Shown: piece by piece, positions 1 to 64,000 of the stretch | How the letters are laid out: each line of letters begins with the position of its first letter | Position numbering within the stretch: position 1 is the first letter of the stretch | Sequence record: MT968995.1 | Length of the DNA stretch: 64,000 bases | Direction: 5' to 3' (one strand) | Origin: Escherichia phage vB_EcoM_WL-3 | Made by a program: the position numbers and the translations under genes | The notes under the pieces: model-generated | Told to the model about the DNA's origin: nothing | The model's database searches: none | The model's input: only the letters and a program-made list of their open reading frames with translations

Positions 1-11
1 AATTTTCCTTA

Positions 12-2189
12 TTAGGCCGCAAGGGCCTTCATAGTTTTAGCGATTTGGGAAACTTCATCATCACTTAAAGAGTTGCGATAACCGATGAAGTCGGAAACAA
101 TACGGAATTTCTTGGTAAACTCAGCAACCATTTTATCACTGTTTTTTGAAGCATTATTTGATAATACATCAAAAAGATTAGTTACTGTCCAGATGTCATG
201 ACCGATGGTATCTTTTCCACCGTTGAAATATACACCCTGTAATGAACTAACCATATTAGCGAGTCGTGTATATTCTTCAGAAACTTCATCTACACTGAAG
301 TACTTCATCATAAAATCTAACTCAGGATACTTGATAATTTTATCAATATATCGTTTAGCTGAACTTGAATAACCTACATACTTATCATAATCTACATCAT
401 CAAAAGCATCTACATATAAATCACGCAGAGTTTCAAAAATACATTGGCACTGACCAAGTTCTTTTACCTTTTTCTGTAAAAGCGGACGAATAACATAAAA
501 TTCATTAATGCCAATAAGATTAGCCATACGAATCAAAATATTCGTAGATGGATGACAAAGCGATGTAGTACCATCCATAGAGAAAATATCAGAACGATGC
601 ATGTATGCTACATAACCAGTAATTTCATCTGCTTCTGATGTGAGCGTAAACAATTCCTCTTTTTCCCAGTGCCCGTCTTTAATTTCAAACTTAAATGCAG
701 TGGCAGTTTTAGGACGAGGAGCTGTACTTTTTACTGCCTTTGGAATATAACTTTTAACTAAAGCTTCAATTTCTGACAAATAATGAATGTTAACTTCATC
801 ACTTTCAAACATTGCCATAATATCAGGGAGTAAATCAATCTGTGATTCTACTTCCGGATTAATAAACAGAAGCCGCTCATTGTGATGAATATTTAAGGTG
901 TTATTAAATTCACTATCATCTAACGCGCGTGCTAATCCACGGACAATATTAACACGATTTTTAGTATTATCAATAACAATATTAATTTTTGTCGTATTAA
1001 TACCAAACAGACGATAACTTGATGCAACGGCTGAAGTTTCATGGCTTTGCTTAATGCGTTTCAGTCGAGGGTCAAGATTTACTTCATACACAACTCCTGC
1101 ATTGCATAACTTACTGTCAGGTTCAAACATACTCTGCATCTTTTTATATGACAGATTTTTAGTCGTGAATTTGACTGAATTGCTAATCATATAATCTCGA
1201 GCAGAATACCCCATCTTCATCAATTCACGGTATGTATGACGAGGAGATGTAGATTCTTTAAATCGTTTTACATCTTCATTAAACGCTTTCTCACTGAGCT
1301 CTTTAACACGCTCAATAATATTTTTACGAGTACGATCATCTAGCGAAAGAGCTTCGCGTGATGGAGCAATATCAAGTGAACCCATTGGAAACTTAATGTA
1401 ATTCACTTCATTGCGAATGCTTAACCAGTTACGGTCTCTAATAACACCATCGATAGGATAAACAATACCGCCATAGATAGCGTACAATCCACCACGATCT
1501 GGCCAGTATCTTTCTGGATTTACACCGTAATAGTCATCAAAATCCGGAAAATAATCAATTTCGCGGTCAAGACCATTAATAATAGCCAAATCTTTGAATG
1601 GTCGCATGATATAAGAAACTTCATAAGCAAAGTTTCTAAAGTCTTTTTCTTCAACTGGAACTACGATTTCAATACCAGTTTTATCATCTGGACCCATTTC
1701 TTTTACGAATGTAGGTTTAATCTGCGGACCATCACCATCCATGTAAGCTACATAACCGCGAATTTCACCTTTATGATATGAAGTAATACTAAATGTATCA
1801 GTATAACTAAACGGAGATTTAGAACCTAAACCAAATCCACCAATGAAATCGTTAGATTCAGCCTTAGATGAACTAAAGTATGAATTATACAACCCAGGAG
1901 AATTATCATCACCCTGAATATCAAAATCGCTCATACCCGGACCAAAATCTCGGCAAACAAATCGCGGATCTAATCGTCCTGGAACTTGAATGATAAATTT
2001 TTCAGGATTTCCATTGAGAGCATGGGCATCAATCATGTTGGTAATCAATTCACGGACTACTGCGCGAATCTTGTTTGTATACAAATCAGATGACAGAATT
2101 TTAAATACTTTAGGAGATGCTGTGATGCTAAATGCTTTTGATTTAGAACCATTGCCAAGAATTGTTTCTTTTTCAGTGGTGATAATCAT
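12..2189 (-). CDS. rIIA: rIIA protein (membrane-associated; rapid-lysis / exclusion-sensitivity locus)
   Basis: 725-aa ORF starting [14 protein letters not shown]; length and coordinates match T4 rIIA from recall; begins the collinear T4 gene order. Confidence 0.9.
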
Positions 2190-2199
2190 AATTTCCTCA

Positions 2200-2403
2200 T
2201 TAATTCATATTGCGTTTAATAACTTCAGCAACTTCTAGTAGTTCATCTTTAGTTGCGGTGTCGGATTGAATTTTATCTCTAATATCCTTAAAGCGGTTTT
2301 TAAACTCTTCGGCTTCTCCCATATCGAAAAAGCGTTGAATGATTCTATATTCTCGATGAACTGCTTTATCAAAAAGTTCTAAATTTACTCTGTATGATTT
2401 CAT
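2200..2403 (-). CDS. rIIA.1: small conserved protein rIIA.1
   Basis: 67-aa ORF immediately upstream of rIIA on the same strand, as in T4. Confidence 0.6.
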
Positions 2404-2424
2404 TTCAATGTCCTCATTTGCCCA

Positions 2425-2460
2425 ATTAATTATACCACATCCTTGTGGTAAAGTAAACTA
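2425..2460 (-). promoter_or_regulatory. early promoter (GTTTAC, ~16-nt spacer, TGGTATAAT) upstream of rIIA.1
   Basis: minus strand reads GTTTACTTTACCACAAGGATGTGGTATAAT; nearly the same motif recurs at 46655-46690. Confidence 0.55.
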
Positions 2461-4278
2461 CTGGCTCATCCATTCTTTACGAAGATCAGCATTATCTCCC
2501 ATAAGCATTTCAAAAAGCTCTTTCCAGTTCTCAGGAAGTTTAACAACGTCATAAACTGGGTTCTGAATCATTTCACGGTATTCAGATTTTTCCAAAGAGC
2601 CAAGTCCCTTAATATAACGGATGCTATGTTTAGGTAGAGCATCTTTGGCACTCTCATATTCAGCGACTGTATAAAACCATTCTTGTTTTTTACCGACCTG
2701 AGCAATGATTACAGGAGTTTTGACAAAGCGAATTCTTCCTTGTTCAAACAGTTCTGGCCAATTACTAAAAAATCCGAGCAGAGAAGGATAAATGCTTCCT
2801 AGACCATCATGGTCGGCATCGGTCATAATTGCAATATTATGATAATTCAAGTTTTCGGCTTTTTCACCAAGAACTAATCCAGTGATTGCGCAAATATCAA
2901 ACAGTTCTTTGTTTTTAAGCATATCAGCATAAGACATACCCCAACTGTTGAGAACTTTACCGCGCAATGGATAACCGCCATGAAGTTCTTTATCACGAAC
3001 ATCAATAAGATATCCGATAGCAGAATCTCCCTCAGTCAAGAAAAGAGTAGTATCAGCATCTTTACCACAAAGATTCGCTTTGATATGTTTATGAACCTTA
3101 GCTTTAGAGGCCTTTTTAGCTGCTTTAGTTTCTGCTGCCTTTTCTGCCGCCAATTTACGAGCCAAGGCAGCTTCAATAATTGGCATTAAAATTGCTTCAT
3201 TATTCAAAATAGCACGTGAAATCTTTTTAGCATCAAGCTGAATATGACTACGGATTTCACCAAATGGAGAAGTCAGACGCTCTTTAGTTTGAGAATCAAA
3301 TCGCATGTTTTTCATATCACGAACAAACATAACGATAGTCAAACATTCTTTAACACGTGCTTTAGTTACATCAATTTTGAACTTGCGTTTGATTTGTGGA
3401 ATAAGGTCTTCACAAATATCATCCATAACACAGTCAATGTGATGGCCACCATTCTTAGTATGAATGTTATTGACGTACGTTAATTGACGAAAACCATCCG
3501 GTGAACGACCAACCGCAATAGAACAGTTTTCTTGTTCTTGAACGATGGTGTGTTCATCATATTGGCGTGCATATTTCTTAAAATTACCCTGAACCTTTTT
3601 ACCATTAAAGGTAAATTGAATATCAGGATAAACTACTGCAAGTGTCTGGAGACGATCTAGTGTAATGTCAAGATAAACTTGAGATAGCTCATTAGTTTCA
3701 AATGACATAAAATCGGGAATGAAAGTAACGCGAGTTCCTTTCCATTTTCCAGGAATATCTTCCCACGATTTATTTTCCATGCCGTTTGAACAACGAACTA
3801 CAATATTATTTTGACCGTCGCCAGTTTCACCGACAAACATCACAGAAAAAATGTTAGTTAAACTAGAACCAACACCATTCATACCACCGGTGACGCGTTC
3901 TTTATCATCACCAAAGTTACCACCTGCTTTTGGAATAGTCCAGGCAGCAACTGGACCAGGAATTTCTTCACCAGTAGGTGTTTTAACCATCGCCTGTGGA
4001 ATACCACGACCGTTATCTTCAACTGTTACTTGATTGTTTTTGATAGTAACATTAATTTTATTTGCGAATTTAAACTTAGTACGAATACCTTCATCTACTG
4101 AGTTATCGATAATTTCATCAATAAGCTTAACAAGACCAGGTACATACTGAACACTTTCCCATTTACCAAACAGAAAGCGCTCATGCATTTCATTAGCAGA
4201 AGAACCAATGTACATGCCGCTACGCTTTTTGATATGTTCAATATCGCTCAGAATTTTAATTTCATTCTTAATCATCAC
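2458..4278 (-). CDS. 39: DNA topoisomerase II large (ATPase, GyrB-like) subunit, unsplit form
   Basis: 606-aa continuous ORF; T4 has this function split into genes 39 and 60; continuous form as reported for T2/T6-like phages (recall). Confidence 0.85.
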   Translation of the reverse strand: MMIKNEIKILSDIEHIKKRSGMYIGSSANEMHERFLFGKWESVQYVPGLVKLIDEIIDNSVDEGIRTKFKFANKINVTIKNNQVTVEDNGRGIPQAMVKTPTGEEIPGPVAAWTIPKAGGNFGDDKERVTGGMNGVGSSLTNIFSVMFVGETGDGQNNIVVRCSNGMENKSWEDIPGKWKGTRVTFIPDFMSFETNELSQVYLDITLDRLQTLAVVYPDIQFTFNGKKVQGNFKKYARQYDEHTIVQEQENCSIAVGRSPDGFRQLTYVNNIHTKNGGHHIDCVMDDICEDLIPQIKRKFKIDVTKARVKECLTIVMFVRDMKNMRFDSQTKERLTSPFGEIRSHIQLDAKKISRAILNNEAILMPIIEAALARKLAAEKAAETKAAKKASKAKVHKHIKANLCGKDADTTLFLTEGDSAIGYLIDVRDKELHGGYPLRGKVLNSWGMSYADMLKNKELFDICAITGLVLGEKAENLNYHNIAIMTDADHDGLGSIYPSLLGFFSNWPELFEQGRIRFVKTPVIIAQVGKKQEWFYTVAEYESAKDALPKHSIRYIKGLGSLEKSEYREMIQNPVYDVVKLPENWKELFEMLMGDNADLRKEWMSQ

Positions 4279-4325
4279 TTATCCTCGTTTGGTTTCGGGA
4301 ATATTATACTCCGGTAATCATAAAG

Positions 4326-4347
4326 CTAAAGGCCCGAAGGCCTTTTA
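4326..4347 (-). terminator. tetraloop hairpin (AAAGGCC-CGAA-GGCCTTT) directly after the lipoprotein gene stop
   Basis: perfect 7-bp GC-rich stem with 4-nt loop, T/A-rich flanks. Confidence 0.5.
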
Positions 4348-4617
4348 TTTAAAACGGATAGTCGAATCCTTGAAGAATAGACCAGAACATACTGTTCCTT
4401 CTACTTTCTGCCCGGTAGGTCCAATAGCACGAAATCCAGTGTGTTGGAAATCATTTTCAGAGCAACCAAACCAATTGTATCCAGTGATTTCAATATTAGT
4501 AAACCCACTTGAAGACAAAACTTTGGTTGCATTATCAGCATCAGTACATCCTACTAAAGATACTGCTAATACTAATGCTGCGATAGAACGATTAACATAT
4601 TTCATAATTTCACTCAA
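4345..4617 (-). CDS. predicted lipoprotein (signal peptide with LVGC lipobox)
   Basis: N-terminus MSEIMKYVNRSIAALVLAVSLVGCTD; occupies the T4 39.1 position. Confidence 0.55.
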   Translation of the reverse strand: MSEIMKYVNRSIAALVLAVSLVGCTDADNATKVLSSSGFTNIEITGYNWFGCSENDFQHTGFRAIGPTGQKVEGTVCSGLFFKDSTIRFK

Positions 4618-4981
4618 ATTTAATGGCTTGAAGAAGACTAATAATTCTCAAGCGGCTTCTTTCATCTTTAACTGTAAAAGAAAGAGGGTCGCCAGATTTC
4701 ATAGTGATAGTGCATTCAAAATCAAAATCTTCAGGAACTTCTTCGAAGAAGTCAAATTCTTCATCATAAATTAGAACATTACTCTGAAAACTATGAAGAA
4801 TTTTTCCATCATTTCCAGATGCTGTACTAATCATTGTAACATTATGGCCTTTCATATCTTCAACGATAAATTCACTTGTAGATATTACGGCATTAATAGA
4901 ACCATTCCTATAAATAGAAGAAAATAGATATTTCTTTTCTTCACCTTCGCGAACACGATATTTCTTACCAATTTTAAACAT
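4610..4981 (-). CDS. hypothetical protein (123 aa)
   Basis: ORF in track, same-strand packing with overlap to the neighbouring gene. Confidence 0.5.
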   Translation of the reverse strand: MFKIGKKYRVREGEEKKYLFSSIYRNGSINAVISTSEFIVEDMKGHNVTMISTASGNDGKILHSFQSNVLIYDEEFDFFEEVPEDFDFECTITMKSGDPLSFTVKDERSRLRIISLLQAIKFE

Positions 4982-4983
4982 AA

Positions 4984-5160
4984 TTACCCTTTAAGTAAGT
5001 CGTAAAATCCACCATTCACATGCTTAGGAGCAGAAGGCCGACGAGTAGACAAACGATGACATTTAGGGCAAACATCATTTTCTCGTTCAGAAATCTTTTT
5101 AATTTTTTCATATTCATGCCCGCAATCTTCGGATTGGCATTTATAATCATACATTGGCAT
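4984..5160 (-). CDS. FmdB-like zinc-ribbon protein (58 aa)
   Basis: hand-translated MPMYDYKCQSEDCGHEYEKIKKISERENDVCPKCHRL...; CxxC...CPxC pattern; fills the gap between flanking genes; missed by the 60-aa track cutoff. Confidence 0.5.
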   Translation of the reverse strand: MPMYDYKCQSEDCGHEYEKIKKISERENDVCPKCHRLSTRRPSAPKHVNGGFYDLLKG

Positions 5161-5162
5161 AA

Positions 5163-5582
5163 TTATTCCTTAAAGTGTGCTTTCAACATCTGATACAAGG
5201 ACCATGCTTGTTCATTATTTTCAATAGTAACTTTCATTACCGGGAATTCTGTGAAATCTTCTATTTGTTCTTGCTCTTCCTGCTCTTGTTCTTCGGCTGC
5301 CTGGTATGGATTTTCCACTTCATCAAAGAACCCAGCTTCGTTAGTAGAGAGCCAGATAAAGTTTTCGTCAAGGATATCAGCGCCGGCACAACGTTTGAGT
5401 ACACCTGTGGATGTCACAATTTTAGTAGGACGCCCAAGATAATCAGCATCTAAAATTTTAAAAGGTTCCATACCTAAACGTCGTGCATAGATTCCGTTAT
5501 CAGTATGGTCTTTAATAAAATTTTCTTGAGCTTGTTTATTTTTAAATTGATACCATTTATTAACTTCAAATTTAATAGCCAT
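5163..5582 (-). CDS. hypothetical protein with acidic [10 protein letters not shown] tract (possibly goF-like)
   Basis: 139-aa ORF at the position and size expected for T4 goF; sequence identity not verifiable from memory. Confidence 0.45.
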
Positions 5583-5797
5583 TAATAAATTTCCTTCCAG
5601 TAAGTTGTGCCATCCTCAGTAATTTCACGAAATACACCGTAAATTGGTTGTTTATCACCAACCTTTTCATACACATAAACCGAAGTCAAGTGAGTAAACT
5701 TAACGGTATGTTCTTTTTGAACTACTACCAAATCTGGATCGAATAATACATCTTCAAATTCGTCATTAGTGCAGTTCTGAACAATTTTACGTTTCAT
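5582..5797 (-). CDS. hypothetical protein (71 aa; possibly cef-like)
   Basis: size and position match T4 cef; ATGA overlap with the upstream gene. Confidence 0.4.
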
Positions 5798-5810
5798 TAC
5801 AATTTCCTCA

Positions 5811-6092
5811 TTAATTGAACAGTGGAGCGATGCGTTTCAGAAGAGTAGCAGCACCTTTGGCAAATTTTACATCATGAAAAACAGTTTCTTCTTCCGTTAC
5901 AACACGAACTTTAATGTTTTCACAATCCCAATTTTTACGAACAATCTTCAAAAGCTGCAGTAAATCTTTACATTCTGCAATATCGATAACACATCCACGA
6001 GAATCTTCCATTATCGCACGATAACCATAAGCCATACCATAATCGTTGAAAGATTGTTCGATGATAATTAAGTTTTCCATTTTATTCTCCAA
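5811..6092 (-). CDS. hypothetical protein (93 aa)
   Basis: ORF in track with consistent strand and packing. Confidence 0.45.
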   Translation of the reverse strand: MENKMENLIIIEQSFNDYGMAYGYRAIMEDSRGCVIDIAECKDLLQLLKIVRKNWDCENIKVRVVTEEETVFHDVKFAKGAATLLKRIAPLFN

Positions 6093-6117
6093 GTTGTTTT
6101 CTGTATCAGTAGTTGAT

Positions 6118-6180
6118 ATTGATATAGTACCATAATCAACTACTGATGTATATAGTTTTATGAAAAAATTTTAAATTTTA
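6118..6180 (-). promoter_or_regulatory. early promoter-like element with A/T UP element
   Basis: TGGTACTAT -10-like motif on the minus strand followed by an A/T tract; diverged member of the repeat family seen at 24421, 49621 and 51061. Confidence 0.4.
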
Positions 6181-6669
6181 TGCATAGCGGGCTTTGCTAT
6201 AGTGTTTAATCCAACTTTCGGGAATGACTTTGTATGTTCCTAAAAATACTGCGTTGTACAACTTAACGCCATCTTCTACCCATTGATCGGTAATGTATGC
6301 ACACATAGCGCGGGTACGGTGAACAACCCCTTCCTCACCTTCGGTAAATTCGAATTCACAAGGAGCAACGAACTTAATAGCCTGACCGAGTTTCCACTTA
6401 AAGTCTACACCTACATGCGAAGTATCAATCGTTTCAATTCCTTTAGCGGGAACAGCTTTCAAAAACGCAGATTCAAGAAATTTCGCACGAACATAGCCAA
6501 ACTGAGGTTTAGACTTTCCATCTTTAGGAATGATACGCACTTTTACTTCAGAATCTTCATCTTTAACGCCATGTTTAAGCTGAATGCTTACAATTTCAAC
6601 CAATTTTCCTGCTGCTTTAGAACGGGATTTATCAGATACACGAGCAATTTCACCAATATTAATAATCAT
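6178..6669 (-). CDS. hypothetical protein at the T4 motB position (163 aa)
   Basis: size (T4 MotB is ~162 aa) and synteny upstream of dexA; no motif recognised. Confidence 0.45.
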   Translation of the reverse strand: MIINIGEIARVSDKSRSKAAGKLVEIVSIQLKHGVKDEDSEVKVRIIPKDGKSKPQFGYVRAKFLESAFLKAVPAKGIETIDTSHVGVDFKWKLGQAIKFVAPCEFEFTEGEEGVVHRTRAMCAYITDQWVEDGVKLYNAVFLGTYKVIPESWIKHYSKARYA

Positions 6670-6709
6670 AGCTATTTCTCACTTGTTAAAAAGATTTTAT
6701 ACTCCACAG

Positions 6710-6745
6710 GACCATTATACTCTGGTCCCAAGAGTTTGTAAACTT
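6710..6745 (-). promoter_or_regulatory. early promoter (GTTTAC ... GTATAAT)
   Basis: minus strand GTTTACAAACTCTTGGGACCAGAGTATAAT; intergenic region upstream of the motB-position gene. Confidence 0.5.
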
Positions 6746-6799
6746 AATTTAATTCACTAAACGATAAATTTCATTTTTATTATCCTCAGTAGCTATGGT

Positions 6800-6835
6800 G
6801 GTATAATACCACAACTAACCGAGGAAGTAAACAAC
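6800..6835 (-). promoter_or_regulatory. early promoter (GTTTAC ... TGGTATTAT)
   Basis: minus strand GTTTACTTCCTCGGTTAGTTGTGGTATTAT; second of two tandem promoters in this intergenic region. Confidence 0.5.
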
Positions 6836-6838
6836 TTT

Positions 6839-7522
6839 TTATCGTTTTGTTGGAAGAGACAGAGGATCGCACTCTTCCTCTGACGGAGCATCTTCAAGAC
6901 CCATAGCATATCGCAAAGCATACTTCATCATCAGGATGTCTTTCGCACAGTCATGAATAGAATCATGTGCAACGAATCCATCTAAAGTTCCCTTTGGAAG
7001 AGGACATGTGGTCATATCACGAACAAGAAGAAGTGCTTCAATTCTGGTACGAATATCACGCTGATTCCAGAATTTACATGGTTCTAACTTAAACGTGTCA
7101 AGCTCATTCTCGGAAACGCCGTTAAGACGTTGAATATCGCGAATGAGATCGACTAAAATTGGAAAATCAAACGACATTCCACGGCACCAACCCTGAGATT
7201 TCCAAGGATCGATATTATGCGCATTGATGTAATCATTAAATTTTACAATACCATCGATAGTGCTTACATCTTCATCTGATGGCGCAATATTTTTTCGAGC
7301 TTCAGGAGACTGATTTTTCCACCATTCGATAGTGCTTTTAGTAAAAAGACGATGTCCTTTTTGGCTTTTTAAATCAAACTTGATTTTAATGCCGCGTGAA
7401 ACTAATTCATCGAATGTTTCAACTACTTCTGGATTAGGGTCAAAGGCAATAACAGCCAAATCAATAACAGCTGCCTTTTCACCGCTTCCCATTGTTTCAA
7501 AATCTATAATAAAATCAAACAT
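6839..7522 (-). CDS. dexA: exonuclease A (DnaQ-like 3-prime to 5-prime exonuclease)
   Basis: 227 aa, starts MFDFIIDFETMG (DEDD exonuclease motif I); size and position as T4 DexA. Confidence 0.85.
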   Translation of the reverse strand: MFDFIIDFETMGSGEKAAVIDLAVIAFDPNPEVVETFDELVSRGIKIKFDLKSQKGHRLFTKSTIEWWKNQSPEARKNIAPSDEDVSTIDGIVKFNDYINAHNIDPWKSQGWCRGMSFDFPILVDLIRDIQRLNGVSENELDTFKLEPCKFWNQRDIRTRIEALLLVRDMTTCPLPKGTLDGFVAHDSIHDCAKDILMMKYALRYAMGLEDAPSEEECDPLSLPTKR

Positions 7523-7797
7523 TAAATTTTCCTCGCTAAATCACGAATTTGACCTACAGTATAATCTTGGATATAAACTTTATTAATGGGCTCATCAATA
7601 AATTTTGCCATAGATTCAATATCTTTTTGTATCTCTTCAAGACTGTATACTATCTTTAAAGCTTTTTCGCGAATAGTAACATTATCAAGTCCTGAATTTT
7701 CTTGAATGACAGCTTTAACATTTGCCATAAGAGATTTAAACTGATGCAAACTTAATTCAATCATTAATAACCGCCTTATAAAGATGGCTAATTTCAC
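7522..7797 (-). CDS. hypothetical protein (dexA.1 position)
   Basis: 91-aa ORF, synteny. Confidence 0.45.
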   Translation of the reverse strand: MKLAIFIRRLLMIELSLHQFKSLMANVKAVIQENSGLDNVTIREKALKIVYSLEEIQKDIESMAKFIDEPINKVYIQDYTVGQIRDLARKI

Positions 7798-8002
7798 CTA
7801 AAACATAATCACTGATTGTAACAGTTTTCACTTCACCGCAAAAGAATTCTAATGCAATCAAATCTCGTTCAATTTCTTCCAATTGAAGCATTAACTTTCC
7901 CGATTCAATTTTCACGTTTTTGCGATTTTTACTATAAGCTATTTCATAAATTTCGCTCACTTTATCTTGAAGTAGATAAAACTGGTCTTTAGTTATTTCC
8001 AC
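7757..8002 (-). CDS. hypothetical protein (dexA.2 position)
   Basis: 81-aa ORF, synteny. Confidence 0.45.
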   Translation of the reverse strand: MEITKDQFYLLQDKVSEIYEIAYSKNRKNVKIESGKLMLQLEEIERDLIALEFFCGEVKTVTISDYVLGEISHLYKAVIND

Positions 8003-8023
8003 GAATAGCTTCCTCGAATTTAA

Positions 8024-9343
8024 TCATACGTAAAACACATCATAACGACCACGAGTGACACCAACATAAAGAAGCTGCTGAGCTAGTTCAGCATCTGCAT
8101 AATGGATACAAGGCGTATAGATAAAAGCACGGTCTACAGACATGCCCTGAGCTTTATGGAATGTTGATGCAGGAAGTGCTTTCACTTTACTAAACTGCGA
8201 TTTAGCATCCCAAAAATCACTCCACGGAGCTTTTCCACCTTTATTCCAATTTTTATAAGTTTCTGCCGTTTTACCTAAAAATAAGTTAAACTTATACAGC
8301 TCTTCATCAGATGAAATTATTTTAATCTTTTCACGATAATATTCATCATCGCCGTAAGTTTCTACTGTTAAATCCCAATGACGAATTAGATATTCTCCAG
8401 AAACACCACGAGCTTTAACAAACGTCGATGTATACTCTGCTTCTATAATACGAACTAATTGTCCATTATTAAAAATAATTTCTGACACAGGCTTTCCATC
8501 AATTTTATATGTTTTAATTAATGGTTCCTGCATTACAATAATTTCACCAACGATAAAATCTTTATCAGTTTCAAAAATCTTTTTGCGAATAATGCTATTT
8601 AACTTATCAACAGATTTATTCGTAAATGCCATTACACGATTTTCAAACAAATCATCTAGTGATTTTACGATTGAAAAATAATTTACCATAAAATCGCGTA
8701 AAGCGGTATCACCAGTAAATCCACGTACTCCATGCCCGTCAACAACTTTATCATAAATCCACTTACCGTTGCGAACATCAGTAGCTACATCAATAATAGG
8801 AGCATTACTGCGTTTAACTTCAGTGAGTTCACACTGATAAAAATCTTTGTGCGTAAAGAATGGACTGATATAAGCAGTGTTTTCTCCTGGGTCAACAGGT
8901 CTAATTTGCTTATTATCGCCTATTCCAATTATAGTACACCAAGGTGGAATAGTTGAAAGCAGAATTTTAAATAGCTTTCTATCGTGCATTGACACTTCGT
9001 CGCAGATTAATACTCTGCATTTAGCCAAATCCGGTACTTCTTTTTGTTCAAAAAGAACGTTTTCTTCGTATGTTACTGGGTTAATTTTGAGAATACTGTG
9101 AATAGTACTTGCTTCTTTCCCTGACAGTTTTGAAAGAATCTTTTTAGCTGCATGTGTAGGAGCTGCTAAAATAATTCCAGTTTCGCCCGTAGATATTAAA
9201 GCTTCAATGATGAACTTAGTAAGAGTAGTCTTACCAGTACCAGCAGGTCCATTAATAGTTACATGATGTTTCTTTTCTTTGATAGCCCTCATAACGATGT
9301 TAAAGGCATTTTTCTGGCCTTCGGTCAAATCATCAAATGTCAT
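8024..9343 (-). CDS. dda: Dda DNA helicase (SF1B)
   Basis: 439 aa; Walker A GPAGTGKTT; size and position as T4 Dda. Confidence 0.9.
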   Translation of the reverse strand: MTFDDLTEGQKNAFNIVMRAIKEKKHHVTINGPAGTGKTTLTKFIIEALISTGETGIILAAPTHAAKKILSKLSGKEASTIHSILKINPVTYEENVLFEQKEVPDLAKCRVLICDEVSMHDRKLFKILLSTIPPWCTIIGIGDNKQIRPVDPGENTAYISPFFTHKDFYQCELTEVKRSNAPIIDVATDVRNGKWIYDKVVDGHGVRGFTGDTALRDFMVNYFSIVKSLDDLFENRVMAFTNKSVDKLNSIIRKKIFETDKDFIVGEIIVMQEPLIKTYKIDGKPVSEIIFNNGQLVRIIEAEYTSTFVKARGVSGEYLIRHWDLTVETYGDDEYYREKIKIISSDEELYKFNLFLGKTAETYKNWNKGGKAPWSDFWDAKSQFSKVKALPASTFHKAQGMSVDRAFIYTPCIHYADAELAQQLLYVGVTRGRYDVFYV

Positions 9344-9651
9344 CGTAAATTCCCTGCAATTGGTATACTAACAATACGCCCAGTATCTAAAATTCGCCGA
9401 TATAATCTTTGTGTGTCTACATCAGGCTTAACATGTTTAACTTCTATTTTATTAAACCAAAACTTGCGTGGAGTCTCAACTAATCTCGGAATTCCCATAC
9501 CTAAAGCTAGTTGATACTGCTCTTTAAGAGTTGTAAATACTTTATCAGCAATCTCCCTTTCAAAAAATATAGCAGGACGATGTTCATCAAGAGGAACAGG
9601 CACCGCAAATCCATCTTTATCTCTATACACTATCGCATATACATAAAACAT
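9340..9651 (-). CDS. hypothetical protein (dda.1 position)
   Basis: 103-aa ORF with ATGA overlap to dda. Confidence 0.45.
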   Translation of the reverse strand: MFYVYAIVYRDKDGFAVPVPLDEHRPAIFFEREIADKVFTTLKEQYQLALGMGIPRLVETPRKFWFNKIEVKHVKPDVDTQRLYRRILDTGRIVSIPIAGNLR

Positions 9652-9652
9652 A

Positions 9653-10399
9653 TTATCCTCGGATAAGTTTAAAAATTGAACAATTTAGCGGGTATCCTCT
9701 TTTCAGTTTAAGTTTATCAATAAAAGACAAGTTTTGATACCGCTCTACACCTTGAATAATTTTATCACACATATCATATTGCATTTCTGCTTCTGACAAC
9801 TTTTTCACAGTTTTCCAATCCGAGCCTTTAAGAAGAACGTTCAATTTAACAACTTCAGCGCCTTCTGCTATACGAGAACCATCAATACGAGCTTTGAGTG
9901 CTATAATCATTAGCTTAATGTCAGATGTTTGTTTTGATTTAGAAAGCTGAGAAATGTGCTCAATTCGGTTTTCACGTTTTTTCTGTATAGCTTTAATTTG
10001 ATTATAAGTCTTTTTGATTTTAGCCCATTTCTTTTCATCTAAATTTAGTTTATGAACTTTTTTCGCAGATGAACGACCAATTCGCAAAGCAAATAAATCA
10101 CGCTTTTCAATCAACTCTTCTAAAGTATAATCAGAACGAAATGTATTATACTTTTTCTTTACTGCAATAACATTCCCTTTAATGTATCCAACGTTATTAT
10201 CAAAACGTTCTAACGATAATTTCTCTCCTTCAATACGATTATCAAAAGGTTCTCCTGAGTAAGCGCAAACTTTCTGATCTAAAATGTTCTTAATGTAATT
10301 GAAGTCTAAGTTAAAATCTTTAGAACGTCTTTTGGCAGATGCCTGAGTATGCTCTAGACGACGTTTAATTTTACGAATTTGATTTTTAGACAGTTTCAT
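9653..10399 (-). CDS. srd: Srd-like protein (T4 srd position)
   Basis: 248-aa basic protein; synteny between dda.1 and modA; sequence not independently verified. Confidence 0.5.
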   Translation of the reverse strand: MKLSKNQIRKIKRRLEHTQASAKRRSKDFNLDFNYIKNILDQKVCAYSGEPFDNRIEGEKLSLERFDNNVGYIKGNVIAVKKKYNTFRSDYTLEELIEKRDLFALRIGRSSAKKVHKLNLDEKKWAKIKKTYNQIKAIQKKRENRIEHISQLSKSKQTSDIKLMIIALKARIDGSRIAEGAEVVKLNVLLKGSDWKTVKKLSEAEMQYDMCDKIIQGVERYQNLSFIDKLKLKRGYPLNCSIFKLIRG

Positions 10400-10426
10400 A
10401 TTTTTCTCACGGACGGGTTAACTACT

Positions 10427-10462
10427 TATACTATAACATTTTTACTTCAGCTTGTAAACAAC
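10427..10462 (-). promoter_or_regulatory. early promoter upstream of srd
   Basis: minus strand GTTTACAAGCTGAAGTAAAAATGTTATAGTAT. Confidence 0.5.
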
Positions 10463-10469
10463 TTTATGA

Positions 10470-10498
10470 AAAATGCTTTAAAACTTTCATGGTATAAT
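10470..10498 (+). promoter_or_regulatory. MotA-box middle-promoter-like motif on the plus (antisense) strand
   Basis: plus strand AAATGCTTTA, 12 nt, TGGTATAAT; spacing fits the T4 middle promoter consensus; could be coincidental. Confidence 0.3.
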
Positions 10499-10515
10499 GA
10501 ATCTAAGTCCTTCCA

Positions 10516-11118
10516 TTATAGATTAAATCCTTCAAAATCAAGAGTATAGATAGTGTATGTTGAATACTTTTTATACTCATATCTATCTGCAATTCTAAAT
10601 ACACTTCCAGCTGGTATCATTACTTCTTGTTCATCTGAAACTAATTCCATATTACGATAGCGATGGCTATCTGGAAATTTAAAACTCGGACTATATTCTT
10701 TACAACGTAAAGCTTTTATAGCATACTCCTGGAAATTAAATACCATAGGAGCTTTAAATTCAAAAATAACTTGTGTGTTGTATTCTAATCCAGAAGCAAA
10801 ATGCAGAGCTATATTTTTATCATATGAAGCTGATACTACTTTATCAAATGTAATAATATCAATTCCTTGATTTAACACCTGCTTAGTCTCAACTGGAACA
10901 CCTCTCCAAAGAGGTTTATCGTTTGGAACCAAACGATATTTGATTATTTCATTTAACCAAGAATGATCGTCTGGCTTATTAGTAATACAATGAATTAAAA
11001 GTTCAATTTCAGATAAATTAAATCCTTCAGAAAGTAATTCTTCACGAATAGAAGCACGCACCGATGCATCCATTGATTTGATTTTAAAATCTTTTAATTG
11101 CATTGCTGAATATTTCAT
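10516..11118 (-). CDS. modA: ADP-ribosyltransferase ModA
   Basis: 200 aa; ART-like R (LWRG), S-x-S (SASY) and EQEVMIP motifs; tandem with a paralog. Confidence 0.7.
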   Translation of the reverse strand: MKYSAMQLKDFKIKSMDASVRASIREELLSEGFNLSEIELLIHCITNKPDDHSWLNEIIKYRLVPNDKPLWRGVPVETKQVLNQGIDIITFDKVVSASYDKNIALHFASGLEYNTQVIFEFKAPMVFNFQEYAIKALRCKEYSPSFKFPDSHRYRNMELVSDEQEVMIPAGSVFRIADRYEYKKYSTYTIYTLDFEGFNL

Positions 11119-11750
11119 TCAACTACCTCAATATCATACACTTTAAATGTTCCAAACGAATCGTGTAATTTTTCTTTTGAAATAGAAGTTATTTTATACT
11201 TTCCAATTGGAATCATCCATTCTTGTTCACGCACAATCATCATTAAGTTATCAGTACGTTCTGAATCTAATCCATCAGTATCTTCATATGTATACTTAAA
11301 CTCAGTATTAGGAGAAGAAAGTATAATATCGCTGATATGGTCAGAATAATTAAAAGCTTTATCAGTTTTTAAGCGAAATATTATTTCAGTGAAATACTCA
11401 ACATAAGAAAAACCGCATGCTGTGTGCAAACTAGTAGTAAATGAATCTACTCTGTTCGTTGAAAACACTTCTCCGACTTGTAAATCTTTAATGAGTTCTT
11501 TTGTCGATTTTGATATACCACGATATAACTGATAAGGTGATTCAGTTAAATGCTTTTTAACGATTTTATTCAACTGCCGATGAAGAGCTTCATTCTTTTT
11601 GGCTTCCATACATTGCCAAAGAATTGACTGTTCAAAGTCAGTAAATTTTTCACAGACCTTTTTATACATATCATATTGAAAATCAACGCTTTCAGCTTTT
11701 ATAGATAACTGTTCAACATCTGCAAGATTAATAATCATGATAGCCTCCAT
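11115..11750 (-). CDS. modB: ADP-ribosyltransferase ModB
   Basis: 211 aa; LYRG, STNRV and EQEWMIP motifs; paralog of the adjacent modA. Confidence 0.7.
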   Translation of the reverse strand: MEAIMIINLADVEQLSIKAESVDFQYDMYKKVCEKFTDFEQSILWQCMEAKKNEALHRQLNKIVKKHLTESPYQLYRGISKSTKELIKDLQVGEVFSTNRVDSFTTSLHTACGFSYVEYFTEIIFRLKTDKAFNYSDHISDIILSSPNTEFKYTYEDTDGLDSERTDNLMMIVREQEWMIPIGKYKITSISKEKLHDSFGTFKVYDIEVVE

Positions 11751-11761
11751 ATACTTCAGAA

Positions 11762-11797
11762 GCTATCATATCATTGTTAGGAAGGAAAGTAAACAAC
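11762..11797 (-). promoter_or_regulatory. early promoter upstream of modB
   Basis: minus strand GTTTACTTTCCTTCCTAACAATGATATGAT. Confidence 0.45.
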
Positions 11798-11805
11798 TTT
11801 TTGAA

Positions 11806-11988
11806 TTATTTTGCCCAGGGAGCCCAGGGCGGAGGGTCAAGATGGTATGAAGCTAGTTCTTCTAGAAGAGCATCTGGGGCTTCAATTCCATAATTCTGTA
11901 ATACTATACGGTACTCTTTCTTATAATCACTAGAATCATTCTGGATATTCGTAGAATGATTATCTTCTAACATCTCAAATAAATCCAT
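11806..11988 (-). CDS. hypothetical protein (60 aa)
   Basis: ORF in track; ends PPPWAPWAK. Confidence 0.4.
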   Translation of the reverse strand: MDLFEMLEDNHSTNIQNDSSDYKKEYRIVLQNYGIEAPDALLEELASYHLDPPPWAPWAK

Positions 11989-11996
11989 ATTAATTC

Positions 11997-12467
11997 CTAG
12001 CGATAAAAACCAAAATAACGATTAGCTTCAATAATTTTTCTTTCTTCTTCGGACATTCTCCAGCGTAGTCCAACATCAAAATGAGCCCAGACCATCTTAA
12101 CAAATGCATTTATGTCTTTAATATCTTCAATAATGAATGTTTTACTTTTAGAAGGTTGACTCGCTAATTTAACTTTATCATCTTCAAACAGGTCAAAAAG
12201 ACCATATTCATGAGCTCTTTTATATCCTTTAATAGTTAAAGCTTCAGAAGAAGAAAACGGTGAATCAGTATTCTGCAAAATATCTTCAGTATGCTTTATA
12301 ATTAGAATAACATTTTCTGGATATTTTCTTTCTTTTATATCTTTAATTAAAAGATCCGGATTTTCTGCTAAAGGAATAATTAATGAGCACTCTTTATCAA
12401 GTGTATTTACCGATTTACCTTCTTTAGACATAAATTCTATTGAATAATGTTTTGCTACTTCAATCAT
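11997..12467 (-). CDS. hypothetical protein (156 aa)
   Basis: ORF in track, same-strand packing. Confidence 0.5.
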
Positions 12468-12624
12468 GTGATTTCCTCTTGCCTACTAATGGGCCGTCAA
12501 GAATTTTGTTTTCCTGGATATATTTCTCATTTTCTTCCATCATTTTACTGCCAATTTTAAGAAGCAAATCCAATGCTTCATTTGCTTTAGCCTTGGCCTC
12601 TTCTAGCGTCATATCTCTGTTCAT
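12460..12624 (-). CDS. hypothetical small protein (54 aa)
   Basis: hand-translated [25 protein letters not shown]...; overlaps neighbours at both ends in the typical T4 manner. Confidence 0.35.
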
Positions 12625-12824
12625 GATTTATCCCCATAGATGTCTCTCATCAATTTAAGCGCTGAGCGTTCTAATTTCTTTTCTTTCTCAGCACTAATCA
12701 TTGATTTCATCCATTCTTCCGATTCGTTCTGCATTTCTTTATTTGCTTGTTCAACCCAACCATCGTCAATGTACATTGAGTTTGGTCTATTGAACCATTC
12801 AAGCATTTTCTTCAGAACTTTCAT
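12621..12824 (-). CDS. hypothetical protein (67 aa)
   Basis: ORF in track. Confidence 0.45.
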
Positions 12825-13296
12825 TTGTTTTACCTAAAACAACAGTAGGAGCATCATCAAATTTATGAATTTTTAGCAAATTTGGATGTAAACTATTCCA
12901 TACAGAAGAAATAAAGTATGATAAAGCATCTTCACTCGCAATTATAAATTTATTTCCTTTATCTATTTTCCAACTATATAATGAATCATACGAATAGAAA
13001 GATAAAGGTTTATCATTATATTGTTCTGCGCTAACATTAATGTATTCGGATTTAGTAAATGCTTCAATTGCTCTAAACGGACTATTTGGCACAGTTTCAA
13101 TGATACCAATCTTTTTAAGTTTTATTTCAGCATCTTCTGGAACTGGCATTGAAACGAAATTTTCTACAAGATACATTGGGTCACAATAACCCTTATCAAT
13201 CATTACTGCTACAGTAATTGGAACGTCTTTAGCAAACGACATACTATTACTGCTAATATACATTTCAAACAAAATCGCTTCCATAATTTTCCTCAA
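12799..13296 (-). CDS. hypothetical protein (up to 165 aa)
   Basis: ORF in track; true start may be the internal MEAILFEMY. Confidence 0.5.
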
Positions 13297-13634
13297 TCAC
13301 AAGATGTAGATGAACAACTAGAATCACAAGAACTTCCACATGAATCGCCCGCCCATGCATGAACAGGAACATTAGTATCATATGAATCAGAACTAGACTG
13401 TGTATTCTGCGTATTAGATGATGTAGTAGGTGTTGACCAGCGCCAAGGATTTTTATAATATTCTTGGGCTTCTTCATAAGTCATAGTAACTGCTTCTACT
13501 GTTCCATCTCCCATATAAACATACTCAACTACAGTTAAAGGAAGGTAGTCATTTGAAATAGGAACTACACCTTCTCCAGGAGCTGTAGAGAAAAAATCCG
13601 TAAAGAAATTTTTAAACCAATTAAAGATAAACAT
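13293..13634 (-). CDS. hypothetical protein with Cys/Ser-rich C-terminal tail
   Basis: 113 aa ending [18 protein letters not shown]. Confidence 0.5.
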
Positions 13635-13846
13635 TACAAAAAGCCTCTTTGAAATTCGACTCTTTGAAATCCACCCCAGTCAGTGTATCGCATTTCAGCA
13701 TTGAACTCGACTGAACCATCTGCATGCATCATGAATGAATGCGTGACGATATCACAATCCCAGCTTTTCATATCCCATTTATCAGAGATAGCTTTATCAA
13801 GAACCTTCTGGAGGTCTTCATTTGGTTTAATCCAACGATTTAACAT
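13634..13846 (-). CDS. hypothetical protein (70 aa)
   Basis: ORF in track. Confidence 0.45.
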   Translation of the reverse strand: MLNRWIKPNEDLQKVLDKAISDKWDMKSWDCDIVTHSFMMHADGSVEFNAEMRYTDWGGFQRVEFQRGFL

Positions 13847-13869
13847 AGTGCTCTCCTCTATAAGATAAT

Positions 13870-13905
13870 TCTATTATACCATACTCATTTTGGAAAGTAA
13901 ACCAG
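13870..13905 (-). promoter_or_regulatory. early promoter (GTTTAC ... TGGTATAAT)
   Basis: minus strand GTTTACTTTCCAAAATGAGTATGGTATAAT; part of a promoter/stem-loop cassette repeated at 54505-54573. Confidence 0.55.
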
Positions 13906-13910
13906 TAAAA

Positions 13911-13938
13911 TGAAAAAAGGACTCCCAAAGGAGTCCTT
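13911..13938 (-). terminator. rho-independent terminator after soc
   Basis: 9-bp stem AAGGACTCC/GGAGTCCTT with 4-nt loop, followed on the minus strand by a U-run. Confidence 0.7.
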
Positions 13939-13944
13939 GAATTA

Positions 13945-14190
13945 TTAACCGCCAGTTACTTTCCACAAATCTTCATTTGCAGCAATCCATTCAGTACGTT
14001 GATTTTCTTCATATACTGTAGAATACGCTGCTTTTTCTGAAGGGAATGTCTGGTAATGAGCGCCAGAAATTTTGTGAACATCAGAATAAAGAGGGAAAGC
14101 TACAGAAATTTCCTTTCCTTCAATTTTCTTATTTCCATCTAATTTCTGCTCAAATGTTTTGATATTAACATAACCGCGAGTACTAGCCAT
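13945..14190 (-). CDS. soc: small outer capsid protein Soc
   Basis: 81 aa starting MASTRGYVNIKTFEQKLDGNKKIEG; matches T4 Soc from recall. Confidence 0.9.
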   Translation of the reverse strand: MASTRGYVNIKTFEQKLDGNKKIEGKEISVAFPLYSDVHKISGAHYQTFPSEKAAYSTVYEENQRTEWIAANEDLWKVTGG

Positions 14191-14220
14191 GTAATTCTCC
14201 TTTTATTTAAATTACATGAT

Positions 14221-14228
14221 TATTTATA
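14221..14228 (-). promoter_or_regulatory. late promoter box TATAAATA upstream of soc
   Basis: exact TATAAATA on the minus strand ~35 nt upstream of the soc start; soc is a late gene in T4. Confidence 0.5.
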
Positions 14229-14272
14229 ATAATTCTCGCGGCTTTTAAGTCGTCGTTTAAATAAACGAGATA

Positions 14273-14791
14273 TTAATAACCTCGATCTTGACGAGCGAAG
14301 TTTTCAGCATTTTTCAGATAATAAAGTTTAAAGATTTCTTCAGCCGTAAGACCGAGACCTTGGAACATATTCAGAACGAAATGAAGAATATCAATCATTT
14401 CAAATTTAATTTCCAACTGGTCTTGCGGAGACAAATCAGTAATTAGAGTTTCACGGCGTTCACCATGCTGTGACTTCCAAGGTTTCCATACAGCAGATGC
14501 ATCTTTTTCACCATTGCTCATACCACCAAGAGAAGTCAGAAGTTCACGGAATTCATCATCAATGTAATCTTTCTGATTACGCAGCCAATCAACAACTTCG
14601 CCTGCAGTAGCCAAATCATCAGGATGACGGTTATATTCAGGTTTATCTTTAGCTAAACGAACCTGCAAAGATTTCTGCATATCAAGCATAACTTGCAGTG
14701 GGTCTTTTTCGTCACCGAGAATATCCCAGTATTCATTTTGAGCTTTATCAGCGCCTTCGATCAGTTGACTACATTCGTTGAAATGTGGCAT
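14273..14791 (-). CDS. 56: dCTPase / dUTPase (MazG-like NTP pyrophosphohydrolase)
   Basis: 172 aa; position and size of T4 gp56. Confidence 0.8.
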   Translation of the reverse strand: MPHFNECSQLIEGADKAQNEYWDILGDEKDPLQVMLDMQKSLQVRLAKDKPEYNRHPDDLATAGEVVDWLRNQKDYIDDEFRELLTSLGGMSNGEKDASAVWKPWKSQHGERRETLITDLSPQDQLEIKFEMIDILHFVLNMFQGLGLTAEEIFKLYYLKNAENFARQDRGY

Positions 14792-14792
14792 G

Positions 14793-15443
14793 TTATTTTT
14801 CCTTTCTTATGAAGTTTTCTATCATATGTCTATAGCAGATATTAGGATAACCTGCCTTGACAGCTATTTTATTAAATTTTGTGCGCTTAGGTCTATTATT
14901 ATAAACCCATAATTCATAAAGCGCATCATAACTATTCCATATTTCTCCTCGCCTAGGATTTGGTAAACCATATCGAGGTGAATTTTTACCGCTAAATCTT
15001 CCTTTTCGGGCTTTACTCATATTAGTCTTGGCTTCATCGGATATAATTTTACCTTTATGAGCTAGACGCATTTTGGCTTTAGTTTCTTCTGGAGTCTTTT
15101 TACCTTTAATCCATGACGGCTTGCCATATCTAGGATTATTTTCACCCGAGAAAAGAACAGAGTTTTGGATTTTAAGGGTTTCTATTAATCTACTTGTTAA
15201 TTTAACACCTTTATTATATCGCATTAAATTTACAGCATAATGCAATCCTCTCACATCTGGATATATTTTAGTTAATAATCTATGAGCTATAAAATGCTCA
15301 CGCGCAGTTAACTCAACAAGATTGTTTTTGCCATCTGCTCCTCCCATACATCTAGGAATTATATGATGGCGTTCTTTATATCCGCCAAGATGCCGGCATT
15401 TAGCTTTTGTAATTAAAGCCGAATAAATTTTTTGGTAATTCAC
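14793..15443 (-). CDS. HNH homing endonuclease (Mob family)
   Basis: N-terminus ...ERHHIIPRCMGG...NNLVELTAREHFIAH, an HNH signature; paralog of the ORF at 52242-52931; sits where T4 has gene 69/dam. Confidence 0.75.
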   Translation of the reverse strand: MNYQKIYSALITKAKCRHLGGYKERHHIIPRCMGGADGKNNLVELTAREHFIAHRLLTKIYPDVRGLHYAVNLMRYNKGVKLTSRLIETLKIQNSVLFSGENNPRYGKPSWIKGKKTPEETKAKMRLAHKGKIISDEAKTNMSKARKGRFSGKNSPRYGLPNPRRGEIWNSYDALYELWVYNNRPKRTKFNKIAVKAGYPNICYRHMIENFIRKEK

Positions 15444-15513
15444 ATATATCCTTTCAATTCATGGATTAGTAGATTAATTATACAATAAATATATAAAGCA
15501 ATAAGGAGGACAT

Positions 15514-15714
15514 ATGGTACAAAAATTAATGGCACTTGTTAATGCCATAAAAGGTAATAAAAAACGTATAGCTTTTACTATTTCTGCTATGATAGGAATT
15601 TTACTTTGGAATTTTGTTTTATCGCCAGTTGCTATTGCTCATGGCGTTAGTATTCCAGTAATTACTCTTGATACATTCGTAGATTTAGCATTTGCTTTAG
15701 TTGGGTTAATTTAA
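15514..15714 (+). CDS. small hydrophobic membrane peptide (66 aa), plus strand
   Basis: strong SD AAGGAGGA 5 nt before the ATG; lies in the only intergenic space here not covered by minus-strand ORFs; two predicted hydrophobic segments. Confidence 0.5.
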   Translation: MVQKLMALVNAIKGNKKRIAFTISAMIGILLWNFVLSPVAIAHGVSIPVITLDTFVDLAFALVGLI

Positions 15715-16739
15715 ATCTTAGCATATTTAGATAGCCGCATTTTAGCCATCAACCCCTGTGCAATATTATTTTTCATATATTCCATAATTTGTTCAGGGGT
15801 TGCACCTTCCTTTCTAATCATATCATTAACATCTTTTGATTTCCAGGGAGATTTGTCCCAAAACATAACCCTTTCTCCTGCATTAACTAATTTAGTCATT
15901 CGTTTAATAGTGTCAGGATGACGAGGTTCATTATCTAAAACCCATACACGTCTATCTTTAAATGGAACAATTTCTAGGTCTAATTGACCACCCGTAATAG
16001 CTATACCATTTTCAATAAAAAGTGAATCTATAGGTCCTTCTAGAACATATACATCACCATCTTTAACTCGTTCAACACCATAGATTTTTGTTGCCTCAGG
16101 ATAAGCTTTGATGGTGATATATTTTTGAGGAGCATCTTTCTTTAATGCACGTCCTTGAAAAGACTCAGCTTTTCCATTAGCATTATAAATTGGAATAACA
16201 AGACGAGGCTCAGGTATTTCCTTTTTATATGTTCCTGGTGCTATACTATTAACTAATTTAGGCCATTCGGTTGTAAACCAAAGATATTTCCATTTATCCT
16301 TTGGAATACAGCGAGCTTTTACGTATTTTATAATTGGATGATCTTCCGCCAGTTTATCTAATCTAATACATGACGGAAGAGATTTAATTATTTTCTTCTC
16401 AGGTTGTTTAGGAAGTTCTTTAGGTTTTTCTACTGAACGACTTTTACCTTTTTCTTTTCTTATTTCAAAGATATACTCACGATATAAATCAGGTTCAAAC
16501 TCCTTTAAATATATTCCGATTGGTGCATGATAGTTACAGTTGTAACAATGAATATTTCCTTCATTATTATCACCGTAATACCATCCACGGGCTTTATTTT
16601 GGTCGGTTTTTGAATCTCCACACACAGGACATCTAAACCGTAATTTAAAAGTTGAACTATTATTTACTTGTGTGAATTTAGGTAAATGAGCTAATGCACG
16701 GTATGCAAACTCATTATCAATCCAAGGTATTGATGACAT
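15711..16739 (-). CDS. 61: DNA primase
   Basis: 342 aa; zinc-ribbon CPVCGDS...CYNC plus TOPRIM-like region; size and position as T4 gp61. Confidence 0.9.
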   Translation of the reverse strand: MSSIPWIDNEFAYRALAHLPKFTQVNNSSTFKLRFRCPVCGDSKTDQNKARGWYYGDNNEGNIHCYNCNYHAPIGIYLKEFEPDLYREYIFEIRKEKGKSRSVEKPKELPKQPEKKIIKSLPSCIRLDKLAEDHPIIKYVKARCIPKDKWKYLWFTTEWPKLVNSIAPGTYKKEIPEPRLVIPIYNANGKAESFQGRALKKDAPQKYITIKAYPEATKIYGVERVKDGDVYVLEGPIDSLFIENGIAITGGQLDLEIVPFKDRRVWVLDNEPRHPDTIKRMTKLVNAGERVMFWDKSPWKSKDVNDMIRKEGATPEQIMEYMKNNIAQGLMAKMRLSKYAKI

Positions 16740-16741
16740 TT

Positions 16742-16906
16742 TTACTCTTCTTTTTCTTTAGATTCCTCTTTTTTCTTTTTAGGAATCTGTTCAGGACCTT
16801 TATTTACTACAGCACCTGATATTGTTCCAGTAGAGATATTTTCAGGATTACCACCTGAATCTCCAGCAACCATATCTTCTTTGATAAATTCTTTATATGT
16901 TTTCAT
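16742..16906 (-). CDS. hypothetical small protein (54 aa; 61.1 position)
   Basis: hand-translated MKTYKEFIKEDMVAGDSGGNPENISTG...; fills the gap after gene 61. Confidence 0.35.
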   Translation of the reverse strand: MKTYKEFIKEDMVAGDSGGNPENISTGTISGAVVNKGPEQIPKKKKEESKEKEE

Positions 16907-16907
16907 A

Positions 16908-17264
16908 TTAACCTCTATTCATAAAAGCATTAAAAATTTGGTCATCAATAGATGGAATAGCAACCTTTTCGGCATCATTTAGCAAATCATTAATTTCATC
17001 AGATAGCATAACACATGTGCCTTTATTTCCTGTAATTGTTACTGCACAATTACGAACGTTTTCTTTATCAAATTTTAGGTTAATATTTTCGTAGTGAAAA
17101 TCCTTTAATGCCGAATATATCTTTAAAATGAAATTGTCTTTTACTACAATAAACCCAACCTCACTATTAAAACGTGGTTCATGGAAACTGTAATAAACCT
17201 TTTCATCTATAAAATCGTATGAAATTTTTTCCATTTTTAAATATGAAAATTCAGAACTATGCAT
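16908..17264 (-). CDS. hypothetical protein (118 aa; 61.2 position)
   Basis: ORF in track, synteny. Confidence 0.5.
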   Translation of the reverse strand: MHSSEFSYLKMEKISYDFIDEKVYYSFHEPRFNSEVGFIVVKDNFILKIYSALKDFHYENINLKFDKENVRNCAVTITGNKGTCVMLSDEINDLLNDAEKVAIPSIDDQIFNAFMNRG

Positions 17265-17276
17265 ACTAACCTCTAA

Positions 17277-17570
17277 TTACTCACCTACCACTTCAGCGAT
17301 GATATTTTTGTTATTAAAGTTTTTATCGCAATACAGAACATAATTATACTGCATTACACCACCAGACTTAAGCTGTTTTTGCACTTCAGCTTTCATTTCA
17401 GGACGATCGCGCTCAACGATATTCATAATATCTGCTTCAATTTGGGTTTCAACCTCAGTCTGATCCGCAGTCATAGACCATTCGCACAAATCTTTATCAT
17501 AACCTGCCATAGCAGGCTGAGCAGCACAAGAAGCTAAAGCAAAAATTGTGGCAAAGATAAATTTTTTCAT
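17277..17570 (-). CDS. sp: Spackle periplasmic protein (superinfection exclusion)
   Basis: 97 aa with signal peptide MKKFIFATIFALASCAAQPAMA; size and position as T4 Sp. Confidence 0.75.
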   Translation of the reverse strand: MKKFIFATIFALASCAAQPAMAGYDKDLCEWSMTADQTEVETQIEADIMNIVERDRPEMKAEVQKQLKSGGVMQYNYVLYCDKNFNNKNIIAEVVGE

Positions 17571-17593
17571 GATAATCTCCTCAGTAGTTTATG

Positions 17594-17630
17594 TTTATAT
17601 AGTATCTCAATTTCCAACAAAAGTAAACAA
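17594..17630 (-). promoter_or_regulatory. early promoter upstream of sp
   Basis: minus strand GTTTACTTTTGTTGGAAATTGAGATACTATAT. Confidence 0.45.
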
Positions 17631-17888
17631 CTATTTTAAAACTTTTGCATAATCACATGTTACAAACTGTTTCTCTAGCTTGACGATTTTACGAAAGTAT
17701 CTTTTGCATTGGCGAATCTGCCGCTTCGTAGGGCGAACAGCAAACTTAATAAATTCCACTCGACCAAATGGAGGACTTTCTTCTGCTGGAATATCTAGCA
17801 CCAATTCCCACGTATCTGCAATAAGTGCTTTGAATTGTGTATTTTTCCTAACGTTATACGGAGTAGGTTTAAATAAAACAATATGCAT
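17631..17888 (-). CDS. hypothetical protein (85 aa from internal Met; 61.4 position)
   Basis: track ORF 17631-17930 trimmed to the Met that avoids overlap with dmd. Confidence 0.45.
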   Translation of the reverse strand: MHIVLFKPTPYNVRKNTQFKALIADTWELVLDIPAEESPPFGRVEFIKFAVRPTKRQIRQCKRYFRKIVKLEKQFVTCDYAKVLK

Positions 17889-17889
17889 A

Positions 17890-18072
17890 TTATCCTCGGC
17901 AATCCACTTCACACACTTTCTTGTCATCAATGAAAGCTTTAACTAATGCTTTATTAACTTCAGCATACTGAGTAGTAGCCCATTGAACGTCATCTTTCAT
18001 CATTGTGGTTTCTTTAGTAAACATGCTTTCATTCTTAAACCACCCCATAAAAACTACCTTTACCAATTCCAT
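17890..18072 (-). CDS. dmd: Dmd, discriminator of mRNA degradation (antitoxin against RnlA/LsoA)
   Basis: 60 aa starting MELVKVVFMGWFKNESMF; size and position immediately downstream of gene 41, as in T4. Confidence 0.75.
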   Translation of the reverse strand: MELVKVVFMGWFKNESMFTKETTMMKDDVQWATTQYAEVNKALVKAFIDDKKVCEVDCRG

Positions 18073-18099
18073 AACAATCTCCTCATTTAACCAACAAGA

Positions 18100-18131
18100 C
18101 TACTATACCATAGTCTTGTCAGCTTGTAAAC
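18100..18131 (-). promoter_or_regulatory. early promoter upstream of dmd
   Basis: minus strand GTTTACAAGCTGACAAGACTATGGTATAGT; the -10 is embedded in an 8-bp palindrome CAAGACTA/TAGTCTTG. Confidence 0.5.
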
Positions 18132-19558
18132 TAAAATTTTAATTCATTTGCCAAAGCATCTAACTGAGCTCGAGTCGATTCGTTTCTTTGATAGCGATTC
18201 TGCTCAGCTTGTATCTGTTGTGAACCTGCTACCTCACTCACTTCAGTTGGAGTAGAATCTTGTTCAATTTCTACCCATTTCTGATTTCCTTTTTGAACAC
18301 CCATCAAAAACTTATTCCATTTATTCTTATCACCATATCGTGATTTGATTTGCTTAATAAGTTGTTGTTCAGCAGCTGCTAACTCCTCGGTTTCAATGAC
18401 CGCAAGCATAAAATCAGCTGTTGCTGGAAGACCGGCAGATTCTGCAATATCGCTCATGTTAACATCAGAAGAATCCCAAGCTTGTTTACCAACCTGTGCT
18501 GCAGTCCAAAGAACAGTTTCGGTTTCAACAGCAAGAGCACGTAATTCCTCTGCAATGGCTTTAACAGTTGTGTAACTATTTTCTGAGTAAACTCTAATGC
18601 GGCAAGATTTACAAATACCTAGATAGTCGACAATAATGATTGTTGGAACAAAATTCTTCTTGAGCTTTAATTCGTTTAAAAGCGATCGAAATGTATTAGC
18701 ATCTGCTCCACCAGTAGGATACTGTTTAACTATTAAACGACCGAGAGTAGATTTCTCGCGCCATTTTTCCATTTTTCCTTTATACTCAGCGTAAGAAATA
18801 TGCCCGTCATCAATGTCATCAAGAGAAACATCAAGCATATTAGCATCAATACGTTTAGCACAGACTTCTTCTGCCATTTCCATGGAGATATAAAGAACGT
18901 TATGACCAAGCTGTAAATAATCCGCTGCTAATGAACAAAGTCCTAATGATTTACCAACGTTAACACCAGCCATTAAAACGTTCAGTGTTCCTGTCTCAGC
19001 TCCGCCTTTAGTAATTTTGTTTAGAATTCTGAGTTTAAATGGAACTTTACGAGCTTTATTCATATAAGATAGCCAGCGTGCTTCGTAGTCATCCATCCAA
19101 TCATGACCAACGTAGCTATCAAATGAAATTGATAATGCTTGACGCATGATATCAGGAATAGCACCTACATCTGGCATTTTCTTATTTCGTTTTTCCGGAG
19201 GAAGCTCAGCATTAGTTTGAATTTCGATTATTTTAGACGTAGCATTAAACATCGCCCTTTGCTGAACATATTTTTCTGTTTCTTTTACTAACCAACTGTG
19301 GTCTTCTGGAGAATCGGCTAGTTTTGAAATAAGTGTTTTTACACCAGAATATTCTGTTTCAGTAAATGAACTATTTTCTAATGCAACATTTAACGCATTA
19401 ATAGATGGAACGCTATGGTACTCATTAACATGAGATTTAATTAATTTGAACGTATTTTTAGCTGGACCACTTTCAAAATATTCTGAATCCATATATGGCC
19501 AAACTTTTGAAAAATAAGCTTGATCAAATATGAGATGAGAAAGAATAATTTCTACCAC
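18131..19558 (-). CDS. 41: replicative DNA helicase (DnaB-like)
   Basis: 475 aa; Walker A GVNVGKS; size and position as T4 gp41. Confidence 0.9.
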   Translation of the reverse strand: MVEIILSHLIFDQAYFSKVWPYMDSEYFESGPAKNTFKLIKSHVNEYHSVPSINALNVALENSSFTETEYSGVKTLISKLADSPEDHSWLVKETEKYVQQRAMFNATSKIIEIQTNAELPPEKRNKKMPDVGAIPDIMRQALSISFDSYVGHDWMDDYEARWLSYMNKARKVPFKLRILNKITKGGAETGTLNVLMAGVNVGKSLGLCSLAADYLQLGHNVLYISMEMAEEVCAKRIDANMLDVSLDDIDDGHISYAEYKGKMEKWREKSTLGRLIVKQYPTGGADANTFRSLLNELKLKKNFVPTIIIVDYLGICKSCRIRVYSENSYTTVKAIAEELRALAVETETVLWTAAQVGKQAWDSSDVNMSDIAESAGLPATADFMLAVIETEELAAAEQQLIKQIKSRYGDKNKWNKFLMGVQKGNQKWVEIEQDSTPTEVSEVAGSQQIQAEQNRYQRNESTRAQLDALANELKF

Positions 19559-19567
19559 ACTTACTCC

Positions 19568-19930
19568 TTAAAAGAATTTAAACTTTTTCTTTGACCTTTT
19601 ATTAAATGCATCTTGTAGTTGCATTGTAATACATTTTTCTACATGAGGAGCTAACTCAGCTTTTCTTTCTTGGTCAAGAACAGCAAAGTCCATTACGACT
19701 TTTCCATCAACCCAATCTAATTTTGTCACATACACAATGTGTGTAGAACCATCTTCTAGTTTAATGACAATCTCCTGGATAACATTTTCCATGGCAGATT
19801 TAATTATCTTAAGAGACTCATTAAAAAGACGTTCTTTTCTTTCTTCTTCCCCCTCCGAAGAGGGGGATTCGTCGATAATTTCTAGATCTAAATCTAAATC
19901 ATCTTTATTCATTAAATTCTTCCATATCAC
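19568..19930 (-). CDS. 40: gp40-position protein (head vertex assembly chaperone in T4)
   Basis: 120-aa ORF between 41 and uvsX; positional assignment only. Confidence 0.5.
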   Translation of the reverse strand: MIWKNLMNKDDLDLDLEIIDESPSSEGEEERKERLFNESLKIIKSAMENVIQEIVIKLEDGSTHIVYVTKLDWVDGKVVMDFAVLDQERKAELAPHVEKCITMQLQDAFNKRSKKKFKFF

Positions 19931-21086
19931 TTAACTGTTCGAGGTCAGTTTCTAAATCAGCAGCTGATTTACTTTTACTTTCTGGAGATTTAAATTTTTC
20001 AACCTTTGAGTTAATCAATTCATCAACTTCAGCTTCAACAATTTCATTACTATCAATAGCACCTAACTGATAAGCACGTTTAATAGCATCTCGGAATGGT
20101 TGATGCTTAAATAAAGGACCCCAGAATGTAGTGCAGTTGGTATCTTTTGCACGCCAAGATTTTTCTTCGCGAATCATCTCGCCGGTTTCTTCATCAAGAA
20201 ATTCACGAGCATACCAACCATTTTTAGGTTTTACTACAAATCCTAATTCTAGAGCCATATCTAACAATCCAGAATAAGGATCAATACCACCGTCAAATTT
20301 AACATCAATAAAGAATTTACTTTTTTCTTTAACGGTACGAGATTTTTCTACATTTAGAACAAATTGATACCCCTGAAGATCAGAACCATCTTTAATCTGA
20401 CGCTTACCGATAATGAATACAGTATCAGCCGAATACATTACGCCTGTACCACCTGTCATCACGGTTTTACTAAACATTTCAATTGTTTCAATTGTATGGT
20501 TAACCGCAACACATGGAATATTTTTAATGCTAAAGTAAGGAGTAACAATACGGAATAATGACTTCAGTGATTTAGCACGAGTCATATCTGCCACAGATTT
20601 TTCATTCAAGGCATCTTCCGTTTCTTTCTTAGAAGCCATATTACCGATTGAGTCGATGAATACAATAACTTTTTCACCGCGCTCAATAGCTTCAAGCTGA
20701 TTCACCATATCAATTTTTAGCTGTTCAACTGACTGAATTGGCGTATGAATTACTCGTTCTGGGTCAACCCCCATGGATCGCAAATAAGCTGGAGTAATAC
20801 CAAATTCGCTATCATAGAATAGACAAACCGCGTCAGGATATTTGTTCAAATATGCCGCAACCATAGTCAAAGACATATTTGATTTAAAGTGTTTAGAAGG
20901 CCCTGCGAAAATAGTTAAACCAGACTGCATACCGCCATCAATCGCACCAGAAATAGCAATATTAAGCATTGGAATTTTTGTACGAATTACATCCTTTTCA
21001 TTAAAGAATTTAGATGTAGTCAGTTCAGCAGTCATTTTAGAAGTGGAAGCTTTAATCAAACGGGATTTTAAATCTGCAATAGACAT
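19905..21086 (-). CDS. uvsX: UvsX recombinase (RecA-like)
   Basis: 393 aa; RecA-fold motifs; acidic C-terminus; size and position as T4 UvsX. Confidence 0.9.
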   Translation of the reverse strand: MSIADLKSRLIKASTSKMTAELTTSKFFNEKDVIRTKIPMLNIAISGAIDGGMQSGLTIFAGPSKHFKSNMSLTMVAAYLNKYPDAVCLFYDSEFGITPAYLRSMGVDPERVIHTPIQSVEQLKIDMVNQLEAIERGEKVIVFIDSIGNMASKKETEDALNEKSVADMTRAKSLKSLFRIVTPYFSIKNIPCVAVNHTIETIEMFSKTVMTGGTGVMYSADTVFIIGKRQIKDGSDLQGYQFVLNVEKSRTVKEKSKFFIDVKFDGGIDPYSGLLDMALELGFVVKPKNGWYAREFLDEETGEMIREEKSWRAKDTNCTTFWGPLFKHQPFRDAIKRAYQLGAIDSNEIVEAEVDELINSKVEKFKSPESKSKSAADLETDLEQLSDMEEFNE

Positions 21087-21163
21087 TCATTTTTTCCATA
21101 GGCATCATTATATTTTCCTCACTGGTTAAAGATAGAGTAATTATAACACAATAAATTTAGGCA

Positions 21164-22006
21164 TTAATCAACTGCTATTGGATGAATAGCATTAAACTTA
21201 TGAAATGCTTCTGATTTTTCTTTACGCGAAACGCACATGCGAAGAACCTTTAATGGCTCGTCTTCTTCACCCAACGATTTTCGTTTTTCAATATTAGAAG
21301 TTTTCCAACGAGCTTGCTCTGGAAACTCTCTATTGATTTGCTCAAGCGCTCTATTATGTTTAGAATTACTACGAATTGAACTGCACCCTCCAGGAGCTTG
21401 TGCTTTTCCAGATACAACCAGATATTTGAACAAGGCCAAATGCGGATAACCTTGATTAATTAAATTGAGAAATGCATACATATCTTCGCACAAATCAATT
21501 TTTCCATACCCAATTTGTTCTGTCGTAAGTTTTCCAAGGTCATACCATGTATTCGTGAATCCATATGAATTTTCACGATAATTACCCCAAGATGAAGTAA
21601 TTTTAAAAATTGGTAGGCGAGCATGACCGTGATAATACCCACAATCCATGGCATCTTCGACGTATTGAATCAATTCATAGAACTGTTCACGAGTCAATTG
21701 ATTGACTTTATCCACACAACGACGATCATCTCTTTTTCGCATTGAACTCATACGAATAGTAGTATCATCGTCAATCATCCAGATTCGTTGACCTGCATAC
21801 ATATCAGTAATTGCTTTACGAGTACCGGCAATTCCATTAACATCATCAGGAATAGTTACAATTTTAGCTTTAGACCCATAGGCATCATAATAAGCTTTTT
21901 CTTCATGTTCACGTACTACGATATGAGGTTCATAATCAGTCGGAAACATATCAAGGGCAGAAACTGCCCCTACACGTTGATAGCTCGGAATTACGAATTG
22001 AATCAT
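21164..22006 (-). CDS. putative glycosyltransferase (DxD motif) in the beta-gt slot
   Basis: 280 aa with IWMIDDDTTI; not T4 beta-gt by sequence recall; position fits the T2/T6 beta-glucosyl-HMC-alpha-glucosyltransferase locus. Confidence 0.5.
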   Translation of the reverse strand: MIQFVIPSYQRVGAVSALDMFPTDYEPHIVVREHEEKAYYDAYGSKAKIVTIPDDVNGIAGTRKAITDMYAGQRIWMIDDDTTIRMSSMRKRDDRRCVDKVNQLTREQFYELIQYVEDAMDCGYYHGHARLPIFKITSSWGNYRENSYGFTNTWYDLGKLTTEQIGYGKIDLCEDMYAFLNLINQGYPHLALFKYLVVSGKAQAPGGCSSIRSNSKHNRALEQINREFPEQARWKTSNIEKRKSLGEEDEPLKVLRMCVSRKEKSEAFHKFNAIHPIAVD

Positions 22007-22644
22007 TTAAGTGCCTTACATTTGTCAAAATGGTATCTTGTCATATTTGGCCCACGTCCTTTTAGTCCGCAATGCGGACATATTTTTTCTATCAAATTAT
22101 GAGGTTTTCCTTTACGATTTTTAGACATCGTTTCTTTAATTATTTTAGCTTTTTCTACGCCAAAAATTTCTTCATAAGTTTTACCAGAATTTTCCTTGGC
22201 TCGATTTATAATTCCATATGCCTGCTCATTTTTACCATACATTGGATTACCTTCGCCTTTCATTCTTTTAGAATGATCAGGACGCTTGATTCCACGAAAG
22301 GCATTTCCGCACTTATATCTTTCTTCTGGAGATAGTTTTTTACCGTACATTCCATTTAATTTGCCTGGAAAACTTCCTCCCCATGCTTCATTCTTTAAAT
22401 TATATGAATCCGGACAATTAGCAGCATCTAAACAAGTTAAAATAATTTCTTCAACCTGTCTAAACATTGGTCCTTCATATAATATTTCTTTATTAAAGAA
22501 TTTTATTCCATATTTCTTTTTAGCATGTTGCCAAACTACACCCGAACCATCATAATTCGGGTTGTGACCATCATGACTTCCTATATACCACTTTTTAGTT
22601 TTAGGATGTTTATACTTATAAACATGTGGCACATTTACTTCCAT
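22003..22644 (-). CDS. GIY-YIG homing endonuclease (Seg-like)
   Basis: 213 aa; N-terminal HVYKY...KWYIGSH GIY-YIG-like motif plus NUMOD-like basic repeats; overlaps both neighbours. Confidence 0.65.
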   Translation of the reverse strand: MEVNVPHVYKYKHPKTKKWYIGSHDGHNPNYDGSGVVWQHAKKKYGIKFFNKEILYEGPMFRQVEEIILTCLDAANCPDSYNLKNEAWGGSFPGKLNGMYGKKLSPEERYKCGNAFRGIKRPDHSKRMKGEGNPMYGKNEQAYGIINRAKENSGKTYEEIFGVEKAKIIKETMSKNRKGKPHNLIEKICPHCGLKGRGPNMTRYHFDKCKALK

Positions 22645-23375
22645 TTTCCAGTATAATCCTTTTTAGCAATATGAGTCTCACCGGTGTTCCACCAATGGTC
22701 AACTAAATAAAACTGATTTTCGTACACATGAAGACTTCCAACGTTCCATATAATAGAACCTGCTTTATATTGCCGCGATGGGTCGCCTGCATTCAAATCA
22801 GATACTAATTTATCTAGTACGTATTTTTGCCAAGCATAATCATTACGATAGCCTGCCCAGCAATCATTGCTTCTCATGCTAACAACCGCATTGACTTTCT
22901 TATCACGAATCAGGTACTGTACTGTATTCGTACACATGAAATCTGACATACCATCTTTATTGTAGTCAAACTGCATGGATGGACGAGTATAAATCATGAT
23001 ACCACGTCGAGAATCAGGATTTTGACCAAGTTCAGCTAAACACATGTCATACTGAGCATAGTTATCTTCTGACCAGATGGCCCAACCATAATTCGAGTTA
23101 ATTTCGCCTTTAAAAGATGCTACCTGCTGCCAAATCTTTGGTGTTTCACCTGGAATATCTTTAACAAACAAACTTTGAGACTTATACCATTCAAGTTCAC
23201 GCTGAATGTATTCATCATTAAGAGCACCAAAAATAAAAGGTTCATCTGCTACAAATGATGCACCAATAATTTCAATAGTTTTAACACCGGTTTTATCAAT
23301 TACGAAATCTTTTTCCTTTAATGCAATTCCCAAATGAAGACGGATTTCTTCAACTGTCATAGAGTCATTAATCAT
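22635..23375 (-). CDS. 42: dCMP hydroxymethylase
   Basis: 246 aa; thymidylate-synthase-like fold; size and position as T4 gp42. Confidence 0.9.
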   Translation of the reverse strand: MINDSMTVEEIRLHLGIALKEKDFVIDKTGVKTIEIIGASFVADEPFIFGALNDEYIQRELEWYKSQSLFVKDIPGETPKIWQQVASFKGEINSNYGWAIWSEDNYAQYDMCLAELGQNPDSRRGIMIYTRPSMQFDYNKDGMSDFMCTNTVQYLIRDKKVNAVVSMRSNDCWAGYRNDYAWQKYVLDKLVSDLNAGDPSRQYKAGSIIWNVGSLHVYENQFYLVDHWWNTGETHIAKKDYTGKWK

Positions 23376-23528
23376 TTAAACCTCAATTGATACATTCATA
23401 TTTAACTTGTAACAGTAATAAACTCCACCCTATAATAAGCGTTGGAATCATACAAGGAACTGTTACGCTATAGTATATACTTATTATAATCATCAAGATT
23501 AAAAGCAATACTGTTATAATTTTGCTTT

Positions 23529-23780
23529 TCATTCCTTCTCTCTGATGATAATTACCTGGTTTGGTTGTGCAGACTTTTTAGTTTCACCCGCAATTGACCA
23601 AATAAATGTAATAAACCAACCAATAATTGACCAGTTAAACAGTAAAGATGTGAAAAAGATTCCTACTGTCGATTTTGACCCACGCATCAAGGCGATAAAC
23701 CATGGAAGCATGTATATAATAATAGCCAACACACCTGAAACTAAAACCATAAAAATTGAACCTGCTACTAAAGTTTCCAT
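23529..23780 (-). CDS. imm: Imm superinfection immunity membrane protein
   Basis: 83 aa, two hydrophobic segments; size and position as T4 Imm. Confidence 0.8.
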   Translation of the reverse strand: METLVAGSIFMVLVSGVLAIIIYMLPWFIALMRGSKSTVGIFFTSLLFNWSIIGWFITFIWSIAGETKKSAQPNQVIIIREKE

Positions 23781-23787
23781 GTTTTCC

Positions 23788-24168
23788 TCACTTAGTCAAA
23801 TTTTTTACACATGAATTATAAGAATTCACTACATACTCCATCGGAGCATTTTTACCAGTACGCCATTGGTAATTATTAGCCCAATTAGCCCAAAGCTCAG
23901 CGCAGTAGTTTTCAATTTTTTCTTCGCGTGTAATCACATCTGAATTACGATATGCTTGTGCAGATTCATCTGGACGAATAGCTTCGTCAAAATTCGCCTG
24001 CATTTGTTCTACTGTCTGTTTTGGAGCCTCTTTATAACACTTGACGTTAGGATTATAAAATTTGCTTGAACAGTTTACAATTTTTCCTACATCAGACTGA
24101 TTTACTACTGGTCCTTGAGCTACACATCCAGTAAGACCCAATGCAATAACCAAAATAGCGATTTTCAT
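23788..24168 (-). CDS. predicted lipoprotein (LTGC lipobox)
   Basis: N-terminus MKIAILVIALGLTGCVAQGP. Confidence 0.55.
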   Translation of the reverse strand: MKIAILVIALGLTGCVAQGPVVNQSDVGKIVNCSSKFYNPNVKCYKEAPKQTVEQMQANFDEAIRPDESAQAYRNSDVITREEKIENYCAELWANWANNYQWRTGKNAPMEYVVNSYNSCVKNLTK

Positions 24169-24178
24169 AATAATTTCC

Positions 24179-24415
24179 TCAAATACAAGTAGTAATTACT
24201 CCAGTAGTGCTTACACAGGTATTACCTAATTGAACACCCAGCGTTCCATTAGTATTCATATGAAGATTATCATCAATTTTTGTTGATACTTTACCATTCA
24301 TGTGAATAATAGTATTAGATTCAATCACATTCTGAGTGTCATTTTCAATATCAATAAATGGAACAACTGCTAATGCAACTAAACACACTGCTAAACAACC
24401 ATAAACAATTTTCAT
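24179..24415 (-). CDS. small secreted/membrane protein (79 aa from internal Met)
   Basis: track ORF extends upstream through the promoter repeat; real start likely MKIVYGCLAVCLVALAVVPF, which has an SD GGAG upstream. Confidence 0.45.
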   Translation of the reverse strand: MKIVYGCLAVCLVALAVVPFIDIENDTQNVIESNTIIHMNGKVSTKIDDNLHMNTNGTLGVQLGNTCVSTTGVITTCI

Positions 24416-24444
24416 TTTATTCTCCAAATCCGTATCAGTTGATA

Positions 24445-24505
24445 GTTGTATAGTACCATGGAAGAACAGGGATGTAAATAGTTTTGTGAAAAAATTTTTA
24501 ATGAA
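24445..24505 (-). promoter_or_regulatory. early promoter with UP element (TTTACA, 17 nt, TGGTACTAT)
   Basis: 47-bp segment 24415-24461 is identical to 51035-51081, covering the -10, 5-prime UTR and start codon. Confidence 0.55.
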
Positions 24506-24561
24506 TTTACAGGACCTAGAATCATCTATTTTTCCTAAGTATAGATTTATATTACTTGTAT

Positions 24562-24584
24562 GAAAAAGGGACCCGGAGGTCCCT
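24562..24584 (-). terminator. rho-independent terminator after gene 43
   Basis: GGGACC-CGGA-GGTCCC stem-loop followed on the minus strand by UUUUUCAU. Confidence 0.65.
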
Positions 24585-24596
24585 AGATTTATTCTA

Positions 24597-27293
24597 TCAG
24601 CCAAACAGGAAGTCTAACGAAGCTTTTTCCTCATAGTCCATACCTGCCGATTCACACATGCCCGCAAGCGGTTTAACAAACGATTTTTGGAACAAAGTTG
24701 AGTAGTCAATCCAAGACAGTACATCAGAACGAATTTCTTTTGGAAGTTCTGTGCCCGACGGCCAAGCAATACACTTGTCACCAAATGGATTTCCCTCACG
24801 TAATGGAAGAACCATTACCTTATTTCCATCCAAAATTGGAGCTACACCTAAACCGCTAACAGCTCGACGATAAGTTAGTACACCACGAATATGGAACGGG
24901 CATTTAAACCCTGGCCAACCTTTATCATCATATTTCGCTATATCGTTCGCGGTTTTTACTTCAGCAATAACTTTATAGTCAAGTTGACGATATTCTTTCT
25001 CAAAGTTCTTATAGTATTCTTGGACAGACTCTTCGCCTTCCTGAAGAATACGACGAATACTTTCTTCGAGAGCTTCTTGTACTGCTTTTGGTGTTGAACT
25101 CTGCTGAGTTTCCATACCCATGATTTTTAGATGTGGTTCAGCAAATCGCTTATCTTCCATATCATAAACGTTCAGAGCATAACGTTTTTTCGCTTTCCAA
25201 AATCCACCAACACCCTTTGAACCAAGTGGAGGGCAAGAAATAGCTTCACGGTCCATATGCATCAGATGCTCGCGGTTATTCATATAATCACATAACTCAC
25301 GATATGCAACATCAATCATAGGTTCCATCTTTTTCTTACCGAACTGATTCATGAATTCAACTAAATCATTTTGTTCTTTAAAGCGGTCAAGACCTACTTT
25401 TTCAATAACTTTATCTACACAGACATATACCGAATCAGTATCACCTGCTGCGATGAAATCTTCACCATCAGTTCCACATACTTTATTCAGATATTCATTA
25501 ATTTTACGAGCAATCCACTGAATACCAACTTGACCAAAAATTGTGATAGCAGTAGCATTTCGCAAATCATAGTAACGGAAATGAATATTACCAAGAGCAC
25601 CATAAAGACTGTTAATAAGAATTTTACGGTTCAGCTGATTTGTGTTAGCAAGTGTAGCAGCTTTTTCACATTCTTCAATCAGACTATTAAGAACAGATTC
25701 GGTGTAATTCGATAATTCGTTTAAGAAATCATCACTGAACTTAACATATCGTTCAACTTCTGGTTTAGTTGAGCAAGTCCCTGCGCCTTTCATAATAATC
25801 TTTTTAATAGCTTCGGCATTCATTTCTTCAGCGAACATTTTCTTTTTCCAATCTTTACGCTGGAAAAATACTTTAGCGATTTCCTTTGGAATGATACCTT
25901 CTTGATGCTTATCATACATCCATCCATTCGGAGAACAAGAATATTCATCACTTGGCTTAGGAGCTGTTCCTGCGATATATTCATGAATTGGATGAACTTT
26001 AAACTGTCCACGAATAGTCTCAGGACTAATGTTAACCTGACGAATAATGCTAGGATACAGAGACGTCAAGTCAAAACTCATAATGTATCGACGGGCAATC
26101 GGTTTAGGTTCAAATACAAATGCACCTGGAAAACTCTGTTTAACGTGCGAACCTTGTTGAGGAATAACCTTATGTTCACCTTTCAGTGAGTTAAAAATAA
26201 TAGCATCCCAAGTTTTAATAGGACTCATTACACCAGAAAAAGGCATTTTAGCGTAATAAGACATACTTAAAACTAGATCAATAAACCCGCGAATTTTATC
26301 AATTGCTTGAACTGATTCTACGTCAATAATGTTATAACTAATGTATCGTTGATGATTAGTCTCACGAAGTTTATTAATAGGACCATCGTACGGCAATTTA
26401 CCTTTTTTGGTTTCGTGCTGAGCAACTGATTCCAAAGAGAATGATGGCAAATTAGTAAATGCGAATTTTTTGTACAAATCTAAATAATCAAGAATAGATA
26501 CGCCATCAATAGAATAAATTTCTTTGCTACCGTACATATTTTGAATTAGTTTAGATTTTACTCGACCGATTGGAGAGAAGCGTTTCATACTACGTTCACC
26601 GAGAACCATTTTAACACGATTCATGATATACGGAACGTCAAATCCCTCAATATTCCAACCGGTAAAAATAGCAGGTCGTTTCTGTTCCCAGAGATTAATA
26701 TATTCCATGAGCATATCACGCTCATTATCGAATGGCATATAAATTACTCGGTCAAGAATTTCTTGAGGAACTTCATCACCACCTTCACAGTCAAGCTTAG
26801 CAGCTAACTTTGCATCCCATTTTGATACTGAACCGTACATTGAATTCAACAAATCAAAGACGTAAAAACGGTCGTCAATTGAATCATAATGAGTGATAGC
26901 ATCAATTTCATATTCTGCTTTCATTGGGTCAGGAAATTTATCACCAGTAACCTCAATGTCACAGTTAGCTACACGAACAAATTTTCGGTCATAAACAATT
27001 TCTGAACCATATGTATCACTGATATAAGCGAGTTTAAAATCGTTCATACCGAGAGCTTCGAGACCGATGTCTTCCATTCGTTTCATCCAATCTCGTGCAT
27101 CTTTCATTGATGGAAATTTTTGAGGAGCACAGTTTTTACCGTAAATGTCTTTGTACTTTGACTCTTCCTTACAATGCCTAAACATAGTCGGAAGATATTC
27201 TACTTCACGAGTACGTTCCTTTCCGTTTTCATCAATATAACGTTCAACAATGTTATTTCCGACTGTTTCGATAGAGATATAAAATTCTTTCAT
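24597..27293 (-). CDS. 43: DNA polymerase (family B)
   Basis: 898 aa; exonuclease and polymerase motifs including YGDTDS; size and position as T4 gp43. Confidence 0.95.
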   Translation of the reverse strand: MKEFYISIETVGNNIVERYIDENGKERTREVEYLPTMFRHCKEESKYKDIYGKNCAPQKFPSMKDARDWMKRMEDIGLEALGMNDFKLAYISDTYGSEIVYDRKFVRVANCDIEVTGDKFPDPMKAEYEIDAITHYDSIDDRFYVFDLLNSMYGSVSKWDAKLAAKLDCEGGDEVPQEILDRVIYMPFDNERDMLMEYINLWEQKRPAIFTGWNIEGFDVPYIMNRVKMVLGERSMKRFSPIGRVKSKLIQNMYGSKEIYSIDGVSILDYLDLYKKFAFTNLPSFSLESVAQHETKKGKLPYDGPINKLRETNHQRYISYNIIDVESVQAIDKIRGFIDLVLSMSYYAKMPFSGVMSPIKTWDAIIFNSLKGEHKVIPQQGSHVKQSFPGAFVFEPKPIARRYIMSFDLTSLYPSIIRQVNISPETIRGQFKVHPIHEYIAGTAPKPSDEYSCSPNGWMYDKHQEGIIPKEIAKVFFQRKDWKKKMFAEEMNAEAIKKIIMKGAGTCSTKPEVERYVKFSDDFLNELSNYTESVLNSLIEECEKAATLANTNQLNRKILINSLYGALGNIHFRYYDLRNATAITIFGQVGIQWIARKINEYLNKVCGTDGEDFIAAGDTDSVYVCVDKVIEKVGLDRFKEQNDLVEFMNQFGKKKMEPMIDVAYRELCDYMNNREHLMHMDREAISCPPLGSKGVGGFWKAKKRYALNVYDMEDKRFAEPHLKIMGMETQQSSTPKAVQEALEESIRRILQEGEESVQEYYKNFEKEYRQLDYKVIAEVKTANDIAKYDDKGWPGFKCPFHIRGVLTYRRAVSGLGVAPILDGNKVMVLPLREGNPFGDKCIAWPSGTELPKEIRSDVLSWIDYSTLFQKSFVKPLAGMCESAGMDYEEKASLDFLFG

Positions 27294-27295
27294 AG

Positions 27296-27335
27296 ATATT
27301 CCTTAGTTTATAGCCCGAGTTATTAGGCTCTTGAT
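27296..27335 (-). promoter_or_regulatory. gene 43 translational operator hairpin with SD
   Basis: minus strand AGAGCCTAATAACTCGGGCTATAAACTAAGGAATATCTATG, matching the T4 gp43 autogenous operator from recall. Confidence 0.7.
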
Positions 27336-27348
27336 ATATTATACTCCA

Positions 27349-27369
27349 AATAAGGGGCCGAAGCCCCTT
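27349..27369 (-). terminator. tetraloop hairpin (AAGGGGC-CGAA-GCCCCTT)
   Basis: 7-bp GC stem directly after the stop of the upstream small ORF. Confidence 0.5.
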
Positions 27370-27371
27370 GC

Positions 27372-27593
27372 TTAAATTAATACCATTTGTCGGTGAAAAA
27401 TTGTCAATCCATCTGCATTAATTGACTTAACCACTGCGGTAAAGTGTTTTTGTTCTGGGTGAACTAATTTTTGAAATTCTACCTGAAATTTTAGTTGGAG
27501 ATTTTCTGGTAAATCAAAAAGTGTTTCTGTTGCAGAAAGATTATATTTTTCTTTAAGAGACGCCATGTATTCTTGCGGGGTTATAGCAGTCAT
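27372..27593 (-). CDS. hypothetical protein (73 aa from MTAITPQEY)
   Basis: ORF between regA and gene 43; start trimmed to avoid overlap with regA. Confidence 0.4.
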   Translation of the reverse strand: MTAITPQEYMASLKEKYNLSATETLFDLPENLQLKFQVEFQKLVHPEQKHFTAVVKSINADGLTIFHRQMVLI

Positions 27594-27594
27594 A

Positions 27595-27963
27595 TTAATT
27601 ACCAATCGTATATTTTGGAACGAGTTTCCATTCATGTTTTTGTTTAAAAGAAATAACTCGGAAGTTATTGGTTAAATCTTTCATAAAAGTTCTTTGACCA
27701 GGAACGATTTCAATCAGTCCCCAATCTTCTAACAGCCATGCAATCGAATCACGACGAACTTCATCTTCTTCTGTCATTTCAACCTGACGACCATCCATAC
27801 GAAGCATTTCTTTAAAATGAACGATATAGTATAGTCCTTTTTTCTGAAGAATATGACAGGACTGATACAGAACTTTATCTTTATTATTAGCAATTCCCAT
27901 ACGAGTCAAAGTTTCTTTTACTTTCAGAAAATCTTCAGGTTTTTTAAGAGTAATTTCAATCAT
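27595..27963 (-). CDS. regA: RegA translational repressor
   Basis: 122 aa; size and position as T4 RegA. Confidence 0.85.
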   Translation of the reverse strand: MIEITLKKPEDFLKVKETLTRMGIANNKDKVLYQSCHILQKKGLYYIVHFKEMLRMDGRQVEMTEEDEVRRDSIAWLLEDWGLIEIVPGQRTFMKDLTNNFRVISFKQKHEWKLVPKYTIGN

Positions 27964-27964
27964 T

Positions 27965-28528
27965 TTACCATTCCAATGCTAGTTTTTTGAGTTGTTTCTG
28001 TTCTTTTACATTCTTAGTCACTTCTTTTAAAAAATCATCCGTGACTAAACCTTTTAGTTCTTTTAATACTAAAGGAAGTTTTCCATTTTTAGTAAGAATT
28101 GATTTATAGTTAATTGCATCATTTGTATTAACTTGATACCGCTTAGCAAGTAACTTAATAATCAATACTTCAGTAGAATCTTCGACCAGTTTTGCCCATT
28201 TACCATATCTTTTACCCCGAGGAACAGCAGCCATCAGGTAATTAAAATGGGCTTCATCGCTTAAACCTGATCCAATTAAATTCATAGCATATACAGCTGG
28301 CATGCATTCAGGAAATTGTGATAATGCATTCTCAACCATGTATTTTGAATAATCTTTTTGAGCAATAGAGCATTTAGTTTTATTATTAATAGCTCCAATT
28401 ATTTCAAAAAACTCATTTTCAGCTTTTTCTTTAAAAGAATCAGCAGCAGATTGGACAGCTGTCCAATCTTTTGAATACCAAGCAACTTGATGCTCGTTTA
28501 ATTGAATATCATCTTCAAATAAGCTCAT
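27965..28528 (-). CDS. 62: clamp loader small subunit
   Basis: 187 aa; adjacent to gene 44. Confidence 0.85.
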
Positions 28529-28529
28529 A

Positions 28530-29504
28530 TCACTTCCACTGCATTTCGCATGCCAATTGAATGAAAAGATATGCTAAATGTAATTCCGTATTAGCTGCAA
28601 TTCCATGATACTGGTTATTTTCACCAACAATTTCATACATACGAATAATACTTTGCGGAGTTACGCGTGTATAAATTTCTTCGGCAAGTTTACCTACGAA
28701 CCACGAATAATCAGCTGCATATTTTGGTGCTAAAGCTCTGAGCTGTTTAACATCTTTATTTTTGAGAGATTCAAGAACATCATCAATAGCACCACGATCG
28801 TTAGTAACCAGTGATAAAATACCAGCATCCAAAACACCTTTAGACGAATAACTATCGAGCTCACCAATAGTTTTACGAAAATCAGGAAAATTCTTTTTAA
28901 CCAAAGCTGCTACAACTTTCATATCAGCTATAGCAATTCCTTCATGCTTACAGATTTCAGTCAATCGACGAATCATCTGCTTCATCATTTCAATTTTATC
29001 TTCATCGGTCGGTTGACCGAACGTAATAACTCGGCAGCGTGACTGAAGCGGTTTAATAATACCATCAATATTGTTAGCAGTAATAATAATACTACAGTTT
29101 GAACTATAAGCTTCCATAAAGGAACGAAGATGTCGCTGAGACTCTGCTAACCCTGAACGGTCAAATTCATCAATAACGATTACTTTTTGACGACCATCAA
29201 ATGAAGCTGCACTAGCAAAATTAGTCAAAGGACCGCGAACGAAATCAATTTTACAATCTGACCCATTCACAAACATCATATCAGCATTTACATCATGACA
29301 CAATGCTTTTGCTACGGTTGTTTTACCTGTTCCTGGAGAAGGAGAATGAAGAATAATATGTGGAATCTTACCTTTACTTGTAATAGATTTAAAGGTTTCT
29401 TTATCAAAGGCGGGAAGAATACATTCATCGATAGTAGATGGACGATATTTCTGTTCAAGAATGTGTTCTTTTTCATTTACAGTAATCATAATTTCCTCAT
29501 TCAA
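28530..29504 (-). CDS. 44: clamp loader large subunit (AAA+ ATPase)
   Basis: 324 aa; Walker A SPGTGKTT. Confidence 0.9.
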
Positions 29505-29521
29505 GTTTTAGTGTAAATTAT

Positions 29522-29538
29522 AAAGGGCCGAAGCCCTC
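29522..29538 (-). terminator. tetraloop hairpin after gene 45
   Basis: AGGGC-CGAA-GCCCT between gene 45 stop and gene 44 start. Confidence 0.45.
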
Positions 29539-29540
29539 TA

Positions 29541-30227
29541 TTAAAAATCGTGGGTAGAATCAGCTTCAAGAGCTACTACATAATTCGCATGTTCACCTTC
29601 AAATTTAGCAGCGCCTTGTTTACCTTTTGCCCAGAGAAGAAGTTTATAATTTCCTGGTTGCATTTTCATATTTGCCATATTGATAATGAAATTAAATGTA
29701 TTTTCACCATCATAATCACCAAGAGTCAAAGAATATTTAACACGGGTCAAAGCAGAATCTTCTACTTTATTAAAACCGTTAATTACGATTTTACCTTCTT
29801 TTACTGTGATAGCAATTGTATCAATCTGCAGACCGCGAGATACACGCAATAGCTGTTGAAGGTCTTCAGCTTTAATTTCAGTAACAACAGATGCTACCGG
29901 GAATGGAATTGGTTTATTAGGAGCAACTACTGTACTCGGATCGGCTGCTGGCCAAAAAATTGTTGAACGGGCATCAGCAATTTTAATATTTCCATCTTCT
30001 GACTGGGAAATTTCTGCATCGTCGTTAACTAGAGACAGAATACCGAGAAAACCGTTCAAATCGTAAATTGCTACATCAAAATCAATAGTGTCAGAAATAT
30101 TTGCTTCTGCATAAGTTGTACCATTAACCGCGCGAGTCATAATAAATTGACCGGATTTAAGCATAATACCGGAGTTAATAGTAGCGAAATTTTTGAGCAG
30201 AGCAGTAGTATCTTTAGACAGTTTCAT
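29541..30227 (-). CDS. 45: sliding clamp
   Basis: 228 aa; size and position as T4 gp45. Confidence 0.9.
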   Translation of the reverse strand: MKLSKDTTALLKNFATINSGIMLKSGQFIMTRAVNGTTYAEANISDTIDFDVAIYDLNGFLGILSLVNDDAEISQSEDGNIKIADARSTIFWPAADPSTVVAPNKPIPFPVASVVTEIKAEDLQQLLRVSRGLQIDTIAITVKEGKIVINGFNKVEDSALTRVKYSLTLGDYDGENTFNFIINMANMKMQPGNYKLLLWAKGKQGAAKFEGEHANYVVALEADSTHDF

Positions 30228-30282
30228 GTAATTTCCTTCAATTCAAATAAGATTTAATTTTATAACTAATTTAATAAAGCAA

Positions 30283-30672
30283 TTAACGATTAAAATCAGC
30301 AGCAATTGTTTCCGCAACAATTTGAGCAGCAACAATTAGACGTTCATCTGCATTACCGCAATAATCATCTTCAAGGCGTTCACCGCATGAAGTCATAATA
30401 AATTTAGCACCAGCATTTAGAGATTCTGCCGTATGTTTGCGCATCAGTTCAATCCATTTATCACTCACTTCACGATCGATAGCTTCATAATACGCATGAC
30501 GAGCAGGTGCAGATTTAATTTTGCTCTGAATAACTTCCATCGCGTTATCAGAAAGAGACAAAACCCATGCTCGACGAATTTTATTTTGGTTTTGTGGATT
30601 TGATTCAGAACGCACGTGTTTTGGCTGAATATCTTTTACATCAACACTATAATTCACAGTAATTTTAGTCAT
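30283..30672 (-). CDS. rpbA: RNA polymerase binding protein RpbA
   Basis: 129 aa; position between 45 and 46. Confidence 0.6.
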
Positions 30673-30681
30673 AATACACCT

Positions 30682-30870
30682 TTAGTCATAATAATCAGTA
30701 ACAGTCCAAGCTTCATTTCTGTTGGACATTATTTTCGTATATTCTGATTTAAATGCATTCTTAAGCATAGATTCAGTAACTATATGCTCTTCATTAGAAA
30801 AATTATTTCTCAGAATATATCGTTTTATTTCAGGAATAGTTAATAGATGCTGTCCAGTTGAATATTCCAA
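30682..30870 (-). CDS. hypothetical protein (45.2 position)
   Basis: 62-aa ORF, synteny. Confidence 0.45.
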   Translation of the reverse strand: MEYSTGQHLLTIPEIKRYILRNNFSNEEHIVTESMLKNAFKSEYTKIMSNRNEAWTVTDYYD

Positions 30871-30925
30871 TGTTTTCCTCCATAGAGATTATACTCTAAT
30901 AAATTAAAGCATAATCTCTTATAAA

Positions 30926-32608
30926 TTAAACCATTACAGTAAATCGACCAACTTTCTTCATTTGAAGATGCTGACCATATTCTTGCGGGTCATGGTCTTT
31001 ATGCGAAATTATAAAAACATTAGTATTTTTCATTGAATTTATAATATTAGCTACGCCTTTGATACCTTCGGCATCAAATGACCCATCAAACACTTCATCA
31101 AGAATTAATGTACTAATACTAACACCAGATACGATAGAAGCAATATCACGCCAAGTAAATAAAAGAGCAATATCGATTCGTGCTTTTTCACCTTCACTAA
31201 ATGAAGCATAACTAAAATCTTCACGACCACGGGATTTAATTGTCTCATTAAATTCTTCATCTAATGTAAACACATAATCCGCTTCCATTATTTTAAGATA
31301 ATGGTTAATCTGCTTATTAAATAATGGAATGTACTTTTTAATAATAGCACCTTTAATACCAGAATCTTTGAGCATGTCAGTCAAAATTCCTCTGTGGTAT
31401 TTTTCCATTACTAAATTAGTTTTTGTCTTAACAATTTTATCAAGTTCTTCTTGAAGCAGTGCTATTTCATCAGCATGGTCAATAAACTCGGATGATGCTT
31501 TTTCTATAGCCGCTTTAACTTTTTTAGCTTTATCTACCGTCGTGATTAGAGATTGCTTTTTATTGCGAATATCATTTGCCAACGTCTGCTGGGTTTTAAT
31601 ATTATCTCGGTATTCATCAACAAGAACTTTTAAATTATCACGGTGTGTTGAAAGCTGTTCAAACGAATGCGTGCATTCAGAAACTTTATCTTTAATTTTA
31701 GAAACAACTTTATCACCGGAACTTAATTGTGACAAACAGGTTGGACATAATCCACCTTCGTGATACATATTAATGACTTTATTATACGAGTCAATTTTTG
31801 ATTTAATTAAAAATGCTTCTTGACCGATTTTATTAAATGCATCAGTCGGGTCTTCATCCAAAACAATATTAACTAATCTTTCATTAGCTTCTTCTATTTC
31901 CGATTTTAACGTTCTAGCTTCTTTCGCCAAATCATCATACATATTCTGCAGACGAGTAAGGTTATCACCAGTTAATTTTTTCTGACGTTCAACGTTATCA
32001 TTATATATTTTAATTTGCTGGATAATACTATCTTTTTTAACATCAAGCACTTGGTTTTGTGAATTTAATTCACGTATTAGTGCTTTATTAAGCTTATCCA
32101 TTTCAGCTAATGTTCCTACCTCAAGCAGGTCTTCCACAAGCTTTCTTCGCGCAGGGGTCGACAAACCCATGAAAGGGGTATACCCTGCTGTACCAAGGAC
32201 AACAATCTGCTTGAAACTGGCGTATGACATTCCGATAAGCTGTTCAAATTCTGCTTGGAAATCTTTACTGCTGGCAGATTCATTAAGACGTGTACCGTTA
32301 ACGGTGATTTCGAAAACATTTGGTTTTTGTCCTCTTTTGATATAGTACTTTTTCTCATCATATTCCATCCACAGTTCAACTAAAAGTTCTTTCTTATTTG
32401 TGCTGTTTATTAATTGACCTTTCTTTACATCACGGAATGGCTTGCCAAAAAGCCCAAACGTGATGGCTTCTAACATAGTAGACTTACCACCACCATTTCG
32501 CCCAGTAATAAGAGTTTTTTGAACCTTATCTAGTTGAATGTCAATAGGATTTCCACCTACTGACATTATATTTTGATACCTAACTCGGTTTAGTTTAAAA
32601 TTCTTCAC
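30926..32608 (-). CDS. 46: recombination endonuclease subunit (Rad50/SbcC-like)
   Basis: 560 aa; N-terminal Walker A GRNGGGKST, central coiled coil with CPTC zinc hook, C-terminal signature/Walker B. Confidence 0.9.
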   Translation of the reverse strand: MKNFKLNRVRYQNIMSVGGNPIDIQLDKVQKTLITGRNGGGKSTMLEAITFGLFGKPFRDVKKGQLINSTNKKELLVELWMEYDEKKYYIKRGQKPNVFEITVNGTRLNESASSKDFQAEFEQLIGMSYASFKQIVVLGTAGYTPFMGLSTPARRKLVEDLLEVGTLAEMDKLNKALIRELNSQNQVLDVKKDSIIQQIKIYNDNVERQKKLTGDNLTRLQNMYDDLAKEARTLKSEIEEANERLVNIVLDEDPTDAFNKIGQEAFLIKSKIDSYNKVINMYHEGGLCPTCLSQLSSGDKVVSKIKDKVSECTHSFEQLSTHRDNLKVLVDEYRDNIKTQQTLANDIRNKKQSLITTVDKAKKVKAAIEKASSEFIDHADEIALLQEELDKIVKTKTNLVMEKYHRGILTDMLKDSGIKGAIIKKYIPLFNKQINHYLKIMEADYVFTLDEEFNETIKSRGREDFSYASFSEGEKARIDIALLFTWRDIASIVSGVSISTLILDEVFDGSFDAEGIKGVANIINSMKNTNVFIISHKDHDPQEYGQHLQMKKVGRFTVMV

Positions 32609-32868
32609 AAAAGATTCCTTTTAATGTATCTTTTAGACCATTCTATCATATCATCATAATCTAAAAAGTATTCATCAAATTCAGCCATGCAAACAACACC
32701 TTGTGCTGCTTTTGATGTGATATAAATTATTCCAACATATCTAGAATCTTCTTCGGTGTATTCAATATTTGCTATGAATTCATCGTTAATGTCAAATGTC
32801 GAAAACTTCACAGTATGCATCCTTAATACAAGATACAGCCATATCTTGTAATGATTTAGGTGTGTCAT
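32605..32868 (-). CDS. hypothetical protein (46.1 position)
   Basis: 87-aa ORF. Confidence 0.45.
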   Translation of the reverse strand: MTHLNHYKIWLYLVLRMHTVKFSTFDINDEFIANIEYTEEDSRYVGIIYITSKAAQGVVCMAEFDEYFLDYDDMIEWSKRYIKRNLL

Positions 32869-33055
32869 TATCTAAAATGTTGAAGTTAAAAGATACAGCC
32901 CAGTCAGTGCAGACCGTAACCTTTTTAATACAATTATCTTCAACCTCTAGTGGTTCAAACCAATATTCAATAATTTCTTTATGACCAATATCATCTTTTA
33001 CTTCGCATTCAAAATGCTGACTCATCATAACATTTTTAAATTCATCAAAAGTCAT
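32792..33055 (-). CDS. hypothetical protein (46.2 position)
   Basis: 87-aa ORF; the track ORF overlaps its neighbour, so the true start is probably internal. Confidence 0.4.
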   Translation of the reverse strand: MTFDEFKNVMMSQHFECEVKDDIGHKEIIEYWFEPLEVEDNCIKKVTVCTDWAVSFNFNILDNDTPKSLQDMAVSCIKDAYCEVFDI

Positions 33056-34071
33056 TGTGTTGCCTCTACATATAACTGATTTGCATATTGAATAAGTGCT
33101 TCACGGTCAGAATCAGTGATGTCTGGAATTGCATTAATGTATTCTTCCATCAACGTCTGAAGAGATTGAACTTCAACTTCTTCACTATCATCTGACTCGA
33201 CAGAGTTATCAATCTTTGACACAACTCGTAATGAATGCACAACTTTTTCTAGTTCAGATTCGAACTTCGTTAGATTTTTGTCTACCTCAGTTACTATAAC
33301 ACGTACTGATAGATTTGTAAAATCTTTATAGTCAATTTTTCCCTTAAATGGATATTGAATTCGACGATGCCAGGTAGTGTTGTTTGGAATAAATTCCATT
33401 CGTTCTGTTTCTGTATCAAACATCCAGAACCCGCGAGGGTCATTCTCGTCACCTGCAGTTAGTGTCCATGGTGTCCCAATATATCTGACGTTAGCAGCCT
33501 CAGAGATAGTATGGAAGTGACCAGACCACACCTCTTTATAAGTCTTAAGGAAATCAGGTTCAAGACCGTGAGATTTCATTCCTTTATAAAAATAAAATCC
33601 ATTCAGCTCCCAGTGACCGACACAAAAAGAAGCAGATGAAGTTTTGATGTGTTCAAGAATTTCACCAGTATTTTCTTCACACATCCAAGGAATTAAATCA
33701 ATCAAACATCCGTCAAAATCTACTGTAGTAGGCTTATCATATACTTTAACATTAGGATATTTAGCCAAAAGCTCAGTAGAAGCATTTGGAGTTAAAGTAT
33801 TTTTAAAGTGCATATCATGGTTTCCTACAACAGTATGCAGGGTAATACCAGCATCATCAAGCATTTGAACTATTTCACGAGCGAACTCCATAGTTTTATG
33901 CGTGATTGCTTTTCGCACATCAAAAATATCGCCGTATTGAATCCATGTAGTAATTCCATTTTTCTTAGAATATTCTATCGCCTGCTTAATTCCATCCAAC
34001 TGGATTGATTGAACCCACTCATCATCGGCTTTAACACCTAAATGCCAATCACCTAAATTTAAAATTTTCAT
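33052..34071 (-). CDS. 47: recombination endonuclease subunit (Mre11/SbcD-like phosphoesterase)
   Basis: 339 aa; phosphoesterase motifs DWH, GDIFD, GNHD. Confidence 0.9.
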   Translation of the reverse strand: MKILNLGDWHLGVKADDEWVQSIQLDGIKQAIEYSKKNGITTWIQYGDIFDVRKAITHKTMEFAREIVQMLDDAGITLHTVVGNHDMHFKNTLTPNASTELLAKYPNVKVYDKPTTVDFDGCLIDLIPWMCEENTGEILEHIKTSSASFCVGHWELNGFYFYKGMKSHGLEPDFLKTYKEVWSGHFHTISEAANVRYIGTPWTLTAGDENDPRGFWMFDTETERMEFIPNNTTWHRRIQYPFKGKIDYKDFTNLSVRVIVTEVDKNLTKFESELEKVVHSLRVVSKIDNSVESDDSEEVEVQSLQTLMEEYINAIPDITDSDREALIQYANQLYVEATQ

Positions 34072-34231
34072 ATATCAAGAACCGTCATTGAAATGCAAAA
34101 TAAAATTATTGAAATAAATCCATCTGGAGTGCTAAAGAACCCAATCCAACATGCTCTAGTAAATAGATAAAATGCAAGAAAAAGTATCACATATCCAAGA
34201 AATATCATTATATCAAACTCCGTATAAAGCT

Positions 34232-34249
34232 AAAGGGCCGAAGCCCTTT
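34232..34249 (-). terminator. tetraloop hairpin at the end of alpha-gt
   Basis: AAAGGGC-CGAA-GCCCTTT. Confidence 0.5.
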
Positions 34250-35450
34250 ATTTTGTAATAATGTCAAATTGTTCTTTAAAGCAGAAGCTTGAATCTTGAT
34301 GCTGATACAAAAATTCATAAGCTTTTTCGCGTTCGCGGTCATAAAGAGCTCGGTCAGATGACAGTTCTTTAATACGTTCAAATGTTGATTCCATGTCATT
34401 TTCATCAAACCAAACGATACCGCTATCATGAGAAATTAATGGAGTATTATCAACACGGAATTTTAAATTTTCGCCCGTAGATTTCCAAAATACTGGAATT
34501 GTTCCGCATGCACCAAGCTCGAGATGAGTATATTCTAAAGAACGTTGTAGATATTTTTTATCTAATTTACTCAGCTGATAACCAAATCCGGATTTACTCA
34601 TACGTTCAAGCATTTCGCTATTTACATAACGGTCAAGAATTTGCGTTGGCAAATTAGGAGCAATTTTAATTTGGTCTACTTGATGAAGACGATAATACTC
34701 GTATGGAATTCCTTTTTCTTTAATAGGAATGAATGCTGGAGAACGTTCCAGACCTTCCATAATAGTACTTAGTCCTGCAGGTTTAAGATGTTTTTCGTGA
34801 AAATCAAACATCTGGTAAAAACCTTTCCATGTAGTCGTACGACCAATCCAACGGTTGATATTCATGTTAATTTCAGAAACATCTTTCCAGTAGGTTGATC
34901 GAACCTTCGCAATATCCATAGGAGGCTGAAAGTTATATACGGTCGGTGCTTCTTCAATATCATCAAACAAAGAAACAGTTTCCGGATACCATTCTTTCAT
35001 TAAAACTTTATTAAAATCGCCATTATCAGAATGACTAAAAATAACATCAGCTCGACGAACAGTTTCTTCTAATCCCAAATTTCGGCGTAAAGAAAGAGAA
35101 GAATGGTCATGCTGATAAACTACAACACGAACCGAAGGTTTAATATTATCAATAATTTTTTTATAGTTATTAATTGTGTCTTCTTCGACTGAAGTAGCAG
35201 GAACTGAATTGATAATTAGAATATCACAATCATTTACCAGCTTAAGTGTTTTATCGTATTCTTTTGCCAATAAAACCGGAATTGAAAATGATTTATAATC
35301 ATGCGCGCAATTACGAGTAAATGATTTATCTTTAGCATAAACCAAAGTTACTTCATGACCATTTTTAATAAACCAATCACGTTGCTCAAGAGAAAATTTA
35401 GTTACACCGCAACCTTCAAGACCTCGAGCCATAAAAATACATACTTTCAT
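34248..35450 (-). CDS. a-gt: DNA alpha-glucosyltransferase
   Basis: 400 aa starting MKVCIFMARGLEGCGVTKF; size and position as T4 alpha-gt. Confidence 0.85.
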   Translation of the reverse strand: MKVCIFMARGLEGCGVTKFSLEQRDWFIKNGHEVTLVYAKDKSFTRNCAHDYKSFSIPVLLAKEYDKTLKLVNDCDILIINSVPATSVEEDTINNYKKIIDNIKPSVRVVVYQHDHSSLSLRRNLGLEETVRRADVIFSHSDNGDFNKVLMKEWYPETVSLFDDIEEAPTVYNFQPPMDIAKVRSTYWKDVSEINMNINRWIGRTTTWKGFYQMFDFHEKHLKPAGLSTIMEGLERSPAFIPIKEKGIPYEYYRLHQVDQIKIAPNLPTQILDRYVNSEMLERMSKSGFGYQLSKLDKKYLQRSLEYTHLELGACGTIPVFWKSTGENLKFRVDNTPLISHDSGIVWFDENDMESTFERIKELSSDRALYDREREKAYEFLYQHQDSSFCFKEQFDIITK

Positions 35451-35502
35451 TTAATATCCTCATTGTTTTGGTTTATTTTACCAAAAATTTATAAAGCAAT
35501 AT

Positions 35503-35518
35503 AGGAGCCGAGGCTCCT
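35503..35518 (-). terminator. hairpin AGGAGCC-GA-GGCTCCT
   Basis: 7-bp stem overlapping the stop codon of the 57-aa ORF. Confidence 0.4.
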
Positions 35519-35690
35519 ATCCACATAATACACCATACAGAGGCTCATTAGAGCTTCTAAATTTTATGCGCTTATACGTTATAGTTCCTTCTGCTTTAGC
35601 TTTATCATGAGACTCTTTAAAACGTCTCATCATTTCTACTTTAGAGGAACGAATTTTATTATAATCTATTTCAGAAGTCTGGGTGTTCAT
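35517..35690 (-). CDS. hypothetical small protein (57 aa)
   Basis: hand-translated MNTQTSEIDYNKIRSSKVEMMRRFKESHDKAK...; missed by the track cutoff. Confidence 0.35.
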   Translation of the reverse strand: MNTQTSEIDYNKIRSSKVEMMRRFKESHDKAKAEGTITYKRIKFRSSNEPLYGVLCG

Positions 35691-35693
35691 CTT

Positions 35694-35900
35694 TCACAGT
35701 TGCCACCATTTTTTGACTTGATAAGAATCAACCCACACTTTCATATTAGGGTCTGCTCTTACAATAGGAGGATTAACTTCTTTGATTGAACTATCATGGT
35801 ATTCTTTTTCAGAAATTTTCACGCAAAGATGACCATTCAAAGATTCAGTAAATCCTGCATTAATTTTAAGACGCTTGAATTTTACGTGTGTAAGCATCAA
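35694..35900 (-). CDS. hypothetical protein (68 aa)
   Basis: ORF in track. Confidence 0.45.
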   Translation of the reverse strand: MMLTHVKFKRLKINAGFTESLNGHLCVKISEKEYHDSSIKEVNPPIVRADPNMKVWVDSYQVKKWWQL

Positions 35901-36183
35901 TCATATCCTCAATCTGCGATCTAGTAGTCTTCCAAAGAATACTAATGAGTTCATCGTTATATGGCTGTTTTAGAATATCCCGACTTTTCTTGATAGCATA
36001 TTCGTATTGAGCGAAATTATTGTTTTCAGCTGCAATCTGAGCGTGTTTATAAAGACGGTTCAGTTCGCGTTTATTTTTAGACAATAACTTATTTGCTTTT
36101 CTTTCTGCTTCAAGACGGTTCTTTTCTTCAATAGAAGAAATAAGCTTTTCCACTTCATCATTAATTTCGGGTTTATCAGTCAT
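35866..36183 (-). CDS. hypothetical protein (105 aa)
   Basis: ORF in track. Confidence 0.45.
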   Translation of the reverse strand: MTDKPEINDEVEKLISSIEEKNRLEAERKANKLLSKNKRELNRLYKHAQIAAENNNFAQYEYAIKKSRDILKQPYNDELISILWKTTRSQIEDMIDAYTRKIQAS

Positions 36184-36184
36184 A

Positions 36185-36403
36185 TTATTTCTCTAATATA
36201 AAATAAAAATCATCATCTGTTAAATGATACCGATAGTTTAATTCTACACCATTAGATTTAAAAGCGGTATCATACGGATTTTCTGGATCAATATCAATGT
36301 CAAGAGCTAAAACTTCCCTGAGATACATTTTAAGTAAATAGGGAATAGCTTCAACTTCAGGTATTTCTTCCAAGAATCCGGAGAGGTTAATCGTTAGCCT
36401 CAT
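36185..36403 (-). CDS. hypothetical protein (72 aa)
   Basis: ORF in track. Confidence 0.45.
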
Positions 36404-36950
36404 ATAAAAAATCCAAACTAGGAGAATCGTCTACAACACTTTTCTTTTCAGCCCCCGGTGTTCTATAGGTTGATTCTTCGTAATGCGTCATTTTATCGTA
36501 GATGTCTTGAATAAAAGTTTCATCTACTAACGCAACCATATCGTCGTCACGACTGTCATAGACATTGTGAACGAAGTAACTATATTTCTTTGCAACTTCC
36601 TTACGTTCTTTTTTAATACGTTGGACAAATGCATTAAAACAAGCTTGAGTTATATATGCATGTGGGTTTTTATATTTCGTTTCATCAAAATTATGAAGTC
36701 CCTTAATAGAAGCTTCTATACCATCTGCAATCATTTCTTGTTTCCAAGATTGGGTGTATCCTGAAAAGTTGAAACGTTTAGATAAGCCTTCTGCAATAAG
36801 CATAATGGCTAATCCGATAGTATCATTCTGACGAACTACTTTATTTGGGTCTTTATTATTTGCTAATTCTGTTTTCCAATCAATAATAGCTTGTAAAAGC
36901 TCTTTATTGTTTACGTAATTATATTTAGGCTTAGTTTCTGACATTTTCAC
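36387..36950 (-). CDS. 55: late sigma factor gp55
   Basis: 187 aa; size and position as T4 gp55. Confidence 0.85.
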
Positions 36951-37022
36951 CTCTTAGCTCAATTCATAGATCTATTATATCATAATATTTGAAGATCTAT
37001 CTTAAAGCATAGAGGATATCAG

Positions 37023-37292
37023 TTATCTAAGTAAACAGTATGCTTGGAACACTTTCTCCATCATCTTTTTAAATTCATGAATATCTATGTAATGACTAGT
37101 TAAATCAGCATGATATAAAAAGTCTAAAAACTTTTCATGTGTGCTAACATATTCGCTTTCATTTAATTCAGAAACATGGCTTTCCCAATATCCAACACCA
37201 GTCTTATTTGGGAAAAATGAAATTTTCATGTATTGGTCAACATAGAAAATTCCATAATTTTCAATAGTAATAGAAATATTAATAAATTTCAT
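37023..37292 (-). CDS. hypothetical protein (89 aa)
   Basis: ORF in track. Confidence 0.45.
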   Translation of the reverse strand: MKFINISITIENYGIFYVDQYMKISFFPNKTGVGYWESHVSELNESEYVSTHEKFLDFLYHADLTSHYIDIHEFKKMMEKVFQAYCLLR

Positions 37293-37504
37293 ACATTCAT
37301 CAACTTAGCCGCTTCAAGAGCTGCATCTAGTGAATCAAATTGGTCAACGTATTCAATCAATTCGCCATAATTAGCGTATAACCACCATTGGCTAAATTCA
37401 TACTCAAGGATGAATCCATTTCCTTCAATTTGAGTTAAACCAATGCCATTTGTATTTACTTCATATCCGGCAAGACGTAAATCGTTAATAAGAGCTTCGT
37501 TCAT
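37289..37504 (-). CDS. hypothetical protein (71 aa)
   Basis: ORF in track. Confidence 0.45.
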   Translation of the reverse strand: MNEALINDLRLAGYEVNTNGIGLTQIEGNGFILEYEFSQWWLYANYGELIEYVDQFDSLDAALEAAKLMNV

Positions 37505-37506
37505 AA

Positions 37507-37833
37507 TTATGCCTTAGTAATTTTCAGATCAGCAAATTTTTTCTTGCGTTGATTTTTCATACGACGAATAGTTTTATCGGAAATTTCATGCTTTTGATAA
37601 GCTTTAGATTCTACACCAAAAGCTTTAACATCAAATTCTGACAAGATATATTGAACAAACAATTCACGAATAGTATTTCGTCCAATTTTCTGATCATTCT
37701 GTTTCATCATCTGATGAAGCTCTTTTTCCCATTTATCCAAAATTTGAGGAGTTACAATATCGCCTTTTTCTAGCAGAGAAACTACTTTATCATATGCATA
37801 AGAATTGATGGCGTTTTTAATTTGAATAGTCAT
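37507..37833 (-). CDS. hypothetical protein (108 aa)
   Basis: ORF in track. Confidence 0.45.
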   Translation of the reverse strand: MTIQIKNAINSYAYDKVVSLLEKGDIVTPQILDKWEKELHQMMKQNDQKIGRNTIRELFVQYILSEFDVKAFGVESKAYQKHEISDKTIRRMKNQRKKKFADLKITKA

Positions 37834-37869
37834 ACATTATCCTCAATTGCGTTAAAATTTTATTATCCA

Positions 37870-37888
37870 AAAAGGGCCGAAGCCCTTA
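37870..37888 (-). terminator. tetraloop hairpin AAGGGC-CGAA-GCCCTT
   Basis: 6-bp GC stem at the end of the ORF 37886-38086. Confidence 0.45.
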
Positions 37889-38086
37889 GCTAAACTGTTT
37901 GGCACCCTTCCAGCCTTCATACATCATTGCGGCTGATATTAATATTGCCCCTGAGCAACTTGAATATTTGTGATTCCAAAACCAGTTCAGAAAAACTTCG
38001 TCATCAATACCTTGGGCTATCATATTTTCAAAGAACTGACGACGAGCTTCGGCAATTCGTTGTGATAATTTAGATTCAGGATTCAT
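37886..38086 (-). CDS. hypothetical protein (66 aa)
   Basis: ORF in track. Confidence 0.45.
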   Translation of the reverse strand: MNPESKLSQRIAEARRQFFENMIAQGIDDEVFLNWFWNHKYSSCSGAILISAAMMYEGWKGAKQFS

Positions 38087-38218
38087 TTAAATTTTCCAAT
38101 TACCGTTTTCATCAATAAATTTAATCCAGTCATTTACTGACCACTTGGTCGTATCGCCTTTTGGAGCAACATTTAAAGTGTATAATCCTTGTTTAAAAAG
38201 CATTCGTTTGATATTCAT
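38087..38218 (-). CDS. hypothetical small protein (43 aa from MNIKRMLFKQ)
   Basis: trimmed from track ORF 38087-38302; good SD GAGGAAAAT before this ATG. Confidence 0.35.
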   Translation of the reverse strand: MNIKRMLFKQGLYTLNVAPKGDTTKWSVNDWIKFIDENGNWKI

Positions 38219-38225
38219 ATTTTCC

Positions 38226-38519
38226 TCAGCTGTAACGATAGCACTCGTTTGATTTACGCTTAGCAACTCGTTGAGAAGTATTGTAATCAAAATCGTCATC
38301 AATGTAAACTGATTTTTTCAACTTTCTTACTTCACCACGCAATTGACGATTTAGCTCATCTTTAACTTCTGAATCAATGCCTTTCATTCTACGCCATTTA
38401 TCAGAGCGAAAAATGTTTTCAACCATATCTTTATGACTTACACCGTCAGGAGCTTTACGCTTTCCGAAATAGTCATAATCACGTACTTTTAAATCTTTAC
38501 GACGATACGTTTTACCCAT
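38226..38519 (-). CDS. hypothetical basic protein (97 aa from MGKTYRRKDLK)
   Basis: trimmed from track ORF 38226-38564. Confidence 0.4.
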   Translation of the reverse strand: MGKTYRRKDLKVRDYDYFGKRKAPDGVSHKDMVENIFRSDKWRRMKGIDSEVKDELNRQLRGEVRKLKKSVYIDDDFDYNTSQRVAKRKSNECYRYS

Positions 38520-38694
38520 GGAGTTTAATTTCCTTAGCAACTGAACTAAATACAACACGATCACAAATCATCTGTTTATGTAACTTGAGTATAAGATAAT
38601 AAACTTCAAAACCGTTTACATAAGTAACACGAACAACATTACCATTAATAAAATAATATTGTCCCTTTTTAATTTCTTTATCAACCACAACCAT
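38512..38694 (-). CDS. hypothetical protein (60 aa)
   Basis: ORF in track. Confidence 0.4.
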   Translation of the reverse strand: MVVVDKEIKKGQYYFINGNVVRVTYVNGFEVYYLILKLHKQMICDRVVFSSVAKEIKLHG

Positions 38695-38833
38695 ATCAAA
38701 TCCTCAAAGGCAATTCATATGTTAATAATACCACAGTTTGAACTTCTTGTAAACAACTTTGTGAAAATTATTTTAGGGAATGATAAGAAGGGAACGATAG
38801 CTTAGAATGGTAATATACAGAATGTGAGAAAGA

Positions 38834-38851
38834 AAGGCCCAGAGGGCCCGT
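38834..38851 (-). terminator. hairpin GGCCC-AGA-GGGCC after nrdH
   Basis: GC stem immediately downstream of the nrdH stop. Confidence 0.4.
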
Positions 38852-38852
38852 C

Positions 38853-39161
38853 TTAGTCTTCTATGATATCTCTATCATATCCAAGTGAAATGAGAGTTTC
38901 TTTGAAGTGTTTAATGTTCTTTTGTCTAGAATCATTGATGAAAATGACTGGATAACGAATGTTAAGAGATGTGAATCCAGCGCGTTTAGCAAGAGATACA
39001 ATCAGTGGACGATCATACTCAATCTTACCATTATTTGTAAGAACTTTATAGAAAGTAAAAGGAGCATTGAGCTCCTTTAGAAGTTTTGTAACTGATTGAC
39101 ATCCAGGACAACGACCTACTTCATCTGGAATTCCATAGACTTCAATCTTGTTTTGTTTCAC
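38853..39161 (-). CDS. nrdH: glutaredoxin-like protein NrdH
   Basis: 102 aa with CPGC redox motif; adjacent to nrdG. Confidence 0.7.
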   Translation of the reverse strand: MKQNKIEVYGIPDEVGRCPGCQSVTKLLKELNAPFTFYKVLTNNGKIEYDRPLIVSLAKRAGFTSLNIRYPVIFINDSRQKNIKHFKETLISLGYDRDIIED

Positions 39162-39163
39162 AA

Positions 39164-39400
39164 CTATTCCTTACTAAGAGCAGCATTCAGCTTATTAGTA
39201 ATTTTATCCAGACGCTCATTGAACTCACTAGAAGATAGTCCTTTTTCTGGAGAAATCAAACTAATCACGAAAAATATAGCAATAAAAGGAATAAGGAAAA
39301 TAGCTCCAACTGCCATAAACAAAAAGAATGTTACGGTTGTAAGAAAATCAGCTAAACCTTTACGAAATTTATACATATTTACCCTTAATTGATTAACCAA
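39164..39400 (-). CDS. small membrane protein (78 aa)
   Basis: hydrophobic segment FFLFMAVGAIFLIPFIAIFFVISLI. Confidence 0.45.
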   Translation of the reverse strand: MVNQLRVNMYKFRKGLADFLTTVTFFLFMAVGAIFLIPFIAIFFVISLISPEKGLSSSEFNERLDKITNKLNAALSKE

Positions 39401-39490
39401 GCATTGATAAGCACTAAACTATATTGCGAATAAAATTCTGGACCAAAATGAAAAATCATATCATTTATAGTGTCCATAATATAATTCAAT

Positions 39491-39961
39491 TTAATCATGT
39501 TTCCACACCCCATCGGTATTTGACCAAAGTCGCTGATTATCTGATCCTCGCCACAGCTTTTTGGTCGGAAGATTTTTCTCATACTTCCCATCAATAATAA
39601 CATCAACATATTTAAGCATTTCTAGTTGTTTAATATCTTCAAATTTATATCCTGTCCACAACCAAATGCTTTTATTGGGATAAAGATTTTTTACTGTTTG
39701 AACAATGCAATGAACAACATCTCGGTTATCAGGATAGAGAGGGTCTCCTCCAGTTATAGTTAATCCTTCTATATAATCATTATTCAAACATTCAATTAAT
39801 TGTTCTAGTGTTTCACCAGTGAATGGAACGCCATTTCTAGCATTCCATGTTGATTTATTATAACACCCTTCACATTTATGCAAACACCCCGTAACGAAAA
39901 GAACGACCCTGCATCCAGGGCCATTCACAAAATCACAGGGATAAAATCTATCGTAATTCAT
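39491..39961 (-). CDS. nrdG: anaerobic ribonucleotide reductase activating protein (radical SAM)
   Basis: 156 aa; CxxxCxxC cluster motif GCLHKCEGC. Confidence 0.9.
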   Translation of the reverse strand: MNYDRFYPCDFVNGPGCRVVLFVTGCLHKCEGCYNKSTWNARNGVPFTGETLEQLIECLNNDYIEGLTITGGDPLYPDNRDVVHCIVQTVKNLYPNKSIWLWTGYKFEDIKQLEMLKYVDVIIDGKYEKNLPTKKLWRGSDNQRLWSNTDGVWKHD

Positions 39962-41775
39962 TGGTGTTTAACCCTATGCATGATTTCTTTATTTTTGCCG
40001 AGATTAAATCCGCGTTCATTCGGATTTCCCAAATAACCACAAGTTCTTCTTATTGTGTTCATCTTTTTAGGATCAGTTTCTCCACAAATAGAACAAACAA
40101 ACCCGTTTTCAGTAGGAGTCATTTCATGGGTACTTCCGCATGTAAAACATTTATCTACTGGCATGTTAACACCAAAATAATCTAAATGTTGTGCAGCATA
40201 ATCCCATACAGCCTCAAGACCTTTTAGGTTATTTTTCATATCAGGAAGTTCAACATAAGAAATGTGACCACCTGTCGCAATGAAATGATATGGGGCTTCG
40301 CGAGAAATTTTTTCAAACGGAGTAATATTTTCTTCTACTGAAACGTGGAAACTATTAGTGTACCAGCCTTTATCGGTAACATCTTTTACACTTCCATATT
40401 TCTCAGTATCAAGTTTACAGAAGCGATAACAAAGGTTTTCAGCAGGTGTAGAATACAAGCTAAAAGCAAAACCAGTTCTTTCAGTCCACTGCTTAAGACG
40501 AGCATTCATTTTAGTTAAAATTTCCTGTCCAATATCACGACCGACAAGAATATTCAATTCGTGAATACCAATGTATCCCAAAGACACTGAACTTCTACCG
40601 TTTTTAAATAACTCAATTATATCGTCATCAGGTTTAAGACGAACCCCGAATGCACCTTCTTGGTAAAGAATAGGAGCAACAGTAGCTTTAACTCCTTTTA
40701 AGGAACTAATTCTACACATCAATGCTTCAAAACACAAATCCATTCGTTCATTGAACAATTCGGCAAATTTCTGTTCATTGAACTGTGTTCCAATATAAGA
40801 ATCTAGCGCAATGCGAGGAAGATTCAGTGTTACAACACCAAGATTATTACGTCCATCAAGAATTTCATTACCAGTCGAATCTTTCCATACACTCAAGAAA
40901 CTACGACAACCCATTGGAGAAACAGGAATAGATGAACCGGTGATAGCTTTATTGTTCTTAGCCGAAATGATGTCAGGATACATTCTTTTACTTGCACACT
41001 CTAGAGCAAGCTGCTTAATATCATAGTTCGGATCGTCTTTATAAAGATTAACACCTTCTTCAACGAACATAACAAGTTTAGGGAAAATAGGAGTTATCCC
41101 GTCACGACCAAGGCCTTTAATACGATTTTTCAGAATTGCTTTCTGAATCATTCGTTCAGTCCAGTCAGTTCCCATGCCAAATGTAATTGTTACAAAAGGC
41201 GTTTGTCCGTTTGAACTAAAGAGAGTATTTACTTCATATTCATAAGCTTGGAATGCATCGTATACGTCTTTTTCTGTTTTAGATTGTGCATAATTCAACG
41301 CATCAGCGATTTGCCATTTTTCTGCATCCTCAATATGTTTTGCATAGGTGCGTTTAACATAAGGAGAAAGGACTTTATCTACATTCGCAAAAGTCGTTCC
41401 ACCATATTGATGGGAAGCAACCTGTGCAGTAATTTGTGCCATAATTGCAGTAGCAACACCGATTGATTTAGGAGTTTCAATCTGTGCATTACCGAGCTTA
41501 AATCCGTTCTCAAGCATTCCTTTTAAATCTACTAAACAGCAATTAGTAAATGGAAGAGCAGGGGAATAATCAATATCATGGAAATGAATAATTCCGCTTT
41601 CATGCGCTTTCATAATAAAAGACGGGACCATATTTTTGGCAATGTGTTTAGACACAATACCAGCCATAAGGTCCCGTTGAGTTGGAAAAACACGAGAATC
41701 TTTATTAGCATTCTCGTTTAAAAGGTCTTTATTAGTTTTATGAATCAATCCTTCAATTTCTTTTTCAATTGTCAT
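39958..41775 (-). CDS. nrdD: anaerobic ribonucleoside-triphosphate reductase, intron-free
   Basis: 605-aa continuous ORF; C-terminal glycyl radical motif RRTCGYLG; T4 nrdD carries a group I intron that is absent here. Confidence 0.9.
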   Translation of the reverse strand: MTIEKEIEGLIHKTNKDLLNENANKDSRVFPTQRDLMAGIVSKHIAKNMVPSFIMKAHESGIIHFHDIDYSPALPFTNCCLVDLKGMLENGFKLGNAQIETPKSIGVATAIMAQITAQVASHQYGGTTFANVDKVLSPYVKRTYAKHIEDAEKWQIADALNYAQSKTEKDVYDAFQAYEYEVNTLFSSNGQTPFVTITFGMGTDWTERMIQKAILKNRIKGLGRDGITPIFPKLVMFVEEGVNLYKDDPNYDIKQLALECASKRMYPDIISAKNNKAITGSSIPVSPMGCRSFLSVWKDSTGNEILDGRNNLGVVTLNLPRIALDSYIGTQFNEQKFAELFNERMDLCFEALMCRISSLKGVKATVAPILYQEGAFGVRLKPDDDIIELFKNGRSSVSLGYIGIHELNILVGRDIGQEILTKMNARLKQWTERTGFAFSLYSTPAENLCYRFCKLDTEKYGSVKDVTDKGWYTNSFHVSVEENITPFEKISREAPYHFIATGGHISYVELPDMKNNLKGLEAVWDYAAQHLDYFGVNMPVDKCFTCGSTHEMTPTENGFVCSICGETDPKKMNTIRRTCGYLGNPNERGFNLGKNKEIMHRVKHQ

Positions 41776-42245
41776 TTTAAACTCTTTCTAAGCTGCTTCT
41801 TAAATGAAGCTATTAACTGTGTTTTGGTGTCAGATTCATTATATTCAAATCCTCTTTGAAGCATCTCGGCCATCATTTCCTCTTTTCCTAAACGAGAAAA
41901 TTCCTTTGATTTATCTCCAACAAAGTTAGGGTGAATATTATTTTGGGTGTAATCGGATTTTAAATAAGTAAGTAAATTTTCTAACCATTCAAGATAATCA
42001 ACACCTTGTCCCTTTAAGCCAGAACGATTAAATTTATGCTTCATTTGACCTTCTGCGGCATTGCAGAGATTACAAAGCAATCCACGTACCTTTCCTGCTT
42101 TTGGTCCATTTAATTCATGGTCATGATCAAGATGATTAGCTTGAACATCAGGATTTAGTTCTCGTTGGCAAATTAAACATTTACCGTTTTGTGCATCATA
42201 AAATTTCTGTTTTTCTTCTTTGTATAATTTGCCAGTCAATAACAT
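41772..42245 (-). CDS. 49: endonuclease VII (Holliday junction resolvase)
   Basis: 157 aa with Cys-rich zinc-binding N-terminus; size and position as T4 gp49. Confidence 0.9.
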   Translation of the reverse strand: MLLTGKLYKEEKQKFYDAQNGKCLICQRELNPDVQANHLDHDHELNGPKAGKVRGLLCNLCNAAEGQMKHKFNRSGLKGQGVDYLEWLENLLTYLKSDYTQNNIHPNFVGDKSKEFSRLGKEEMMAEMLQRGFEYNESDTKTQLIASFKKQLRKSLK

Positions 42246-42247
42246 AA

Positions 42248-42283
42248 TAAATACCCTTACCTTAAATAGATAAGGGTATTTAT
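42248..42283 (-). promoter_or_regulatory. stem-loop immediately upstream of the gene 49 start
   Basis: AAATACCCTTA / TAAGGGTATTT inverted repeat (11-bp arms) ending 5 nt before the ATG; T4 gene 49 is known to have hairpin-controlled early translation. Confidence 0.55.
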
Positions 42284-42287
42284 TATT

Positions 42288-42337
42288 TTTAAGTATTGTA
42301 AAACATTCGATGCAATCGTTTATACTGTCGAATCATC
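42288..42337 (-). repeat. ~50-bp direct repeat, copy 1 (3-prime end of the mini-ORF)
   Basis: ~85 percent identical to 42500-42550. Confidence 0.7.
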
Positions 42338-42465
42338 TTTTTAGTAGGACGAGAATAGGTTCCTACGCAAGTGGTCATATGAGGGTCCGTAGAATGTCCT
42401 TTAATAAAAAGTTTCCAAACCTTACCGCCATTTAACTTTTCAGTATAAACCAATTCGGTTTTCAT
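42289..42465 (-). CDS. hypothetical mini-protein (58 aa) with duplicated C-terminus
   Basis: hand-translated MKTELVYTEKLNGGKVWKLFIKGHSTDPHMTTCVGTYSRPTKKMIRQYKRLHRMFYNT; last 15 aa repeat the C-terminus of the upstream 167-aa ORF. Confidence 0.35.
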   Translation of the reverse strand: MKTELVYTEKLNGGKVWKLFIKGHSTDPHMTTCVGTYSRPTKKMIRQYKRLHRMFYNT

Positions 42466-42499
42466 TAAAATGCCTTGTCAGAAAAAGAATTTTGAGTTT

Positions 42500-42550
42500 T
42501 TTCAAGTATTATAAAACATTTGATGCAATCGCTTATATTGCCGAATCATT
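42500..42550 (-). repeat. ~50-bp direct repeat, copy 2 (3-prime end of the 167-aa ORF)
   Basis: pairs with 42288-42337; a shorter motif GTCAGAAAAAGAATTTTG also occurs twice (42476 and 42555). Confidence 0.7.
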
Positions 42551-43005
42551 TGGTCAGAAAAAGAATTTTGTGTTTCAAGCCATTCAATATATTCTGCCGC
42601 AGCTTGCATCAGGTTACCTTCATAATCATCAATATCTTTTTTCAATGCCACTTTAGCTAATGCATATGAAATACGTTCACCTTGAAAAGCGGCTTTAGGC
42701 TTCTGAACAACTTGATTAGTTCGCTCTACAACTTCTTCAATTTCGCCATTTTCAACGGATTCAGTATTCCATAAGCACCAATACGTAATTGGCTTATCAT
42801 AGATATTAATAATCTTTCCGTCGGAAAGTTCAATTTCAATAATTCCAGTATCAGGTTCTATATCATCTTCACATTCTTTTGCAAGTTCACGAACTTTAAA
42901 GACAGTACCTGCACTAAGTTCCGGCCAGTAATTACACAGCCCTGTATCAACACGATTAATTCTAAACCACTTATCTACTGTAATCATGTCCCATCTCCAT
43001 ATCAA
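42502..43005 (-). CDS. hypothetical protein (167 aa; pin-position)
   Basis: ORF in track; T4 has pin (protease inhibitor) near here but identity is not verified. Confidence 0.45.
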   Translation of the reverse strand: MIWRWDMITVDKWFRINRVDTGLCNYWPELSAGTVFKVRELAKECEDDIEPDTGIIEIELSDGKIINIYDKPITYWCLWNTESVENGEIEEVVERTNQVVQKPKAAFQGERISYALAKVALKKDIDDYEGNLMQAAAEYIEWLETQNSFSDQMIRQYKRLHQMFYNT

Positions 43006-43110
43006 TTAAGTCATTTATCGTTGGTTCATTATATACTGTTTCTTCATCAGTGTAAACCGGTTCTTCCGGCTCTGGCTCTACTGTTTCCCATCTAGCCGCC
43101 CACCAGGGTT

Positions 43111-43431
43111 TTATAGCGTAATCCATTCTCGTATTGTCTGAGTTACTACACGTTCATGGAGCTCGACTAGTTCAACAGTCGGAACTGCATAATACCAGTC
43201 AGAATGGTAAGAACCTGAGCGAGATTCATTTACAGACACATGAACGTTATGTTTTGGACTAAAATAAACACACTGACGATATTGGCATTTACCATCTTGC
43301 ACCCAGTCTTCTATTTCAATAGGTTTAAGATAGTCGGAAAAATCGAAATCATAGTTTTCCGAAAATGCATCATGGTCTTCGATGATTTCACTCAGAACTG
43401 CATCAACATCTAATTTATTTTCAATAGTCAT
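43111..43431 (-). CDS. hypothetical protein (106 aa)
   Basis: ORF in track. Confidence 0.45.
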   Translation of the reverse strand: MTIENKLDVDAVLSEIIEDHDAFSENYDFDFSDYLKPIEIEDWVQDGKCQYRQCVYFSPKHNVHVSVNESRSGSYHSDWYYAVPTVELVELHERVVTQTIREWITL

Positions 43432-43442
43432 TTTTTCACCAA

Positions 43443-43652
43443 TTAATTTCGCAATTTATTAAGTTCTTCATAATCAATCCAGGATTCTAATCCTGATGGC
43501 AAATCAGATTCAATTTCCCACAGAAGTTCTTCAATTTTATGAAGACGATCTAATTCTTCAGCTGGAATAGTAACCATTGATGGAGCTCTTGATACACTAA
43601 TATCGTAAATCATATTTACCCCAGTTTGACCATACAATCGCCGTATTTCCAC
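43443..43652 (-). CDS. hypothetical protein (69 aa)
   Basis: ORF in track. Confidence 0.4.
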   Translation of the reverse strand: MEIRRLYGQTGVNMIYDISVSRAPSMVTIPAEELDRLHKIEELLWEIESDLPSGLESWIDYEELNKLRN

Positions 43653-43831
43653 TTAGAAATAGACTTTTCGCCGTTAGAATAATAAACTTCGAGTTTAGCA
43701 CGATTATTTTTAATTTGAATAACCTTGGCTGTCATTAAAGTTCCATACCCATAGTAAACTGCAACTTCATCACCTACATATACCGCGCTTCCGCGGTAAT
43801 CATGGATATAATCAGTTCCTTCGAGCATCAT
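43616..43831 (-). CDS. hypothetical protein (71 aa)
   Basis: ORF in track. Confidence 0.4.
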   Translation of the reverse strand: MMLEGTDYIHDYRGSAVYVGDEVAVYYGYGTLMTAKVIQIKNNRAKLEVYYSNGEKSISKWKYGDCMVKLG

Positions 43832-44091
43832 TTAAAGTATTCCCGCAATTGGTCAAATCCACCAATATGACTTCCATCAGGAGCAAATACCTGAGGCATT
43901 GTCAAGCCAATTTGAGTATCACGACCTAGTTTAGTCAGAAGCTCAGCAATTTTCTCATCGTCAAAAACACCTTTTTCCGGCATAATGTTGATAAACTCAA
44001 ACGGCTGTTTCTTCACGGTCAAAAGACGTTTTGCATTATCGCAATACACACATTTATGGATGTTGCTATCATAACCATATACTTTAAACAT
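43828..44091 (-). CDS. nrdC: thioredoxin/glutaredoxin NrdC
   Basis: 87 aa with CVYC redox motif; size as T4 NrdC. Confidence 0.85.
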   Translation of the reverse strand: MFKVYGYDSNIHKCVYCDNAKRLLTVKKQPFEFINIMPEKGVFDDEKIAELLTKLGRDTQIGLTMPQVFAPDGSHIGGFDQLREYFK

Positions 44092-44092
44092 A

Positions 44093-44335
44093 TTATTCCT
44101 TAATTCCTAGTACTTGTTTAAAAGTCTCGTCGTAATCAAGACTTTGGCCCGTTTGTTCTTTATGTTTGTATATAATATCACTTACTTCTGATAGCATATT
44201 TTTATATGAACGAGTTAAAGCAGATTTAAGCACACTGTATCTATCAGGAAATTTACCGTGTTCATTATAATAAGCTATTGCTAATTCACGGACTGCCTTT
44301 TCGGCAGTCTCCATATATTCTTTACGCTTTGTCAT
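44093..44335 (-). CDS. hypothetical protein (80 aa from [13 protein letters not shown])
   Basis: trimmed from track ORF 44093-44494. Confidence 0.4.
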
Positions 44336-44639
44336 TTTCTTCTCGGTCAAATCGGTGTTTACAATGGCGGCATTTATAACGAAGATTATTAGTCTGCCAA
44401 TGGACCAATTGCACCTGTTCAGTTCCACACTCAGGGCAATTAGGAACGTTTTTAGAAGCTCTTTCACGTCGTTCAACCATAGCCATAATAGCATCCCATG
44501 CTGGAGGTTTAAAATCTAAATCGTCGCAGCCGTGAATCTTTCCACGCATTTCCATATCATCTTCCTCACCAGCCATAATAATTTTAATTAGACTGGAATT
44601 ACTTGAAGCTGCAATGTCTTCTAATAGACGCTTTTTCAT
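44322..44639 (-). CDS. zinc-finger-like small protein
   Basis: 105 aa with CPECG...CRHCKH. Confidence 0.45.
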
Positions 44640-45565
44640 TTCAATACCTCAATAGCATTGCGTAAACCATTTGCTTTTGCATTAAGAGCTTTTAACAATT
44701 TGGTGTGTTCTGCAATTTGGGCTTCAACTTCAATCAAACGAGCATTGAGATATTCGCGTTCTTCGCTCAGGTTATCAACCTTTTCTACTTTAGGTTCTTT
44801 TACAACTGGCTTATACGTATTAGGGTTCTTCAGTTTAATTAGAATGCGTGAGCTGTATAACATTGAACCATTATCTTCGGTTTCATCATACATTTCTACT
44901 ACGTCCATGATTTTTAACATCATGCGGAGTTTATAAGATAACGAACGAATAGTTTTGTTGTGCTTATTAATTTCTCTAGCTGTCATGGTGCCGAGATTAC
45001 GTGAGTAATAATAAGGAACCTGGATATTAATTAATACTGATGAACCACCTGGCTTGTGTGTTACTTCATCAGCAATAACCCAGTCCTTAACATGAACTGT
45101 ATTTGTACGGTCATCGCCAGCGGTAAACAGTTTGCGAGCATGCTTAAAAAGCATATTCACTTGAGTATTGAATTGACAAGCAAATTTATCAGCAAATTTA
45201 GTTTCAGGAATGGTAGATAACCAATCAGCCAAATGGGTCTTTTTAACATCGTTAATAATAGTAAATTCAACCAAATCGGTTATAGATGTCGAAGTTTTAA
45301 TGAAGCTCGGCTTCATAAAGTTTTTAATGTTATCACGAGCTACAGTAGAAGATAACATACGAGAACGTTTAAACCATTCAAGCAAATTGCCTAACGAATG
45401 AGAATAAGCGTTCTGAGTATCTTTACAGATATGATTTTCCTGGCCAACATACTGAAGGAAATCACGAAGAATATTATTGATTACTGCTCTATGTCCTATC
45501 TGATAATCACGATGTTTAGTAATAAGATTGTCAAAATAATCAATATAATGTTTACGAGTTTTCAT
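44636..45565 (-). CDS. coiled-coil-tailed protein, paralog 1 (309 aa)
   Basis: starts MKTRKHY; C-terminal heptad-rich segment; shares a FK..RKL motif with the next three ORFs. Confidence 0.5.
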   Translation of the reverse strand: MKTRKHYIDYFDNLITKHRDYQIGHRAVINNILRDFLQYVGQENHICKDTQNAYSHSLGNLLEWFKRSRMLSSTVARDNIKNFMKPSFIKTSTSITDLVEFTIINDVKKTHLADWLSTIPETKFADKFACQFNTQVNMLFKHARKLFTAGDDRTNTVHVKDWVIADEVTHKPGGSSVLINIQVPYYYSRNLGTMTAREINKHNKTIRSLSYKLRMMLKIMDVVEMYDETEDNGSMLYSSRILIKLKNPNTYKPVVKEPKVEKVDNLSEEREYLNARLIEVEAQIAEHTKLLKALNAKANGLRNAIEVLK

Positions 45566-45621
45566 ATTCTTCTCACTTGGTTAATAATTTATGCTCCAAG
45601 CCGTCCTTGGCTTAAATTACT

Positions 45622-46629
45622 TTACTTAATTAACTGTAAAGCTTGTTCCAGACGATCAAGACGATTAACAGATTCTTCCCAAATCCTTTTAGCTTGTTCA
45701 TACTCTTTGTGCGCTTTATTAGAAATTTCTAGAGCTTCCTTATACGCCTTTTCTAGTGCGATAACTTCTGGACGAATTTCTATCGGTTCAGGTGAATCGT
45801 CAAGACATTCCATTAGTTCCTCAAGGGTAGTTTCTTCTTTAGGAGTATTCACAATTTCATCACATTTTTGCTGGTAAATTTCTTTATCAGTCGGTGAGTA
45901 CGCACACTTTACTTCACGAAGACTAACTACAATTTTATATCCTTCCCAACCGCATATATTCTTAAAAGGACAAGTATGAATATTTTCTACTGTTTCCATA
46001 CAAAGTAATGCAGTCTCTAACTGACGAGTTATATCACTAGCAATTGAGAAAAATTTATTAATGTTCTTTTGATTAGCTTCTGGTGTAAAAAATCCATAAT
46101 TAATAAAAATAGCTACTTTATTTTTATCAAGCTCATATTCTTTTATTGTAATCATATCAGCAGCTAAAGGATGAATTTGACGATAATCGCCATAACATAG
46201 TTTAGAAGCCGATTTCAGAATTTGCTTTTTGAAAAGTCTAAATTTACTAACCCAACGACGAGTAAAAATATTCTCAGGGTCTTCTTTGGTATTAAGATGA
46301 TAAGAATTAACATCACCGAACCAGTTATATCCTACTACATCTTTAGTTCGTTTAATTTCTTTACCAAATTTACTAAGAATATCTCTGTTGACTAAGTATG
46401 AAAGAAGACGAGACCCTTTAAAGGTTTTCTTAATACCATCTTTATTTGTACGACTAGAAATTTCACGAACTTCATGAATAAATTTGCCGGAAGAAACAAT
46501 ACTTGCATCAATATTATTGAGCCATTGATTGATAATAGAAAGAACGCTATTTTGGCCAAACAACGGTATAGGCATAACTTTATTATCAATAACATTATTG
46601 AATGATTTGATGTATTCGTTACGAGTCAT
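45622..46629 (-). CDS. coiled-coil-tailed protein, paralog 2 (335 aa from MTRNEY)
   Basis: FRLFKKQILKSASKL is similar to ALFRKQLKQILSTASRL in paralog 3; C-terminal coiled coil. Confidence 0.5.
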   Translation of the reverse strand: MTRNEYIKSFNNVIDNKVMPIPLFGQNSVLSIINQWLNNIDASIVSSGKFIHEVREISSRTNKDGIKKTFKGSRLLSYLVNRDILSKFGKEIKRTKDVVGYNWFGDVNSYHLNTKEDPENIFTRRWVSKFRLFKKQILKSASKLCYGDYRQIHPLAADMITIKEYELDKNKVAIFINYGFFTPEANQKNINKFFSIASDITRQLETALLCMETVENIHTCPFKNICGWEGYKIVVSLREVKCAYSPTDKEIYQQKCDEIVNTPKEETTLEELMECLDDSPEPIEIRPEVIALEKAYKEALEISNKAHKEYEQAKRIWEESVNRLDRLEQALQLIK

Positions 46630-46654
46630 AATAATCTCCTCAGTAGAAAGTAAG

Positions 46655-46690
46655 AACATTATACCACATCCTTGTGGCAAAGTAAACTAG
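46655..46690 (-). promoter_or_regulatory. early promoter (GTTTACTTTGCCACAAGGATGTGGTATAAT)
   Basis: near-identical to the promoter at 2425-2460. Confidence 0.55.
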
Positions 46691-47709
46691 TTCAGTGCAT
46701 TTAGTGCATTGTTTAGTTTAGAACGTTGCTTCGTGAGATTTTTGACTTTTTCTTGAGCTTTTTCTAGCATCTTTTCAGCTTCTAGCACTTCATTAGTTGC
46801 TTTGACGAGTTCATCATCTACTGCCTTGATAGACTTCTCAATCGCATCCGCGTGCCATTTTTCAACAGGTTTAAGACTCGGATTTTCAATAGGAAGAAAA
46901 TTCACTTTATTGAATTTCCATGCATCTTTATTGCCTGAACTATACATCCAAAATTTAGAATCGTTTGATGAGTAATTAGATAAATTTAAGTTATCTTGCA
47001 CTTCTTGCTTTTTCTCTTGCGGGACTTCGTCCTTTCTCAAAAAATCGTATTTAAATGAAACGATCATATCAAGTTCATATGTTGTTGTATGTTCCCAATT
47101 TCGCTCAAAACGAGGTAAAATCTTAGAATGAACAGCGGCAACAACATCCATATACTTAAATGCTTCTGTCAACTGCGATTTAAGGCATTCGCAAATTGAA
47201 AGAGAATTTTTTGTATTAGGTTTAAAGCTAATTCGTGCAGTTCTATTATTTTCTTTTAATGGTCTTACTTCCATCTGAAGAGTATAACCATCAAATTTCA
47301 GGTTCTTTAAGTTAATGTCAGAACCTTTTAATCGACTAGCCGTCGACAAAATTTGCTTTAATTGTTTACGGAATAGAGCAATAAATCTCCATTCAATACG
47401 ATAATGATTTGGATTGAAAAATCCAGATGATAAATCGACCTTACTTTGACCAACGCCTTGAACAAATAGAGGATTTTTATAATCAATAGTTTTACAGAAA
47501 TCGGTGAGCTGCTCACGAGCAGTCATTTGTGTAATATACCCCGCTTTACTAAAATGACGTAACCATTCACTGCTATTCAGATGTTTAAAGGCGTGAATGG
47601 AACAATTAACTTTACCAAGGTCTAAATTATTTTCGCACAAAAATGTCATAGCATCACGAGTATAGCTGGCATTACGAACCATATCTTCAATTTGAGAACG
47701 AGTTTTCAT
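46687..47709 (-). CDS. coiled-coil-tailed protein, paralog 3 (340 aa)
   Basis: starts MKTRSQIEDM; C-terminal coiled coil. Confidence 0.5.
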   Translation of the reverse strand: MKTRSQIEDMVRNASYTRDAMTFLCENNLDLGKVNCSIHAFKHLNSSEWLRHFSKAGYITQMTAREQLTDFCKTIDYKNPLFVQGVGQSKVDLSSGFFNPNHYRIEWRFIALFRKQLKQILSTASRLKGSDINLKNLKFDGYTLQMEVRPLKENNRTARISFKPNTKNSLSICECLKSQLTEAFKYMDVVAAVHSKILPRFERNWEHTTTYELDMIVSFKYDFLRKDEVPQEKKQEVQDNLNLSNYSSNDSKFWMYSSGNKDAWKFNKVNFLPIENPSLKPVEKWHADAIEKSIKAVDDELVKATNEVLEAEKMLEKAQEKVKNLTKQRSKLNNALNALN

Positions 47710-47717
47710 GGTGTTCC

Positions 47718-48629
47718 TTAAGATTTAAGTAAATCAACAATTTTAATTAATTTTTCACGCTCAGATTTAGCTTTACTACTCAATCCAGATAGTCTGAAAA
47801 TTTCATCGTCATATTGTTGAATAGAAATATTCAGCTCTTCAATCTGTTTATTAAAATAATCAATTTGTTCAGAATGTTTTTCGTTACTACGAACTGGTAC
47901 AGGTTTTGTAGGCAATTTAGTTGAACTGGATTCATCCGGGCGATAAATTAAAATACAACTTGAACCAATAGGGCATTTTGCACCAGATGAATATTCTAAT
48001 GTTCCGGCTTCTTTTAAAACTTCAAAAGCTAAACAGAGATGATGCCCCATATTAACATAATCTGTAGAGTGAGCTCTGACGTAATAATCATCTCCACGAG
48101 TGCTAAATTTAAAGCATTTAAGGTCTTCTGTATTATTGGTCTTAAAAATCATTTGTTTATCTAGACCTTTAGCTAATCGAGCGCCTAATGCTAATAATCG
48201 TCTTTGATTTTCCCACAAATCCGCAATCATTTGATCGAATGATAATTTTGGCATTAGTCGACCATAAAGGTCATATCCTTTATTATAATTACGAAGGATT
48301 TCACTCGCATTAATACGAGACAATGCTCCAATTTTATTAAGGGCTTTCATAATGCGATTAGATAAACTCATTCCAGATCCGTTTGTTCGCTGCAAATGTT
48401 TTTCTAATCCAAATCCAATATCAACTTTAAACTTATCTAAAATTTCTGCATGAACATCTCTGTCAATAACATTCAAATCCAAAGTTGAGTTAAATCTATG
48501 AAAAAATTTATCTGGCTCTGCACTGCGAAATACAGTCCATTCATTCATCATTTTTTTATTAACTAAAGATTTAATTACTGCATTGACATTATTAATTACT
48601 ACTGACATATTTTCCTCACTCAATTTCAA
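47718..48629 (-). CDS. coiled-coil-tailed protein, paralog 4 (303 aa)
   Basis: C-terminal coiled coil QIDYFNKQIEELNISIQQYDDEIFRL. Confidence 0.5.
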   Translation of the reverse strand: MKLSEENMSVVINNVNAVIKSLVNKKMMNEWTVFRSAEPDKFFHRFNSTLDLNVIDRDVHAEILDKFKVDIGFGLEKHLQRTNGSGMSLSNRIMKALNKIGALSRINASEILRNYNKGYDLYGRLMPKLSFDQMIADLWENQRRLLALGARLAKGLDKQMIFKTNNTEDLKCFKFSTRGDDYYVRAHSTDYVNMGHHLCLAFEVLKEAGTLEYSSGAKCPIGSSCILIYRPDESSSTKLPTKPVPVRSNEKHSEQIDYFNKQIEELNISIQQYDDEIFRLSGLSSKAKSEREKLIKIVDLLKS

Positions 48630-49023
48630 TTTTACTAAATATACAGAATAAGATGGAACAGACTATATAAGCACCACACACAGATTGAACTAATACCATT
48701 CCAAAGAACCAAACAATATTATCAAACAATGTCTGTTTTACGTCGAAAGGACGTAAACTTACAGTAATATTATCACCTTTTTCTATTGAAGAATACATCT
48801 CTGGGGAAATATATTCACTAAATCTATAACCATCTTTGAGTTCATATACGGCAATAAACGATAAACTAGACCCTTTTCCTTGTGTTCCTGTAATGGTATT
48901 AACTACAGTAACATCATAATCTTTATAATGCATATAATCATTAATTGCGTAATAACCATATGCAATTACTACACATAAACAACATATCAATAAATTCAAT
49001 CTTTTAATTATCAACTGTTTCAT
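48616..49023 (-). CDS. membrane protein (135 aa, two hydrophobic segments)
   Basis: N- and C-terminal hydrophobic stretches. Confidence 0.5.
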   Translation of the reverse strand: MKQLIIKRLNLLICCLCVVIAYGYYAINDYMHYKDYDVTVVNTITGTQGKGSSLSFIAVYELKDGYRFSEYISPEMYSSIEKGDNITVSLRPFDVKQTLFDNIVWFFGMVLVQSVCGAYIVCSILFCIFSKIEIE

Positions 49024-49078
49024 AATAATCTCAATTAAAAGGGCTTAGAACCATTATACCATCCTTGGTATAAAGCGG

Positions 49079-49606
49079 TTATGCGAGTACCGTCTTTAAC
49101 CGTTCTTCAAACTTCCGAAGAGTATTTTGGCGTTCAGCTCTTTGCTTTTTGTAAGTTTCAATACGCTCTGAAATGAGAGTGTATCGTTCATTTACTGATT
49201 CTTTCATAAAATCAGGAATTTCACGAGAAGCTTTAATCTCGTCAAATTTATCAATAACAGCTTGCTCTTCAGCAATTAAGTTATCATACATTAAAATATC
49301 TTTCTTGATAAACTCAATATCTTCTTGAGTTACACGAGATAATTTAGATGCTTTATCCTTTTTGTACTGTTCGTTAGTATCACGAGACCAGTGTAATGTA
49401 CGATTTTTATTCGTATTTTTGTAAATTTCTACAATACCGATCTCATCGATAATAACGATCCAATTCCAACGGGATTTGTAAATTTGTCCTCCATCAACAG
49501 TGATTTCACCTCCGATTGAGATGTCATTAAAGAACTTGCTTTGCGCTTCAGATTTAAATTTACCATCGTTGTAATTTACTAAGTTGAAAATATCTTTAGC
49601 GTTCAT
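49079..49606 (-). CDS. hypothetical protein (175 aa)
   Basis: ORF in track. Confidence 0.5.
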   Translation of the reverse strand: MNAKDIFNLVNYNDGKFKSEAQSKFFNDISIGGEITVDGGQIYKSRWNWIVIIDEIGIVEIYKNTNKNRTLHWSRDTNEQYKKDKASKLSRVTQEDIEFIKKDILMYDNLIAEEQAVIDKFDEIKASREIPDFMKESVNERYTLISERIETYKKQRAERQNTLRKFEERLKTVLA

Positions 49607-49629
49607 TTTCTGTTCCTCCGTAGTTGATA

Positions 49630-49666
49630 GTTGTATAGTACCACAGAGGAACAGTCTTGTAAACCA
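49630..49666 (-). promoter_or_regulatory. early promoter (GTTTAC ... TGGTACTAT), promoter repeat family
   Basis: shares AGTTGATAGTTGTATAGTACCA with 24421 and 51061; the -10 is embedded in the inverted repeat GTTCCTC/GAGGAAC. Confidence 0.5.
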
Positions 49667-49981
49667 CTAAAAGAAACTTCTTTCACAATTTTTTCCACTG
49701 AACCATGCGCTTACCGCTTTCTTAGTCTCAGGAGCAGTGTTATCCATAAACCATTCAAAGGCAGCCTTTTTATGATTCTGGAGGGCTTCTCGGGCTTTAA
49801 TCTGCTCACGGTCTATTAACACTAACATATGAGCCTTTCTTGTCACCATGGGCTTCTTATGATTTTTTGAATACTCCCAGTCATTTGTCCATCGCATTGT
49901 CGTTGCGAATTGAAATACTGCTTCTTTAATCTTAGTTTCGTAAATTTCACGAGCCTTTGAGTATAACATCACTACCTCCAT
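49667..49981 (-). CDS. hypothetical protein (104 aa)
   Basis: ORF in track. Confidence 0.45.
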   Translation of the reverse strand: MEVVMLYSKAREIYETKIKEAVFQFATTMRWTNDWEYSKNHKKPMVTRKAHMLVLIDREQIKAREALQNHKKAAFEWFMDNTAPETKKAVSAWFSGKNCERSFF

Positions 49982-50070
49982 TCACCAGTTTAATTCTAGT
50001 CATCTTTTTAATGGCAGTCCATATAATCTATTTCTGAACTGCCTTTTTGTCATAGAAGTCCTCTTATGAA

Positions 50071-51039
50071 TTATTTCAGAAGAGTAACCTCAGCAATTTC
50101 TTCCCAACCGTTTTTGTCGGTCATAATAAAGTCAGCAAGATAAAGAGCAGTACGTAGTGAAACATTGCGTAAACGATTAACATTAACTTTCATCCATGAT
50201 AATGCTTTATAAGTTTCTTCATCAGAAAGACCGCGCTTTTGCATCATGTCAGTTGAAAGAATAACATCTTCAACCCTGACCATAATTTCTTCATTAGTGT
50301 GAACACCCAAATCCAAATAAACTGAGCGGGACACTAATGCTTGTAAGTGTGGAGCAAGTTTAGTACCACGGTCTAATTCGCGGTCAATGTCAACGTTTGT
50401 GATAAAAACAATCGTTCCTTTAAATTCAAACTCACGGTCAATGCCTTTTTCTTCTAAGTAAGAAGATGCAGTGCTCCAGCAGACTTTACGGGTCTCTCCA
50501 GTGTCCAGAGCAGCTTTTAGAAGATTAAGAATGTCCATATCAGAGAAAACATCCACATCATCAATCAAAAGGACAGAATTCTCTTCACGATTATTCCAAA
50601 GCTGTTCATAAAGACCAATACCAGAGATTTTACCATTAATGCTTTTATATTCAATGTATCCATTATCATTTGCTTTATTTAAAGCTTTATCTAAAGAATA
50701 CGTTTTACCAATACCTGCTGCGCCAGAGATAATTAATGAACGAATGTTTCCGTTAATAATACCATTCGTCATCATTCCCATAACATTAAATCTTTTATTA
50801 ATGCGGGTTTTCATATCTTCATACGATTCTTTAACTTCTTCAACTTTTACACCATCATATGAAATGTCTGATTTGTAAACCCAAACACCGCGACGTTTAC
50901 CGTCAATTTCAACAAAAACTTTACCATCTCCTTGTGCATCTACTGGAGCATTATCTGGGAACCATTCGCCTAAGAGCTCAAAAGTTCCAGAGATTTCTTT
51001 ACCGAAGTAGATACCCTTATTGATAGTTACAGTTTTCAT
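50071..51039 (-). CDS. P-loop ATPase (322 aa from MKTVTINKG)
   Basis: Walker A GAAGIGKT and Walker B VLLIDDVD; the track ORF is extended upstream through the promoter repeat; T4 nrdC.10 position. Confidence 0.6.
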   Translation of the reverse strand: MKTVTINKGIYFGKEISGTFELLGEWFPDNAPVDAQGDGKVFVEIDGKRRGVWVYKSDISYDGVKVEEVKESYEDMKTRINKRFNVMGMMTNGIINGNIRSLIISGAAGIGKTYSLDKALNKANDNGYIEYKSINGKISGIGLYEQLWNNREENSVLLIDDVDVFSDMDILNLLKAALDTGETRKVCWSTASSYLEEKGIDREFEFKGTIVFITNVDIDRELDRGTKLAPHLQALVSRSVYLDLGVHTNEEIMVRVEDVILSTDMMQKRGLSDEETYKALSWMKVNVNRLRNVSLRTALYLADFIMTDKNGWEEIAEVTLLK

Positions 51040-51069
51040 TTTATTCTCCAAATCCGTATCAGTTGATAG

Positions 51070-51125
51070 TTGTATAGTACCATAAAGCTTTATGCTTGTA
51101 AACAATTTTGTGAAAAAATTTTTGA
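51070..51125 (-). promoter_or_regulatory. early promoter with UP element (GTTTACAAGCATAAAGCTTTATGGTACTAT)
   Basis: core and 5-prime UTR identical to the element at 24415-24461. Confidence 0.55.
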
Positions 51126-51127
51126 AA

Positions 51128-51154
51128 TAAAAAAAGGGAGCCCGAAGGCTCCCT
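51128..51154 (-). terminator. rho-independent terminator after the nucleotidyltransferase gene
   Basis: GGGAGCC-CGAA-GGCTCCC followed on the minus strand by UUUUUUU. Confidence 0.7.
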
Positions 51155-51155
51155 A

Positions 51156-52202
51156 TCATTTATAATAACTTCGGTGGTTTTCAAGATAAACCTGTTCGAG
51201 GAAATTATTCCAAAAGCTCATATCTACTGTTTTAGGCATACCATTCTTAGAAGCTTCAGTAGATGCTGCTTCTACTTGATCGACCACATCTTCCAAAAAC
51301 TCTTGAACTGTTTTAAATGGATGTTTACCCAACTTCACGTCGAGAATAAATGGAGCATCTTGGAGTGGATAAACCAAGTCACCAGTTTTGTAAATTTCCA
51401 ATAGTTGAAGTCCACCACGACAAGCATGACTCAGAGCTTTCCAGTCAATACCTTCATTGGCTTCGGCCTTACGAGCACGTTCACCATATTCAGCATCTAA
51501 TTTGTTCAGTGACTGCTTAAGCTCAATAAGAGAAAGCGTTGTCTGATATTTACGACCCAACACTGTGTAGAACGTTTGTGGACCTGTTTTCTCATGATTA
51601 TGGAACACCCATTCACAGAATTCGTTTTCTGGAAGACGATGCTTAATATCTTCAACTTTAGTGCGACGCTGCTTAATAGAACCATCTTCTTGGTAATCAA
51701 CCCATTGCTCAGGGATTTGATTAACTACTTTCAATACATCACGTAATGCAGCCAAACGAGAACCCTTGACACCGTATTTAGAAGCTTGCTTGCGGACATA
51801 TCCTAAATATGATTTCATGTTAGTCGTATAAAAACGAGAACGGTTGTCTTGAATAAACTTCCACACATCAGGCAAATCAGATTTAACCACTAGTTCAGGT
51901 GGAGTGTGAAGCATATCCAACGCTACAGTTTCACCATCTGCCGCTAATTTAAAGAAATACTTAAGACTGTATAGTTCATGGTCAATATCATCTTTAGTGT
52001 TTTTAGATGATGTGTTGTTAGTGTTTTTACTCATATGCTCTTTAACATTTCCGATAAGAATATCACGAGCAGGAGGAACAAAGATTTCTTTAAAATCTAC
52101 ATCAGATTCTGGAGTAGAAGTTCCATAAAGATGACTACCAAAATAAGACTTAACTACAGTTTTCATTATTAGACCTTTCATAATCTTCATTAAATTGTAC
52201 AA
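51156..52202 (-). CDS. Pol-beta-superfamily nucleotidyltransferase (348 aa)
   Basis: GS-x9-DVD motif (YFGSHLYGTSTPESDVDF) with a later acidic VALDML; T4 nrdC.11 position. Confidence 0.55.
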   Translation of the reverse strand: MYNLMKIMKGLIMKTVVKSYFGSHLYGTSTPESDVDFKEIFVPPARDILIGNVKEHMSKNTNNTSSKNTKDDIDHELYSLKYFFKLAADGETVALDMLHTPPELVVKSDLPDVWKFIQDNRSRFYTTNMKSYLGYVRKQASKYGVKGSRLAALRDVLKVVNQIPEQWVDYQEDGSIKQRRTKVEDIKHRLPENEFCEWVFHNHEKTGPQTFYTVLGRKYQTTLSLIELKQSLNKLDAEYGERARKAEANEGIDWKALSHACRGGLQLLEIYKTGDLVYPLQDAPFILDVKLGKHPFKTVQEFLEDVVDQVEAASTEASKNGMPKTVDMSFWNNFLEQVYLENHRSYYK

Positions 52203-52241
52203 TCAATCGATGATAATTAGATTTTGGATATCCTAATTTAC

Positions 52242-52931
52242 TTATATAAGTTCCGAATGAGACCCACGTTTAGGTCTATTTAATTTAATCCATAACTTAT
52301 AAAGTAAGTCATAGTCTTGCCAATGTTTACCAGTTCTTTGTCTAATTTTAGATGAATTTGATTGTTTCTTTTTAGTTTCAAAATTATTCAAAGATTTTTT
52401 GACTGCAGCAGAGTGTTTTTCTTTAACTCCCGGTCGTTTAAAAGCAGCTTTCACCCCTTTAGATATTTTTTCTTTAACTTCCGGTTTGTTTTGTGCTTCT
52501 AACTGGGATTCTGAAATTTTAGCCCTTATTTCAGGAAGACTTAATGTTATCGAACGTTTTTCTCTGTATTCATTAGACTTCCACATTTCTTTCATTGTAT
52601 TAGAATGTATTTTTGAAAATTTTTCTCTAACTAACTGATATCCTCTTGAAGTTAATTTGAGATTTCTTCCTAAAGAATCTTCTCCAAAATTATAAAATGA
52701 CCACCATGCATAAATTAATCCAGGCGAATTATAATGAATTTTAGCTAAAAGCCAATGGGCTATAAAATGCTCTCTAGCTGTTAATAAAACTAGATTATCA
52801 GAATCATCATTACCACCAATACAAGATGGAATAATATGATGCTTTTCCGTATAAAAATTTAATTTAGATTTATCTAATTTTCTGAGTTTTCCTTTCTTAA
52901 TTAAATTATTATATACTTTAGTATAATTCAT
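52242..52931 (-). CDS. HNH homing endonuclease (MobD-like)
   Basis: EKHHIIPSCIGG...NLVLLTAREHFIAH; paralog of the ORF at 14793-15443; position as T4 mobD. Confidence 0.7.
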   Translation of the reverse strand: MNYTKVYNNLIKKGKLRKLDKSKLNFYTEKHHIIPSCIGGNDDSDNLVLLTAREHFIAHWLLAKIHYNSPGLIYAWWSFYNFGEDSLGRNLKLTSRGYQLVREKFSKIHSNTMKEMWKSNEYREKRSITLSLPEIRAKISESQLEAQNKPEVKEKISKGVKAAFKRPGVKEKHSAAVKKSLNNFETKKKQSNSSKIRQRTGKHWQDYDLLYKLWIKLNRPKRGSHSELI

Positions 52932-53005
52932 TGGTTCTTCGTCTCATTTAATTTTGCTTTGCATTTATAACACATGTCTGTTCCACTTGAAATAAACATA
53001 TTTCC

Positions 53006-53563
53006 TCACTTTGAAATCATAGTTGGAATGACAGAATCAAGATAAGTCTTTAGCGCAATAGCTTCGTCTTTGGTAAATGTGACAATATGTGATCGAAAAT
53101 CATCAATTTGACGAATAGTTAAGACATCTCCCTCTTCATAACATTTTGATACATTTAAAAGAGTTTCATCATTCTGATTGCAATCGTTAGTAATAATAGC
53201 ATTGCAATTTTTAAACCATTTTAAACCATGTTTTCTTTCGTTAGAATAATAAAAATATTTAATTTTAGTTATAAAATTATCCCAATTATTAATTGATAAG
53301 CATATTGACTCGCTTTCAATGTTAAATCCTGGGCATGAAGAATAAAAATGAATTTTGTGCTCATCATTGATGCTTACTATTTTATCAGTATAAGGATATT
53401 CAATTTGGGTTAAATGAATGATTTCACTAGGCGTAAAATATAGCATATCGTCTTCTTGCGTCAAACGATACATATTATTTACTTTTTCTATAGCCAATTC
53501 GCCAAAAAGTGGACTAACTTCTAATACTAATCGTTTCATATTGATTCTCTTCGACTCACTCAC
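53006..53563 (-). CDS. hypothetical protein (185 aa)
   Basis: ORF in track. Confidence 0.5.
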   Translation of the reverse strand: MSESKRINMKRLVLEVSPLFGELAIEKVNNMYRLTQEDDMLYFTPSEIIHLTQIEYPYTDKIVSINDEHKIHFYSSCPGFNIESESICLSINNWDNFITKIKYFYYSNERKHGLKWFKNCNAIITNDCNQNDETLLNVSKCYEEGDVLTIRQIDDFRSHIVTFTKDEAIALKTYLDSVIPTMISK

Positions 53564-53704
53564 AATTACATACTCCTTTGAATAATATCAATAATGTTGT
53601 TCACCAGATTATAAGTAAACATCGGATGATAATATTGAATCATCACATACACAACAAACAAAACTTTCATTCTCTTCTCCTCGGCAGATGGCAAGATTAC
53701 TATA

Positions 53705-53740
53705 CCATAACCTTGCCAACTTGTAAACCATTAAATGACG
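53705..53740 (-). promoter_or_regulatory. early promoter (GTTTACAAGTTGGCAAGGTTATGGTATAGT)
   Basis: intergenic, upstream of the 185-aa ORF. Confidence 0.5.
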
Positions 53741-53893
53741 TTTTCAATAAAATTCTGAAGCTTTGTGTGAGCATCAACCATGATTTTCATTTCTTCCTTT
53801 GCGAAAGCTGTACCTCTTTCACGAGAAGAATACTCATAGTCAGAAACTGCATTAGCGTATTCTTCAATTAGCTTCATTAAAAACATCTGCTTT

Positions 53894-54088
53894 TCAGTTT
53901 TCATTATTCCACCTAATCATTTCAAGATATTGAACTAACTTAGCTTTGGATTTATCCAAATCCTTTTTAGCTGCTTCTATACCATCGTATGAATATCCTT
54001 CACAATGCTCAACTGCCAATTGGTATGAATCTATTTCAATATCACGTGCTAATTTAATGATTTTTTCAAACTGTTCACGTGTTAGCAT
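53894..54088 (-). CDS. hypothetical protein (64 aa)
   Basis: ORF in track. Confidence 0.4.
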   Translation of the reverse strand: MLTREQFEKIIKLARDIEIDSYQLAVEHCEGYSYDGIEAAKKDLDKSKAKLVQYLEMIRWNNEN

Positions 54089-54090
54089 AC

Positions 54091-54330
54091 TTAAACTCTC
54101 GTATTATGATCGATAATTTCATCAAGAAACATATCTAAAGCTTCTACAGCATTATCAACTTTAGCTTCAAGTTCTTCAGCGCCTTTATTTGCAATGCCTG
54201 CCGAAAACCAAGCAAAGTCACTAAGTTCCTCATCTGCTTTGCGAATTAAAGCTACCAATTCTTTAATTTTATCTGCTTGTTCGATACTAATCATTATTCC
54301 ACCACATATGAAAGAGAGAATATTGCACAC
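54091..54330 (-). CDS. hypothetical protein (79 aa)
   Basis: ORF in track. Confidence 0.4.
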
Positions 54331-54527
54331 GCCATATGAGTTGCAGCTTCATCACACATATCATAACGTTTCTTAAGAAGTTCTACAAGTTCTTCACTTG
54401 TAACTTCATCCATGTCGACGAAAAAATCACCATTAATGATGACGTAAATATTTCCTTCTTGATTAAGTGCTTCAATTTTCATGATGTTCTCCTCTTTATC
54501 CGATGGTTGTATAGTATCACAACTCAA
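54294..54527 (-). CDS. hypothetical protein (77 aa)
   Basis: ORF in track. Confidence 0.4.
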
Positions 54528-54545
54528 ATGGAAAGTAAACCGGTA
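54505..54545 (-). promoter_or_regulatory. early promoter, part of a repeated promoter/stem-loop cassette
   Basis: GGAAAGTAAACCGGTAAAATGAAAAAAG plus hairpin is ~90 percent identical to 13892-13938. Confidence 0.5.
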
Positions 54546-54549
54546 AAAT

Positions 54550-54573
54550 GAAAAAAGTCTCCCGAAGGAGACT
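54550..54573 (-). terminator. rho-independent terminator (GTCTCC-CGAA-GGAGAC)
   Basis: stem-loop followed on the minus strand by a U-run. Confidence 0.65.
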
Positions 54574-54577
54574 AATG

Positions 54578-54964
54578 TTATTCGAGGGAAAGAAGATATT
54601 TGCTCTGGTAAAACATTCCAGTAATATCATCTATCGTGCTTTGAATGGCTGGAGGCATTTCTTTATAAATGCTGTTAGATTGGTCTAGTATGCGATCAAT
54701 CATTTTAATTGTGTCGGTAGGAAGTTTACTGGCATCTGGAATTGAAGGCGTGTATTTTCTACCAGAATACCCCAAATATTGCTCACCAAATTTATCAATC
54801 AAATCTGGCAACTCAGAGAAAATAAAATCGTATGCTTTGTGTCTAGCATAACTTTTAGTTTCAAAATGCGCAGAATGAAAATAAGCTTGTGCAGCCATTA
54901 ATAAACCTAAGTATTCATCTGCCTTTGAAGGTTTTCCACTTTGTGAAAAGTCGCTGAATTTCAT
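54578..54964 (-). CDS. hypothetical protein (128 aa)
   Basis: ORF in track, immediately upstream of rI. Confidence 0.5.
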
Positions 54965-55254
54965 TCAGTCTCCAATTTAATGTTCATAATTCTAGCGTAT
55001 GATTGTGCCATCTCCGCGCCTCGCTCTATACATTCAAAATCAGAAGAGCACGGGTCATTTTTATAGGTCGTTCGCATAAAACTATAGAACTGTTTAGATG
55101 ATTCTACGCTTTTATTTTCAAAAAGCGTATAAACATGTCTAATACCAGATTCCATAAATTTATCAAAATGAGGATCGACATTCGCTTCAATCGGCGGAGA
55201 TAAAACAAACGCTAATCCTAGCATGGCGAATAGTGCCGCTGCTTTTAAGGCCAT
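54961..55254 (-). CDS. rI: RI lysis inhibition regulator (antiholin)
   Basis: 97 aa with N-terminal signal-anchor MALKAAALFAMLGLAFVLSPPIEA; size and position as T4 RI. Confidence 0.8.
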   Translation of the reverse strand: MALKAAALFAMLGLAFVLSPPIEANVDPHFDKFMESGIRHVYTLFENKSVESSKQFYSFMRTTYKNDPCSSDFECIERGAEMAQSYARIMNIKLETE

Positions 55255-55266
55255 AAAGGCCTCCTA

Positions 55267-55479
55267 TCATTTTTGTCCTGTATTTACTTTATGCCGATGC
55301 ACGGCCTTAACTTTATCAAGGTATTTTTCAAAATTTCGCAATCTAGTATAGTCTGCCGGAGATTGGTTGAGTGATACTTCTCGACGCAAAGCTGAAATGA
55401 TATTTCCAACTTCCCTACGAATTTCATCTAATTGAAGAACAGTAAGATTGCGAAGTTGCTTTTCAGTTAATTGTAGCAT
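55267..55479 (-). CDS. hypothetical protein (rI.1 position)
   Basis: 70-aa ORF. Confidence 0.45.
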
Positions 55480-55521
55480 ATATACCCCTTTAGTTAGATA
55501 AACCTATTTATAACTTTTGCA

Positions 55522-56103
55522 CTAACCGAGCTTTTTAGTTAATTCATTCCAATGTTTTCTACACAAAGAAACATAAATTTCATCACCAATACAGATTTGA
55601 TTACCTTCTTTAACTGGTGTTCCATCTTCCATTAATCGAGCTGTCATAATCGCTTTTTTACCGCAATGACAAACTGCTTTTAGTTCAATAAGTTTATCTG
55701 CAATCGCCAAAAGTTCCTTAGAACCTTCAAATAATTTTCCAGCGAAATCAGTCCTTAGACCATAAGCCATAACAGGAACATTATATGTATCGACAATTCG
55801 GCTTAATTGATGCACCTGTTCAGTTTTTAAAAACTGTGCTTCATCTACAAATACACAATGAATATCTTTTTGTGCTTCAGCCCATTTATAGAACTCAAAA
55901 ATATTCATATCATCTGTAATAATATTCGCTTCCTGCTTAATTCCAATGCGAGAAACGACTTCACAGACAGAATCGCGAGTATCAATAGCAGGCTTAAGAA
56001 CTAATACACTCATTCCACGTTCTTTATAGTTATGGGCGGCAGTCAAAAGAGAAGCAGATTTTCCAGCATTCATTGCTGCATAAGTAAAAATTAAACTCGC
56101 CAT
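55522..56103 (-). CDS. tk: thymidine kinase
   Basis: 193 aa; P-loop AAMNAGKS and C-terminal zinc-ribbon cysteines. Confidence 0.9.
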   Translation of the reverse strand: MASLIFTYAAMNAGKSASLLTAAHNYKERGMSVLVLKPAIDTRDSVCEVVSRIGIKQEANIITDDMNIFEFYKWAEAQKDIHCVFVDEAQFLKTEQVHQLSRIVDTYNVPVMAYGLRTDFAGKLFEGSKELLAIADKLIELKAVCHCGKKAIMTARLMEDGTPVKEGNQICIGDEIYVSLCRKHWNELTKKLG

Positions 56104-56104
56104 C

Positions 56105-56293
56105 TTAGTCCTTAGTTAAATTTTCTAAATATGTTTCTAAATCATTTTCAGCTTTATCGATAGATTTTACTAATTCGTAGTATGTTTCAGCATCTCCATA
56201 ATCCGAAGCCAATTCAAAAGATAAATCTCGTTCTAAACTAATAATTTCGCTGATTAAAAATCGTATTTCATTCTTTTGTTCGCAAGTAATCAT
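56105..56293 (-). CDS. hypothetical protein (tk.1 position)
   Basis: 62-aa acidic ORF. Confidence 0.4.
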   Translation of the reverse strand: MITCEQKNEIRFLISEIISLERDLSFELASDYGDAETYYELVKSIDKAENDLETYLENLTKD

Positions 56294-56496
56294 AAGGAAT
56301 TTATATAATCAATAAGTTCTTGTTCTTTATCGTCGAAATCTTTACATAGTTCTTCGTATTCGTCGGTATTAAAAGGACCGCATTCATCGCAAACTTTTTC
56401 CAATTCACTATTTTTATCCATAACTTCGTGAATAAGAGAAAACAGTCTGTCTTTTTGTTCTTTACTCAGACTCATAACCATGTAACCTTTAAGCAA
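56290..56496 (-). CDS. hypothetical protein (tk.2 position)
   Basis: 68-aa ORF. Confidence 0.4.
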   Translation of the reverse strand: MLKGYMVMSLSKEQKDRLFSLIHEVMDKNSELEKVCDECGPFNTDEYEELCKDFDDKEQELIDYINSL

Positions 56497-56684
56497 TATT
56501 CTTCTACATGTTGTTTACGACCTTTCTTATCAATAAAGGTATATTCAACGAATGTTCCAATGTAGTCTTTATCGACATCATGTGGACTATTAATTGGGCA
56601 TTTAGTACGGCAAATGCGTTCCCATTGACGAATAATTTCCGCTTTATTTTTAGGGTCAAACGGATGCGGGTAATGTACTTTCAT
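56472..56684 (-). CDS. hypothetical protein (tk.3 position)
   Basis: 70-aa ORF. Confidence 0.4.
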   Translation of the reverse strand: MKVHYPHPFDPKNKAEIIRQWERICRTKCPINSPHDVDKDYIGTFVEYTFIDKKGRKQHVEEYCLKVTWL

Positions 56685-57135
56685 AATCCACCACTATTAA
56701 ATCAATATCAGGAGTAAACATGTCGATTAATTTAGAAACCTTATCCCAATCACCGCCAGCAATACCACAACCTATGCGTGGAATGTAAATTACTGGTTTA
56801 AACAAAAGGGTCTCTGCCTGTAGATTTAATTCTATCATGCAGTTTACTAAAGCACCATAATCAAGATTAGGACCCGGTTCGTATTGTGTATACAGGTTAT
56901 AGCATATACCAAATCCTGTAGGATTATGTTTAAAAACAATAGACATATCGCCTAATTTATCACGAGAACCGTACTCGGTAGTGGTTTTATCTATTTCTAA
57001 AATTTTAGGATAGGCCCTTGCTAATTGACCCGCTACACCTGAACCCATAGTATGAAAACAGTTGCACCCGTGCGCAATAATATTACCTTGAAGAAATAGG
57101 GCGACAATATCGCCCTTGATATATTTTACAATCAT
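56656..57135 (-). CDS. macro-domain protein (ADP-ribose binding/processing)
   Basis: YIKGDIVALFLQGNIIAHGCNCFHTMGSGVAGQLARAYP and IYIPRIGCGIAGGDWDKV resemble the two macro-domain signature regions. Confidence 0.55.
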   Translation of the reverse strand: MIVKYIKGDIVALFLQGNIIAHGCNCFHTMGSGVAGQLARAYPKILEIDKTTTEYGSRDKLGDMSIVFKHNPTGFGICYNLYTQYEPGPNLDYGALVNCMIELNLQAETLLFKPVIYIPRIGCGIAGGDWDKVSKLIDMFTPDIDLIVVDYESTLPASV

Positions 57136-57473
57136 CTAGTACTCAATCCTCGATTATAAGAATCTACCAAACGGTCAACCATTGAATGACAAGCGGCTTT
57201 ATCTTTCTCCTCCGCAACTGAACATTCTAAGGTATTCCACTTTTTAGCATATCGTTTTAATAAAGTATCGTTCTTGTATCTACTTGATTTATCTCTTTCT
57301 CCGTCTTTATATGCATATATTAATTTCTGCGCAAATTCAGCTTGGCATGCTTTATTTTTCCCACAATAATCCGCGGCAGTACGGTTTACATACTCTCTAA
57401 TTTCAGTGTATGATGTATTTGCTAACGCAGAAAATGAAATTAATCCTATACATAAAACCAAAATTTTAGTCAT
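57132..57473 (-). CDS. secreted protein (vs position)
   Basis: 113 aa with signal peptide MTKILVLCIGLISFSALA. Confidence 0.45.
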   Translation of the reverse strand: MTKILVLCIGLISFSALANTSYTEIREYVNRTAADYCGKNKACQAEFAQKLIYAYKDGERDKSSRYKNDTLLKRYAKKWNTLECSVAEEKDKAACHSMVDRLVDSYNRGLSTR

Positions 57474-58011
57474 TTACTATTTCCAAAAGTTTATTATTTT
57501 TAAGGTAATTAGCCTTTTCTAGGACTTCAGAAGCATATTTAGAACCAGCTTTAACATTCCATCCCGAATTATAAGAGGATATTGCTTTTCTTATATCGCC
57601 CTTATGTATATTTAACCAATAAGAAAGTTCAATGTACGCCCAGGAAGCTGAATTGGACCGTTTATTCAACATTCTTTTTATTTCAGCATCGGTCATATTA
57701 TAACCAAGTTCCTTGACTCTCGCTCGCATAGTAGGCAAATAATTTTGGAACATTCCATAGGCATGATGCTTTGGTTTAGATTTTAAATTAACTCCGCCAG
57801 AGCTTTCTTGCCATAAAATAGCAGCCATTATATGACCTAATCCGCTCTTGTGGATATTTTTGTGTGTTTTATATTTTCCATCCTTAGAAAATTGTTCCCC
57901 GAATTGATACGCGTAACGCATGTTATCGAGTTGGACATTACTGAAAGTATGCTCGGAGCTATGTGCCATCATTGAAATGGCCAATAGACCAGCGAGTAGT
58001 GCTTTTCTCAT
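57466..58011 (-). CDS. lytic transglycosylase-like periplasmic protein
   Basis: signal peptide plus AAILWQESSGG ... YGMFQ, resembling the SLT catalytic motif. Confidence 0.55.
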   Translation of the reverse strand: MRKALLAGLLAISMMAHSSEHTFSNVQLDNMRYAYQFGEQFSKDGKYKTHKNIHKSGLGHIMAAILWQESSGGVNLKSKPKHHAYGMFQNYLPTMRARVKELGYNMTDAEIKRMLNKRSNSASWAYIELSYWLNIHKGDIRKAISSYNSGWNVKAGSKYASEVLEKANYLKNNKLLEIVND

Positions 58012-58018
58012 GCTTACC

Positions 58019-58480
58019 TCATTGAGTTTTAATTACTGCTTTAGAAGCCTTTCCTGGTAAACGACGACTATTGATAATTGCCATCCTGCATTGAAGCGAC
58101 GGGTCTTTGAACTTCGCATTAGGTTTACAAACTGTAAATCCAAGCCAAAGATTTCCATCTGTGATTTCTAAACGTCCAGGACGGTATTCAACCCCATCAA
58201 TAAAATCCTCATCAATGTCAGGACGCGGAGGCATACTCAGGAATTCATTAACTTCTAAAACATGGTCTTTTATTTTGTGGAATAATTCAAAAACATATGT
58301 CTCATCAATCTCCCGTTGAATTGCACGATCAAGAAGATGCTGAGAATATTTTAGATGAAACGATGAGACCCCTGCTGCTTTTGATGCCTCACGAATCTCA
58401 TTGTTAATTTGACGAAACTCCGACTCAAAGTGACGACGAAGCTTATTTCGACGGATAAAAACTTCTGTATTGATAGTCAT
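58019..58480 (-). CDS. regB: RegB site-specific endoribonuclease
   Basis: 153 aa; size and position as T4 RegB. Confidence 0.85.
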   Translation of the reverse strand: MTINTEVFIRRNKLRRHFESEFRQINNEIREASKAAGVSSFHLKYSQHLLDRAIQREIDETYVFELFHKIKDHVLEVNEFLSMPPRPDIDEDFIDGVEYRPGRLEITDGNLWLGFTVCKPNAKFKDPSLQCRMAIINSRRLPGKASKAVIKTQ

Positions 58481-58504
58481 GTTGTTCTCCTCTTAACTGA
58501 TAGA

Positions 58505-58540
58505 AAAATTATACCACAGTCAAGAGGAAAAGTAAACAGT
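58505..58540 (-). promoter_or_regulatory. early promoter upstream of regB
   Basis: minus strand GTTTACTTTTCCTCTTGACTGTGGTATAAT. Confidence 0.6.
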
Positions 58541-58860
58541 TATTCTTTAAATCTAATCAATTTATTCATAGACTTTGAAACTTCTGCACGAACCTCATGT
58601 AGATTTTTGAGCTGTTCAAGACGCTGCTCATAGTAAGCAATTTCATCTTCTTCGAGACAGTCCTGTGAATCTTCTTTAAGATACCGTGCATAGTCCTGGA
58701 AAGCGTTACGGACTACTTCCTGGAAGTCATCAAGACTTTGAATTTTCTTAGGAGCAGCAGACACACGACGAGGGGCAGTATAATACTCATAACCAAACCC
58801 TGCGCTTAATTGAGCCATTAATATTTTTCCTCTGGTTGGAACACAGCACGACAAGCCCAC
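58540..58860 (-). CDS. hypothetical protein (vs.3 position)
   Basis: 106-aa ORF. Confidence 0.45.
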
Positions 58861-59120
58861 ATACTAGCTTCTTTGAGTTTCGTTTTAGCAATAGCTAACT
58901 GATCGAGGCTTTCAGCATAATTCTTCGCGAGTTCAAAGTCTTCGCAATTATCTAGTGCTTCCCAGAATTCATCATATAAAGCATCAAAGATAAGTCCTAA
59001 ACGAACTTCAGCGTCTTTAATAGCATTTACTTTACCGATTTTTTCGTCGGTATGTGGCTTATAACCTTTAATATCTTCAATCATATTTGACTTCCTCACC
59101 AGTACATAAATCGTATTCAA
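58818..59120 (-). CDS. Acb2-like protein (vs.4 position; anti-CBASS cyclic-nucleotide sponge in T4)
   Basis: second ORF upstream of regB, as vs.4 in T4; probable start at internal MIEDIKGYK (~89 aa); assignment is positional. Confidence 0.5.
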
Positions 59121-59298
59121 CTAAACGAATAGGTTCATGAATGCCATATCCCTGAACAGAAATTTCTGTCGTAGGATAAATTCCACTAATATCACCCATA
59201 TTCCACGCTTCATTAAATTGCTGTTCGCCTGAATTACTAAACCATTCTGCGAAAGCATTTAGCACATCTTCAGAACCTTCAATAATTATCTTTGCCAT
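59077..59298 (-). CDS. hypothetical protein (vs.5 position)
   Basis: 73-aa ORF. Confidence 0.4.
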   Translation of the reverse strand: MAKIIIEGSEDVLNAFAEWFSNSGEQQFNEAWNMGDISGIYPTTEISVQGYGIHEPIRLVEYDLCTGEEVKYD

Positions 59299-59672
59299 TA
59301 CAAACTCTCAGTAAAGGTACGAGCGATAACGTCGCGCTGCTGTTCCGGAGTCAGAGAGTTAAAGCGAACTGCATAACCGGATACACGGATGGTCAGCTGC
59401 GGATATTTTTCCGGATGCTTAACTGCATCTTCCAGAGTTTCACGACGCAGAACGTTAACGTTCAGGTGTTGACCACCTTCAATTTTAACTGTAGGTTGTG
59501 TTTCAATTTCAATTTCACGGGCATGCAAACCATAGAAAATTTCTGGGTCTACAAAAGAGTCCTCTTTAAAAGTTTTAGAAACAATAATTCGTGCTTGAAT
59601 ACCATCTTCAAAATAAATAGTACCTTTATGTGTGCCTTCAAGAATTTGATATGCTTTCATATAACCTCTCAA
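59298..59672 (-). CDS. autonomous glycyl radical cofactor-like protein (GrcA/YfiD-like)
   Basis: 124 aa; C-terminal glycyl radical signature [27 protein letters not shown]. Confidence 0.7.
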
Positions 59673-59998
59673 TTAGAAAATAAATTTATCCAAGATTGCT
59701 CTTTAATTAAAAATGGCTCAGAATCATATGCCATTAAACTTTGGGTAATTAGTCCTTTAAAAGGCCCATCAATAAATTCCATGGTAAAATATGGAATTTT
59801 ATTCATTAATCTTGCATTAGGAGCAGTGCACAAAACTCTGCATCCTCTGAATACGCCTTTTTGTAATTTGTATTGCTTAGGATAAAATTCGCTCAAGGCG
59901 TTGTTATTTGCCAAAATTTCAAAATGATTCACCAATTTATTTTTAATAGTTTTTGGCGAAAAATAAAGATATTCGAAAAGTTGCGTATCTGTCATCAT
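59669..59998 (-). CDS. hypothetical protein (vs.7 position; 109 aa from [10 protein letters not shown])
   Basis: trimmed from track ORF 59669-60049. Confidence 0.4.
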
Positions 59999-60582
59999 TG
60001 CATTCCAATTACGAAAAACTGTGGACGAGTAATACCACCAATGCAACATTTACTATTGCAACAGTGTTGCACAGTTTCAATATGAATATCGTAAATTTTA
60101 TCCATATCAGGAGATTTAACAGGCTCATCGATTATATACAAAATTCGAGAAAGCGATAAACCTCTGAACTTGCTACCTCTATTACCAACAAAACTACGGA
60201 CAGAATCAGTAAATAAGCGGAATCGAATATCATCATTAGAATAACGTGAAAATTCCTTTTTAATGTTATTTGCAGAAATTTTAGCGTAAGCTGAAGTATT
60301 AGAAAGAACAATAACTGTTCCGCCATCATACAACCAATTAGCAGCAAAGTTAGTCACAGCAATTGATTTACCAGATTGACGTCCACCGTCTAGTCGAAGT
60401 GTGCAATACTGTTTAAGCAAGTCTTCAAATGGCAGGATATATTCGTTTTTACAAATTTCTTCTACTCTAGCATCAGAATGGTGTGTAAAAGCATTCATCA
60501 GGGATAGATAAGGACCAGTTAAAAATGTTATCATTTTATTCTCTCTAAATTTGGGCCATTCCATGGCGCATGAATTGTCCAT
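59995..60582 (-). CDS. small P-loop NTPase (vs.8 position)
   Basis: Walker A GGRQSGKS and Walker B-like ILYIIDEP; probable start at the internal Met at 60534. Confidence 0.5.
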   Translation of the reverse strand: MDNSCAMEWPKFRENKMITFLTGPYLSLMNAFTHHSDARVEEICKNEYILPFEDLLKQYCTLRLDGGRQSGKSIAVTNFAANWLYDGGTVIVLSNTSAYAKISANNIKKEFSRYSNDDIRFRLFTDSVRSFVGNRGSKFRGLSLSRILYIIDEPVKSPDMDKIYDIHIETVQHCCNSKCCIGGITRPQFFVIGMQ

Positions 60583-60599
60583 TTCTGTATTTACCCATT

Positions 60600-60675
60600 A
60601 CCGCACTTGGGCTCGACCTTATTACAGGTTGGTGGGAATCCCTCACAGAATCATGAGGTCCAGGTTATTCCCATG
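60600..60675. other. GC-rich structured element between the P-loop gene and denV
   Basis: GGGAAT...ATTCCC outer stem enclosing CCTCA-CAGAATCA-TGAGG; GC content well above the local average; no ORF. Confidence 0.4.
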
Positions 60676-60679
60676 TTAT

Positions 60680-61096
60680 TTAAATGTAAATATTTTTGCC
60701 GTAATACTTATACCAGTGTGGCTTCATTAAAATTTTTTCATCGAGTCGTTGTTGACTCAACTTAATAGCTGATTTGCATGGATTATAATCATTTTTCCAT
60801 TCTACTGGAATATCGCTGATGTCAGGAACTTCAGTATCTTTTATACTGAACCCGCGTTTTAAGCATTCCGTTATAATGTCCGATTGACGCTTTCGCAAAA
60901 ATTCTAACTTATCGTAAAAGAAAGTAACATGACCAGAACCTAAAATAAATTTAGAAGATATTTTAAAATCTTTAACGCGCTTACCGTTTGCCACATGCTT
61001 ACGAACTATACCAAAAACACGCGGCAATTCACGGTATTCTGCGATTAAATGTTGATCAGCAAGTTCAGATACTAAAGTCAAATTAATACGAGTCAT
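60680..61096 (-). CDS. denV: endonuclease V (pyrimidine dimer DNA glycosylase)
   Basis: 138 aa starting [17 protein letters not shown]; matches T4 DenV from recall. Confidence 0.9.
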
Positions 61097-61155
61097 TTTA
61101 TCCCTCCAAGTAACTGTGAATATACTATCACAATTCTAGGAGAAAGTAAATAGCT

Positions 61156-61686
<531 letters not shown>

Positions 61687-62142
61687 TTAAAAGAGGCTGT
61701 TCATTATTCGGTAAAGTGAAGGACCCATCACATATTGCCACTGAGTACGAGGAATAAGAGCAAAAGCATCCATCTCTGGAATCATAACACCATCTTTATT
61801 TTCAAAATAAGACTCGCAATGGCAATTTCTAAACATCTCATGCTCTACTGGAATCGTATAATAAAATAACTGAAGGTCTTTATTACTAGAATATTTAAAT
61901 ACACCTAGGTCTTCTAGAAGGTCTGGATTATAATTGCTAAAACCAGTCTCTTCTAAACATTCTCTTCGTGCTGCATCTAGTGCGTTTAAATCAGAATTTT
62001 CTACACGGCCTTTTGGAATATCCCAGCGATGTGCCATCATTCCAGGCTTACGAGAACCAGTAACCCGTCCCATGAATAAATCTTTATCTTCTGTCATAAA
62101 GATAATACCAGCTGATAGTGTTTTCATTTTAATTTCCTGCAT
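61687..62142 (-). CDS. nudE: Nudix hydrolase
   Basis: 151 aa with Nudix box RRECLEETG. Confidence 0.85.
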   Translation of the reverse strand: MQEIKMKTLSAGIIFMTEDKDLFMGRVTGSRKPGMMAHRWDIPKGRVENSDLNALDAARRECLEETGFSNYNPDLLEDLGVFKYSSNKDLQLFYYTIPVEHEMFRNCHCESYFENKDGVMIPEMDAFALIPRTQWQYVMGPSLYRIMNSLF

Positions 62143-62384
62143 TCAGTGATAAAGTTATTTAAATTTTGAGTATATTTCTTTTCATCAAAAATCTTTTGTT
62201 GTCTGCGTAGCCGCCATGGCATTTCTATGAACGTGTACCATATCCCAGATAATATTGCTGCTGTAAAAATATTAACAAGTATGGTTAAAAGAATCCAATC
62301 TCCTATTCTGTCCATTGGATTTTTTATAAAAAAGTAAAATATGAATGATGTCACAGGAAGACTAATAATATACCACAGAATCAT
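62124..62384 (-). CDS. small membrane protein (86 aa)
   Basis: two hydrophobic segments. Confidence 0.45.
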   Translation of the reverse strand: MILWYIISLPVTSFIFYFFIKNPMDRIGDWILLTILVNIFTAAILSGIWYTFIEMPWRLRRQQKIFDEKKYTQNLNNFITECRKLK

Positions 62385-62611
62385 AATTTATCTGTGAACC
62401 AATCAGCGTTCGTTAACTTAGCGCGACCATTATAAATACACACGAATTTATCATCTGTTGCAGTAGATGGCTTAACTGGTTGATATCCCATTCTAAACTC
62501 CCTAATTAACAAATTTTTCATATCTTCGGAACAGCCATTCCAGTCAACTCTATCAACTGGAATGCCATCATCCCCATCATCTAAATCATACCAGCGAGTT
62601 TTTAAAATCAT
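62381..62611 (-). CDS. hypothetical protein (76 aa)
   Basis: ORF in track. Confidence 0.45.
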   Translation of the reverse strand: MILKTRWYDLDDGDDGIPVDRVDWNGCSEDMKNLLIREFRMGYQPVKPSTATDDKFVCIYNGRAKLTNADWFTDKL

Positions 62612-62868
62612 TTAATTTTCCTACAATCACTCACAAACTCTTCCATTGATTCTTTTTCAATATAAGACATGTAGTTATTATATTCCTTTAATTGTATTTT
62701 GTAATCCTTTTTTCTTTGCCAATTTATTTTAAAATTATCATAATGAAAATATAGCATGGTGCCAAAGAATGAAAATAATGAAATCGCTATAGTATAACGA
62801 AGTTCACTCCAAACCTCTGTTATAATTACTGTGCCGTCGATGTTTAAAATAAAACAGTCAATTAGCAA
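62608..62868 (-). CDS. small membrane protein (86 aa)
   Basis: hydrophobic segment. Confidence 0.45.
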   Translation of the reverse strand: MLIDCFILNIDGTVIITEVWSELRYTIAISLFSFFGTMLYFHYDNFKINWQRKKDYKIQLKEYNNYMSYIEKESMEEFVSDCRKIK

Positions 62869-62953
62869 TCCAATAAGAGACTACCCGCAAGAGCTGCAAA
62901 TACTGACACAGCAAGAATTAATAGTGCCTCGGGAAACGAATATTTGACTTTAT

Positions 62954-63367
62954 TTAGTTTTGGCTTTTGCATCGTGATTCCTTAACAAATTTCATAATTT
63001 CATTAAATTCATACATATCTAGTTTAAGCTGGTGTTCCTTTTTAATCTTTTTACACTGAGCTTTCCATTCACGTACACGTTTACGATAATGCCTTCCTTG
63101 ATACCAATATCCTACCCAATTTACAGGTACTAATAAAAATGGAACTACTAATGGAAGAATTAATACTGACAGAAATATTACACCAGATTCAATATCAGTC
63201 ATAACATCTATAACTATTCCAATAATCATTAGGATTATAAATGATACAGCTGTCACAGGACCTACTAATACATCAGTAGGAATTAGCTGGCGCTTTAATT
63301 CATACTTCAACGGTTTACTTGGAAGGTATAGTGATGGTTTTGACATATTCTCTACATTCCTTAACAA
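62954..63367 (-). CDS. membrane protein (137 aa)
   Basis: two hydrophobic segments followed by a basic C-terminus. Confidence 0.5.
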   Translation of the reverse strand: MLRNVENMSKPSLYLPSKPLKYELKRQLIPTDVLVGPVTAVSFIILMIIGIVIDVMTDIESGVIFLSVLILPLVVPFLLVPVNWVGYWYQGRHYRKRVREWKAQCKKIKKEHQLKLDMYEFNEIMKFVKESRCKSQN

Positions 63368-63929
63368 ATTTTTCTAGTAATAAATCGCTTTCAAAATTGG
63401 GATTTTCTACGAATTTATCAAAAAGATCATCAACAATAGTTAAGATATTCTTTTTACTAAGAATACGTTTATTTTCATGCTTCGTTTCAGAATCAACTAT
63501 AAGAGTAAAGAAATATTTCTTGCCCTGAAATTTTACAGTAGTATCAATATAAAATAAATTTGACTTTTGTAAATTACGTTTAAACCATGCGTCACTTAAA
63601 CTATAAACACCGAGATAATCAAAATCGTCGTTTAAATAACAAACCGTCCATTCAGGAGAAATGAAATCAGTAAATTCAACATCAAAATCACACGTCAATG
63701 AATGAATTGATTCAATACTGTTAATGAGTATTCCAGGACGTATTAAAGACTTTTTACCTCTAGAAAATCTTCCGGAAAGGCTTTCATCAGTTTCATATGA
63801 AGACCCCCAATAGTAATTACGTCCTTCTGCCATGCGTTTAAGAGCATTTAGTAATTGGTCTGGAACATCAACCTGTCTTTGGAACTCTTCAAACATTGAA
63901 TTGAAATCACTTTGCATTTTCATTTTCAT
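63315..63929 (-). CDS. hypothetical protein (204 aa)
   Basis: ORF in track. Confidence 0.5.
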   Translation of the reverse strand: MKMKMQSDFNSMFEEFQRQVDVPDQLLNALKRMAEGRNYYWGSSYETDESLSGRFSRGKKSLIRPGILINSIESIHSLTCDFDVEFTDFISPEWTVCYLNDDFDYLGVYSLSDAWFKRNLQKSNLFYIDTTVKFQGKKYFFTLIVDSETKHENKRILSKKNILTIVDDLFDKFVENPNFESDLLLEKFVKECREYVKTITIPSK

Positions 63930-63945
63930 TCCTATTTACTCCAAG

Positions 63946-63968
63946 TATAAGGGGCCGAAGCCCCTTAT
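63946..63968 (-). terminator. tetraloop hairpin TAAGGGGC-CGAA-GCCCCTTA
   Basis: 8-bp stem upstream of the last ORF. Confidence 0.5.
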
Positions 63969-64000
63969 CATTATTTCAGAGAATTAATGTATTCCTGAAC

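Follow-up and report, generated by a model that had tools for sequence, protein, structure and literature searches.

Positions 13870-13938, together with the leader down to 13844, very probably form a composite regulatory cassette that is read on the minus strand: a predicted terminator of soc, followed by a T4-type early promoter for mrh.2. The window, as we call the whole 64,000-nucleotide stretch of DNA analysed here, has 18 such promoter cassettes in all. These cassettes are real and ordinary, and they are already known: the literature contains elements of this type, their T4 orthologs and the hypothesis that genes are shuffled through them. Their likeness to one another is probably maintained by polymerase recognition together with shared descent or occasional conversion. 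As an observation, the original prediction of repeated promoter/stem-loop cassettes is confirmed, apart from small errors in coordinates and percentages; its interpretation is partly supported.

The main use of these results lies in correct annotation, as the cassettes mark both the starts and the ends of early transcription units in a T4-like phage, and marking them matters for predicting the expression of accessory genes. In addition, the comparisons independently support published terminator-promoter junctions as sites of module exchange, one of the exchanges being intergeneric, with the caution that cassettes are not significantly associated with mosaic breakpoints in our sample once non-cassette junctions serve as the control. 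Besides that junction-level control, the work usefully adds the intergeneric module and, at the focal site, a four-gamete case.

The cassette between soc and mrh.2

The window is a Tequatrovirus (T4/T2-like) segment that is colinear with T4 kb 0-69. Comparison of its ORFs with T4 proteins shows that T4 gene order is kept from rIIA to e.3, with rIIA at 12-2189, coordinates identical to those in T4, and 814 phage records, for the most part of Tequatrovirus, matched a 4-kb query around the flagged site at up to 97.7% identity. In places the gene content is T2-like: gene 39 is unsplit, motB.1 and motB.2 are absent, and a T2-type glucosyltransferase (ggt) ORF at 21164-22006 replaces T4 beta-gt. Since the minus strand carries nearly all genes of the window, the features of the cassettes are read on that strand. 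The flagged site itself lies within the 98 nt that separate soc (13945-14190) from mrh.2 (13634-13846).

Following soc into this gap, the first element is a hairpin at 13938-13917, AAGGACTCC-TTTG-GGAGTCCTT, which is succeeded by TTTTCATTTT and lies 6 nt past the soc stop codon, the arrangement of an intrinsic terminator. Its folding energy is -15.1 kcal/mol (z = -4.8 relative to shuffles; terminator hairpin stability spans z -4.7 to -4.8), and its UUUG loop is a variant of the C(UUCG)G-type tetraloop with one base changed. The stem is preserved in orthologs by compensatory changes (GGACTCC/GGAGTCC versus GGAATCC/GGATTCC), and compensated stems are also seen in the paralog. Downstream, the promoter call places a -35 box TTTACT at 13901-13896 and a -10 box TATAAT at 13878-13873, separated by a 17-nt spacer with TG; the promoter is the ortholog of the T4 promoter at 15288. 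Two elements named in the original prediction are present under other identities: 'GGAAAGTAAACC' is the -35 box read backwards, and the 'A-tract' is the T-run of the terminator.

This architecture suggests how the cassette would work. The strong intrinsic terminator would stop transcription leaving soc, and an 'uber' sigma-70 early promoter, with its UP-like A/T tract, GTTTAC, TGn and TATAAT, would restart it straight after the terminator for an early unit comprising mrh.2-mrh.1-mrh-srh-modA.4-.3-.2. Terminator and promoter together would thus insulate soc from the mrh.2-modA.2 early unit.

Eighteen early promoters and their repeats

A PWM built from 15 obvious sites returned 18 early promoters on the minus strand of the window (Table 1), whereas the plus strand and shuffled sequence gave no hit. 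They occupy 17 junction intervals of 54-181 nt, all intergenic, and a Shine-Dalgarno sequence and ATG lie 3' of every cassette. The cassette consensus, A.T.GTTTAC(ttt/aag)...tGTGGTAT.AT, is the T4 early-promoter pattern, and the further marks of that class are all present: GTTTAC at -36 to -31, TGn, a TAnnnT -10, an A/T-rich UP-like region, an early gene downstream and T4 orthology. Run on T4, the same scan found a syntenic ortholog for 18/18 cassettes. In T4 record U76612, the ortholog of cassette 54540 (cassettes are referred to by promoter position) is annotated as 'terminator', '-35 signal' and '-10 signal, early promoter 57.9'.

Table 1. Predicted terminator, promoter and cassette features of the window.
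Feature	Coordinates	Strand	Evidence and remarks
Intrinsic terminator hairpin 3' of soc	13917..13938	-	terminator scan; 9-bp stem, UUUG loop; T-run 13916-13907
T4-type early promoter of mrh.2	13873..13902	-	GTTTAC 13902-13897, TGg TATAAT 13878-13873; PWM 37.2 bits, 0 hits in shuffles
5' leader of mrh.2	13844..13872	-	Shine-Dalgarno GAGGAG 13858-13853; start codon 13846-13844; leader 26 nt
Paralogous cassette, rI.-1/mobD.5	54483..54577	-	UUCG-loop hairpin 54573-54556 and T-run; GTTTAC 54540-54535; TACTAT 54516-54511
Cassette, gene 43/78-aa ORF	24416..24596	-	terminator ~24580-24560; ATTTAC 24479-24474; TACTAT; family-A 5'UTR; mosaic of paralog segments
Cassette, nrdC.11/nrdC.10	51040..51155	-	UUCG terminator; GTTTAC 51103-51098; family-A 5'UTR; 'empty site' of an insertion hot spot
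Family-A early promoter, nrdC.9/nrdC.8	49607..49666	-	GTTTAC 49664-49659
Family-A early promoter, motB/ORF upstream of cef	6081..6177	-	ATATAC 6153-6148; hairpin overlapping -10
Two tandem early promoters	6670..6838	-	GTTTAC at 6832 and 6743; 5-codon motB.2 remnant between
Early promoter of rIIA.1	2404..2458	-	hairpin CCACA-AGGA-TGTGG between boxes; pairs with promoter at 46687
Early promoter of nrdC.4	46630..46687	-	97% identity over 32 nt to promoter at 2458
Early promoter of dmd	18073..18131	-	14-bp hairpin enclosing -10; -18.9 kcal/mol, z -7.1
Early promoter of mobD.2	53671..53730	-	homologous hairpin enclosing -10
Early promoter of srd	10400..10515	-	GTTTAC 10459-10454; PWM and T4 ortholog
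Early promoter of modB	11739..11805	-	GTTTAC 11794-11789; PWM and T4 ortholog
Early promoter of sp	17571..17630	-	GTTTAC 17628-17623; PWM and T4 ortholog
Early promoter of 55.6	38695..38852	-	GTTTAC 38754-38749; PWM and T4 ortholog
Early promoter of regB	58481..58539	-	GTTTAC 58537-58532; PWM and T4 ortholog
Early promoter of denV (ipIII in T4)	61097..61155	-	ATTTAC 61151-61146; PWM and T4 ortholog

The position of the stem-loop varies. In three cassettes (13902, 54540 and 51103), a typical intrinsic terminator stands directly 5' of the promoter, in 24479 the terminator lies ~95 nt 5' of it, and in other cassettes the hairpin is found within the promoter. Altogether, a hairpin of -6.9 kcal/mol or lower, upstream of or inside the promoter, occurs in ~12 of the 18 cassettes, the hairpins of the rest being weaker or doubtful. 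For the 14-bp stem that encloses the -10 in cassettes 18131 and 53728 (sub-family D), 99.4% of cells are paired among 11 sequences from these two loci, compared with 21-71% in slid controls, and four pairs are changed on both sides. C(UUCG)G loops cap the hairpins at 54573-54556 and 51149-51126 as well as the T4 ortholog of the focal hairpin, and CTTCGG occurs 29 times in the window versus 11.8 expected. An Rfam search of the whole window matched no structured RNA family.

How far does the identity between cassettes extend beyond the promoter consensus? A self-BLAST of the window gave seven direct matches with E<1e-3, every one of them inside a promoter-bearing gap; the 17 gaps together amount to ~1.6 kb or 2.4% of the sequence. 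E-values among cassettes range from 1e-23 to 5e-4. For a null that keeps the consensus, each aligned column was shuffled among the 18 promoters, with the hexamer columns given zero weight and a 95% family-wide threshold. Seven pairs exceed this threshold (24479/51103, 6153/24479, 13902/54540, 17628/46687, 24479/49664, 2458/46687 and 6153/51103), which excludes identity limited to the hexamers, the outcome on which the original prediction would have fallen.

The repeats sort into four sub-families. Sub-family A (6153, 24479, 49664 and 51103) has in common an invariant core of 21-22 nt, TGGTACTATACAACTATCAACT, and related leaders; sub-family B (13902 and 54540) shares the terminator and CTTTTTTCATTTTACYGGTTTACTTTCC; sub-family C (2458 and 46687) is characterized by a hairpin between the boxes, and sub-family D by the hairpin around the -10 described above. 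The longest repeat, 24405-24499 against 51029-51123, covers 95 nt at 86% identity (E = 1e-23) and contains an exact run of 51 nt through the -10, 5'UTR and ATG. The original prediction had correctly seen a repeat through these elements at 24415-24461 but aligned it with 51035-51081, at which offset only 10/47 positions agree; after a 4-nt shift to 51039-51085, the match is 45/47. Its further family members at 6118-6180 and 49621-49680 correspond to promoters P6153 and P49664.

For the focal cassette and its paralog, ~90% identity had been claimed between 13892-13938 and 54527-54571. A block of 28/29 identical nucleotides is real (13891-13919 versus 54529-54557, E = 2e-6), but over the full spans only 38 of 45-47 positions are identical (~81-84%). 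Outside the shared 28-29 nt, each copy is closest to its positional ortholog in seven genomes, and the hairpin architecture is similar. A scan of IMG/VR with the sub-family B block found only 7 loci on 5 contigs, too few for a survey of context. The cassette repeats of the window are kept in T4, T2 and four other genomes. Two reasons for the likeness of the cassettes suggest themselves: all would be held to the same extended RNA-polymerase recognition pattern, and subsets would have real common ancestry, or have undergone gene conversion, beyond that pattern.

Module exchange at the cassettes

The focal site offers a case of exchange among relatives. Across ten genomes, mrh.2 falls into two allele classes with 98-100% versus 56-80% identity to the window, and soc likewise into two, with 92-100% versus 54-74%. 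Every mrh.2/soc combination is represented: 1A by the window and LF73P3, 2A by T4 and IME340, 2B by TH09 and UFV05, and 1B by ESh16. The interval 13847-13944 holds 86-100% identity across the same ten genomes, and many phages of a wider collection match 13815-13953 only. Four allele combinations around a conserved island of ~130 nt imply at least one exchange inside the island.

A second case is found between nrdC.11 and nrdC.10, where the window, T4 and LF73P1 have a single cassette. At this site, T2 has a cassette, a 161-aa ORF (T2_95) and another cassette; LF73P3 has three cassettes and three ORFs; and in TH09 a 66-aa ORF accompanies two cassettes, such that each of the one to three extra ORFs in these phages has its own cassette. 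The T2 insert is flanked by a repeated terminator/UP/-35 part, with window positions 51087-51154 aligning on both sides, a layout that is compatible with recombination between neighbouring cassettes that would give mini-circles or deletions. It consists of the ADP-ribosyltransferase-like ORF T2_95 and its promoter, and a 590-nt counterpart of this module with 96.8% identity is present in Salmonella phage STML-198, a Gelderlandvirus and thus a member of a different genus. The shared block runs from 9 nt 5' of the -35 to 16 nt past the stop codon, and another 47 nt with the -10 and leader match at 95.7%; in the flanks, the homologs of nrdC.11 and nrdC.10 are only 67% and 76% identical. STML-198 carries one 'degraded' half element.

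Exchange also appears to have taken place within cassettes. The cassette upstream of imm.1 is a mosaic made up of segments found in its paralogs. The window copy has an upstream part peculiar to this locus, a spacer with 100% identity to that of the e.8-upstream cassette of three other phages, and a leader with 98% identity to that of the nrdC.11 cassette. The T2 copy matches the nrdC.9 cassette in both spacer and leader and precedes a different ORF.

Cassettes that are conserved while the accessory genes beside them diverge constitute short homology islands at gene boundaries. Recombination between co-infecting relatives at such islands may reassort or insert gene modules, and inserted genes would often arrive with their own cassette. 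We consider the chances about even that the cassettes have this secondary role as linkers, that is, as homology islands for module exchange between co-infecting T-even genomes. T4 recombination is inefficient below ~50 bp of homology; the identical cores of 22-51 nt would therefore be marginal substrates, in agreement with the weak statistical signal.

That signal comes from mosaic boundaries, for which the window was aligned with six genomes and divided into similar and diverged segments by a two-state HMM, resulting in 125 boundary clusters; ERS-1, with no more than about half of the window aligned, carried less weight in the comparisons. Boundaries are denser at gene junctions of all kinds, with ~5 per kb versus 2 per kb overall, and no enrichment at cassettes was found: 8/17 cassette junctions and 38/104 other junctions have a boundary (Fisher p = 0.28). 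Non-cassette gaps of at least 40 nt are even richer than the cassette junctions (15/24 versus 8/17). As far as these data go, the linker role looks opportunistic and does not exceed that of other gene junctions. For gene shuffling through the cassettes, the evidence is mixed: the cassette-bounded exchanges described above favour it, and the junction counts speak against it.

The differences between the window and T4 tell the same story. Only ~6 of ~24 differing ORFs are contiguous with a cassette, and the window-specific ORFs at 4610-4981, 27372-27593 and 37023-37292 have no cassette at either end. Most of the 17 indels and replacements are homing endonuclease or intron events (mobA, segF, mobB, mobC, I-TevII), joined by replacements around dam and segA/beta-gt. 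Four of the 17 touch cassettes, and none resembles cassette-by-cassette recombination. Such recombination was considered for three of them and rejected: the indels 5873-6072 and 24169-24407 have 8-nt repeats rather than cassettes at their ends, as in microhomology deletions (both copies at 24169-24407 read ATGAAAAT), and in the third, the motB.1/motB.2 deletion, both promoters survive 60 nt apart with five motB.2 codons between them. At the ipII/ipIII difference, the junction lies inside the leader. The 78-aa ORF behind P24479 was likewise rejected as a mobile gene, having one place per record in 325 phage records, the same locus in those numbered from near rIIA. As for the focal pair, 40 kb of DNA with essential replication genes (41, 43, 44, 45 and others) separate its copies, so that crossing over between the two in a single genome would be lethal.

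Could selection on function explain everything? Pure functional convergence, in which selection for a strong promoter, an efficient terminator and a good translation start leaves no special part for recombination, strikes us as unlikely but deserves to be taken seriously. Mosaic boundaries would then be found at gene junctions because only such recombinants are viable. The long consensus of T4 early promoters and the synteny of every cassette with T4 agree with this explanation, as do the sub-family B loci, each closest to its own ortholog outside the 28-nt block, and the junction test without enrichment. However, it does not account for the seven pairs that beat a consensus-preserving null, as these include positions in the spacer and 5'UTR that lie outside RNA-polymerase recognition. 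It is equally at odds with the gene 43/imm.1 alleles, whose spacers or leaders are 98-100% identical to cassettes elsewhere, and with an intergeneric, 97%-identical block that begins and ends within cassette sequence.

In the opposite direction, the cassettes could be structure-specific recombination sites instead of passive homology islands, a cruciform or hairpin being cut by a phage junction nuclease in an integron-like gene capture. What points to this is the combination of covarying hairpins that enclose the -10 with segment exchange around an invariant core. The cassettes in question have their hairpin in the promoter (18131/53728, and also 6743, 6153 and 2458/46687), and those of sub-family A exchange UP/-35, spacer and leader segments around the 21-22-nt core. 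We nevertheless regard this as improbable.

Less probable still is that the cassettes are autonomous mobile elements, MITE- or integron attC-like, which move alone or by a dedicated recombinase. Repeats of 30-95 nt dispersed over accessory regions, the invariant core of sub-family A and the mini-circles reported for phi1/RB49 could be read in this way. But synteny with T4 extends to all 18 cassettes. They have thus stayed in place, and the 'mobile' of the original prediction is not supported for the cassettes themselves. Moreover, no lone cassette was gained or lost between the window and T4, extra cassettes in other genomes are always accompanied by an ORF, the alignments contain no terminal inverted repeats or target-site duplications, and no Rfam structured RNA family is present in the window. 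Chance similarity in AT-rich intergenic DNA, conceivable at a G+C content of 34% and with two-copy short repeats frequent in the repeat listing, is already refuted by E-values down to 1e-23, by 7/7 direct matches within 2.4% of the sequence, by a PWM without hits in shuffles and by the conservation of the repeats in T4, T2 and four other genomes.

Cassettes as early regulatory units, kept alike by recognition and by descent or conversion, with an opportunistic share in exchange, remain our preferred reading. The cassettes had also been said to flank the ORFs of least obvious function, which is overstated, as the early units also hold motB, srd, modB/modA, sp, dmd, regB and denV.

Relation to PeSLs and T4 early promoters

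PeSLs were defined in phi1/RB49 as a strong sigma-70-like promoter with an AT-rich upstream region and a stem-loop that can take any of five positions (Arbiol 2010, PMC2839356). Lying between genes and closing with a Shine-Dalgarno sequence and ATG, they occur as repeats beside differential ORFans; recombination between them was proposed, and mini-circles were shown (PMC2839356). For the T4/PST pair, the consensus TTTACW-N17-TAYWAT with stem-loops just 5' was described (Comeau, Arbiol and Krisch 2014, PMC4122927). The focal site has the sigma-70-like promoter in the form TTTACT-17-TATAAT with TG, a stable stem-loop in or beside it, an intergenic location with an AT-rich 5' part and a 3' Shine-Dalgarno sequence and start codon, and repeats in the genome that are conserved beyond the hexamers, as the self-BLAST and the seven pairs above the null demonstrate. 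All structural features of a PeSL being present, the PeSL label of the original prediction was right, and the combination of terminator/stem-loop and early promoter had already been published for T-even phages (PMC2839356, PMC4122927).

With the T4/PST PeSLs, the window cassettes share the phage group, the consensus, the stem-loop 5' of the promoter, the 3' Shine-Dalgarno sequence and start codon, and the intergenic location among accessory genes. T4/PST PeSLs adjoin indels and include 'degraded' half elements, such as the one found here in STML-198; unlike them, the window cassettes are no more strongly associated with indels than other junctions are. In several window cassettes, the stem-loop is inside the promoter, whereas the PST figure legend places stem-loops just upstream (PMC4122927).

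The likeness to the phi1/RB49 PeSLs consists in the composite of sigma-70-like promoter and stem-loop, with sub-classes that have the stem-loop upstream, between the boxes or over the -10. RB49 ORF192 parallels T2_95: a cassette-ORF-cassette arrangement in one genome faces a single cassette in another, here the empty site of the window. However, phi1/RB49 promoters are of the TTGACA type, with polyG/polyC stems and ~100 bp conserved, unlike those of the window. Differential ORFans are contiguous with a PeSL in 10/14 cases in phi1/RB49, compared with ~6/24 between window and T4, and mini-circles were shown experimentally in phi1/RB49.

Two further T-even features have counterparts here. The C(UUCG)G tetraloop was first found in T4 mRNA (summarised in PMC4371310), and the intercistronic C(UUCG)G hairpins of T4 are matched at 54573-54556 and 51149-51126, whereas the focal copy in the window has UUUG. 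The T-even internal-protein (IP) locus has conserved flanks, according to its citation in a later article (Repoila et al. 1994, cited in PMC4122927). Promoter 61151 of the window is the T4 ipIII promoter, downstream of which T4 has ipIII and ipII, T2 has ip4 and the window has denV directly.

The mapped early promoters of T4 have been described as 'uber' UP/-35/TGn/-10 promoters with further consensus regions (Hinton 2010, PMC2988021) and with GTTTAC at -36 to -31 (Nolan et al.). They share GTTTAC, the TGn with a TATAAT-like -10, the A/T-rich upstream region and 18/18 positional orthology with the window promoters, and no difference of substance separates the two sets. By these sequence features, the promoters of the window are the T4 early promoter class in another T-even isolate.

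An accessory gene at an early promoter cassette

The cassette between nrdC.11 and nrdC.10, an early promoter region of the T4 type, is an empty site in the window, whereas T2 and the Salmonella phage STML-198 carry an ADP-ribosyltransferase-like gene (see table). Between T2-like coliphages and STML-198, a Gelderlandvirus, the DNA of this gene shows 97% identity, but its flanking genes are only 67-76% identical. Its product shares about 30% identity with ModB-type proteins.

Coordinates of the features discussed (window positions unless stated otherwise)
Feature	Coordinates	Strand	Location
ADP-ribosyltransferase-like gene	STML-198 locus L024 1416-2051; T2 51672-52367; empty site 51040-51155		
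-10-enclosing hairpins	18088-18126; 53685-53724	minus	dmd and mobD.2 promoters, respectively
GGGCC-GAAG-GCCC copies	4320-4345; 27350-27369; 29516-29541; 34226-34251; 37871-37887; 63943-63968	plus	intergenic gaps without early promoter
Perfect palindrome, 22 nt	28448-28469		within gene 62
Imperfect palindrome, 43 nt	42244-42286		gene 49/pin interval
Insertion region	42337-42575		upstream of pin
23-nt repeat	42477-42499; 42553-42575		in the pin-upstream insertion
Tandem early promoters	6670-6838		
Unsplit gene 39	2458-4275		
HNH endonuclease ORF	14793-15443		upstream of gene 56, on the gene 61 (primase) side
78-aa ORF	24179-24415	minus	between promoter and imm.1
Locus without ipII and ipIII	61097-61155; 60680-61096		

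Hairpins, repeats and palindromes

At the early promoters of dmd and mobD.2, the -10 box lies inside a 14-bp hairpin. Across 11 sequences from the two loci, 99.4% of cells are paired, and four pairs have changed on both sides. Neither hairpin is followed by a U-run; therefore, they are not typical terminators. A second repeat family, GGGCC-GAAG-GCCC, which corresponds to a C(UUCG)G hairpin in the transcript, occupies intergenic gaps lacking an early promoter, and one of its copies adjoins the breakpoint (27375) of a 219-nt insertion specific to the window. The window also contains two palindromes, one perfect and one imperfect.

Compared with T4, T2, TH09 and LF73P1, the window has about 160 nt of inserted sequence upstream of pin, which contains a 23-nt repeat and a short ORF similar to the N terminus of pin.

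Loci that differ from T4 and T2

Two complete early promoters, 60 nt apart, are separated by ATG-AAA-TTT-ATC-GTT-TAG, in which five codons of motB.2 survive. At this site motB.2 and motB.1 (about 0.9-1.0 kb) are present in T4 and in four further genomes, whereas T2, like the window, lacks both.

The endonuclease genes also differ: where T4 has dam, the window has an HNH endonuclease ORF with 34% identity to MobD, and segF, located between soc and 56 in T4, has no counterpart. The topoisomerase gene 39 is unsplit, lacking both the gene 60 bypass segment and mobA. The 78-aa ORF, whose N terminus is lipoprotein-like (MKIVYGCLAVCLVALAVV...), is found in 325 phage records; T4 lacks it, and T2 has an unrelated ORF in its place. 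Finally, the T4 internal-protein genes ipII and ipIII are absent from the window; denV lies directly downstream of the promoter that drives ipIII in T4 and is predicted to be driven by it, whereas T2 carries ip4 at this locus.

Follow-up and report, generated by a model that had tools for sequence, protein, structure and literature searches.

A free-standing HNH gene of the Mob family, probably encoding a homing endonuclease, directly upstream of gene 56 in T4-like phages

The window analysed here comes from a T4-like phage of the genus Tequatrovirus and covers the initial 64 kb of its genome; the early genes lie on the minus strand. The closest record in the phage collection is 97% identical to it, and 104 of its 111 open reading frames (ORFs) of at least 80 aa have T4 counterparts. 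Upstream of gene 56, an intact minus-strand ORF (14793..15443) starts with GTG and encodes a protein of 216 aa, which we assign below to the HNH endonucleases. A single base separates its stop codon (14795-14793) from the ATG (14791-14789) of gene 56 (14273..14791, minus), the essential downstream gene for dCTPase/dUTPase, beyond which lies soc (13945-14190, minus). On the other side, dam.1 (15514..15714, plus), a conserved, convergent and hydrophobic 66-aa ORF outside the mobile cassette, marks the far side of the slot between genes 56 and 61; the primase gene 61 follows at 15711-16739 (minus). An earlier note on this DNA had described the interval as filled by an HNH ORF and a plus-strand peptide ORF, and both are indeed found there (14793-15443 and 15514-15714).

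The HNH protein has a match in phrog_655, a family of homing endonucleases from phages (E=1e-59), and contains NUMOD3 repeats (26.7 bits, compared to a Pfam cut-off of 20.4). In BLASTP, T4 MobE is 62% identical to it over the nuclease domain only (aa 1-81, an alignment of 82 aa, E=1e-32), while T4 MobD aligns over approximately the full length with 34% identity (E=3e-32); matches to MobB (E=2e-19), MobC (E=3e-16) and MobA (E=4e-6) are weaker. A large protein search yielded 2,759 homologues at E<=1e-10. When 59 of these were aligned, residues E24, H26, H27, P30, G35, N41, E49, H50 and H54 were invariant, and the window protein retains all of them. The previous assignment as a Mob-like HNH endonuclease is therefore well founded. 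A glycine in place of aspartate at position 38 (D38G) was considered as an inactivating change in the window protein and rejected, as column 38 is variable in the family.

In an AlphaFold2 model, residues 24-27 and 42-45 are predicted to form strands and residues 47-60 a helix, with pLDDT values of 92-96 over residues 1-70; the invariant residues sit on this modeled strand-strand-helix unit. The layout of the protein thus comprises an HNH beta-beta-alpha domain (about aa 1-95), the NUMOD3 repeats (about aa 100-160) and a C-terminal 53-aa module of the MobD/Seg type that presumably binds DNA, the last 55 residues being modeled with low confidence. The Pfam HNH model PF01844 did not match the protein at E<=0.01, and it gave the paralogue at 52242-52931 (see below) 18.4 bits, under the cut-off of 21.4. 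Among solved structures, neither sequence nor fold comparison returned a significant match, only weak local HNH matches: the best PDB sequence hit was Cas8-HNH (E=0.3), and the top Foldseek match, an HNH domain, had a probability of 0.90 but E=0.38. NCBIfam has no family for the HNH protein and none for dam.1. Because the Pfam HNH and structure matches are weak, assignment to the HNH superfamily is based on the motif, the secondary structure and the homology to Mob proteins taken together. The C-terminal module also occurs in MobD, in SegA, a GIY-YIG enzyme (E=8.5e-8), and in a Seg-like protein (E=3e-16), and the PADLOC "HEase" model matches aa 124-211 (E=1.2e-5). A gene 56-binding module common to the HNH protein and SegF was likewise considered; the resemblance is marginal (hhalign E=0.003, probability 10%; hmmsearch E=0.009) and was rejected as evidence.

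The gene is intergenic and has the same orientation as genes 56 and 61, as is characteristic of the Mob family. Judged by homology, it belongs to the T4 Mob family of free-standing genes for homing endonucleases. It does not qualify as an orthologue of any of T4 MobA-E, given a best full-length identity of 34% (to MobD) and no T4 mob gene at the 56/61 locus, and it therefore represents a separate lineage of the family. GenBank entries label it variously as "homing endonuclease", "HNH endonuclease", "MobE" or "mobile endonuclease D". It is thus an already annotated member of a well-known kind with no characterised function, and our literature search found no paper with a functional test of the protein.

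Among seven orthologues, dN/dS of the HNH gene was between 0.05 and 0.26 in 21 of 21 pairs, and the protein is therefore under purifying selection rather than a decaying relic. Several features could nevertheless be read as signs of an inactive gene that persists only since its deletion would harm gene 56 expression, namely the GTG start codon, the unmatched Pfam HNH model, the frameshift in the other Mob gene of the window, mobD, and the length of some GenBank copies (650 or 652 bp rather than 651 bp), which may be frameshifted. We consider such a relic very improbable, as the ORF is full length in 55 of 58 records, the invariant residues of the catalytic motif are all intact, dN/dS stays well below 1 even at dS values of 0.4-0.8, and in three of four Tequatrovirus comparisons the HNH gene is less diverged than gene 56.

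The borders of the cassette can be defined exactly. It is bounded by a 7-nt direct repeat, GAAAGGA, with the character of a Shine-Dalgarno sequence, and the copies from Tequatrovirus and Jiaodavirus all share one junction. The left-hand repeat copy (15449..15455, minus) lies 5 nt upstream of the GTG and serves as the Shine-Dalgarno sequence of the HNH gene; the right-hand copy (14800..14806, minus) is embedded in the last HNH codons (R-K-E-K-stop) and constitutes the Shine-Dalgarno sequence of gene 56. Genomes lacking the HNH gene have the leader ...CCATGAATTGAAAGGAAAAATA-ATG(56), those bearing it ...CCATGAATTGAAAGGA-TATAT-GTG...HNH...ATAAGAAAGGA-AAAATAA-C-ATG(56). Upstream of the left GAAAGGA, the leader is identical to the gene 56 leader of relatives without the HNH gene, and in a multiple alignment it follows the local background, of the dam type or the dam-less type, right up to the repeat.

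Within this leader, a promoter-like element (15477..15500, minus) was read by eye, with a MotA-box-like TGCTTTA (15500-15494), an 11-nt spacer and TATAAT (15482-15477). The arrangement fits the consensus of T4 MotA-dependent middle promoters, and on this consensus the element is a putative middle promoter. It precedes gene 56 where the HNH gene is missing, and it is retained from one genus to another (TTGCTTAC in T4, TCGCTTTA in Dhakavirus). A generic sigma-70 scan gave no more sites than in shuffled sequence and missed the MotA-type element. Since the borders lie between the gene 56 leader with its promoter-like element on one side and the gene 56 ATG on the other, the HNH gene is a cassette that has no promoter of its own and is embedded in the transcription unit of gene 56. 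A comparable arrangement, with reliance on upstream promoters, is described for several mob and seg genes of T4 (PMC2988022). RNA hairpins that hide the ribosome-binding site occur in several T4 endonuclease genes; no hairpin masking the HNH ribosome-binding site was found in comparison to shuffled sequences (z = 0.48).

According to the earlier note, T4 carries gene 69 and dam between genes 56 and 61, and in the window a mobile endonuclease seems to have replaced them or invaded the interval. With respect to T4, this is correct for dam and mistaken for gene 69. Gene 69, which we take to be an older designation of segF (Belle, Landthaler and Shub 2002), was never part of the 56-61 interval, because segF is found across gene 56 from it. 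The gene order in NC_000866 is soc, segF, 56, dam, 61, and the T4 interval contains only dam and dam.1, a small plus-strand ORF that is conserved there together with its ribosome-binding site, carries no annotation in the T4 RefSeq record and is named dam.1 in the T6 record. A published table gives soc/56 as the insertion site of segF and gene 56 as its target (PMC2988022). Across T4-like phages, the 56-61 interval is a variable slot, holding dam, a T2-type 181-aa ORF, a 94-aa ORF or other cargo.

No methyltransferase gene was detected in the window itself, in agreement with the earlier note: tblastn with Dam gave a best E of 0.65, and no methyltransferase domain was found in the four real window-specific ORFs, which lack T4 counterparts, or in a Seg-like ORF at 22003-22644. 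Nor was dam found in the part covered (10-167.8 kb) of G4498, a relative that also has the HNH gene and no dam. Conversely, the HNH gene is missing from T4, T2 and T6. Neither of the two observations that the note had named as refuting it was thus made. An endonuclease cassette that had replaced T4-type 69 and dam would account for a window with HNH and no dam, and for the small number of HNH-dam junctions, which we found in 3 records (2 phages), or 3 of 33 Tequatrovirus-type records with the HNH gene. Against this, close relatives display all four combinations of the two genes. The HNH gene without dam is seen in the window, GRNsp7 and G4498; neither gene in vB_VIPECOOM01, T6 and several IMG/VR loci, among them L010 and L012; both genes in ELT1 and in IME537, the latter with an extra ORF as in T2; and dam alone in T4 and T2. 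The HNH gene therefore did not replace dam. In ELT1 and IME537 the two genes stand side by side with the same HNH/56 junction as in the window, and generally this junction is base-for-base identical with or without dam, while the dam indel is delimited separately, some 60 bp further upstream than the point where the HNH gene is inserted. Moreover, in the phage collection dam was found in 184 records, compared to 796 with the region, so that lacking dam, as about three quarters of the region-bearing records do, including T6, is the majority state. Together with the position of gene 69/segF across gene 56 in T4, these observations leave a replacement with hardly any credibility. Going by the compared sequences, HNH and dam come and go independently of each other, as presence/absence polymorphisms at two neighbouring but distinct points, and it is the invasion part of the claim that is supported, in view of the patchy, cross-genus occurrence of the cassette.

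Among the 50,697 records of the phage collection, of which 796 match the surrounding region, the HNH gene is present in 58, corresponding to about 7% of the records having the region. All copies examined lie directly upstream of gene 56, and they come from at least three genera: Tequatrovirus, Jiaodavirus (Mexia, Kpn5N) and Dhakavirus (VR5), in addition to two metagenomic T4-like contigs. Full-length orthologues share 55-93% protein identity, with 80% and 55% for the two contigs. Membership in Jiaodavirus of the Mexia relatives that carry the gene has been reported, and the gene lies upstream of the dCTPase gene in Kpn5N and is missing from the 95%-identical Kpn6N (PMC9960720). The gene is thus optional at a fixed site between close relatives: genomes with and without it have flanks that are 96-98% identical, the borders are exact, and the sequence upstream of it is of three kinds, without dam, with dam, or with dam and an additional ORF.

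The gene has also moved horizontally. Between the window and Klebsiella phage Mexia, DNA identity is 90.5% for the HNH gene as opposed to 66.7% for soc, 67.7% for the primase gene and 72.7% for gene 56. Within Tequatrovirus, the HNH genes of ELT1, IME537 and G4498 differ from that of the window by 0.9-1.2%, the adjoining gene 56 by 4-6%; as the HNH gene is less diverged than its neighbour in these comparisons, a recent spread is indicated.

The same distribution bears on the question of whether the HNH protein is kept mainly for the benefit of the phage, by marker exclusion, damage to co-infecting genomes or an effect on gene 56 expression, with selfish spread being secondary. Only about 7% of the region-bearing records carry the gene, near-identical phages manage without it and no partner gene is evident, so we regard a primary benefit to the phage as unlikely, in spite of the strong purifying selection (dN/dS 0.05-0.26), an association with gene 56 old enough to extend down to 55% protein identity, the provision of the ribosome-binding site of an essential gene by the cassette, and precedents for endonuclease-mediated competition and anti-defence amplification (PMC11620839; PMC13096335). 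Such a benefit would, in any case, be compatible with homing and would require the same nuclease activity.

Sequence linked to the HNH gene extends into gene 56. The first 34 nt of gene 56 (14758..14791, minus) co-segregate with the HNH gene and are a candidate co-conversion tract, immunity site and target site. In every Tequatrovirus and Jiaodavirus genome with the HNH gene, the first 30 nt show 0-1 differences from the window, compared to 5-9 differences in genomes that lack it and whose gene 56 is otherwise about 95% identical; the binomial probability of this excess is 1e-6 for vB_VIPECOOM01 and 6e-5 for L010. Mexia shows 0 of 30 differences here versus 29% elsewhere in gene 56 (P = 3e-5). 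Identity of the window to Mexia stops at nt 34, the last tract difference from vB_VIPECOOM01 is at nt 28, and past nt 34 the linkage is lost even across genera. The flank upstream of the HNH gene has no linked tract and shows the local background up to the ribosome-binding site. Horizontal spread is thus accompanied by apparent co-conversion of a flank, with about 91% identity between genera for the gene as against 67-73% for its flanks and a linked stretch of 28-34 nt.

The allele of the gene 56 5' end found with the HNH gene reads ATGCCACATTTCAACGAATGTAGT. The codon changes in the tract are GCA to CCA, TAC to CAT, TTT to TTC, AAT to AAC, TCA to AGT and TTG to CTG, the latter four of the six being synonymous. 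The tract encodes M-A-H-F-N-E-C-S-Q-L-I, the most conserved block of gp56 among 42 loci. As far as the sequences can tell, the pattern is that expected if the enzyme recognises or cuts the conserved block in genomes without the HNH gene and the allele of the carrier is protected.

The association is not strict in all cases. At the VR5 orthologue locus, the tract is only partially recoded, and the HNH-type Ser-8 codon, AGT, is also present in about a dozen loci without the HNH gene. In addition, the complete HNH-type 5' end, including an extra "AC", is found in a few genomes without the gene (L013, L028, PD112, CE1 and EC128); these ends resemble either the outcome of a deletion between the two GAAAGGA copies or a site as it was before insertion. 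The linked 30 nt could also be donor sequence that hitch-hiked from the original insertion instead of a target or immunity site. As free-standing endonucleases often cut hundreds of base pairs from their own gene (PMC2988022), the true cleavage site may lie elsewhere.

A homing endonuclease that cleaves elsewhere nearby, deeper in gene 56, in dam.1, in gene 61 or in the leader, with the 30-nt tract as hitch-hiking donor DNA, is the alternative to which we give most weight, albeit as one that is distinctly less probable than cleavage at the tract. Free-standing T4 endonucleases usually cut away from their own gene, and the MobE nick lies at nt 122-126 of nrdB (PMC2988022, PMC2790892); gene 56 is mosaic throughout, with about 96% identity to VR5 over nt 90-300, and HNH-type 5' ends do occur in genomes without the gene. 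However, the upstream flank is free of a linked tract, linkage ends at gene 56 nt 34 across genera, and the tract coincides with the most conserved gp56 block and differs by partly synonymous changes, as would an immunity site.

We therefore favour, and hold to be quite probable, that the gene is an intronless homing element aimed at the start of gene 56. The cassette, about 660 bp long and lacking a promoter, sits between the gene 56 leader with its promoter-like element and the gene 56 start codon, where it takes over the old gene 56 ribosome-binding site for the HNH gene, while the last HNH codons (R-K-E-K-stop) provide gene 56 with a new one; equipped with the old and the new ribosome-binding sites, the HNH gene and gene 56 would thus be read from one transcript. 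By analogy to MobE and SegF, the protein may act as an endonuclease that, upon co-infection, nicks or cuts the DNA of a relative lacking the gene in or near the first 30 bp or so of gene 56, after which recombinational repair would copy the HNH gene along with the adjoining 28-34 bp from the donor. The carrier would be immune, its own, recoded copy of gene 56 probably being a poor substrate.

The earlier note had also pointed to a second, paralogous HNH gene at 52242-52931, and this gene is confirmed, with 35% identity to the first (E=3e-29). It is a minus-strand mobD orthologue (52242..52931), occupies the nrdC.11/mobD.1 slot and shares 97.8% identity with T4 MobD; its last 36 residues are frameshifted owing to 2 nt inserted at about 52261-52262.

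Gene 56 of the window is only about 75% identical to the T4, T2 and T6 alleles, whereas its flanks are 89-97% identical; over nt 90-300, it shares about 96% identity with gene 56 of the Dhakavirus VR5. By these comparisons, gene 56 is a mosaic with cross-genus tracts. Endonuclease genes occur on both sides of gene 56 in some phages, the HNH gene and segF in Mexia and two HNH genes in the IMG/VR contig L042. In T4, oriA is annotated at record position 16763, equivalent to gene 56 nt 23, which falls inside the HNH-linked recoded tract (nt 4-28); nicking there, or displacement of the promoter, could therefore alter origin use. Conceivably, then, gene 56 is contested from two sides, by the HNH lineage at its 5' end and by SegF-type or other HNH enzymes at its 3' end, which would jointly drive the cross-genus mosaicism, and HNH nicking at oriA or the 660-bp displacement of the promoter would change origin use such that the element affects replication initiation as well as inheritance. 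We offer this extended scenario as a speculation with a slim chance of being right.

For the T4 map, our analysis implies a correction, as gene 69/segF belongs outside the 56-61 interval, and the lack of dam in the window phage turns out to be an ordinary, independent polymorphism that it shares with T6, not a consequence of the endonuclease. A Mob-family lineage without prior characterisation is now defined, with exact cassette borders and a candidate target in the first 30 bp or so of the dCTPase gene. The cassette clearly illustrates how, in nature, a free-standing endonuclease gene has spread between genera together with a very short tract of co-conversion, and this spread helps to account for the mosaicism of gene 56 in T4-like phages of phage therapy collections. 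The practical value of the finding is small but real.

Among known systems, the intron-encoded enzymes I-HmuI and I-TevIII resemble the HNH protein in that an extended region for DNA binding follows their HNH nuclease domain; unlike it, they are encoded in introns and cleave where the intron is inserted or close by. According to a citation in PMC2790892, I-HmuI nicks its DNA substrate. T4 MobD is the only T4 Mob protein that aligns with the HNH protein over its full length, and both have the C-terminal 53-aa W..YD.LY.LW...RPKR...GYP module. Its gene resides at a different locus, the nrdC.11/mobD.1 slot, and is clearly paralogous rather than orthologous to the HNH gene; PMC2988022 (Table 1) lists MobD with neither a known target nor demonstrated activity.

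T4 segF, like the HNH gene, encodes a homing endonuclease, is free-standing and adjoins gene 56, which is also its target (PMC2988022, Table 1), the target being a candidate one in the case of the HNH gene, and the two genes together flank gene 56 in Klebsiella phage Mexia. In contrast to the HNH protein, SegF has an unrelated, GIY-YIG catalytic domain, and its gene is located 3' of gene 56; a sequence search of the 64 kb did not find segF in the window. The resemblance of the SegF C-terminus to the HNH module is marginal (E=0.009, hhalign probability 10%).

T4 MobE differs from the HNH protein in its length of 141 aa, without the NUMOD3 repeats and the C-terminal module, and in its locus and target, nrdB as compared to gene 56. 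In addition, the mobE ATG overlaps the nrdA stop codon and the gene has an internal terminator, while the HNH gene starts with GTG and has its own ribosome-binding site. Nevertheless, MobE has the nuclease domain closest to that of the HNH protein (62% over aa 1-81), and both are encoded by promoter-less genes just upstream of a conserved gene of nucleotide metabolism, nrdB in one case and gene 56 in the other. MobE, encoded between nrdA and nrdB, nicks the 5' region of nrdB in phage lacking mobE, and genomes that carry mobE are polymorphic at the nick site (PMC2790892).

Relative to the alleles of T4, T2 and T6, the window gene 56 (dCTPase; 14273-14791, minus strand) shows only about 75% identity, compared with 89-97% in its flanks. 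Within the gene, nucleotides 90-300 share about 96% identity with Dhakavirus VR5, and the adjacent bins differ by 30-50%. Gene 56 of the window is a mosaic. The replication origin oriA of T4, annotated as a point feature at NC_000866 16763, corresponds to nucleotide 23 of gene 56 and lies inside codon 8 (TCA/AGT/GCT); this codon is also the core of the polymorphic tract at the start of the gene that co-segregates with the Mob-family HNH homing endonuclease gene (HNH gene; 14793-15443, minus strand).

The VR5 orthologue of the HNH gene (L009 2498-3160) begins with an ATG that is preceded, at a distance of only 6 nt, by a TATAAT element, and it lacks a ribosome-binding site. Its N-terminal nuclease domain has diverged from that of the window protein, to which the C-terminal two thirds show a far higher similarity, a distribution that suggests domain-wise exchange.

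Endonuclease-like genes also occur elsewhere in the window. The orthologue of T4 mobD, a paralogue of the HNH gene (52242-52931, minus strand), has 99.4% nucleotide identity with its T4 counterpart. Compared with the latter, it bears a 2-nt TC insertion at about 52261-52262, by which the last 36 residues are frameshifted and the C-terminal module is lost; this mobD is either a pseudogene or the product of a sequencing error. A Seg-like ORF of 213 aa (22003-22644, minus strand) matches NUMOD3 weakly and bears a weak GIY-YIG resemblance to the N-terminus of SegF. It adjoins a TAGT-family glucosyltransferase gene (21164-22006, minus strand) that has no T4 counterpart; in G4498, a relative with the HNH gene and without dam, this enzyme is annotated as a beta-glucosyl-HMC-alpha-glucosyltransferase.

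On the opposite strand of the interval between genes 56 and 61 lies dam.1 (15514-15714, plus strand; phrog_2024), a convergent ORF for a hydrophobic 66-aa peptide, named after the T6 record. The gene 61 stop codon falls within the overlap with this ORF. The ORF and its ribosome-binding site are kept in T4, T2, T6 and further genera (46-54% identity); the T4 counterpart, at about 17738-17938 of NC_000866, carries no annotation in the RefSeq record. Antisense to dam.1, within its 5' end, a terminator-like hairpin with a T-run (15529-15548, minus strand) may terminate gene 61 transcripts. The HNH/56 unit has its promoter-like element a short distance downstream of the hairpin.

In the IMG/VR contig UViG_2974741249 (L042, 600-4700), the HNH gene is followed by an internally deleted copy of gene 56, a second, N-terminally truncated copy of that gene, a distinct HNH gene of 265 aa occupying the segF slot, and soc; fragments are repeated within the primase region. 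Either the assembly is chimeric, or the arrangement reflects a local duplication associated with an endonuclease. In other T4-like genera (loci L019, L020, L022, L032, L033, L041, L045, L059 and L060), the 61-56 slot is occupied by a conserved ORF about 94 aa long (MN.QQH..LKL.EECNEV...), joined at some of these loci by ORFs of 108 aa or 250 aa; this makes the 61-56 interval a general hotspot for cargo.

What the first reader, a model, noticed from the sequence alone, without database searches (positions are those of the whole stretch)
15444..15714. Lone plus-strand ORF for a 66-aa hydrophobic peptide, convergent with primase gene 61
This is the only convincing plus-strand gene in a 64-kb minus-strand block. 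It has a near-perfect SD (AAGGAGGA, 5 nt, ATG), fills an intergenic gap exactly, and sits next to an HNH homing endonuclease that occupies the T4 dam/gene 69 slot. Small membrane peptides in this context can be exclusion factors, holin-like proteins or cargo of the endonuclease cassette.
Basis: seen in the sequence. Interest (0 to 1): 0.55.

Follow-up and report, generated by a model that had tools for sequence, protein, structure and literature searches.

The report
Conserved late-gene membrane microprotein beside T4 primase
The lone plus-strand ORF is a real, conserved 66-residue membrane-protein gene found next to the primase gene in T4 and its relatives (though missing from the T4 reference annotation), probably switched on late in infection, unrelated to the neighbouring homing endonuclease, and still of unknown function.

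Summary
Window 15514-15714 (+) is a 66-aa ORF with SD AAGGAGGA. It fills the gap between an HNH gene and primase gene 61, and its stop codon overlaps the gene 61 stop (TTAA). It is a genuine gene:
- dN/dS is about 0.1-0.2, and only this frame is open.
- It occurs in about 700 phage records.
- It keeps the same slot and strand in at least seven Tevenvirinae genera (RB69ORF029w, RB32ORF030w/VR7ORF033w, S16 gp16.1).
- T4 itself has it in the dam-61 gap, where NC_000866.4 annotates nothing.

It is not HNH cargo, because only 29 records carry the HNH at this place. It matches PHROG 2024 (unknown function) and nothing in Pfam, NCBIfam, PADLOC or PDB.

The predicted protein has a cationic N-terminus facing inside, one TM helix and a ~25-aa C-terminal tail facing outside. 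Its conserved core is WN[FY]xxxP..A.G..P...[DE].

An AATAAATA box lies 22 nt before the ATG. This motif is about four-fold depleted in the window and otherwise precedes soc, e and gene 49. It is kept in 8 of 9 lineages, so gp55-dependent late transcription is likely, though no transcript data could be retrieved.

Function is inferred only: a late inner-membrane microprotein, possibly lysis-related. The family was already annotated as "hypothetical". Interest is moderate.

The parts
15484..15491 (+). AATAAATA: T4 late-promoter-type box (consensus TATAAATA, A at -13 variant). Inferred start of transcription is about 15497, giving a ~17-nt leader.
   Evidence: One search shows VATAAATA only 4 times in the window against 30 expected. 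One search shows TATAAATA 6 times against 11 expected. One search shows that 6 of the 10 ATAAATA copies lie 13-31 nt before an SD+ATG gene (soc, e, gene 49, a 70-aa ORF, this ORF; identities). ATAAATA is kept upstream of the orthologues in T4, VR7, Mosigvirus/RB69, Boboto, Entb_45 and JS98. PMC2988020 reports A(-13) as the commonest T4 late-promoter variant. No transcript data were available.
15503..15510 (+). Shine-Dalgarno AAGGAGGA, 3 nt before the ATG
   Evidence: Read from the sequence. Strong SDs are kept in all orthologues.
15514..15714 (+). CDS for a 66-aa membrane microprotein (PHROG 2024; orthologue of RB69ORF029w / RB32ORF030w / VR7ORF033w / S16 gp16.1; unannotated in T4 NC_000866.4)
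15568..15636 (+). Codons 19-41: the single confident transmembrane helix. It contains the near-invariant W32-N33 and P38.
   Evidence: Hydropathy and Hessa scale; AlphaFold helix 16-42, pLDDT 81-85; alignments; Nolan et al. predicted TM 21-41 for RB69ORF029w.
15637..15711 (+). Codons 42-66: C-terminal tail (AHG..P loop plus a short hydrophobic/acidic helix 52-63), predicted to face outside. It is not TM-competent on its own.
   Evidence: conserved G44, P48, acidic residue 53, V56
15711..15714 (.). TTAA: overlapping convergent stop codons of the ORF and gene 61
   Evidence: Read from the sequence. The same tail-to-tail overlap occurs in T4, Mosigvirus/RB69, S16 and Entb_45. It is absent in VR7 (a paralogue lies in between) and in Boboto (an 18-nt spacer with a hairpin).
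15529..15548 (-). Terminator-like hairpin ATGGCA..TGCCAT + TAATTTTTGT on the minus strand, inside codons 6-12 of the ORF. It probably ends gene 61 transcripts.
   Evidence: The fPS-2 record annotates a minus-strand terminator at the same place.
15477..15500 (-). Middle-promoter-like site on the minus strand (MotA box TGCTTTA at 15500-15494, 11-nt spacer, TATAAT at 15482-15477) that serves the HNH/56 genes. The plus-strand late box lies inside its spacer.
   Evidence: Read from the sequence. fPS-2 annotates a 'predicted middle promoter' here. The MotA-box consensus is from my own knowledge.
15711..16739 (-). Context: gene 61 DNA primase (342 aa), convergent partner
14793..15443 (-). Context: free-standing HNH/NUMOD3 homing endonuclease (216 aa) sitting where T4 has dam. 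It is not part of the ORF's unit.

Best explanation
The ORF is a resident, conserved gene of T4-type phages (subfamily Tevenvirinae) that encodes a 57-70-residue single-pass inner-membrane protein.

Shown:
- The frame is under purifying selection.
- The gene keeps its slot and orientation, tail-to-tail with primase gene 61, across at least seven genera.
- It is independent of the HNH endonuclease.

Inferred from sequence (transcription): it is transcribed clockwise, against the surrounding early genes. Transcription starts from a gp55-type late promoter (AATAAATA at 15484-15491) that gives a ~17-nt leader carrying a strong SD, so the protein is made late in infection. No plus-strand terminator is predicted behind it, so the late RNA probably runs on as antisense to gene 61.

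Inferred from sequence (protein):
- The cationic N-terminus (4-7 K/R) stays in the cytoplasm.
- Residues ~19-41 span the membrane.
- The ~25-residue C-terminal tail lies at the periplasmic face.
- Conservation is concentrated in the outer half of the helix and the juxtamembrane loop (W32-N33, P38, G44, P48, acidic 53).
- A conserved mid-membrane Asn of this kind typically mediates helix-helix packing, so the protein most likely self-associates or docks on another membrane protein.

Process served (weakest step, about 0.25-0.3): an envelope event at the end of infection, with control of lysis timing (a holin/antiholin/spanin partner, or a small pore-former) as my first choice.
For: Real gene:
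- dN/dS is 0.10-0.30 across most Tequatrovirus pairs with substitutions, and replacements are conservative (V/I, A/T, S/N).
- Only this frame is open. Omega is 0.17 against 0.08 for gene 61. Variable sites by codon position are 7/2/11.
- It is present in 695 phage records, 685 of them at 80% coverage or more.
- Strong SDs are kept in all lineages.

Resident, not cargo:
- The same slot between 56/dam/HNH and 61, on the plus strand, is used in Tequatrovirus, Mosigvirus, Gaprivervirus, Dhakavirus, Jiaodavirus, Gelderlandvirus and Kanagawavirus.
- The HNH arrangement is in only 29 records.
- Homology with T4 resumes at the ATAAATA box.

Late expression:
- ATAAATA occurs 10 times in the window against about 41 expected.
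- Six of the ten copies lie 13-31 nt upstream of SD+ATG genes, namely soc, endolysin e, endonuclease VII, a 70-aa ORF and this ORF.
- Gene 49 uses the same AATAAATA variant.
- The box is kept in 8 of 9 lineages although the flanks are unalignable.
- A(-13) is the commonest variant among the listed T4 late promoters (PMC2988020), and T(-13) is poorly conserved in relatives (PMC1524935).
- Gene e is served by two late promoters just upstream of its RBS (PMC3014915).
- There is no sigma-70-like plus-strand promoter upstream.

Membrane topology:
- One TM segment passes the KD and Hessa scales, and the C-tail does not.
- The AlphaFold model has helices 2-12, 16-42 and 52-63, mean pLDDT 77.6.
- Nolan et al. 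predicted one TM for RB69ORF029w.

Late/envelope theme outside T4-type phages: divergent homologues (PHROG 2024, E 6e-11) lie co-oriented in a siphovirus-type late block, after the tail-tip gene and, in DCP80, about 1.3 kb upstream of an endolysin.
Against: - No transcript, ribosome-footprint or peptide evidence could be retrieved. The T4 dRNA-seq start-site table is not held.
- Nolan et al. listed no late promoter for RB69ORF029w.
- T4 itself has GATAAATA (a rarer -13 variant), and S16 has ATTAAATA.
- Against a lysis role: no match to any holin, antiholin or spanin family. There is no charged C-terminal tail. The gene is not next to e or t. To my knowledge, classical T4 lysis and r mutants do not map to the dam-61 interval.
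- The siphovirus neighbours are mostly tail genes rather than a clean lysis cassette.
- The single 'Holin' label (OE5505 orthologue) has no experimental basis that I could find.
- Two records show the ORF split in two pieces, which is compatible with dispensability in the laboratory.
Confidence: 0.6

Rival explanations
1. Small holin or pore-former (viroporin-like). The protein oligomerises through its Asn-containing TM helix and depolarises or permeabilises the inner membrane late in infection, acting in its own right rather than as a regulator.
For: It is small, has a single TM and a conserved intramembrane Asn. The promoter is of the late type. The N-in/C-out layout is like the one-TM T4 holin T (own knowledge). 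DCP80 has a homologue on the same strand as, and near, an endolysin with no other obvious holin beside it. One UniProt entry is labelled 'Holin'.
Against: No holin family matches. There is no charged cytoplasmic C-tail. T4-type phages already have holin T, and the gene is far from the lysis genes. The 'Holin' label is unsupported. The fold search finds only family members.
Confidence: 0.15
2. Superinfection-exclusion or entry-blocking factor. A small inner-membrane protein blocks DNA entry by later-arriving phages, like Imm or HK97 gp15-type morons.
For: The inner-membrane location is predicted. The distant homologues sit just downstream of a tail-tip gene, which from my own knowledge is a classic moron/exclusion position in siphoviruses.
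Against: The promoter reading is late rather than early, and there is no sigma-70-type promoter, whereas T4 Imm and Sp are early/middle genes on the other strand. No similarity to Imm/Sp families or to PADLOC models was found.
Confidence: 0.12
3. The main product is RNA. The late plus-strand transcript acts as antisense to the 3' end of primase (gene 61) mRNA and to the early read-through RNA, and the peptide is secondary.
For: The stop codons overlap, and no plus-strand terminator is predicted for about 3 kb, so a late transcript must run antisense into gene 61. This tail-to-tail arrangement is conserved in most genera. T4 is known to transcribe both strands at several sites at different times (PMC2988020).
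Against: Purifying selection acts on the amino-acid sequence, and the SD and protein motifs are conserved across genera with about 30-50% identity. An RNA-only role does not require this. VR7 and Boboto break the overlap.
Confidence: 0.08
4. Cargo or accessory gene of the HNH homing-endonuclease cassette.
For: It is adjacent to the HNH gene in this window.
Against: About 700 records have the ORF against 29 with the HNH here. T4, RB69, VR7, JS98, S16, Entb_45 and Boboto have the ORF without this HNH. The homology break lies upstream of the ORF's promoter box.
Confidence: 0.01
5. Spurious ORF. The stretch would be conserved only as the gene 61 3' UTR/terminator and the promoter region of the downstream minus-strand gene.
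For: A minus-strand terminator-like hairpin and a middle-promoter-like site do overlap the region. T4's reference annotation has no gene here.
Against: Substitutions are dominated by third codon positions, omega is 0.17, and the other frames are closed. The ORF stays open with a matching length (57-70 aa) and motif at 25-50% identity in other genera, where the DNA is unalignable.
Confidence: 0.03

Closest known systems
PHROG 2024 / RB69ORF029w / RB32ORF030w / VR7ORF033w / S16 gp16.1 (uncharacterised small proteins of T4-type phages)
   Same: Full-length match (E 1.9e-30, residues 2-66 on profile 1-65). Same length, same slot next to gene 61, same strand. One predicted TM.
   Different: Nothing: this is the family it belongs to. 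The family has no assigned function and no literature that I could find.
T4 holin T and antiholin RI (one-TM, N-in/C-out lysis proteins of T4; own knowledge)
   Same: Late expression (inferred here), a single N-in/C-out membrane span, and action at the inner membrane or periplasmic face.
   Different: No sequence or profile similarity. T (218 aa) and RI (97 aa) have folded periplasmic domains, whereas this protein has only about 25 residues outside. It is not in a lysis locus.
Canonical small holins (lambda S, phage 21 S68, T7 gp17.5; own knowledge)
   Same: Size (60-110 aa), hydrophobicity, late timing.
   Different: Those have 2-3 TM segments and a charged C-terminal cytoplasmic tail. Here there is one TM, the charge is at the N-terminus and the C-terminus is hydrophobic/acidic. 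No Pfam holin model matches.
T4 Imm and Sp (early membrane/periplasmic exclusion proteins; own knowledge)
   Same: Small envelope proteins of T4. sp lies about 1.6 kb away in this window (17277-17570, minus strand).
   Different: They are on the opposite strand and belong to the early/middle class. No homology was found.
Hok/Gef-type and other small single-TM membrane toxins or regulators (own knowledge)
   Same: A cationic N-terminus inside, one TM and a short C-terminal tail outside. Overlapping antisense transcription occurs at the locus.
   Different: No sequence similarity. No evidence of toxicity. It is a phage late gene rather than a toxin-antitoxin pair.

Membership tests
PHROG 2024 (uncharacterised T4-type small protein) | Full-length profile match | tested here: met
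   E 1.9e-30, 105.5 bits, residues 2-66 on profile 1-65/65
PHROG 2024 (uncharacterised T4-type small protein) | Syntenic position: plus strand, between gene 56/dam and gene 61 | tested here: met
   Seven genera show it
T4 late gene | TATAAATA-type box about 6 nt upstream of the transcript start, close to the RBS | tested here: met
   AATAAATA at 15484-15491, 22 nt before the ATG (7/8, the common A-13 variant). The motif is about 4-fold depleted in the window and otherwise sits before soc, e, 49 and a 70-aa ORF. It is conserved in 8 of 9 lineages.
T4 late gene | gp55/gp33/gp45-dependent transcript appearing after DNA replication starts | not testable with these tools
   A T4 dRNA-seq start-site table exists (10.1101/2024.04.04.588121) but is not held
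Holin | Small protein with at least one TM segment | tested here: met
   One TM, residues ~19-41
Holin | Highly charged, hydrophilic C-terminal tail | tested here: not met
   In the window protein the C-terminal 25 residues have 0 K/R and 2 D/E and are hydrophobic. The charge cluster is N-terminal.
Holin | Match to a described holin family | tested here: not met
   No Pfam or NCBIfam family matches; the only PHROG match is one of unknown function. Fold searches return only family members.
Holin | Encoded in a lysis cassette next to the endolysin or spanins | tested here: not met
   It lies between the HNH/56 genes and 61. The endolysin e is at 61156-61650, about 45 kb away. Only the distant DCP80 homologue lies about 1.3 kb from an endolysin.
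Holin | Membrane permeabilisation that releases endolysin at a programmed time | not testable with these tools
   Needs expression and lysis assays
Homing-endonuclease cassette cargo | Co-occurrence and co-mobility with the endonuclease gene | tested here: not met
   695 records hold the ORF against 29 with the HNH at this place. The homology break lies upstream of the ORF's promoter.
Superinfection exclusion proteins Imm/Sp | Homology to Imm or Sp, or early/middle expression | tested here: not met
   No such family match. There is no sigma-70-like plus-strand promoter, and a late-type box is present instead.

The most novel reading that the evidence does not exclude
T4 and its relatives carry an overlooked late gene, absent from the T4 reference annotation. 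Its membrane microprotein could be a missing component of the end-of-infection envelope programme, for example a partner of holin T/antiholin RI that tunes lysis timing or lysis inhibition. Its late transcript could at the same time silence primase mRNA by antisense pairing. That would make one 200-nt locus a dual protein-and-RNA switch from replication to lysis.
Probability: 0.12. Interest if true: 0.7.

Novelty: new member of a known kind. Interest (0 to 1): 0.4.

Why it matters
T4 is one of the best-annotated genomes in biology, yet its reference record has no gene in the dam-61 gap. This ORF lies there under purifying selection and is conserved across at least seven genera. If the late-promoter reading is right, it is one of very few clockwise, late-transcribed genes embedded in the counter-clockwise early region. 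Its RNA would then be antisense to the primase message. A conserved late inner-membrane microprotein is a natural candidate for unexplained aspects of T-even lysis control or envelope handling, and it is easy to test genetically. Against that, the family is already annotated as 'hypothetical protein' in hundreds of genomes and has its own PHROG. So the gene's existence is not new, and the function proposed here is inference only.

Tried and rejected
- Pfam, NCBIfam and PADLOC scans of the protein gave no family.
- A PDB sequence-profile search gave only chance TM matches, E > 0.4.
- Foldseek of the AlphaFold model against PDB gave nothing. Against BFVD it returned only family members.
- Literature searches for the ORF names (RB69ORF029w, ORF030w, VR7ORF033w) gave 0 papers.
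- Searches for T4 ribosome profiling, re-annotation or transcript mapping of this gap found nothing usable.
- The fPS-2 paper and its supplement do not mention g031.
- The T4 omics paper used the reference annotation.
- The T4 dRNA-seq preprint has the relevant start-site table, but it is not held as text.
- The Miller 2003 T4 review is not held.
- Pattern-based locus scans with the broad alignment failed because it is too divergent. The single-sequence viral scan gave only 5 close loci.
- The 'Holin' label of the OE5505 orthologue was followed up. The four papers that mention OE5505 are about other phages and each mentions it only once or twice; I did not open them.
- I considered reading the siphovirus context as a lysis cassette and dropped it. 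The neighbours are tail-module genes plus endonuclease VII, and an endolysin is nearby only in DCP80.
- The HNH-cargo and spurious-ORF readings were rejected on distribution and codon evidence.

Full report
**1. What is there**

The window is the early region of a T4-type phage (Tequatrovirus). On the minus strand the gene order is 41, dmd, 61.4, sp, 61.2, 61.1, 61, [gap], HNH endonuclease, 56, soc.

The gap 15444-15710 holds one plus-strand ORF, 15514-15714, with ATG start and 66 aa. It is preceded by AAGGAGGA (15503-15510) and a 3-nt spacer. Its TAA overlaps the stop codon of primase gene 61 inside the palindrome TTAA (15711-15714).

A crude map of minus-strand ORFs covers 94% of the 64 kb. 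This is the only plus-strand ORF with ATG + SD that lies in a gap.

**2. It is a real gene**

- Seven Tequatrovirus alleles give dN/dS of about 0.10-0.30 in most pairs. Third-position changes dominate (for example 4/1/10) and replacements are conservative.
- For window versus T4 the annotated frame has omega 0.17 and no stops. Every other frame has 1-10 stops. Gene 61 in the same pair has omega 0.08.
- tblastn finds the protein in 695 phage records, 685 of them at 80% coverage or more.
- About 190 of those hits are only 46-54% identical and belong to other genera.
- Every source name that was read is 'hypothetical' or 'uncharacterised'.

**3. It is resident, not endonuclease cargo**

The same small plus-strand ORF lies between gene 56 (or dam, or an HNH gene) and gene 61 in:
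- T4;
- Gaprivervirus VR7, as VR7ORF033w, 'similar to RB32 ORF030w';
- Mosigvirus phi25-307, JS09 and RB69, as RB69ORF029w;
- Jiaodavirus Boboto;
- Gelderlandvirus S16, as gp16.1;
- Kanagawavirus Entb_45;
- Dhakavirus JS98.

Most of these keep the same overlap of stop codons with gene 61.

Only 29 records hold the HNH-ORF-61 arrangement of this window. In an alignment with T4, homology resumes exactly at the ATAAATA box in front of the ORF. Upstream of that point the window resembles the gene 56 leader of VR7, RB69 and JS98. The HNH gene (PHROG 655, NUMOD3) therefore replaced dam without touching the ORF's unit.

T4 itself carries the ORF at about 17738-17938. This is the 310-nt dam-61 gap, where NC_000866.4 annotates nothing.

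**4. Family**

The protein matches PHROG 2024 (unknown function) over its full length. It matches nothing in Pfam, NCBIfam, PADLOC or PDB.

An exhaustive profile search of 1.84 billion representatives finds only 15 clusters of 45-70 aa. Word-indexed searches find 33-80 clusters, nearly all on 160-175 kb T4-type contigs.

There are two subtypes:
- Subtype A begins M.KL..AIKGNKKR.
- Subtype B begins MG[ST][IL]FYQIWKL.

VR7 has both in tandem, with the second unannotated. JS98 has only B, also unannotated.

The shared core is WN[FYL]xxxP..A..G..(L)P...[LI][DE]. P38 is invariant, and W32, N33, G44 and P48 are near-invariant.

The most divergent members (P0088, P0131; 69 aa; PHROG 2024 at E 6e-11) are not in T4-type phages. 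They sit in a 38% GC siphovirus-type block, all on one strand:
- a tail-tip protein;
- a 94-aa protein with a TM segment and a coiled coil;
- endonuclease VII;
- the family member;
- a 179-aa minor-tail-like protein;
- a 105-aa protein;
- then either a serine recombinase or a tail chaperone plus tape measure.

The same block in the record 'Escherichia phage DCP80' contains an unannotated 57-aa member. It lies about 1.3 kb upstream of a T4-lysozyme-like endolysin.

**5. Expression signals**

No sigma-70-like plus-strand promoter precedes the ORF. Instead AATAAATA lies at 15484-15491, 22 nt before the ATG.

- T4 late promoters are TATAAATA at -13 to -6 (PMC1524935).
- A at -13 is the commonest variant, at 9 of 50 listed sites (PMC2988020).
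- In this window the motif is strongly avoided. TATAAATA occurs 6 times against 11 expected. VATAAATA occurs 4 times against 30 +/- 5 expected.
- Of the 10 copies, 6 lie 13-31 nt upstream of an SD+ATG gene. These genes are soc, endolysin e (two boxes, as described for T4 in PMC3014915), endonuclease VII/gene 49 (also AATAAATA), a 70-aa PHROG 1826 ORF, and this ORF.
- ATAAATA is also present 12-33 nt before the ATG in T4, VR7, Mosigvirus/RB69, Boboto, Entb_45 and JS98, although the surrounding DNA is not alignable. S16 has ATTAAATA.

I therefore infer gp55-dependent late transcription (about 0.75), starting near 15497. This step is not shown:
- Nolan et al. did not list a late promoter for RB69ORF029w.
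- I could retrieve no transcript data.

No plus-strand terminator is predicted for about 3 kb downstream. Such a transcript would therefore run antisense into gene 61.

The minus strand uses the same 270 nt for two other signals:
- a terminator-like hairpin after gene 61, at 15548-15529, inside codons 6-12;
- a MotA-box middle-promoter-like site for HNH/56, whose spacer contains the late box.

**6. The protein**

Hydropathy and the Hessa scale give one TM segment (about 19-41) in all family members. The segment is preceded by 4-7 Lys/Arg. In most members the C-tail has 0-1 K/R and 1-2 acidic residues, and its insertion energy sum (6-12 kcal/mol) argues against a second span. AlphaFold gives helices 2-12, 16-42 and 52-63, with mean pLDDT 77.6.

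By the positive-inside rule the N-terminus is cytoplasmic and the tail periplasmic. Conservation is concentrated in the outer half of the TM helix and the juxtamembrane loop. Together with an invariant intramembrane Asn, this suggests helix-helix association with itself or with a partner (inference).

**7. Function**

Function remains inferred. My best reading is a late inner-membrane microprotein acting on an envelope event, with lysis timing the first candidate (about 0.25-0.3).

Holin membership fails on three tested features:
- there is no charged C-tail;
- no holin family matches;
- the gene is not in a lysis cassette.

The one 'Holin' label (OE5505 orthologue) has no experimental basis that I could find.

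The remaining readings fare as follows:
- Exclusion factor fits the predicted late timing poorly.
- An RNA-only (antisense) role does not explain selection on the protein.
- HNH cargo and spurious ORF are rejected.

**8. Novelty and score**

The family was already annotated as 'hypothetical' in hundreds of genomes and has a PHROG. What appears to be new is:
- the omission from the T4 reference annotation;
- the conserved late-promoter box on the 'wrong' strand of the early region;
- the family-wide synteny;
- the two subtypes;
- the siphovirus relatives.

Interest is moderate (0.4). The finding is a new member of a known kind: a small late phage membrane protein.

Noticed in passing
L001 3739-3939 (= NC_000866.4 about 17738-17938, + strand): The T4 reference record annotates nothing in the 310-nt dam-61 gap. 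Yet it encodes a 66-aa orthologue (94% identical) with SD AAGGAGGA and GATAAATA upstream. This looks like a missing gene in the T4 reference annotation.
   Followed up: yes
L008 2201-2470 (VR7, + strand) and L015 1420-1620 (JS98, + strand): Unannotated paralogues of a second subtype (MG[ST][IL]FYQIWKL...WNLLVVP...). VR7 has both subtypes in tandem, and its second copy (89 aa) runs 72 nt into the 3' end of gene 61 on the opposite strand. JS98 has only the second subtype, preceded by AATAAATA.
   Followed up: partly
whole window, both strands: The heptamer ATAAATA is about 4-fold under-represented (10 copies against about 41 expected from dinucleotide-preserving shuffles). This is consistent with selection against stray late promoters. 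Three copies (4910+, 59613+, 62432+) have no obvious downstream gene.
   Followed up: partly
window 42246-42284: Two AATAAATA boxes on opposite strands form the arms of a palindrome (AATAAATACCCTTA...TAAGGGTATTTATT) just upstream of the 157-aa endonuclease VII gene (41772-42245, -). The late box thus lies inside a hairpin, the arrangement known for T4 gene 49 (own knowledge).
   Followed up: partly
window 55267-55479 (-), box at 55505-55512: A 70-aa ORF (PHROG 1826, unknown function) has a perfect TATAAATA box 25 nt upstream and an SD. It is another probable late gene of unknown function inside the early region.
   Followed up: no
window 14793-15443 (-) and 15444-15513: The HNH/NUMOD3 endonuclease replaces dam. 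It abuts gene 56 with a 1-nt gap (56 starts at 14791, the HNH ends at 14793). It has taken over a leader (tgaattgaaagga + MotA-box/TATAAT) that resembles the gene 56 leader of VR7, RB69 and JS98. segF is absent between 56 and soc. Phage ELT1 carries both dam and this HNH.
   Followed up: partly
L018 (PQ671644.1 'Escherichia phage DCP80', 18614-29141): The record is labelled Gaprivervirus (141 kb) but contains a siphovirus-type block (1266-aa tail-tip protein, endonuclease VII, endolysin), so it may be a chimeric assembly. Two ORFs there are unannotated: a 153-aa TM + coiled-coil protein (3859-4320) and the 57-aa family member (4798-4971).
   Followed up: no
H101 (LR597657.1 T4_ev240) and H131 (MZ502379.1 Shinka): In these two records the ORF matches in two pieces (a frameshift or a sequencing error). 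P0025 (OE5505) has a 3-residue deletion in the TM helix, and ERS-1 is truncated to 51 residues matched. This suggests the gene is dispensable under some conditions.
   Followed up: no
L016/L017 3260-3544 (+): In the siphovirus-type contigs a 94-aa protein with an N-terminal TM segment and a long coiled coil (i-spanin-like or XhlA-like architecture) lies two genes upstream of the family member.
   Followed up: no
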